Assembly: GCA_043814095.1 (NCBI GenBank) | Contig: JBDRKI010000060.1 | Coordinates: 1-25,948, forward strand | Source of the DNA: Armatimonadota bacterium | GTDB lineage: Bacteria; Vulcanimicrobiota; JACPDS01; JBDRKI01 | Direction of reading: 5' to 3' | Length of the DNA stretch: 25,948 nucleotides | Part shown: positions 1-25,948 of the stretch, one piece after another | Numbering within the stretch: the stretch's first letter is position 1 | Layout: each line of letters begins with the position of its first letter | The notes under the pieces: model-generated | The model's database searches: none | Told to the model about the DNA's origin: nothing | What the model saw: only the letters and a program-made list of their open reading frames with translations | Made by a program: the position numbers and the translations under genes

Positions 1-216
1 TCCGCCTTCCCATTTATAATTCTTCTCTATCTCATTCTTTATATACTCAATTCCCATCATAGCGGCGCTGTACGCGTCTATCCTGTCTTCCTTTACTCTC
101 ATTAACTGCATATGACGGGGAACGAACATCTGTACAGTAAACGCAAGTATAATGCTTAAAACAAGATAGAACATTATTGTGGCGATAAAACCTTTTGAAT
201 GTTTTTTCTTTTCCAT
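1..216 (-). CDS. PilX/GspK-class minor pilin-like protein (5' part only; runs off the window edge; absent from the ORF track)
   Basis: Manual translation from ATG at 216: MEKKKHSKG|FIATIMFYLVLSIILAFTVQMF...RIDAYSAAMMGIEYIKNEIEKNYKWEGG, with no stop before base 1. It has a basic leader, a G|F prepilin site, a hydrophobic helix without Glu+5 (typical of PilX/GspK), and an AYxAAxxGIE motif like the PilX N-terminus. Confidence 0.75.
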   Translation of the reverse strand, partial: MEKKKHSKGFIATIMFYLVLSIILAFTVQMFVPRHMQLMRVKEDRIDAYSAAMMGIEYIKNEIEKNYKWEGG

Positions 217-303
217 AGCAAGTTAATCCAGTTTTAAACTTTTTATTACAGGGTCGTATGAACGTTTTTCTTTATCCCTGCGTCTTTTTCCTTCAGTTAA
301 ATA

Positions 304-702
304 CTATTCTTTTCTCACGTACATATAGGCTTCAACTTCGTTTTTGCCGCCGTATTTGCCTTTGATCCATGTAACTTTATTCGTAAGAAGTTTAATATTC
401 GGAGAAACTTCCCCCAGAACTTTAACCTTGCAGGTAAAATTACCGGATTCTGTGGTTGCATCAGCCGGCAGTTCATCGTAGTTATAGGTATTTTTATAAG
501 TTTCCAGAACAGAATGGCCGAGTCTCTTAGCCTGAATTTTATCGCCCGCATATGAAATAGTTTTATTCTCAACCACGCATACGGATGCAAGCCCGAGCAG
601 GACAATAAGCAGAAGAACGGCAATTACAAAGGCTTCTATTAGGACCGCGCCCCTGCAGAACTGTTTATTTTTTAATGTTTTATGTGTTTTTACACTCTTC
701 AT
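304..702 (-). CDS. PilV/GspI-like minor pilin (prepilin-type N-terminal cleavage site)
   Basis: Basic leader, then CRG|AVLIEAFVIAVLLLIVLLGL (Gly-1, Glu+5, hydrophobic helix). Small beta-rich C-terminus (...KVTW...). Lies next to other prepilin-type genes. Confidence 0.7.
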   Translation of the reverse strand: MKSVKTHKTLKNKQFCRGAVLIEAFVIAVLLLIVLLGLASVCVVENKTISYAGDKIQAKRLGHSVLETYKNTYNYDELPADATTESGNFTCKVKVLGEVSPNIKLLTNKVTWIKGKYGGKNEVEAYMYVRKE

Positions 703-725
703 TACCTTTATTTTTCTTCAAAGCG

Positions 726-764
726 GAGCTTAAACCCTTTATGTTATAAAAAGGGTTTAAGCTC
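726..764. repeat. Perfect 15-bp inverted repeat with a 9-nt spacer between divergent minor-pilin genes
   Basis: GAGCTTAAACCCTTT (726-740), atgttataa, AAAGGGTTTAAGCTC (750-764). The spacer region carries an extended -10-like TGtTATAAA (742-750) on the + strand. Confidence 0.9.
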
Positions 765-786
765 TTTATGTCTAATTTAAAGAAAT

Positions 787-1605
787 ATGAATAACAGGAC
801 AAATAATAGGAATAAAGGATTTACCGGGATTGAACTGCTGACAGCCGTCGCAATTTTAGTTATAGTATTTGTCTTTTCGTATCTGGCTTTTAACTTAATC
901 AGCAGGAACATGAATAAAACCGTACAGAACAGCATGAACCAATCCGATATGAATATTATCCACCAGAAAATATTAAAATCCGTTCATAATTCCACTTGGG
1001 AAGGCTTTATAAATTCGGGAATTAACGGCATATATTATTACGGGGATAAAGACTACCGCCATCCCCTGCTGCTGCAGAGCTTTTTAAACGAAGACGGCTC
1101 CTGCAATATAGATACTTCCTTGAACCCCGTCTGTACCGGTTATACCCTGTATTACATTGTCCGTCCAAAAAACGATATATGCGCGCCGGAACTTAATCCC
1201 GACGGTTCGCCGGTTTACGACGAAAAAGAGAAAGTATCGCTGAGCGCAAACCCAGACACATACTGCCCCCATAAACTGCTTATAAAAAAGGAGCTGGGTT
1301 TGGCAGATATTAACCACTCTATGAGCATATACGATCAGCTAAGAAACCATATGACCAACAGCGGAACAGGCAAAACCGTGGCTAAAAACGTTCTTAATTT
1401 TGAAATTATCCCCCCTGAAGACGGCAGCAAATATACGGTTTATTATAACGGGAAAGAAAAAAAAGTTAACGATAAACTTATTAAAGTCAAGCTGACCGCC
1501 TTCACAGAGAGAAAATATTTAAATAAAGCGCACTTCAACGAAGATCTTCTGAATGATACAGCCAACCTTTTTATACTGGAAGATTCGGCAGAACCTCAAA
1601 ATTAG
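787..1605 (+). CDS. PilW/GspJ-like minor pilin (prepilin-type N-terminal cleavage/methylation site)
   Basis: NKG|FTGIELLTAVAILVIVFVF prepilin motif with Glu+5. 272 aa with four Cys in the globular part and a late 'VAKNVLNFEI' strand typical of PilW/GspJ-like proteins. The only long credible + strand gene in the window. Confidence 0.75.
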   Translation: MNNRTNNRNKGFTGIELLTAVAILVIVFVFSYLAFNLISRNMNKTVQNSMNQSDMNIIHQKILKSVHNSTWEGFINSGINGIYYYGDKDYRHPLLLQSFLNEDGSCNIDTSLNPVCTGYTLYYIVRPKNDICAPELNPDGSPVYDEKEKVSLSANPDTYCPHKLLIKKELGLADINHSMSIYDQLRNHMTNSGTGKTVAKNVLNFEIIPPEDGSKYTVYYNGKEKKVNDKLIKVKLTAFTERKYLNKAHFNEDLLNDTANLFILEDSAEPQN

Positions 1606-1752
1606 ATCAATTATATTAACTCTTCTCTTTTTGTTGATTTTTGATAATTTATTTATATTATCACATAATCCGGAAAAAACCGGTATTATAAAATCTGTAT
1701 TTACAAATTCGAGCTTTATATTCATATCTCGAATACCCTCATTTTTTACAAC

Positions 1753-2838
1753 TCACTTCCCGCAGCATTTTTTGTACTTCTTCCCGCTTCCGCAGGGACA
1801 CGGTTCATTTCTGCCTGCCTTGGGGGCAATTTGAGCATTTACTGACGGGGGCATAAAGCGGTCGAACAGCGAGTCTCTTTCTTTGTCAGGGCGAGCGTTA
1901 AATTCAGCAATCCAGCGTTCTACGGCGTTTTGATCATTTACATCTACATTATCTTTAAACATCTGCATAACCATTGTTTTACCCATGCCGTAATATTCAG
2001 GATTGGCCGCGTTTTTCACCATTGCTTCTTCACATTTTTTTATTTCTTTAATTATACCATCAGCATTTTTTATAATGCCGTCTTCCTTTAAATAATTAAA
2101 AAATGCGGACAAAACGGGAACAAAATCACGGAATTTTTCAGGTTCAGCGGAAACTTTTCTCGGAAATAATTCCGTAAGAATAAATTCCACATTACAATGG
2201 CGAATGTTTTCGAGATTAACATTTTCATAATTATTCAGAAAATTTAAAAACATCTCTACATCGCCTTTTGCGGTTTTCTGTAAATTAACAGGCAGTTCGA
2301 TGAAATATTTTGACGCAATGAATCCTTTTGTATATTTCTTTTCTCTTGCGCGCGCTATTTCATCTTCGTTTTCAATTTTACTGGATGCGGATTCTGTTTC
2401 TTGTTTTTTAATCGTCAGGCTTTTAATTCCGTTTGTCTCAAATTCCTTCGCGTATTTATCGGCACAACGCTGTTGTTTTACAAACCGTTCTTCCCAACCC
2501 ATTTTTTCAATTGCCTCCATCCCGTATTTTTTTATAAAATCCCGATCCCCCAGCCTGTCAATTAACTCTTCCCAAAAAGTTTCATTATTGTAATCATCTT
2601 CGTATTTCATAATTTCGGCATTTTCCTCAAACTGCCTCGAGGGGAAAAATCTGTTGTATTTTCGGTCAAAATCCACATAATTTTCAAGTCCAAAATTTCC
2701 AGCAAAAGAAAAAATATAATTTTCGACTTCATCAAATTCCTTTATCCTGTCCGCGTGTATGCCATTTATTACACAATTACCCAGATATAGCATTTTTATT
2801 AATGCCTCATACTGCTCTTTTGTAAATTTTATTTCCAT
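1753..2838 (-). CDS. SEC-C (SecA-type Zn-binding) motif protein with an uncharacterised N-terminal domain and a central helical, possibly integrase-SAM-like, domain
   Basis: C-terminal GRNEPCPCGSGKKYKKCCGK is a canonical SEC-C motif. GAGGT RBS upstream of the ATG. There is no helicase/ATPase domain, so it is not SecA. Confidence 0.8.
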   Translation of the reverse strand: MEIKFTKEQYEALIKMLYLGNCVINGIHADRIKEFDEVENYIFSFAGNFGLENYVDFDRKYNRFFPSRQFEENAEIMKYEDDYNNETFWEELIDRLGDRDFIKKYGMEAIEKMGWEERFVKQQRCADKYAKEFETNGIKSLTIKKQETESASSKIENEDEIARAREKKYTKGFIASKYFIELPVNLQKTAKGDVEMFLNFLNNYENVNLENIRHCNVEFILTELFPRKVSAEPEKFRDFVPVLSAFFNYLKEDGIIKNADGIIKEIKKCEEAMVKNAANPEYYGMGKTMVMQMFKDNVDVNDQNAVERWIAEFNARPDKERDSLFDRFMPPSVNAQIAPKAGRNEPCPCGSGKKYKKCCGK

Positions 2839-2872
2839 TTTTATACCTCGCTATTCATGCATTCCAACGGAT

Positions 2873-2908
2873 TAAACGACAACCTAAACGACAACCTAAA
2901 CGACAACC
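2873..2908. repeat. Perfect tandem repeat, 3 x 12 bp (TAAACGACAACC)
   Basis: Units at 2873-2884, 2885-2896 and 2897-2908, starting 3 nt past the fic stop codon. Confidence 0.95.
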
Positions 2909-2911
2909 AGC

Positions 2912-3949
2912 TCAAGATATCACATAATGCGCGCCTCTGCCTTTCCCTATTAACTTAAGCACCTTTAAATCTACCATTTTGGATATTTCTTTCAACGCGG
3001 CCTGCCTTGATATGTTAAACACCTTTGAAATGTCGCCAGCCGTTATTTTACCGTTTTGATTTATTGCTCCTACTATTTTCATCTGTTTTTCCGTAAGCGC
3101 AATTTGACCTCTTTCCGTCTTTTTTATGCGTTCACTGCTTAATCGTATAACTTTTTCTTTCACTTTATCAATACTTATCTTTACGCCTTCAATAAAGTAC
3201 TCCAGCCATTTTGTCAAATCTAAAGTTTTCGGATTTACGCTTTGAAGCGCCTTATAATACGCCGGCCTGTTATAATCGTAATAATCGTCCAGACAGAAAA
3301 ACTGTTTTATATCAAATCCTCTTAAAAAAAGTATTAAACTTGCCAAAATTCTTGCGCTCCTGCCGTTGCCGTCTATAAACGGGTGAATTCTAACAAATTC
3401 ATAATGGGTAATGCCGGCCTCAATTACCGGATCAACTTCCTTAACTTCTTTGGAATTTAACCAATCGATCAAATTCTTAATAAGATTAGGCACTTCTTTG
3501 TTGGCCGGCGGTTTGAATATAATTTCCCGGGTTAACCTGTTTGCCACAACCACATAACGATTGCGATAAGCACCGCAATCTGCCGGATTTTCCAATGTAT
3601 TCCTGGTTAACGCTTTATGAATATTTAAAATATCATCTCCGGTAATTACCTTGCCATTGGTTAATTTATCGAGTTTTTCCAATATTTTTAAATAATTCAA
3701 AACTTCGTCTTTATCTTTCCGGACTGCCATTATTTTTCTGCCCTGCGCTAATTCACTTACTTCTTCTAGCGACAAAGCATTGCCTTCAATTCTTGTGGAA
3801 GAATGAGCGCTGTGGATTATCGCATCCCTACGCAGGGATACTTCCCACTTCGGAATCAAAGGAGAATTAAGAATTAACTCCCTTGCCGAAGAAATTTGCG
3901 TTAAAATTTTTACTATTTTATTTGTATAAGTAAATTTCGGCTTAAACAT
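2912..3949 (-). CDS. Fic-family protein (putative AMPylase, class II autoinhibited) with C-terminal winged HTH
   Basis: Canonical Fic motif HPFIDGNGRSAR. N-terminal inhibitory (S/T)xxxE(G/N) motif STRIEGN. C-terminal ITAGDISKVFNISRQAALKEISKMV...GKGRGAHY wHTH. Start moved from the ORF-track 4000 to the ATG at 3949 (MFKPKFTYT), which has a GAGGT RBS. Confidence 0.92.
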   Translation of the reverse strand: MFKPKFTYTNKIVKILTQISSARELILNSPLIPKWEVSLRRDAIIHSAHSSTRIEGNALSLEEVSELAQGRKIMAVRKDKDEVLNYLKILEKLDKLTNGKVITGDDILNIHKALTRNTLENPADCGAYRNRYVVVANRLTREIIFKPPANKEVPNLIKNLIDWLNSKEVKEVDPVIEAGITHYEFVRIHPFIDGNGRSARILASLILFLRGFDIKQFFCLDDYYDYNRPAYYKALQSVNPKTLDLTKWLEYFIEGVKISIDKVKEKVIRLSSERIKKTERGQIALTEKQMKIVGAINQNGKITAGDISKVFNISRQAALKEISKMVDLKVLKLIGKGRGAHYVIS

Positions 3950-4170
3950 TTCTACCTCGCAAAGCAAATTGTACGCGATACTTATTCTATGACACTTCAA
4001 GTTATTCCTACTTGTGAATTATAAGATTCGGGACATTGTTTGAGATTGTCAATTAGTTAAATATCCGAATTATTCAGAAAACCCGCCGAACAGGGATGAT
4101 GAATGAAAAACACCATTTTTCTAATAAAAAATTCTCAAAAATCCAAGCTTGATATGATTTATATGGCTGT

Positions 4171-4728
4171 TCAAGATAAAATTTTATCTGCCGCTTCTTT
4201 AATGCTTTTTACTATAAAATCAGGCTCTGTTTTAGGGTCCGTTTTTTTAAGTTCTTCTTTTCCCTGCCCTGTTAAAACCAGTATCGATTTAGCACCTACT
4301 TTTTTTCCGAGCATGACATCTGATATCTTATCACCTACCACAAAAGATTTCTTAAGATTGATATTAAAATCTTTCTTTGCGGCATTTATAAGGCCGGGTG
4401 AAGGCTTTCTGCATACGCATTTTTTTACATACTTCTTATTTTTGCCTTTTATAAAATGGGGGCAGTAATAAAAAGCGTCTATATAGGCGCCTTCTTTATT
4501 TAAACGGTACTGCAGTTCCGTATTTATTTTAGTGACAGCGTCTTCTTTAAAATAGCCTCTTGCTATACCTGACTGGTTAGATACTATAATCACCAGAAAA
4601 CCGGCTTTATTGAGCTTTTTAACGGCTTTAGAGGCCCCTTTTACCAGTCTTAAGCCCTTTATCCCGCTTAAGTAGCCCCTGTCATATATTACGGTGCCGT
4701 CCCTGTCCAGAAAGACGCATTTTGTCAT
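4171..4728 (-). CDS. gmhB: HAD-IIIA phosphatase, D-glycero-D-manno-heptose 1,7-bisphosphate phosphatase-like
   Basis: FLDRDGT (motif I), SNQSGIARG, Zn site CPH...CVCRKPSPG, VVGDKISD. ATGA overlap with the upstream gene. Confidence 0.85.
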   Translation of the reverse strand: MTKCVFLDRDGTVIYDRGYLSGIKGLRLVKGASKAVKKLNKAGFLVIIVSNQSGIARGYFKEDAVTKINTELQYRLNKEGAYIDAFYYCPHFIKGKNKKYVKKCVCRKPSPGLINAAKKDFNINLKKSFVVGDKISDVMLGKKVGAKSILVLTGQGKEELKKTDPKTEPDFIVKSIKEAADKILS

Positions 4729-6902
4729 TTTTTAACCTCTGATAACGCTTTTTTGAGCATAATATTAAGCTGTTCAATGCTTTGGTCCATTTCAACCGCT
4801 TTTTTAAGATATTTTACCGCTTCATTATATTCTTTATCATCATAATACTCAACACCAAGAGCTATGATGGCGGATAAATTATTCTCATTTAATTCCAGAG
4901 CTTTAAAAAGACACTCTTTGGCTTTTTTATTACCGCCCTCAATTGTATTTATACTTGCATATATGACATATGAGTCTGAAACCTGTTTTTTAAGCTCTTC
5001 CCTTCTAAAAGAAAGCATAACGGGGAAATATTCATCTTTGTATAATGACAAAACTTTTTCTATAAGTTCACGGCTTTTAGCTATATCGCCGTTCTCCAGA
5101 TAATAAACGGCAAGATCGTTATAAAGGGAGGGGTAATTAACGGGATCAATATTAAGGGCTTTTTGCAGGTTTTCCGCGTATAAATCGTTCCTGCTTTTTA
5201 TTTTATATAACTTTGCCAGCACAATGTAATTATTGACTTTTAACTTCTGAAGATTTACGGCTTCTGTTGCCTGGATTATTCCTTTATTAAGATATTCTTT
5301 TTCGGGATCTTTCAAAAAATTGTAATAATATGCCGAAGCAAGCTCCCTGCGGTATTCGGGATTCCAGGGATTTAAACCGACCGCCTTTTTATAATTTAAA
5401 ACTGCATCGGAAAAAGAGCCCTTTCTCTGGTAATATTGCGCTATATCAGCTTTATTCTGCGCGAAATACATAACCATAATACCTGCGGATATAATTACAA
5501 GCAGTATAACAATTAAATAATCATAATATTTTATGCTTACGGGTTTCTCATCTTTCCCTTTATTGCTTAAGAAGCTGGAATAATAAAATATGATGCCCGT
5601 GAAAAAGAAGAAATAATAAAAGGACGCTGAGAAAAGCCAGTCAACATGGGCCATAATATGCATAAGAAGGCAGACGCACCCCGTGGATAATCCCAGAATA
5701 AGGGGATAATGGGGGGTATTTCTTGATAACTTTAACGCTCTTATATACTCCCTTAATATTAAAAATAAAATTATACACATAAGAACAAAACCGAATATCC
5801 CGAGCTCGCATAGTATCTTAAGATAAAAATTATGCGCAAACTTGGAATAATATCTCGGATCTTTCTCATACTTGGGAAGATGCGCGGGAAAATTAGAAAG
5901 CCCGACACCTGTAAGGGGGTGGTCTTTGAATTCTGCAAATGCAATTTTATAGAATTCTATTCTTGCAAGTTTTGAAGGCTCTTTTGTATTTGCTATGGAA
6001 GTAAGTTCCTCCTTAATAAAAGAAGGTACAACTTTCCTTTCCTGATTCTTTTTGGCAGAGAAAACGGGTATGAAAATAAGAAAAACAAATAAAAGTATAA
6101 ATAATTTCTTAAATACGGCTTTTTTATCATCTATATATTTATATATACTTACAAATATGAAAATAAATACGGCAATAAATACAAGCCAGCTCCAGCGGGA
6201 TTGTGTAAATAAAAGCCCCAAAAGAGATAAGCATCCTGTTAGCCCGAAAAGAATAACCTCATAGCTCGCAACCAACATAAAGATAAGCGCAACTATAAAT
6301 AATATGAGCCAGCTCCAATGGGACAGGGTAAATAAAAGCCCCAGTAAAGATAAACAACCTATTACGCCCAAAAAAATAACTTTAGAGCTTCTTTTATCAG
6401 CCAGGAACAAGCTCAACATGACGGGAAGCGTTAATATTAAAAATCCGGCACATGTGTTTTTCTGGTAAAAAGTTGAATAAAAATCCGAATCAAATCCCGC
6501 TAGATTAGTTGATTTATAAAAAAACAAGCCGGCAATACTAAAAAGCATAACGGCAAAGGCAAGAAAAACAGCAAATTTTCCGGAATATTCGTCTTTAAAC
6601 ATATTCGCGATAACGATAAAAACAAGAAAATACGCCGTAAATAAAAGGCCCGAATACAGGCTTTCATAAACACAGGCCGAATTAATCGTGGAAATAAAAA
6701 ATACGATTAAAAACAAAATAGATGGCCAAATAAAACTTTTAAGGTTAGATAAGCTTTTCTTATCCGATGAAACCGCATATAGCGCGGCGCTGAGATACGC
6801 GAAAACCATAAGAACAGCCTGGGCCCTGATGCTGTGTCCGCCGTAATCCAGAGGCAGGTAAAACAAAAGAAAACTGAGTATTATAAAAACTAATAATTGC
6901 AT
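4725..6902 (-). CDS. O-antigen ligase / O-oligosaccharyltransferase (Wzy_C) family membrane protein with C-terminal TPRs
   Basis: Many TM helices, STFYQKNTCAGFL, LLFTQSR, and a periplasmic loop R...HPLTGVGLSNF...AHNFYLKILCELGIFG carrying the conserved His. The last ~240 aa are TPR-like. Confidence 0.88.
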   Translation of the reverse strand: MQLLVFIILSFLLFYLPLDYGGHSIRAQAVLMVFAYLSAALYAVSSDKKSLSNLKSFIWPSILFLIVFFISTINSACVYESLYSGLLFTAYFLVFIVIANMFKDEYSGKFAVFLAFAVMLFSIAGLFFYKSTNLAGFDSDFYSTFYQKNTCAGFLILTLPVMLSLFLADKRSSKVIFLGVIGCLSLLGLLFTLSHWSWLILFIVALIFMLVASYEVILFGLTGCLSLLGLLFTQSRWSWLVFIAVFIFIFVSIYKYIDDKKAVFKKLFILLFVFLIFIPVFSAKKNQERKVVPSFIKEELTSIANTKEPSKLARIEFYKIAFAEFKDHPLTGVGLSNFPAHLPKYEKDPRYYSKFAHNFYLKILCELGIFGFVLMCIILFLILREYIRALKLSRNTPHYPLILGLSTGCVCLLMHIMAHVDWLFSASFYYFFFFTGIIFYYSSFLSNKGKDEKPVSIKYYDYLIVILLVIISAGIMVMYFAQNKADIAQYYQRKGSFSDAVLNYKKAVGLNPWNPEYRRELASAYYYNFLKDPEKEYLNKGIIQATEAVNLQKLKVNNYIVLAKLYKIKSRNDLYAENLQKALNIDPVNYPSLYNDLAVYYLENGDIAKSRELIEKVLSLYKDEYFPVMLSFRREELKKQVSDSYVIYASINTIEGGNKKAKECLFKALELNENNLSAIIALGVEYYDDKEYNEAVKYLKKAVEMDQSIEQLNIMLKKALSEVKK
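6135..6380 (-). repeat. Intragenic tandem duplication of 123 nt (41 aa, one TM hairpin)
   Basis: VIFLGVIGCLSLLGLLFTLSHWSWLILFIVALIFMLVASYE (6258-6380) vs VILFGLTGCLSLLGLLFTQSRWSWLVFIAVFIFIFVSIYKY (6135-6257). Shared DNA includes gtaaataaaagcccca and agccagctcca at a 123-nt offset. Confidence 0.9.
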
Positions 6903-6926
6903 AGGTTGCCGCCTGCCGCGGTTTGT

Positions 6927-7907
6927 CTATTTTATGGCTTCCAGCATATCCTGTCTGTTTTTGTCAAAAGTATATTTTAAAGACCCGAAATTCACAAGCC
7001 CTTCTCCCGCGGAAATAAAGTAATATTTTTTACTTAATTTATTGATAAAAACAAGACCGTTATCATATTCAAACGAGACAAAATTCGGCTCCTTGTTTAT
7101 GGTTTTTGCCCATTTATCAAGATATTTTAAATTGTCAATTAATTTAATATAATCCGTATTTTTATACGCCGGTTTAAGGCTGACCTGGGCTATAATTTCA
7201 CCTTTTTTATCAAATACCGCCGCGCACATAACCGACCGGAGTTTTAAAAATTCTTCTAAAGGTCCTGAAAGCTCCGCATTTTGATGCACATCTTTTTTAG
7301 CCGCTTTGGGTTTAGCTTTTTTAAGCGGAGCCTTGGTCTTTGTTTTGGTTATTGTTTGACCGCCTAATATGGATTTATTAAAATCCCTGCCTCTTTTAAG
7401 AACATTGATAGCAAACTCAGTCCGCATACAAGAAGGATTTTGCCCTAATAAATCTTCGTATTCTTTTATTAATTTATCGTACTGGCCTAATTTTAACTGG
7501 TAATTAACCTGCAGAGATGCAATCTCCTCTTCGGAAGTTGAGAAATCCTCGTAATCCTGAATAACTTGATTTTTATCCTTTGACTCTTTCTTTAATAATT
7601 TATATAAAAGATATCCTTCCATGTTTTTAGGCGATATGTCTTTTATTTTATTAAGCACCCTGTAAGTATCCCCGTACATCTTTTTATGAAGATATATTTT
7701 TGCAATCTCTATATAAGCTTTTAAAAAGCGGGGGTCTTTGCTAATTGCTTTTTCAAAACACATTAAAGCTTCCAGATAAAATCCCAGCACTGATTTAATC
7801 TCACCCAGATGAAAGCAGGCTGTGACATTTCCCGGGGTACCGGCAACCGCGCCTTCAAGAATTTTAATCTGTTCTTTGAGAATGTTTATTTCGGACTTAT
7901 TAGACAC
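6927..7907 (-). CDS. TPR protein with a C-terminal Roadblock/LC7-like domain
   Basis: N-terminal TPRs (ACFHLGEIKSVLGFYLEALMCFEKAISKDP; AYIEIAKIY). The last ~115 aa follow the roadblock pattern (LEEFLKLRSVMCAAVFDKKGEII...VSFEYDNGLVFI...VNFGSLKY). GTG start with GAGGGGG RBS. Confidence 0.7.
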   Translation of the reverse strand: MSNKSEINILKEQIKILEGAVAGTPGNVTACFHLGEIKSVLGFYLEALMCFEKAISKDPRFLKAYIEIAKIYLHKKMYGDTYRVLNKIKDISPKNMEGYLLYKLLKKESKDKNQVIQDYEDFSTSEEEIASLQVNYQLKLGQYDKLIKEYEDLLGQNPSCMRTEFAINVLKRGRDFNKSILGGQTITKTKTKAPLKKAKPKAAKKDVHQNAELSGPLEEFLKLRSVMCAAVFDKKGEIIAQVSLKPAYKNTDYIKLIDNLKYLDKWAKTINKEPNFVSFEYDNGLVFINKLSKKYYFISAGEGLVNFGSLKYTFDKNRQDMLEAIK

Positions 7908-7916
7908 ACAGCCCCC

Positions 7917-8285
7917 TCAAATTTTATCTGCATTCATTTTTTCAAGAATTTCCTGATTTTTTCTCACCAGAAGCCTTATTCTTCCGAGATTTGCTTTTTC
8001 ATCAAATACTATTATCAAAGAAATATCATTTTTAAAAAAATAAGCGTTGATGCTTAAATCATCAGCGTTTAAGAAAACGTCCTTTAAGGATTTTTTCTTA
8101 AAAAGCGGCTCTATGACGGACGCGGACAAGCTTCCCAGCTCCTTCAATACTTCAGAAACACTTATCGCGCTTAAACCCTGCCGTAGAACGGTGCAGATCT
8201 CTTCTCCTTTAGAATTTGAAACCTGAGCCTGTTTTACGCCGTCTATTTTAGTAAATTCCGTTAAAATTATTTCCAGACTATCCAT
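7917..8285 (-). CDS. Roadblock/LC7 domain protein (MglB-like)
   Basis: 122 aa: LEIILTEFTKIDGVKQAQVSNSKGEEI...LIIVFDEKANLGRIRLLVRK. The C-terminal LxxxFDxxxxLGxxRL pattern is characteristic of MglB-type roadblock proteins. Confidence 0.78.
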   Translation of the reverse strand: MDSLEIILTEFTKIDGVKQAQVSNSKGEEICTVLRQGLSAISVSEVLKELGSLSASVIEPLFKKKSLKDVFLNADDLSINAYFFKNDISLIIVFDEKANLGRIRLLVRKNQEILEKMNADKI

Positions 8286-8313
8286 AAATAACCGTCCGTT
8301 TTTTTATAAATTA

Positions 8314-9210
8314 TTAATCCTGATCTACCGGATTTATATTTACCAGATCTCCTTCTTTTAAGCCCATCTTCTTAATTAATGAATTTGAAAAACCGATATA
8401 CCCGCCAAGCTTTTTACCCGGGGAGGCATGAAGTTTATATGAAGCGCCCTGGCTTGTTTCAACTTCTACAACAAAAGAAGGCTCCTTTATACCCCATTCC
8501 CGTACAATATACTCGTCTATTTTTACAATATCCCCTCTGCCTAAAAAACGGTTTTCTCCTTTTATTATAAGCTGTTTTATCTTATTAAGCTTTACCTGGA
8601 TTTCTTTCTTTTTTTCTTCCAAAACCGAATTTTCTTCCGCATAGAAAGATATTTTTCCGCCGTTAACCGACATCTCGTCTAAAAATACATGTATTTTATC
8701 CGAAGAACACGATATCTGGCCGATTTCCGCGGCAAAATTATCAACTAAAAATTTTCCCTTATCAAATAAGATATATGAAGCCGCGCCCATGGATAAGCTT
8801 TTTAAAAACCCGGTGTATGATTTGTCTTCAATTTCGCTTAAAAGAACCATAAGATCCTTTTTCTGAATGCTGTAATCTTCATAAATTGATTTAAATAAAT
8901 AAATATTTGATAAAACACTGGTGACACTCGGGGTCAGAACATATGTGCTTGCCTTCATCTGTTTTTTTCTTATGCGGTTAAAGAATTTAGACGCAAGACA
9001 GCAATGGTAGGTTTCGCGCTCGCCCTTTATTATCTCTATCGTGTTAATAATTCCGCCATGCAGGAAGAAAAAAACTCCTGCCCCCTCCTGATATTCTAAA
9101 TATAAATAACCGCTGAATCCTTCCTGTTCCAGATTATTAATCATTATATTAATATCCGTATAATCCAGCTTTATGCTTTCAATCAAGGGATTTCCTTTTG
9201 GAAGAAACAT
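8314..9210 (-). CDS. Uncharacterised protein with two DUF2226/DUF4388(PATAN)-like repeats and a small C-terminal beta-barrel-like domain
   Basis: MFLPKG...INNLEQEGFSGYLYLE...GVFFFLHGGI, and a second copy LSEIEDKSYTGFLK...YILFDKGKF. The C-terminus IGFSNSLIKKMGLKEGDLVNI resembles double-psi/AbrB-type barrels. The ORF is secure; the domain names are tentative. Confidence 0.55.
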   Translation of the reverse strand: MFLPKGNPLIESIKLDYTDINIMINNLEQEGFSGYLYLEYQEGAGVFFFLHGGIINTIEIIKGERETYHCCLASKFFNRIRKKQMKASTYVLTPSVTSVLSNIYLFKSIYEDYSIQKKDLMVLLSEIEDKSYTGFLKSLSMGAASYILFDKGKFLVDNFAAEIGQISCSSDKIHVFLDEMSVNGGKISFYAEENSVLEEKKKEIQVKLNKIKQLIIKGENRFLGRGDIVKIDEYIVREWGIKEPSFVVEVETSQGASYKLHASPGKKLGGYIGFSNSLIKKMGLKEGDLVNINPVDQD

Positions 9211-9237
9211 TATTACCTCTTGTATATAAAATGCTTT

Positions 9238-9852
9238 TTATTGAGCGCCGGTACTATCTCCCGGAGATTCACTGCTGCCGGCGTCCTCATCCTCGTCAAT
9301 TTTAATTGTTTTTTTTCTTTCAACTTTGTGTTCTTCTACGGATCTTGCCAGCATGGACTGCCATGGATCTTCCGGAGTATCTTTTTCTGCTGCTTTCTCA
9401 AGCTCGCTCTTGCTTGTGAACTCTATTATATACGGCTCACCACCGGATGAATCATCCGTATTTAAATGATCTTTAATAACCATGGGTTCCGGGTCTTTTT
9501 CTTCCCCGCCGTCAAACTTTTGCTGAGTCTTAATTGTGTCTAAAACCGAAGATTCCACAACTTCCACCTCTCCGATTAATTCTTCTCTTTGCTTGAGCAG
9601 CGTCCTAAAAGGGTCATATTCCTCTTCTTTATCGGCTTTGCTTTCTTCTTTAACCTCCGCACCGGATATGGTTTTCACCGGCTCTTTATTCTCAGGCGCA
9701 GCCGCGGATGCTTCTTCTGCTTTGGACGCTCCTTTTAAAAACCCCAGCTCCCACAATATTAAGGCTACGAATATTACGGAAAAGAAAAAGAGGCTGAATT
9801 TAACCAGATATATGTTTTCAATTAAAATATCCAGCAATTTTTGATCCAACAT
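9238..9852 (-). CDS. Single-pass membrane protein with a long acidic, probably disordered tail
   Basis: One hydrophobic helix (FSLFFFSVIFVALILW), then Glu/Asp-rich sequence. AGGGG RBS. Packed closely between its operon neighbours. Confidence 0.75.
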   Translation of the reverse strand: MLDQKLLDILIENIYLVKFSLFFFSVIFVALILWELGFLKGASKAEEASAAAPENKEPVKTISGAEVKEESKADKEEEYDPFRTLLKQREELIGEVEVVESSVLDTIKTQQKFDGGEEKDPEPMVIKDHLNTDDSSGGEPYIIEFTSKSELEKAAEKDTPEDPWQSMLARSVEEHKVERKKTIKIDEDEDAGSSESPGDSTGAQ

Positions 9853-9863
9853 ATCTATCCCCT

Positions 9864-12800
9864 TTATCTGCTTTTCTTGCCAAGCCGCTCAACTTTCTGA
9901 GCTACATCCTTATATCTTATGTCAATCGCGTAACAATCCTGATAATTCTCAAGAGCTTCTTTATACCTGCCTGTGTCTTCATAAAGCGAGGCCAGATCGT
10001 ATTTAACCTCAATCTGGTCGTCTTCGTCTTCAATTTCATTAATTATCCGTAAATACTGCTTTACGGCCATATCAACAAGCCCGTACTCTTTCAGGTATCC
10101 GGCGATAAGTCTTTTAATTTCCCTTGACCCGTCTTCCCGCGCGCAGTTAAAAAGCAGGAAGATGGCATCTTCATAAAAGGATATGTCGCGGTATAATCCG
10201 GCAACCTGCAAATTTTGTTCACCCGGAGAAAAATTGTCTTTGATGGCCTGCCTGAATTCGCCTATAACTGCGTGCAGGCCGCCCTTAAAGGCCGCTGATT
10301 TAATATAAGAGACGGCGGAATCAAACATGTTCAATTTTATGCAGGCAATAACTAATTTAGTAAGGGAGCCCGGGTCTTCATTAACATATTCTCCCGTCTC
10401 TTCCAGCAGTTCCTTAACTTTTAAGTAATTTTCAGCGTTAAAGTATATATCTGCCAGCTTAAGTTTTACCTGGGGGGTATCTTTTATCTTAACTATCTCT
10501 TTGTAATATTTGTCAATCTTATCATACTGTTTACCGGAAACAAATAACCCTATAATGTCAAAATAAGTATCAATCAGGTTTTCACGGTCATTCAGGGTTA
10601 AATAAACTTCTGCAAGTTTTTTATAGCATTCATATGTCTTATCACTGTAACCGAATTCATTATATAAAGACACAAGCATATTTAAAATGGGCTTTAAGGA
10701 ATCATAGTCTTTATTATTAAAATAATGGGCGCTTAACGGCTCAAGAAGCGCAATCAATGCTTCATTCAAATTTTCATCATACAATAACCTTGATAAATCC
10801 ATTAATTTACCAAGATATCCGGGAGCTGATGAGGAGGAATGCTTAATAAATCCGGCAATCAAAGTTTCCGCTTTTTTTACCATATTCTGCTTCAGCAGGC
10901 CGGAGATTATTTCAAACTCTTCCGAAACGCTCTTTTCCTTATCGCCCAGTTTATCATACCAGTGAGCTCTTCTTGTCCTTAACTCCCAGTACCTGTCAAA
11001 AAAGCCGCCGTCATACAAAAGATCCAGAACCGGCGGGATTATATTCAAAGCCTGCTTGTAATCTCCGTTTTTCTCCAATAGATCCAGCAGCTCATCCATT
11101 ATATTCAGGCCTTCATTTAAAAGATTGTTTTTAATAAATATAACAGCCAGATCTTTTCTTGTTTTGTAATCATCCTGCAAAAGCTCTATAAGTTCGGCGG
11201 CTGCTTTTTCCGCTTTATCATATTTTTGCTCCTCTATCAAATCTCTTATAAGAACCTTATAATTAGCTTTTGCCAAATCCATGTGATTATCGGCAACCAG
11301 CAATTTTATAAGCTCGGCCCTGTACCTTGTCTGCTTGCCGGAGAGCTTCAATACCCGTGTTATCATCTCCACGGCTTTATGATGCATTTTATTTAAAATA
11401 TACATATCTGCCAGAAACATGAAGCAGGACAGAGCCTCTTTAAACATACCGTTTTCCCGCGCGATATCCCCCAGAACATTATACGCGTTAAAATCCTGCG
11501 GATCGATCTTTATTATTTTGCGGCATATTTCAAGCGCGTGTCCGGTGTCTTCATTTTTTAAATCATAATCTAAAATATTTAAAAGCTCCGCTTTTGCTTC
11601 TTTTACCTGATTTCTGTTAAAAAGCACTGACGCTATTCTCTCCCTGACTTCTATATCATCGGGAAAGAAACTTAATATGTTTCTGAATATTTTTTCACTG
11701 GTAATATAATCCTTATTCTCGCATAAAACATCACCCAGATATTTAGACTCTTTAACCGCATCCTCTATCCTTCCGCTGCCGAGATAAAGCTCTACAAGCC
11801 TTTCACGGGCGCTTACATCCATTGGGTTAAGCTGGAGTATTTTCTGGCTGACATTGACAAGGTCTTCTTTTCTGTTCTGAGTGTTAAGCAGTCCGGCGTA
11901 AAGCTTCATGGAATTTAAATCCGAAGGGTCGGCGCTTAAAGCAGATATAATTTCTTTTTCCGCTCTGTCAAACTGATTTTTTTCAAAAAACGAAAGAGCC
12001 AGCTGGTAATGCATGCCGCTCTGTTTCGGGAAATTTTCGTTTAAAATCTCGGATATTTCCTGCGCTTCCTGATCCCGGCCGTCTTTTTTATAAATTTCAA
12101 ACAGCTTGATATAGGCGCTCATTGCTTCTTCTTTATCGCCCTTTTTAAGACATAATTCTCCGAGAATTTTATAAGCTTCGGTGGTGTCCGAACTTATTTC
12201 TATAACTTTCCTGCAGATATTTATTCCTTCATCGGTAAGGTTGCTCTGCATATAACCGGTGGCTAAATTTATAAATATCGGCACTGCTTCGTCTATTTTG
12301 CCTGATTCAATCAAGCGGGCAATAAGTTTATGGCTGGCCGATAAATTAGAAGGATCTCTGTCTAAAATATCTTTGTAAATATTAATCAGTTTTTCCGCTA
12401 TTTCGTGATTTTCCTTATCCATCTCAAGCATTTTTTCATAAAGCAGAATGCTCTTATCTATTAATCCCTCTTTTTCGTACACCGAGACAAGTTCATTTAT
12501 AATATTTAAAGCTTCCTGTTTTTTCCCTGATCTTATTAAGCTTTCGGAAAGACCCGCAAGAGCCTTCTCGTTACCGGAATCAAGAGCCAGTATTTTTCTG
12601 TAGATTTCCGATTCCTTTTCGGAGTTTTCATACTTTTTATAAAACAATACGGCATTATTATAACTTGACAGGGCCTCGTTTTTGCCGCCGCCCGCGGATA
12701 AAATATCTCCCAGAAATTCATAAGCAGGGGCCGACAGGTGCGGCGACAGCCTTATAACTTCCTGAAATTCTCCTACCGCGCTTTTTACGTCGTTCATCTG

Positions 12801-13292
12801 CATATAAATCCTGCCGAGCAGCATGTGAATATCGGCCTCTTCCGGTAGAACCTCCAGTGCTTTTTTGCAAACATCCGCCGCGGCTTCAAAAGACGAAGCC
12901 TGAAAATACATGGAAGCCAGATTAATCACGGCCGGGCTCAAAAAGCTTAATACTGCTCTGCCTATCTCTTCCGGCGAAGAAGTAAGGATTTTCTTATCTA
13001 CAAAACTCAAGTTTGGCGAAGACGGATTAAAGCTTATAATGTCTTTATATACTTTTCCGGCCTCTTCTGTGTTGCCTGAATTCTGAAGAACGGCGGCATA
13101 TTTTATATATCCCTGAACTCCTTCTGAAAATCTTCCGAGCTTAAAGGATAAATTGCCTATATTGCGCATAACAACAGAATTATTGGGCGATATTTTATCC
13201 GCTTCCAAATAAAAACTTAAAGCACCCTCAAAATCATTGTTTACAACAAGTTGATCCGCTTTTTTAATCAACTCTTGAAACTTTTCTTCCAT
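9864..13292 (-). CDS. Giant TPR-repeat protein with an SgmX-like C-terminal end
   Basis: TPR-like helices throughout. Ends VKYDLASLYEDTGRYKEALENYQDCYAIDIRYKDVAQKVERL. The ATG at 13292 (MEEKF) with a GAGGG RBS is preferred over the TTG at 13307. Confidence 0.85.
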   Translation of the reverse strand: MEEKFQELIKKADQLVVNNDFEGALSFYLEADKISPNNSVVMRNIGNLSFKLGRFSEGVQGYIKYAAVLQNSGNTEEAGKVYKDIISFNPSSPNLSFVDKKILTSSPEEIGRAVLSFLSPAVINLASMYFQASSFEAAADVCKKALEVLPEEADIHMLLGRIYMQMNDVKSAVGEFQEVIRLSPHLSAPAYEFLGDILSAGGGKNEALSSYNNAVLFYKKYENSEKESEIYRKILALDSGNEKALAGLSESLIRSGKKQEALNIINELVSVYEKEGLIDKSILLYEKMLEMDKENHEIAEKLINIYKDILDRDPSNLSASHKLIARLIESGKIDEAVPIFINLATGYMQSNLTDEGINICRKVIEISSDTTEAYKILGELCLKKGDKEEAMSAYIKLFEIYKKDGRDQEAQEISEILNENFPKQSGMHYQLALSFFEKNQFDRAEKEIISALSADPSDLNSMKLYAGLLNTQNRKEDLVNVSQKILQLNPMDVSARERLVELYLGSGRIEDAVKESKYLGDVLCENKDYITSEKIFRNILSFFPDDIEVRERIASVLFNRNQVKEAKAELLNILDYDLKNEDTGHALEICRKIIKIDPQDFNAYNVLGDIARENGMFKEALSCFMFLADMYILNKMHHKAVEMITRVLKLSGKQTRYRAELIKLLVADNHMDLAKANYKVLIRDLIEEQKYDKAEKAAAELIELLQDDYKTRKDLAVIFIKNNLLNEGLNIMDELLDLLEKNGDYKQALNIIPPVLDLLYDGGFFDRYWELRTRRAHWYDKLGDKEKSVSEEFEIISGLLKQNMVKKAETLIAGFIKHSSSSAPGYLGKLMDLSRLLYDENLNEALIALLEPLSAHYFNNKDYDSLKPILNMLVSLYNEFGYSDKTYECYKKLAEVYLTLNDRENLIDTYFDIIGLFVSGKQYDKIDKYYKEIVKIKDTPQVKLKLADIYFNAENYLKVKELLEETGEYVNEDPGSLTKLVIACIKLNMFDSAVSYIKSAAFKGGLHAVIGEFRQAIKDNFSPGEQNLQVAGLYRDISFYEDAIFLLFNCAREDGSREIKRLIAGYLKEYGLVDMAVKQYLRIINEIEDEDDQIEVKYDLASLYEDTGRYKEALENYQDCYAIDIRYKDVAQKVERLGKKSR

Positions 13293-13323
13293 TAAATTAT
13301 CCCTCAAAATTGTGCTTTTTACC

Positions 13324-16300
13324 TTATTTATTTCTCTCTTTTAAAGCTTTAATTTTTTCCTTAACGTCTTCATACCCCGGGTATTCCTCTGATACCTGGA
13401 CAAAATAAGATTCGGCTTCTTTATACATCTTATTATCCATATATATCGTTCCGAGATTATACTTGATTTGCAGATAATCTCCCCTGGAGTATCCCTCTAC
13501 GGACAGCGCCTTCTTAAGCTGTCTGACGGCAAGATCAAACATTCCCATACCCTCTTTCTGGCTGAAGCATAAAGCAAGCATATTATACGCCTTTATCAGC
13601 AGCTCCGGACATTTTTTAACATGCTGGAACTGCTCAATCGCGTCATCTAATCTTCCCAGTTCTTTATACATAACGCCCAGATCATACTGGGAGCGGAAAT
13701 CTTCCGGATCGTTTTGTATTTTCTCAATATACTTACCGGTAATTTCTTTTTCCAGAGTTTTAAAAGAGGGATCTATATTTACCAGGACCTTGTAAACTTC
13801 CACCGCTTTTCCGGGATTATTCATTTTCAGGTGAGCGTTGAGCAAATACTGTAAAACTTTAACATCCCCGGGAGATAATCTCGCGGCTTTTTCAAAATTC
13901 AAAACAGCGTCTTGTATGTTTCTGATCTTTTCCAGATAAATCAGCGCCAGATTAAAATAAAAGTCAAAATTTTCGTCATCCAGTTCAATAAGCTTCTTAT
14001 AAATATTTACGACTTCTTCCCAGCGCTTTTTCAAAGATAAGGTTTCTATAAGATGCACTAATTCATTTACCGCTTTTTCTTTCTCTTCTGACAGTATATA
14101 TATACGGGAAAGCTCTTCTCTGGCGGACAGATTATCAGGATCATGATCAATAATCTTTTTATAAATATTCGCGGCGTCTTCGTATCTTTTATCGGCTAAA
14201 CAGGTTTTTATAATGATGTCTGTGTATTTTAAAGCATTTTCCCTGTCGCCTAAATCAAAATATATATCAACCAGTTTATCATAAGCCGGTATAAAGTTTT
14301 CATTAATCCTGACTATTTTTTCCAGATAATCACGCGCCGGTTCTTTTTTGCCGGAAGTCAGCAAAATACCGGCTATCTTAAACAGATTATCAATAGATTC
14401 CTCTGAATCACCGCCGGCAAAAAATTCGCTTAATCTGATACGGGCCGCAAGGTTCTCCGGACTAAGTTTAATAATTTTTTTAAGGATATTTTTCTCCTGA
14501 TCTTCATATTTCATATCACGGTAAACAGCGGCCAGATCCGCATACTGGGCAACGGCTTCGTTAACTTTATTTAAGACACTGTATAAATTACCCAGCTTTT
14601 CTTTTACAGATAAATCGCCGGATTCGGTAAAAACCCTGTTGTATATATCTATGGCTTTATCTATATCCTCTTTCACGGTGTATTCTTCCGCTATATTTTC
14701 AAGATGGAACACGCCTTCCGCTTTGCGGCCGGATTCAAGATACAGCTCAGCCAGCTTCCTTCTTGTTAGAAGATCGTCATCTTCTAACAGGATAATATTC
14801 TGGTAAAGACTGATTAATTCGGGAGTTTTTTTCTGCTTTTTAAAAATATCGGCCAATTGTCTGCTCTCAACCAAAACCTGCTCGGGGGCGCTTTTCCATT
14901 TTAATACATCTAAAATATTTTTTCTGTATTCCGTGTTTTCTTTGTCTTTTTCTTTTAAAGAATATAATATCTCCAGCGCGACATCTAAAAATCCGATTTC
15001 AACATATATAGATGCAAGTTCAAATCTTACGAAATCGTCATCCGGATTAATTTTTAATAATTCTATGCATTTTTCTATCGCCTTGCCCGCCTTGCCTGAT
15101 ACCAGTAACTTGTCTATATTTTCAAGAACTTTTTCTTTTACTTTGGGAGAAAGTTTTCTAGTCTTTATTTCGGCAGCAGCAGGAACAGGAACTGCCTCCT
15201 CTTCCGGAACCTCTTCAATACCGCTAACAGTGACTTCTTCCTCGGGAACAGCGGGTTCTTCTGGTATCTTTTCTTCTACAGGCTCAGGAGATATTTCCGC
15301 TTCTTCTTCAGGAACTTCTTCCTGAACAGTAACCTCTTCAATATCACTTACAATTACTTCTTCTTCAGGAGCAATAACTTCCTCGGAAATCTGTTCAGGA
15401 ACTTCTTCCTGAACAGTAACCTCTTCAATATCACCTACAATTACTTCTTCTTCAGGAGCAATAACTTCTCCGAGTTCCGACGCAGTCTCAACAAACTCAA
15501 TACGCTCTTTCTCTTCGGAAATTACGCTTTCGGCAGGCTCTGCCTTTACTTCTTCCTGCACCATGGCTTCCGGAGGTATAAGTTTGCCCTTTATTAATCC
15601 TGTTTTTCTTCTTATGGCTTCTTCTCGGTCTTGCTTGGATATTAAGCCTGCTTTTATATCTAAACCGGCTTCCGCCCTATCCTTTATGAGTCCGAGAGGA
15701 GTTTTATCTTTTTTGTCTTTTTTAATAAGCCCTGTTTTAATAAGATGTTTGTCAAGCTTTACTTTTATTTCTTCTTTCTTTAACTTCTTAAGCGCCTCTT
15801 CATCCTTTGCTTCTATTAAAATAAAGGGCTCTTCGGTTTTTTCCTCGTCAACACTTATTATTACTTCTTCTTCGGAAGCAATGATCTCTTCCGGAACTTC
15901 TTCTTCCGGAATCTCTTGCTCAGGTATTTTTTCTTCTTCAGGCTCTTCTTCCGGAACTTCTTCAGTACTGCTTATAATTATCTCTTCTTCGGAAGCAATG
16001 ATCTCTTCCGGAATCTCTTCCGGCTCTTTAACTTCAATCTCTTCGGGTTCCGCAGAGGTAAGCGGGGCTCCCAGATTAGTTAATTCCCTGCATGCCACCG
16101 GATTCGTGGGATCCATTACCAGTATTTTTTGATATATTTTAACGGCATTGTCTACATCTCCCAGAATCTGGTAGTTCTGCGCGGCATCTATAAAATTCTT
16201 AACGGAATCTTTAACCTTGCCCTGTTCATGGTAAAGTTCGCCCAGTTTCTCCATGGCCCGTACTTCCTGGTTGTCCAGCGACAGGACTTTTCCAAAAGCA

Positions 16301-17067
16301 AGCACGGCATCTTTATACTGTCCTTTTTTCTGACAGACTTCACCCAGAAGCATAAGGGCTTCAACATTGTTTAAATCTAAACGAAGAACCGATCTAAACT
16401 CAACTTCCGCTTCTTTATACTGTCCAGTATTAATATAGACTTTGCCCAGATCTATCATTATGTCTTTGTCTTCGGGAACAACCAGCTTAAGGCGTTTATA
16501 GGTCTCAATAGATTTATTGGGCAGGCCTTTCTGCAGATAAGCGGAAGCAATTTTCTTATACTGAGCAACCGATTCCTGAATCTGGCCGTAACTTATATAT
16601 ATTTCCGCGAGTTCAGACCCTACTTCAAGGTTCTCCGGCGCCGATTCCTGTGTTTTCTGGAGCAGCATTATTGACTGATCTCCCTGTCCCAGTTCAATAA
16701 GCAACCTTGCCAGCCCGAGCGACTGCCTTATAACTTCCTGCCTGTCGCCCAGTTTCTGATAAAGCAGTATAATCTTCATTCTGACATTGATATTCTCGGG
16801 ATCAAGCTTAAGAATCCACCTGCACACTTCCAGGGCGCGCCTGAGATCTCCTGAAGATTCCATTATATTGATAAGAATAAAATACTGGTTTACGACAAGG
16901 GAAATAAGGCCCCTGACGGCATAAATATCCGCCAGCTTTAAAACAGCCTGTTCGTTATGAGGATCCTGGTCTATTATTTGTTTAAGCTTTTCCTGCGCGG
17001 CGTCAAATTGACCGGTATCATAATCATTCTCCGCCGTGTTTAATAAATCAGATATATTCTCGGGCAT
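13324..17067 (-). CDS. Giant TPR-repeat protein, SgmX-like, with a central Glu-rich repeat linker
   Basis: N-terminal TPR array (~330 aa), an acidic linker of ~300 aa, a second TPR array, and a C-terminal module DPEDFRSQYDLGVMYKELGRLDDAIEQFQ...AYNMLALCF...KYNLGTIY...YPGYEDVKEKI that matches my recollection of the SgmX-family C-terminus. GAGGT RBS. Confidence 0.85.
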   Translation of the reverse strand: MPENISDLLNTAENDYDTGQFDAAQEKLKQIIDQDPHNEQAVLKLADIYAVRGLISLVVNQYFILINIMESSGDLRRALEVCRWILKLDPENINVRMKIILLYQKLGDRQEVIRQSLGLARLLIELGQGDQSIMLLQKTQESAPENLEVGSELAEIYISYGQIQESVAQYKKIASAYLQKGLPNKSIETYKRLKLVVPEDKDIMIDLGKVYINTGQYKEAEVEFRSVLRLDLNNVEALMLLGEVCQKKGQYKDAVLAFGKVLSLDNQEVRAMEKLGELYHEQGKVKDSVKNFIDAAQNYQILGDVDNAVKIYQKILVMDPTNPVACRELTNLGAPLTSAEPEEIEVKEPEEIPEEIIASEEEIIISSTEEVPEEEPEEEKIPEQEIPEEEVPEEIIASEEEVIISVDEEKTEEPFILIEAKDEEALKKLKKEEIKVKLDKHLIKTGLIKKDKKDKTPLGLIKDRAEAGLDIKAGLISKQDREEAIRRKTGLIKGKLIPPEAMVQEEVKAEPAESVISEEKERIEFVETASELGEVIAPEEEVIVGDIEEVTVQEEVPEQISEEVIAPEEEVIVSDIEEVTVQEEVPEEEAEISPEPVEEKIPEEPAVPEEEVTVSGIEEVPEEEAVPVPAAAEIKTRKLSPKVKEKVLENIDKLLVSGKAGKAIEKCIELLKINPDDDFVRFELASIYVEIGFLDVALEILYSLKEKDKENTEYRKNILDVLKWKSAPEQVLVESRQLADIFKKQKKTPELISLYQNIILLEDDDLLTRRKLAELYLESGRKAEGVFHLENIAEEYTVKEDIDKAIDIYNRVFTESGDLSVKEKLGNLYSVLNKVNEAVAQYADLAAVYRDMKYEDQEKNILKKIIKLSPENLAARIRLSEFFAGGDSEESIDNLFKIAGILLTSGKKEPARDYLEKIVRINENFIPAYDKLVDIYFDLGDRENALKYTDIIIKTCLADKRYEDAANIYKKIIDHDPDNLSAREELSRIYILSEEKEKAVNELVHLIETLSLKKRWEEVVNIYKKLIELDDENFDFYFNLALIYLEKIRNIQDAVLNFEKAARLSPGDVKVLQYLLNAHLKMNNPGKAVEVYKVLVNIDPSFKTLEKEITGKYIEKIQNDPEDFRSQYDLGVMYKELGRLDDAIEQFQHVKKCPELLIKAYNMLALCFSQKEGMGMFDLAVRQLKKALSVEGYSRGDYLQIKYNLGTIYMDNKMYKEAESYFVQVSEEYPGYEDVKEKIKALKERNK
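15307..15468 (-). repeat. Intragenic direct repeat, 87-nt period (29 aa)
   Basis: 75-nt copies at 15307-15381 and 15394-15468 with one mismatch. They encode EVIAPEEEVIV(G/S)DIEEVTVQEEVPE. Confidence 0.92.
15855..16020 (-). repeat. Intragenic direct repeat, 117-nt period (39 aa)
   Basis: ttcggaagcaatgatctcttccggaa at 15871 and 15988, encoding PEEIIASEEE(I/V)IIS twice. Confidence 0.85.
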
Positions 17068-17195
17068 TTTACAACCTCATATATGTATAAATACAAAGTA
17101 AAGGACTTAACTGTTTAAAAATTACGTCCAACAATTATATCTTTATAATATATTAGTTATTTATATATTTTTTCCTTTAATATTTTAAAAAAATA

Positions 17196-17223
17196 ATTAT
17201 AAGAATAGCTATAATAAGGTCAA
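17196..17223 (-). promoter_or_regulatory. Putative sigma70 promoter for the TPR/Roadblock unit
   Basis: On the minus strand, TTGACC (17223-17218), 16 nt, TATAAT (17201-17196). It lies directly after the pil terminator and ~130 nt upstream of the ATG at 17067. The region is AT-rich, so chance matches are possible. Confidence 0.55.
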
Positions 17224-17224
17224 T

Positions 17225-17268
17225 AAAAAATATGCCGTATAACTTCCGGGCTATACAGCATATTTTTT
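17225..17268 (-). terminator. Intrinsic terminator after the second secretin gene
   Basis: Minus-strand RNA AUAUGCUGUAUAGC-ccggaa-GUUAUACGGCAUAU followed by a U-run. Both stem irregularities are G-U pairs only on the minus strand, which fixes the orientation. Confidence 0.85.
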
Positions 17269-17285
17269 GTCAAAAATTGATTATT

Positions 17286-18758
17286 TTACGATGTTTTTGC
17301 TATTATCCTCGGTGTAACTATAATCACTACTTCATTATCGGCTTTTGTTACCGCTTTGCCCTTAAAAAATGAACCCACAATCGGCAGATCTCCCAGAAGG
17401 GGGATCTTATTCACGGTATTTGTATAAGCTTTCCTGCGCAGTCCGCCTATTATAATGGGTTCCCCGTCCTTAACTCTAACGGTAATGTCGGCGGAACGCT
17501 CGTTGGTATAAGGGTATAAATTCGCCACCAGACTTATAAAATCGCTTATCTCGGGCTTTACGTTAACCACAACATAGCCGTCACTTGTAATTGTGGGTGT
17601 TACCTTAACAGTCACACCTACATCCACGGAGTCAACGGAATATTCACCGGTTCTAGAATCATATTTTACATATCTGAACTTACGGCTTGATATAAGATCC
17701 GCTTCCTTGCCGCTCAAGGTGGTAACGGTAGGATTGGCAACAATTTCGGCAATGCCTCTCTGAACCAGAGCGTCCATGGCATAATTCATTGATATAGGCG
17801 ATCTTACAAACGGGAAAAACTGACCAAATCTCAATTCTATGTTTGTCGGAGGCGCCTGATATCCCGGGGTCGCGCTCCATTGATTATTAAACACTTCCTG
17901 GATTGTCGTTGTTATTGACGTGGAGGTTCCGCCGGTAGAAAAATTCGCTCCTATATTTGCTTGCGCGGTTTTACTTAAAACCAAAACCTTTACCTCAAGC
18001 GCAACCTGCTCAAGCGGAATATCAGTCTTATCAAGATATGACTGCAGTGCATCAAAAACCTGTTTTGTGCCCCTGACAACCAAAGAATTGGTTCTCTCGT
18101 CAGCTTGATAGTCCAGCCCGGCCATTAAAATCTGCAGCTGTGATTCTATATCTTTAACCTGGGCATATTTTAAACTTATGACCTTTGTCTGCACATCCGG
18201 AGTAAACACATTTATGGCAGGTACGTCTAATTTCGCGATCAGATCTTTAACTCTTTTAATGGCCCCTACAGATCCATTCGCGACTATGGCGTTAACCCTC
18301 TCGTCCACGCTCAGAGAAATTCCGGGCACGGCTGCACGCAGGGTTTCCACTATCTGGTTGCAGTTGGCCTGTTCCAGCATTATCACCTGGTAAGCATCGG
18401 CACCGCCGCCGGAATAAAGATTAGACGCTATCTGCGGGAGTTCTTTTGGCAGGGCAACCACAATCAGATCATCTACTATTCTGTAATCATAGCCGGCTGT
18501 CTTAAGAATTACTCCCAATGCCACGCTTAACGGGACATTCTTCAAGTGCATATTAACTTTGCCCTGAACAGAGCTTGCAATCACACAATCATACTTACAC
18601 TCTTTAGCTACAAGCTTAATAACATCCACCAGATCAGCGCCGGAGAAATCCAGAAGTTTAATGGTTTTTTCCTGCGCGTAAACTTTAGGCACGGCTATAC
18701 AGATAATCATTAAGAAAAGTACTGCTGTGATTGTTAATTTTAAAAATCTATTCTGCAT
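17286..18758 (-). CDS. Second secretin (short PilQ/GspD-like; N0 plus two N1-type domains plus secretin domain, no AMIN)
   Basis: Signal peptide (…VYA|Q), LDFSGADLVDVIKLVA (N0), two DERxNxxxxxG N-domains, QVALEVKV, ANPTVTTLSGKEA, VKDGEPIIIGGL, KIPLLGDLPIVGSFFK, EVVIIVTPRII. The ATG at 18758 follows AAGGAGGTGA. Confidence 0.92.
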   Translation of the reverse strand: MQNRFLKLTITAVLFLMIICIAVPKVYAQEKTIKLLDFSGADLVDVIKLVAKECKYDCVIASSVQGKVNMHLKNVPLSVALGVILKTAGYDYRIVDDLIVVALPKELPQIASNLYSGGGADAYQVIMLEQANCNQIVETLRAAVPGISLSVDERVNAIVANGSVGAIKRVKDLIAKLDVPAINVFTPDVQTKVISLKYAQVKDIESQLQILMAGLDYQADERTNSLVVRGTKQVFDALQSYLDKTDIPLEQVALEVKVLVLSKTAQANIGANFSTGGTSTSITTTIQEVFNNQWSATPGYQAPPTNIELRFGQFFPFVRSPISMNYAMDALVQRGIAEIVANPTVTTLSGKEADLISSRKFRYVKYDSRTGEYSVDSVDVGVTVKVTPTITSDGYVVVNVKPEISDFISLVANLYPYTNERSADITVRVKDGEPIIIGGLRRKAYTNTVNKIPLLGDLPIVGSFFKGKAVTKADNEVVIIVTPRIIAKTS

Positions 18759-18768
18759 ACTCACCTCC

Positions 18769-21348
18769 TTATTCGGTTTCCGGATTTACTATTTTAGGAG
18801 TTATCATAATTACAAGTTCGTCTTTTGTGCTCAGATCCGAAGTGTTTTTGAAAAATTCTCCAACATAAGGCATATCTCCGAGAAGCGGTATTTTATTCCT
18901 TGTACTTGAAAAACTCTTTCTGTAAAGACCGGCAAGTATTATGGTGTCGCCTTCTTTAACTATGGCGTTTGTATTTAGTTTTCTTGTCGTTGTTTCGGGG
19001 AACGCGCTGCCCAGCTGGGTAGTTGAAATCTCGCTTATCTCGGGCTTTACTTCAGCCATAATGAAGCCGTCGGGGGTTATCTGCGGGGTTACTTCAAGTT
19101 TAATCGCTATATCAATATATTCCGCCTGTGTAGTTCCGGCGCGGGGATCATTGTATGTTATGGGATATTTCTGGCCGACAGTTATAATGGCTTTCTCTCC
19201 GCTTAAAGTTACGACTTTGGGCGATCCCAGTATTTTAGCTTCACCCTTTGTAACAAGATAGTTTAAAGCCATTGTTAATGTTATGGGCGTTCTCGCGAAG
19301 GTCCCGAACGGGAGATCAACATAGGTGGGGGTCTGAATCGGCGGCCAGTTCGCGTTATTTACATCCTGCCATGCCACGCCGTTGTACTGAACCTCATTAA
19401 ATGTCGTTGTAAATATACTGCCGCCGCTGTTCCATGTTACGCCGAGCGATTTTGATCCGCTTTCAGTAAGATCAACTATCTTAACATCCAGCTCAACCTG
19501 TCTTTTGGGCGCATCAACCTCATTAATAAACTTTTCAAGCTTTTCAATATTATCCTTGGTTTCCTTTACTATAAATCCGTTTATTCTTTCATCCGTTACA
19601 ATCCTGATCTGCGGGTACCATTTACCCACCATCTCCTTAATGTCCACGGCTTTTCCGTATTTAACTTTTATTACTTTAGTCACCGTATTGGGATCCTGCG
19701 AAATAGAAGGAAGCTGATCCAGCTGCTCAACCAGGCTCTTAACATATTTAAGTTCATCTCCCGATGCCGAAACAACTAAAGCATTTAATCTTTTATCAAC
19801 CGTAATTTCTAAATCGGGCAGTATGGCGAGTATTGATTTCTGAACATCTTCGGCTTTTGAATAGTTTATGGGAATAACATCAAATGTATCGGTTCCGAAT
19901 CCCTTTTTTATGTTAACGGGTGAGATCCTGGCTAAATTTTTATTGCTTGACACTACTATTATATTATCTATCTTTTTGTATCCTAATCCCGCGGTTTTTA
20001 AAATAACCTGCAAAGCCCTGTCAAGAGTGACTTTTTTAAGAGACACGGTTATTGTTCCCGTTACGGAATTATCCGTAACAATATTTTTACCGGTCTTTTT
20101 TGCCAGCTCCCTTAAAATAAACACTATGTCTTCATTAACATAATTTACATCTAAAGTCGGCTCATTTGCCGCTTTATTTGATTTTGTACTTTTTGATTTC
20201 TTTCCTTCCGGAGCAGTATAGGCAAAATGATTTAAAGTTTCCTGCTTAGGCGATTTATTACTTAACTTCTTTACCGCTTCTTCGGGAACCGGAATTTTTT
20301 CGGTTTTTGGAATCTCTTTTAATATATCAGTTGTTTTATTTACCGCGACTGCATCAGTATAGGAGCTCACGGAAATTTCAGTTTCTACCGGGTTCTCGTC
20401 AAGAATTTCTCTTATGGTAACCGGATTCGCATCCGGGGTTTCAACGGACTTTTCCGTGACTGATGCTGTCTCGGTATTTTTCTCGGTAAATGTTGATGTA
20501 TACGCAACCGAAGATTCTTCCTCCGGTACAGGTATTTCGGGAATTTCAGTATATGTTTCAGTTTCAATTGATTCGGTAACAGTACTTGATACTGTTTTGG
20601 TGGATTCTTCCTCTAATACGGGTATTTCGGGAATTTCAGTATATGTTTCAGACTCCATACCTTCGGTAACAGTGCTTGATACTGTTTTGGTGGATTCTTC
20701 CTGCGGCGCAGACATTTCCACAACTTCAGTATATGTTTCAGTTTCTATCGCTTCATTAATGTTAGAATTATCGGGATTTGCAGCTGCACCCGAATAAGAT
20801 ATTTCAACGCTCTCAGAAACAGCTTCAAATGCGGCAGTATCAGTACCCGGAGTTGAAATCTCTTTTGCTGTAACAGGTGAAGATTCTGCGGTTTGTATAT
20901 TATCTGCCTGCACTGCCATATGATTAGTTTTGTCTTCATAATTAAGACTAAGCATTATAGTGGAATTATCTTTGGCCGTGTTTATATTATAATCTACGTG
21001 CTTTTCCAGGTCTATGACAAGCCTAACAATTTTAGGATTATCAGAAAACTGACCGGTCCTTACTTTTTTTATCATTCCCTTATTTATTTGTGTATTTATC
21101 ATGGTGCTGGCTGTCAGTTCCGCAGAATATATATCTACAATAAGACACGTATAGGGGTCATTCATGGTTATTACTTTATATTCTACCGGCTTGCTGGCAT
21201 ATACCTGCACTTCCAGAAGCTCGCTCATATCGCTTACGGTTATATTCTGTATATAAGCGGTATTCTGATTTTCTCCTGAAAATGCGGGGCTGAATCCGCC
21301 AAGGATTACTCCTATTACAATCATCCCTATTAAAACTCGCAGTTTCAT
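18769..21348 (-). CDS. pilQ: Type IV pilus secretin PilQ (AMIN domain, Thr/Glu-rich repeat linker, N0/N1 domains, secretin domain)
   Basis: AMIN motif LIVDI...IKKVRTGQFSDNPKIVRLVIDL. Secretin motifs QVELDVKIVD, SPKVVTLSGEKA, KIPLLGDMPYVGEFFK, ELVIMITPKIV. Lies directly after pilMNOP. The ATG at 21348 (MKLRVL) with a GGTGAGG RBS is preferred over the TTG at 21369. Confidence 0.9.
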   Translation of the reverse strand: MKLRVLIGMIVIGVILGGFSPAFSGENQNTAYIQNITVSDMSELLEVQVYASKPVEYKVITMNDPYTCLIVDIYSAELTASTMINTQINKGMIKKVRTGQFSDNPKIVRLVIDLEKHVDYNINTAKDNSTIMLSLNYEDKTNHMAVQADNIQTAESSPVTAKEISTPGTDTAAFEAVSESVEISYSGAAANPDNSNINEAIETETYTEVVEMSAPQEESTKTVSSTVTEGMESETYTEIPEIPVLEEESTKTVSSTVTESIETETYTEIPEIPVPEEESSVAYTSTFTEKNTETASVTEKSVETPDANPVTIREILDENPVETEISVSSYTDAVAVNKTTDILKEIPKTEKIPVPEEAVKKLSNKSPKQETLNHFAYTAPEGKKSKSTKSNKAANEPTLDVNYVNEDIVFILRELAKKTGKNIVTDNSVTGTITVSLKKVTLDRALQVILKTAGLGYKKIDNIIVVSSNKNLARISPVNIKKGFGTDTFDVIPINYSKAEDVQKSILAILPDLEITVDKRLNALVVSASGDELKYVKSLVEQLDQLPSISQDPNTVTKVIKVKYGKAVDIKEMVGKWYPQIRIVTDERINGFIVKETKDNIEKLEKFINEVDAPKRQVELDVKIVDLTESGSKSLGVTWNSGGSIFTTTFNEVQYNGVAWQDVNNANWPPIQTPTYVDLPFGTFARTPITLTMALNYLVTKGEAKILGSPKVVTLSGEKAIITVGQKYPITYNDPRAGTTQAEYIDIAIKLEVTPQITPDGFIMAEVKPEISEISTTQLGSAFPETTTRKLNTNAIVKEGDTIILAGLYRKSFSSTRNKIPLLGDMPYVGEFFKNTSDLSTKDELVIMITPKIVNPETE
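20512..20748 (-). repeat. Intragenic tandem repeat, 90-nt unit (30 aa), about 2.6 copies
   Basis: ttcagtatatgtttcag recurs at 20545, 20635 and 20725. The unit is approximately ETETYTEIPEIPVxEEESTKTVSSTVTExx. Confidence 0.92.
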
Positions 21349-21374
21349 ATCCTCACCTACTTTCGTCAAATCTA

Positions 21375-22058
21375 TCAGTTAGTCTGGGTTTGTACCGACT
21401 GTGGTATCTGCTGCAGCTGTTGATCCGTGAGATTTTGATCCACTTTTTCAGTTGAAAGCTGCATGTTATTTCCTCCCGAGGACTCGGGAGCGCCCATCGG
21501 CGTAGGAGGCTGCATCTGCGGGGGCATTAAATTGGACGGCGCCGCTGATTCTACGGGCTCGTCTTTTGCCGAAAAAGTATATTCCTGCAGTTCCAAAGTT
21601 GTTTTTCCTTTATTATTTACCAGAGCAACGGCTTTATCGGTTATCCTGCTTACCGTATACCCGGCACATCTCTCTCCCTCTTTTACTATAAATCCTTCAT
21701 ATCCCGATTTTATAATCGCATATCTGTCGCCATTGGCGAAAAATATACCGGTAAGCATCATGCCTGCGGAAAAACCTTCACCCTGGCTGGCAGATCCGGG
21801 AGTTTTCGCGCCGGGCTTGCCGGTGCTTCCTCCGGCTGCTCCTATCGGTATAAAAGGATCCTCTCTTCCTGTCTCGCCGTAAAGCTTCTGCGGAGCCTGA
21901 GGAACAACCAAAGCGGCTCCATCAGCGGCTTTCTTGGCGCCGGACGGGTTAACCTGCTGTACTGACTGGGCAATAACCCAGCCCGCAGATATTACGCATA
22001 TAAAGGTAAAAGCCGCAACCAAAATTAACGTTAATCTGATCTTAATACTGTTACTCAT
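21375..22058 (-). CDS. PilP-like pilus alignment protein
   Basis: Sits between pilO and pilQ. GREDPF motif, then LTGIFFANGDRYAII...VKEGE...YTVSRITDKAV (PilP/GspC-HR beta fold). No clear lipobox. Pro/Gln-rich tail. Confidence 0.7.
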   Translation of the reverse strand: MSNSIKIRLTLILVAAFTFICVISAGWVIAQSVQQVNPSGAKKAADGAALVVPQAPQKLYGETGREDPFIPIGAAGGSTGKPGAKTPGSASQGEGFSAGMMLTGIFFANGDRYAIIKSGYEGFIVKEGERCAGYTVSRITDKAVALVNNKGKTTLELQEYTFSAKDEPVESAAPSNLMPPQMQPPTPMGAPESSGGNNMQLSTEKVDQNLTDQQLQQIPQSVQTQTN

Positions 22059-22061
22059 CGC

Positions 22062-22724
22062 TTAACCCCCCTGTCTCAGATACGCCTTAATCGGTATCGT
22101 AATATTCAAAATCGGCGAACCGCCTATTTTATCCTGCCCTTCGGGCGATAATCCTATTCTATTTATCTCAACCAGGCGCTTTAATTTTAAATCGCTAAGC
22201 TGTGTTAAAAATTCAATCAGCGTGTTATAGCGGCCCTTCATGGACATCTCAAATGTCCTTGTCGGGAATCCGGCAAAAACCTCTTCGCCCGCGCCGGTCT
22301 CTTCCGCCGGCGGTTCTCCTGGAGCTGCGCCCGGGGCCTGCGTCTGCTCAACACCTACCGCACCTGGCCTTATCTCAACAAGAACAAAGCTGAGGTCTCC
22401 GGTTTTCAATCGTATTTCTTTTGTTAATTCTTCTATCTGGGTTAGATAATTAGGAACAAAATCTTCGGTCTTTTCCGCAACCAATCCCTCTTCCAGGGCT
22501 TTTTTCACCATTGCTTCAAGTTTTTCTTTCTGGGCCACTAAATTAGGCAGATCATTAATTTTTTCTTTAATCTCTGCTAATTTAGTCTGCTTTGTTTTTA
22601 AGTCTTCTTTTAAAGTTCCTATTTCTTTTATCTGTTTTTGATAGGTAGTAAAATAAAAGAGAGTTCCGATAAGCCCTATGATTATTATGGTTAAAATTAT
22701 CTTGGTGGGAGTATTCACATTCAT
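22062..22724 (-). CDS. pilO: Type IV pilus assembly protein PilO
   Basis: N-terminal TM helix, coiled coil, FEMSMKGRYNTLIEFLTQLSDLKLKRLVEINRI. ATGA overlap with pilN. Confidence 0.85.
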   Translation of the reverse strand: MNVNTPTKIILTIIIIGLIGTLFYFTTYQKQIKEIGTLKEDLKTKQTKLAEIKEKINDLPNLVAQKEKLEAMVKKALEEGLVAEKTEDFVPNYLTQIEELTKEIRLKTGDLSFVLVEIRPGAVGVEQTQAPGAAPGEPPAEETGAGEEVFAGFPTRTFEMSMKGRYNTLIEFLTQLSDLKLKRLVEINRIGLSPEGQDKIGGSPILNITIPIKAYLRQGG

Positions 22725-23347
22725 CTTGCACCCCCTTGAATCTGTTTGAGAAGTTCTTCTTTATCAATACCTGCCGCTTTTTCGGGAATGAAATTAACAT
22801 CCAAACTAAAGTTATAACCGTATCCCCCGCCCTTTGTTTCAACCTGTCCCGCAGAACCCATATTAACATTCTGGAATATATCCGAGGACTGCAGATTTCT
22901 TATAAAGTTGGCTATTGAATTAAGGGGCGGTATATCCGGCATAAACACCGAAAGACCGCTTAAGGATACCTTCCTGGAAGAAGGCTCTATATCCATGCGT
23001 GTAAGATAAGAATTTACCGGCATTATTGTGGCTATTTCTTTCAATATATTCCTGTACTTCAAAGGATCCCGTTTTTTCTCTTCAATTATGTAAATCTGCT
23101 GGCGGAGCATGTCTATATCTTTTTTAATGCTGTTTATTTCGGGGAGCCTGCTTTCTATCTGCTTGATTTCTTCATCAACCTGCGCTATTTGATCTTTGGC
23201 AGCGTTAATTTTCTGTTCATACTGCTTTCCTACAACCCAGAAAATACCAAGAGAACAAATAATAATGATGATAAGAATGAAAATCAGAGGATCCAGAGTT
23301 ATCTTCTTCTTTTCTGCAGGTAATAAATCTACGCCTTTTATGGTCAT
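22721..23347 (-). CDS. pilN: Type IV pilus assembly protein PilN
   Basis: VDLLP (variant of the INLLP PilM-binding motif), TM helix, coiled coil, ILKEIATIMPVNSYLT...IANFIRNLQSSDIFQNV. Confidence 0.87.
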   Translation of the reverse strand: MTIKGVDLLPAEKKKITLDPLIFILIIIIICSLGIFWVVGKQYEQKINAAKDQIAQVDEEIKQIESRLPEINSIKKDIDMLRQQIYIIEEKKRDPLKYRNILKEIATIMPVNSYLTRMDIEPSSRKVSLSGLSVFMPDIPPLNSIANFIRNLQSSDIFQNVNMGSAGQVETKGGGYGYNFSLDVNFIPEKAAGIDKEELLKQIQGGAR

Positions 23348-23398
23348 ACCCTTACCTCCACAGATTCGCTCTGCGCGAATAAATTTAAAAAATATTTT

Positions 23399-24502
23399 TT
23401 ATACAAAAGGCTTCATGCCCAGACCTAACGCGACCATGAACTCGGGAGCAATCTCCTGCAATTGTTCGGGAGTAAAGCCTTCAAGCTTATCCGTTGATAT
23501 GTTTGCAAGCGGGGTGGCTTTCTGGACGGGGAACCCCAGTTCTTTGCCGATATAAGCTTCGATATTGGTAAAATTAGATGTGCCGCCCGACAGAACAATT
23601 AAATCCACATTCTCATTTTTGTATCTTGAACGGTAATAATCAAAAGATCTTTGAATCTCAGTAAGCATTTCGTTTAATACCGGTACTATTACATTGAAAA
23701 TTCTCATGGCAGTGGGAGACGTCGCGGAATTATCTTCTTCCAGCTTTATCGCTCCTTTATCTTTTTTTATCTTCTCGGACTCTTCAAAACTTAAATTCAA
23801 CGCCTGACTTATCGCCTTGGTAAAATTATTGCCGGCGATGTTGACCGTGCGGTTATGCCTTAAAATACCTTCTTTGAAAATATTTATAGAACTCGTGCTT
23901 GAACCCATATCAAGCAGGGCTACGGTTTTTTTAAAGATTTCCGGATCCGCGTAATTTTGGAAAACCCTCATTAAAGCAAACGGCTCAAGATCTATGGATG
24001 AAATTTCAAGAGAGCTTAATTTTATGGTTTCCGTGCATTTATTTATTAATTCGCTCGGGGCGGCGACCAGCAGGACTTCCATATTTTTTTCATCGCCCTC
24101 TATGGCTTTTCTCAATACGGTGCCCTGAATTGACGCGTCTTCCACCGAATAAGGAAGATATCTCTCTGCTTCAAATTTTATTGCTTTCTGCAGCTCTTTC
24201 TCCGTCATTACCGACATATTAATGGGCCGCATAACAACTGACGGACCGGATACGGTCGTAACAACCTTATTGGCAGTAAATTTATTTAACTCTATAAGAC
24301 GCTTTATGCTCTCGCTTAAGGATTCAGGATTGATAACGGTCCCGTCCTTTATGCACATGGCCGGCGTAGCGATAGAACCCATTTTGTCTATCTGATAACC
24401 GGAAGCGGTTTTGCTCATCTGCACCATCTTGATGGACTGGGTTCCTATATCTAATCCGCCAACAATATTTTTAGTGGACAGAAATGATTTAAAAATTGAC
24501 AT
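23399..24502 (-). CDS. pilM: Type IV pilus assembly protein PilM (actin-like fold)
   Basis: GLDIGTQSIKMV, IKFEAERYLPY, EVLLVAAP, LLDMGSSTS, EIQRSFDYY, LSGGTS. AAGGAG RBS. Confidence 0.95.
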   Translation of the reverse strand: MSIFKSFLSTKNIVGGLDIGTQSIKMVQMSKTASGYQIDKMGSIATPAMCIKDGTVINPESLSESIKRLIELNKFTANKVVTTVSGPSVVMRPINMSVMTEKELQKAIKFEAERYLPYSVEDASIQGTVLRKAIEGDEKNMEVLLVAAPSELINKCTETIKLSSLEISSIDLEPFALMRVFQNYADPEIFKKTVALLDMGSSTSSINIFKEGILRHNRTVNIAGNNFTKAISQALNLSFEESEKIKKDKGAIKLEEDNSATSPTAMRIFNVIVPVLNEMLTEIQRSFDYYRSRYKNENVDLIVLSGGTSNFTNIEAYIGKELGFPVQKATPLANISTDKLEGFTPEQLQEIAPEFMVALGLGMKPFV

Positions 24503-24603
24503 TTATTGGCAGACTCCTTTCTTAATATATGTTATACCTATTCTTAAATAATTATTTAATATTTATAACTTTATTTTCTATATATTAATATTTAATCCTG
24601 CTA

Positions 24604-25437
24604 TTAATATAAAAATAAGTGATTAATATATATTTTAATAATTATATCTCCAAAGAAAACCGCAGTCAATGCTCCCGCAGCCATAAATGTACCAAAGGGT
24701 ACCTCGTCCCTGCCTTTTTTATTATAAAATATTATCAAAAATATGGCTGCAGCGGCGCCTAAAAAGAAAGAAATAAAAAAAGACAGAAATGCTTTCTGCC
24801 ACCCCAGAAACGCCCCGATCAACATGGCAAACTTAACATCACCCAGCCCCATGGCTTCCTGTTTTAATAACATGCTTCCGAAAAACCTTATCAAAAAGAA
24901 AAAAGCCATTCCCAGAAACGCACCGGCAACAGAATTAAGAAAATTAGAAAGCATAACATTTTTTAATCCCCAGAAAAATATGCCGTGCGAGTTGCTTAAA
25001 ACAAGCTCGGGCATAAAAAGGCTTCCCAGAATACCAACCGCGGTAAAAGGATATGTAACCTCATCTAGTATTATTTTGTGATCCAGATCAATAAAAAATA
25101 CGACTATTAACAGCGCGGTAAACAAAAAATAATAACCGAACAAAAAATAATTTTTAAAATACAGAAACAGTAATACGGCAAGCACGGCCGTTAAAAGTTC
25201 TACGAAAAAATATCTAAAAGAAATCTTAACTCCGCACGAAGAGCATTTTCCGCCCAGCATAATATAGCTTGCAAGCGGTATGTTTTCATAAAACTTCAGT
25301 TTTGTTTTGCACCTACGACAGCTTGACGCGGGAAAGACTATTGACTGTTCTTCCGGAAGCCGGTAAATACAGACATTCAGAAAACTCCCGACTATAGAGC
25401 CGAAAATAAAGACAAAAACAATTTGAATAACTGTCAT
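24604..25437 (-). CDS. pilD: Prepilin peptidase / N-methyltransferase (A24)
   Basis: GSFLNVCIYRLP, two CxxC pairs (CRRC, CSSC), FFIDLDHKII and MGLGDVKF (the two catalytic Asp), VPFGTFMAAG. Confidence 0.96.
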   Translation of the reverse strand: MTVIQIVFVFIFGSIVGSFLNVCIYRLPEEQSIVFPASSCRRCKTKLKFYENIPLASYIMLGGKCSSCGVKISFRYFFVELLTAVLAVLLFLYFKNYFLFGYYFLFTALLIVVFFIDLDHKIILDEVTYPFTAVGILGSLFMPELVLSNSHGIFFWGLKNVMLSNFLNSVAGAFLGMAFFFLIRFFGSMLLKQEAMGLGDVKFAMLIGAFLGWQKAFLSFFISFFLGAAAAIFLIIFYNKKGRDEVPFGTFMAAGALTAVFFGDIIIKIYINHLFLY

Positions 25438-25443
25438 AAATTA

Positions 25444-25854
25444 TTAATCCAGCTTAAACGAGCCGGTTTTGTTCGTATACTGCGGACGGTCCAGGGGAAC
25501 TCCCAGCGCCGTGTGATCACCCTTGCATGTAATCGTATACATGAATGTCGGGAGCTCCGAATTATACTCATATTCCGCGCCATTGCTCGGACATGTAGGC
25601 ATAGTATTTATGTATTTAGGCGTTGAATTAACCAGTATATTCAGATTGCCGTCTGTCGGATAATACCGCATGGAATCATTCGCGGCATAAGTTTCCAGCG
25701 CCGTGGCAATATTTTTCTCATTCATCTGACAGCTGGACAAAAGCGCCCTGAGCTTTACTCTTGTAAACTGGGGAACAAAAATAGACATTAAAATGCCCAG
25801 GATAGTTAAAACAATTAATAATTCCACAAGCGTAAAACCTTTATTTTTTCTCAT
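25444..25854 (-). CDS. Type IV pilin / GspG-like prepilin (candidate major pilin)
   Basis: MRKNKG|FTLVELLIVLTILGILMSIFVP with Gly-1, Phe+1, Glu+5 and Pro22. 136 aa. Strong AAGGAGG RBS. Directly upstream of pilD. Confidence 0.9.
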   Translation of the reverse strand: MRKNKGFTLVELLIVLTILGILMSIFVPQFTRVKLRALLSSCQMNEKNIATALETYAANDSMRYYPTDGNLNILVNSTPKYINTMPTCPSNGAEYEYNSELPTFMYTITCKGDHTALGVPLDRPQYTNKTGSFKLD

Positions 25855-25948
25855 AGACTGCCCTCCTTAAATATAAAATACAATTTTTGTTCTTTTTCAA
25901 TAAAACTATTCTATAATAATATTAAATTATCCTTTTAATAATATATAT

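Follow-up and report, generated by a model that had tools for sequence, protein, structure and literature searches.

Proteins of the Roadblock/MglB kind are understood almost solely as partners of small GTPases, and 328 of the 749 MglB homologues surveyed by Wuichet and Sogaard-Andersen are orphans with no GTPase gene nearby (PMC4316618). In the same survey, an mglB is found no more than four genes away from 390 of 449 MglA genes. Gene neighbourhoods that join MglB and PATAN genes have been noted since 2006 (Makarova et al., via PMC4316618), and according to the survey no orphan MglB had been characterised as of 2014. The Myxococcus xanthus system comprises MglA, MglB, MglC, RomR and SgmX. SgmX is a very large cytoplasmic protein with 14 TPRs, of which the C-terminal ones bind MglA-GTP and the N-terminal ones activate type IV pili (T4aP), and STRING data for M. 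xanthus show PATAN proteins co-occurring with SgmX (PMC11580455). The RomR/MglC/MglB complex is a precedent for the stacking of Roadblock proteins (PMC10329633). RomR combines an IDR with a Glu-rich helix to which MglC binds (PMC11580455, PMC10329633). The Synechocystis PATAN domain binds PilB1, and PatA-type (PATAN-REC) regulators of cyanobacteria bind PilC (bioRxiv 10.1101/2021.06.11.447907). PATAN, MglB and TPR systems are already known, and the gene block described here is a variant of these.

A cluster of eight open reading frames (g1 to g8) was identified in the window, the whole 25,948-nt stretch of DNA analysed (Table 1). The initial annotation described co-oriented, tightly packed genes, and this description holds: all eight lie on the minus strand (4171..17067), and the intergenic gaps from g1 to g8 are 16, 11, 27, 28, 9, 24 and -4 nt, the last being an ATGA overlap of g7 and g8. 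The 218-nt gap between the second secretin gene and g1 contains a hairpin and a candidate promoter. The hairpin has a folding energy of -21.9 kcal/mol (z -5.79), and none of 200 shuffled sequences folds as well; it was not picked up by the consensus terminator scan. The sequence TTGACC-16-TATAAT is the top promoter match in the scanned region 3900-17500. The scan as a whole gave 41 sites against 37.9 expected from shuffles, so the promoter of its own that had been claimed for the operon is the best match of the region and stays a candidate.

Table 1. Features of the window in and around the g1-g8 cluster.
Feature	Position	Strand	Description
g1	13324..17067	-	1247 aa, cytoplasmic TPR protein
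g2	9864..13307	-	1147 aa, TTG start, cytoplasmic TPR protein
g3	9238..9852	-	204 aa, membrane anchor + acidic disordered tail
g4	8314..9210	-	298 aa, tandem DUF4388/PATAN-like + double-psi beta-barrel
g5	7917..8285	-	122 aa, MglB-like Roadblock/LC7
g6	6927..7907	-	326 aa, GTG start, TPR + Roadblock
g7	4725..6902	-	725 aa, Wzy_C + C-terminal TPRs
g8	4171..4728	-	185 aa, HAD-IIIA phosphatase, GmhB-like
Weak terminator-like site	4082..4094	-	77 nt past g8 stop; 5-bp stem, consensus match only
Candidate sigma-70 promoter	17196..17223	-	TTGACC-16-TATAAT, 11/12 match
Candidate intrinsic terminator of pil operon	17225..17268	-	hairpin then U run, 3' of second secretin gene
Upstream type IV pilus cluster	17286..25854	-	Pfam + NCBIfam matches
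Second secretin	17286-18764	-	492 aa, Secretin domain
PilQ	18769-21369	-	866 aa, AMIN domain, Secretin domain
PilP-like	21375-22058	-	227 aa, assigned by position only
PilO	22062-22724	-	24.8 bits (cut-off 22)
PilN	22721-23347	-	37.8 bits (cut-off 22.8)
PilM	23399-24502	-	TIGR01175 243.8 bits (cut-off 133)
Prepilin peptidase	24604-25437	-	A24 peptidase
Pilin	25444-25854	-	N_methyl 40.1

The genes 5' of g1 lie on the same strand in the order pilin-pilD-pilMNO-(pilP-like)-pilQ, followed by a second secretin gene. PilM, PilN and PilO score above their cut-offs, as does the Secretin domain of PilQ and the second secretin (151.9 and 134.6 bits, cut-off 27.5). PilQ reaches 253.6 bits with TIGR02515, which is under the cut-off of 284, and the PilP-like protein matches no pilus family in Pfam or NCBIfam. 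Scans with the same collections found no pilB, pilC or pilT in the window. The cluster is placed directly downstream of pilMNOPQ, as had been noted, with the second secretin gene intervening. Physical attachment to the T4aP genes is true of the window and is not general, since a secretin is found upstream of g1 in one of the two relatives that show DNA before this gene: locus L007 has a secretin gene directly 5' of g1, and L038 has a gene for an ABC-F-type ATPase. In L004, a T2SSF/PilC gene lies about 8.7 kb downstream of g4.

A degenerate-pattern scan found homologues of g4 in 36 of 62 pattern-matched loci, and 31 of the 36 sit in the same block. The order g1-g2-(g3)-g4-g5-g6-g7 recurs in these 31 loci of other organisms, with protein identities of 20-45% and a locus G+C of 0.33 to 0.67, so the gene grouping is not due to chance. 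Full-length homologues of g2 (21-29% identity) are present 5' of g4 in each of the 25 module loci (25 of 25) whose upstream DNA extends 2.5 kb or more, g5 and g6 are each present in 30 of 31 loci, and g5 lies directly 3' of g4 in 23. The gene g7 follows g6 in 17 of the 24 loci in which the downstream DNA reaches 7 kb or more, and g8 is present in 1 of 31. Four of the 36 homologues have another context, with genes for MreB, an M48 peptidase and Ser/Thr kinases adjacent. The genes g1 to g7 are a conserved syntenic unit and g8 is outside it; loss of synteny in relatives, named earlier as a ground for refutation, was not seen. The carriers are about 30 uncultured relatives labelled mostly Vulcanimicrobiota (Eremiobacterota), Eremiobacteraeota or Xenobia, in agreement with the view that the organism is not myxobacterial. 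The block appears to be specific to this deep lineage of mostly uncultured bacteria.

The gene g4 encodes two tandem DUF4388/PATAN-like units (residues ~1-210) and a double-psi beta-barrel (~212-298). Its relatives number 95 at E<=1e-3, of which some 30 are full length. DUF4388 (PF14332) was matched by 19 of 29 full-length family members (E<=0.01, best 7e-8), by 22 of 30 more distant relatives and by 5 of 11 locus orthologues, two of these above the cut-off. The proposed PATAN-like protein is thus supported at the family level. The g4 protein of the window scores 17.8 bits with DUF4388 (E 0.0034), under the cut-off of 25; this score and the lack of a PatA-type receiver speak against a role in pilus control. 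The AF2 model of g4 (pLDDT 93.7, pTM 0.87) was compared with the PDB by Foldseek, which matched the barrel to VCP/CDC48-type DPBB domains (E 3e-5, TM 0.74-0.78 by target); the fold matches include no solved PATAN structure. A receiver domain fused to g4 was found in none of the 29 and 30 family members scanned. Assignment of g4 as a PatA-type response regulator was rejected, because there is no receiver fusion and the C-terminus is a double-psi barrel. With PixG, PixE and PatA the protein shares a DUF4388/PATAN-like domain and a pilus context, but its PATAN unit is duplicated in tandem and fused to the barrel instead of a receiver.

The gene g3 encodes the membrane anchor that had been predicted for the operon. 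Hydropathy shows an N-terminal hydrophobic anchor, and the acidic tail has 44 D/E against 22 K/R in 161 residues. The protein matches no Pfam or NCBIfam family and carries two DP[FW]xx[LM]L motifs, at residues 80 and 162. A protein with a hydrophobic segment, mostly Pro/acidic-rich, is encoded 5' of g4 in most loci; the exact motif is found in 12 of 36 loci, seven of which have three copies.

The two Roadblock proteins claimed earlier are g5 and g6. The g5 protein of the window has no Pfam match by itself and ends in the motif N-L-G-R-I-R-L, which is shared with its family. Robl_LC7 (PF03259) is matched by 8 of 9 g5 orthologues at E<=1e-3, five of the nine being above the 23-bit cut-off, and comparison with Robl_LC7 clusters in the Atlas gave a feature score of 0.92 and a TM of 0.81. 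The g5 family profile matches the Robl protein 7f8m (E 2.4e-11) and M. xanthus MglB (E 2e-10) in the PDB, the latter match including the C-terminal LG-x-[VI]RL motif. The g6 protein contains TPR and a Roadblock domain (residues 208-326). The AF2 model of g6 is poor as a whole (pLDDT 55); its C-terminal part (about 54-77) has the order alpha-beta-beta-alpha-beta-beta-beta-alpha. The top Foldseek matches of residues 208-326 in the PDB are MglB 1j3w and 6izw (E 1e-5), the Atlas TM is 0.91, and hhalign joins the domain to the g5 family at 94% (E 1.4e-7). By sequence, Robl_LC7 was matched by one of eight g6 orthologues, below the cut-off. Fold and profile matches hence support a Roadblock fold for both regions (7917-8285 and 6927-7272), and g5 and the g6 C-terminus are paralogous MglB-like Roadblock domains.

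The genes g1 and g2 encode very large cytoplasmic proteins that match TPR families and lack signal peptides. An in-frame ATG lies five codons downstream of the TTG start of g2. Conservation within the block is highest in the N-terminal ~340 residues of g1 (50% identity to L007 over residues 1-344 and 58% to L047 over residues 83-336). Both had been described as SgmX-like, a label that fails: the SgmX model NF052243 requires at least 1800 bits, collinear over 1065 positions, and g1 and g2 reach 106.9 and 48.8 bits. Generic TPR families, including PrsT and MamA, score higher, and SgmX identity was rejected. The g1 C-terminus maps to positions 81-263 of the model, and the two ends of g2 match it weakly at positions 5-170 (23 bits) and 874-1014 (17 bits).

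Judged from the genes alone, the block probably has a regulatory role, directed at the type IV pilus or at the cell surface. The preferred reading, to which we give a probability of roughly 0.42, is that g1 to g7 form a signalling scaffold particular to this lineage, with the pilus motor as its probable target. The seven proteins would make up one conserved machine at the cytoplasmic membrane face, placed in this genome to act on the type IV pilus apparatus encoded just upstream. The g5 and g6 proteins may stack as Roadblock dimers into a platform, like MglB with MglC, and the TPR giants g1 and g2 would be scaffolds brought to the membrane via the g3 motifs. The output that contacts the motor (PilB or PilC) could be the PATAN region of g4, as in cyanobacterial PatA-type regulators. 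To our knowledge, binding of PATAN to the motor is known from cyanobacteria only, which counts against this reading, as do the lack of a general pilus adjacency, the missing pilB, pilC and pilT genes in the window, the four g4 homologues in another context and the conserved g7. The only cultured member of the phylum shows type IV pilus motility and phototaxis (PMC9758169).

A classical polarity module of the MglA type, with its GTPase gene at some other site in the genome, is a doubtful reading of the block; in it, g5, alone or with the g6 Roadblock domain, would be the GAP or platform for an MglA-like GTPase, and g1 and g2 would take the role of the SgmX effector. The g5 profile match to MglB with its C-terminal motif, the MglB structures as best matches of the g6 C-terminus and the weak collinearity of g2 with both ends of the SgmX model are consistent with such a module, and M. 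xanthus MglA partners such as RomR are encoded away from mglA (PMC4316618). Against it, the SgmX scores are far under the cut-off, and searches of the window and of 118 ORFs from 11 loci brought up no GTPase family. A scan for G1+G3+G4 motifs in 1976 frames (36 loci and the window) gave two hits, both false and in leaders of g5, and no locus has a GTPase within ~10 kb of g4. An MglA-type GTPase gene is likewise missing within four genes of g5, the distance that holds for most MglA genes (PMC4316618), and the gene after g5 in about half of the relatives encodes a receiver. The operon thus lacks a GTPase, as had been stated, both in the window and in the neighbourhoods of relatives; the lack is less unusual than implied, because orphan MglB homologues are common and MglB-PATAN neighbourhoods have long been noted. 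The block resembles those neighbourhoods in that an MglB-family gene adjoins a PATAN gene with no mglA within four genes, but the surveys cited describe pairs and not a seven-gene block (PMC4316618). It resembles the M. xanthus system in its MglB-like Roadblock protein and second Roadblock domain (compare MglB and MglC), its very large cytoplasmic TPR protein (compare SgmX), its acidic disordered partner (compare RomR) and its link to type IV pili (PMC11580455, PMC10329633). It differs in the lack of GTPase and RomX in its neighbourhood, in TPR proteins that fail the SgmX model, in the fusion of the second Roadblock domain to TPRs and in the membrane anchoring of the disordered protein. The block is also one operon in a different phylum; in M. 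xanthus the genes are scattered.

The gene g7 encodes a polytopic protein (~14 hydrophobic segments) with Wzy_C (PF04932; 82.1 bits, cut-off 31.7) and TPR, and within the gene lies a 123-nt tandem duplication (6178-6266 and 6301-6389). The Wzy_C family also includes pilin O-oligosaccharyltransferases such as PilO, TfpO and PglL. Like WaaL and Wzy, and probably TfpO and PglL, g7 has the Wzy_C domain and many membrane spans, and in the window it lies near pilin genes. It differs in its TPR extension at the C-terminus, and Pfam showed no PglL-specific domain in it. GmhB is a heptose 1,7-bisphosphate phosphatase. The g8 protein contains HAD-IIIA (116.3 bits, cut-off 44.6) and scores just under the GmhB models NF006506 (171.4, cut-off 178) and TIGR00213 (139.5, cut-off 149.6). 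It is translationally coupled to g7 in the window, and the only relative with g8 near the block is L061, in which radical-SAM and glycosyltransferase genes part it from g7. The g8 gene is a passenger sugar-precursor gene and not a conserved block member. Of the "glycan-transfer pair" named in the initial annotation, the Wzy_C protein stands; its companion is a GmhB-like sugar-phosphate phosphatase and not a transferase.

The conserved g7, together with the B12-radical-SAM, GT4/GT2 and SPASM genes 3' of it in L061 and in L032, suggests a role in surface glycans. The block would then serve the assembly of such glycans (ligation or polymerisation of O-antigen or exopolysaccharide, or O-glycosylation of pilin), with g7 as the enzyme and the TPR, PATAN and Roadblock proteins as its regulators, and adjacency to the pil genes would be incidental or reflect pilin glycosylation. 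The TPR and PMT_2-type proteins encoded downstream in L007 and the overlap of g7 with g8 in the window fit this assignment, which is nevertheless unlikely. The g7 gene is missing from 7 of the 24 loci with enough downstream DNA, and ribosomal protein genes follow g6 in L004 and L055; in L007, a radical-SAM/SPASM gene comes after g6 and ribosomal protein genes come next. The sources cited here place PATAN and MglB-like proteins in the control of motility and polarity and not in glycan synthesis.

The block had also been called self-contained, which does not hold among its relatives: of 31 loci, 16 have a receiver gene between g5 and g6 and 18 have a gene for a GAF-PAS histidine kinase there, and both are absent from the window block. 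The receiver gene is immediately 3' of g5 in 16 of 16 loci, even where insertions part g4 from g5, and the receivers retain the DD, D, T and K positions. Phosphorylation control of the PATAN output, as in PatA-type regulators, is therefore plausible in the relatives, although their kinase is GAF-PAS and not CheA. Under the signalling-scaffold reading, phosphorylation of the adjacent receiver would set the state of the complex in relatives; the window version would have lost this input and would therefore either be constitutive or respond to a switch from another part of the genome. In the myxobacterial operon mglA follows mglB, and the receiver after g5 occupies this position. A GTPase-free Roadblock switch can be drawn from this, in which a kinase-fed single-domain receiver replaces the small GTPase, is read by the MglB-like dimers and signals through the PATAN-barrel adaptor to the pilus motor, the window being a further reduced form; we consider it improbable. 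The actinobacterial conservon (CvnA kinase, CvnB Roadblock, CvnC, CvnD GTPase) likewise combines kinase and Roadblock genes in one conserved operon, and the g5 profile matches CvnB5 (3leq; E 1e-5). The block of the relatives differs from it in having a receiver in place of the GTPase, in the addition of TPR, PATAN and Wzy_C proteins and in the lack of CvnC.

Tight packing with no common function is very improbable: AT-rich compact genomes do crowd unrelated genes, as the passenger g8 illustrates, but the same order in 31 loci at such low identity and over a twofold G+C range contradicts it.

The block gives an orphan MglB fixed partners, namely another Roadblock domain, an adaptor of the PATAN kind, very large TPR scaffolds, a tether to the membrane and often a receiver and kinase. 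A GTPase-free switch, if true, would give the large class of orphan MglB proteins a functional context for the first time. If the block governs surface glycans instead, PATAN and Roadblock proteins would have a use for which no description was found in the literature searched. The block makes two questions experimentally concrete, the role of orphan MglB proteins and the way in which the pilus motor is addressed outside the proteobacteria and cyanobacteria.

A type IV pilus gene cluster followed by eight genes (g1 to g8), all on the minus strand, was identified in the window, which has a G+C content of 0.35-0.46 per kb. The pilin gene at the head of the pilus cluster is followed by genes encoding a prepilin peptidase, PilM, PilN, PilO, a 227-aa protein that is PilP-like by position only, PilQ and a second secretin, in that order. 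The two secretin genes form a tandem pair 3' of the PilP-like gene and are separated by 4 nt. The spacer between the second secretin gene and g1 is 218 nt long and contains a strong hairpin and a U run (-21.9 kcal/mol, z = -5.8; none of 200 shuffles equally stable). It also contains TTGACC-16-TATAAT, the top-ranking promoter-like site in the region; promoter-like sites overall were not enriched in the scanned region (41 found versus 37.9 expected). The gaps between successive genes from g1 to g8 are 16, 11, 27, 28, 9, 24 and -4 nt, and the layout described in the initial annotation (eight co-oriented genes with short gaps) was borne out as written. Two genes lying 3' of the block, which encode a Fic-domain protein and a SEC-C protein, have no relation to the finding. 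A further open reading frame on the plus strand matches the prepilin-type N-terminal methylation motif weakly (E = 0.005, under the cut-off) and may encode a minor pilin or pseudopilin.

Coordinates of the genes and other features of the window
Feature	Position	Strand	Size	Remarks
Pilin	25444-25854	-		Head of pilus cluster
PilQ		-	866 aa	AMIN, STN and N0 domains
Second secretin	end at 17286	-	492 aa	Without AMIN
Tandem secretin pair	17286-21369	-
Hairpin and U run	17225-17268			In spacer
Promoter-like site	17223..17196	-
g1	13324-17067	-	1247 aa	TPR over whole length
g2	9864-13307	-	1147 aa	TPR over whole length
g3	9238-9852	-	204 aa	N-terminal hydrophobic anchor
g4	8314-9210	-	298 aa	PATAN-like
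g5	7917-8285	-	122 aa	Roadblock
g6	6927-7907	-	326 aa	N-terminal TPRs, Roadblock
g7	4725-6902	-	725 aa	Wzy_C
Duplication in g7	6178-6389		123 nt	Tandem, 41 codons
g8	4171-4728	-	185 aa	HAD-IIIA phosphatase
Fic-domain protein	2912-4000		362 aa	C-terminal winged-helix
SEC-C protein	1753-2838		361 aa	Terminal SEC-C motif
Open reading frame	787-1605	+	272 aa	Weak prepilin-type motif

Loci of other genomes (designated by L numbers) were recovered with a degenerate DNA pattern derived from the N-terminus of g4 (P-x-G-N-x-[hydrophobic]-[ILMF]-E-x7-D-x6-N-[LF]), which matched the window once where 0 matches were expected. An earlier pattern from a narrow g4 alignment (A3) gave 50 matches and no true relative. 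The degenerate pattern detected 62 loci, 36 of which contain a full-length g4 homologue with 26-43% identity; the other 26 are chance matches without a g4 homologue. Thirty-one of the 36 loci carry the same block as the window, four carry g4 in another context and one is too short to judge. Gene counts, which are based on tblastn and not on called ORFs, placed g2 upstream in all 25 block loci that offer 2.5 kb or more of sequence there, g5 in 30 of 31 (directly after g4 in 23), g6 in 30 of 31 and g7 in 17 of the 24 that offer 7 kb or more. The synteny on which the initial annotation had staked its operon therefore recurs in relatives, and g1 to g7 very probably constitute a functional unit. 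This unit might be a membrane-face scaffold (probability about 0.4) with a Roadblock platform, TPR giants on a g3 tether, a PATAN output to the pilus motor and a receiver/kinase input.

The G+C content of the block loci ranges from 0.33 to 0.67, and the block is therefore considered old. According to the submitters' labels, 12 of the 31 block loci fall under Vulcanimicrobiota, Candidatus Xenobia (ranked by the NCBI taxonomy as a class within Vulcanimicrobiota) or Eremiobacteraeota. Three more are labelled UBP9, which we take to fall in the same phylum under GTDB, and the remaining labels are Armatimonadetes (1), Burkholderiales (2), Selenomonadaceae (1), Chloroflexota (1), Bacillota (1) and "bacterium" (10). 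The nearest g4 among the scanned genomes is 43% identical and a 62% relative was present only in an unannotated protein library; the lineage of the window is therefore absent from the species representatives reached. An insert of 1-5 kb separates g4 from g5 in seven loci (L012, L017, L029, L037, L039, L041 and L059), in all of which g5, receiver, kinase and g6 remain contiguous; the insert of L041 encodes a 405-aa polytopic membrane protein. L033 (UBP9) is the sole block locus with g1, g2 and g4 and no detectable g5 or g6; the receiver, kinase and g7 were also not detected in the 9 kb 3' of its g4 (downstream of position 9196). Its close relatives L017 and L037 differ from it in the stretch of the missing genes, and L033 is free of N runs.

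The g4 product alone gave a sub-threshold match to DUF4388 (17.8 bits) and no match when its single sequence was searched against the PDB. An exhaustive search that used no profile brought up 95 relatives (85-556 aa), including 20 at E <= 1e-30 and about 30 full-length proteins near 295 aa. DUF4388, which is the PATAN domain (PF14332; bioRxiv 10.1101/2021.06.11.447907), was matched in 19 of 29 aligned family members, at best with 7e-8. The AlphaFold2 model built from the family alignment (pLDDT 93.7, pTM 0.87) comprises a pair of beta-alpha-beta-beta-beta units that resemble each other, together with a long helix and a barrel at the C-terminus. In a Foldseek search, matches were confined to this barrel, which aligned with the double-psi beta-barrel in the N domains of VCP/CDC48 from archaea and humans (E 3e-5, TM 0.74-0.78 by target); no solved structure was returned for the N-terminal part. 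Fused "Rosetta stone" forms of g4 were sought and discarded, as DUF4388 or DUF2226 were the sole domains in the 59 of 95 relatives scanned.

Roadblock domains are encoded by both g5 and g6. A word-indexed search of 5.8 billion proteins with g5 yielded 18 candidates and only g5 itself, and the single sequence gave three non-significant MglB matches in the PDB (E 0.2-0.4). Identity between g5 and its relatives is 18-30%. Robl_LC7 was matched by eight of nine orthologues, above the cut-off in five of the nine. The ESM Atlas model of g5 reached TM 0.81 on Robl_LC7 clusters. The profile of 17 g5 orthologues (alignment A6) matched a solved Roadblock protein (2.4e-11) and MglB of Myxococcus xanthus (2e-10), the latter match including the conserved C-terminal N-L-G-R-[IV]-R-L motif. 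For g6, sequence and family profile matched only TPR structures in the PDB, and the AlphaFold2 model from six sequences is poor overall (pLDDT 55.2). In residues 211-325 of this model, however, helices and strands succeed one another as in a Roadblock domain. The best PDB matches (E 1e-5) are the MglB proteins of Thermus and Myxococcus, and residues 208-326 reached TM 0.91 in the Atlas. The g5 and g6 families were aligned by hhalign over 116 columns (94%, E 1.4e-7), and the two proteins of the window are 27% identical over 114 residues. MglB and MglC are stacking Roadblock homodimers, and MglC binds a Glu-rich C-terminal helix of RomR that is preceded by a disordered region (PMC10329633).

No GTPase was found by Pfam in 118 ORFs of 11 loci, and the 19 matches of a Walker-A scan over 381 called ORFs include no small GTPase; the ones that the Pfam scan also covered are Lon and RapZ, and one is read as MutS by motif only. 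A combined G1, G3 and G4 scan covered every open frame of 90 aa or more in the window and in the 36 loci, 1976 in total, and matched twice, both times in the g5 leader. The block proteins could instead serve an MglA-type GTPase encoded elsewhere, an unlikely reading that has the MglB matches on its side. Of 749 MglB homologues surveyed, 421 are MglA-coupled and 328 are orphans, none of them characterised (Wuichet and Sogaard-Andersen, PMC4316618).

The giant proteins encoded by g1 and g2 are taken as cytoplasmic because no N-terminal signal sequence was found in either. The best-conserved segment is the N-terminal part of g1 (about 340 residues), which is 50-60% identical to its counterparts in L007, L047 and L017; the remainder of g1 as well as g2 are 21-29% identical to relatives. 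Assignment to the periplasmic PilF/PilW/Tgl-type lipoproteins was rejected, given the missing signal peptide and scores of 88.7 and 95.3 with the PilW model (cut-off 154). The label "SgmX-like" did not hold beyond likeness at the TPR level: the NCBIfam SgmX model gave 106.9 bits for g1 and 48.8 bits for g2 against a cut-off of 1800, so that membership was rejected, and the generic TPR families PrsT, MamA and PilW scored as well or higher. When scanned in pieces, the C-terminus of g1 matched SgmX model positions 81-263 and was not collinear, and g2 gave weak, collinear matches at its N-terminus (positions 5-170, 23 bits) and C-terminus (positions 874-1014, 17 bits, E 1e-3). SgmX of M. xanthus contains 14 TPRs in three functional regions (PMC11580455), and it is possible that g1 and g2 are analogous to it as giant cytoplasmic TPR scaffolds with a conserved N-terminal part.

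The g3 product, a disordered membrane protein, has an acidic tail (44 D/E versus 22 K/R) and no family match in Pfam or NCBIfam. Most loci encode at this position a protein of about 50-560 aa with a hydrophobic segment, mostly rich in proline and acidic residues. The motif [DE]-P-[FWI..]-x-x-[LMI]-[LMI] (e.g., DPFKALL, DPWKKLL), also describable as D-P-[FWI]-[KRQ]-x-[LM]-L in one to three copies with conserved spacing, occurs twice in g3 of the window. It is present in 12 of 36 loci (including L012, L017, L033, L037, L040, L047 and L061), in seven of them as a triplet, and a looser W-x-x-L-L-[KQ] form was seen, uncounted, in high-G+C relatives. The TPR proteins might dock on this motif as a peptide.

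The g7 product contains a Wzy_C domain (82.1 bits), about 14 hydrophobic segments and C-terminal TPRs. An internal tandem duplication in g7 (78% identical over 89 nt) doubles a hydrophobic segment of the protein. The g8 product is a GmhB-like phosphatase scoring just under the equivalog cut-off (171.4 versus 178), and g8 lies near the block in one of 31 loci, with radical-SAM and glycosyltransferase genes between g7 and g8. It was therefore rejected as a block member and is a passenger gene, which undoes the proposed glycan-transfer pair; the domain calls of the initial annotation (TPR, PATAN-like, two Roadblock, Wzy_C) were otherwise largely right. That the real output is g7 and surface glycan is likewise unlikely, and slightly less probable than service to a GTPase encoded elsewhere.

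The scaffold reading includes an input encoded within the block of many relatives. A receiver gene of about 123 aa (Response_reg, about 110 bits) is present between g5 and g6 in 16 of 31 loci, and a GAF-PAS-HisKA-HATPase kinase gene of about 510-540 aa (HATPase_c, about 105 bits) in 18 of 31, and hence the module cannot be called "self-contained". In 16 of 16 cases the distance from the end of g5 to the receiver start is no more than a few tens of nt, even in the seven loci with an insert upstream of g5. Both genes are missing in 12 loci, as in the window, where the g5-g6 gap is 9 nt.

The pilus link is only partly conserved. The upstream side of g1 is visible in two loci only, with a secretin gene in L007 and the 3' end of an ABC-F-type ATPase gene in L038; a T2SSF (PilC-type) gene lies 8.7 kb downstream of g4 in L004. 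In the second context (L019, L020, L048 and L053), g4 lies around position 10000 in the first three loci and at 4960-5844 in L053. It is divergent from genes for MreB and a Cu_amine_oxidN1 protein, and is followed first by a gene for a zinc-ribbon M48 peptidase and then by one for a Ser/Thr kinase. L019, L020 and L048, though not L053, have a PilM-like match some 9 kb upstream; that of L019 is a 701-aa kinase-PilM fusion. PATAN domains of PatA-type regulators in Synechocystis bind PilB1 and localise to the membrane; PilC is bound by these regulators as well, and fusion to GspE_N occurs in some PATAN proteins (bioRxiv 10.1101/2021.06.11.447907). The phylum has a cultured member, Vulcanimicrobium alpinus, which is phototactic and moves by type IV pili (PMC9758169).

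A GTPase-less MglB beside PATAN is a known genomic theme. MglB and MglA genes have been noted near PATAN genes (PMC4316618, citing Makarova 2006), conservons combine a kinase, a Roadblock protein and a GTPase (PMC4316618), and STRING co-occurrence with SgmX in M. xanthus returned two uncharacterised PATAN proteins (PMC11580455). No description of the block was found, judging by titles and abstracts, in the literature outside subscription journals and supplements; the features not found described are the constant arrangement of seven genes, the fusions of PATAN with a barrel and of TPRs with a Roadblock domain, the receiver and kinase lodged within the block, and the restriction of the block to an understudied phylum.

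In the proposed membrane-face scaffold, every contact of which we infer, the Roadblock domains of g5 and g6 would form a stacked platform. The TPR giants g1 and g2 would organise the complex and be tethered by the g3 motifs, and the PATAN part of g4 would be the output toward the pilus motor. In relatives with an adjacent receiver and kinase, that pair would set the state of the complex.
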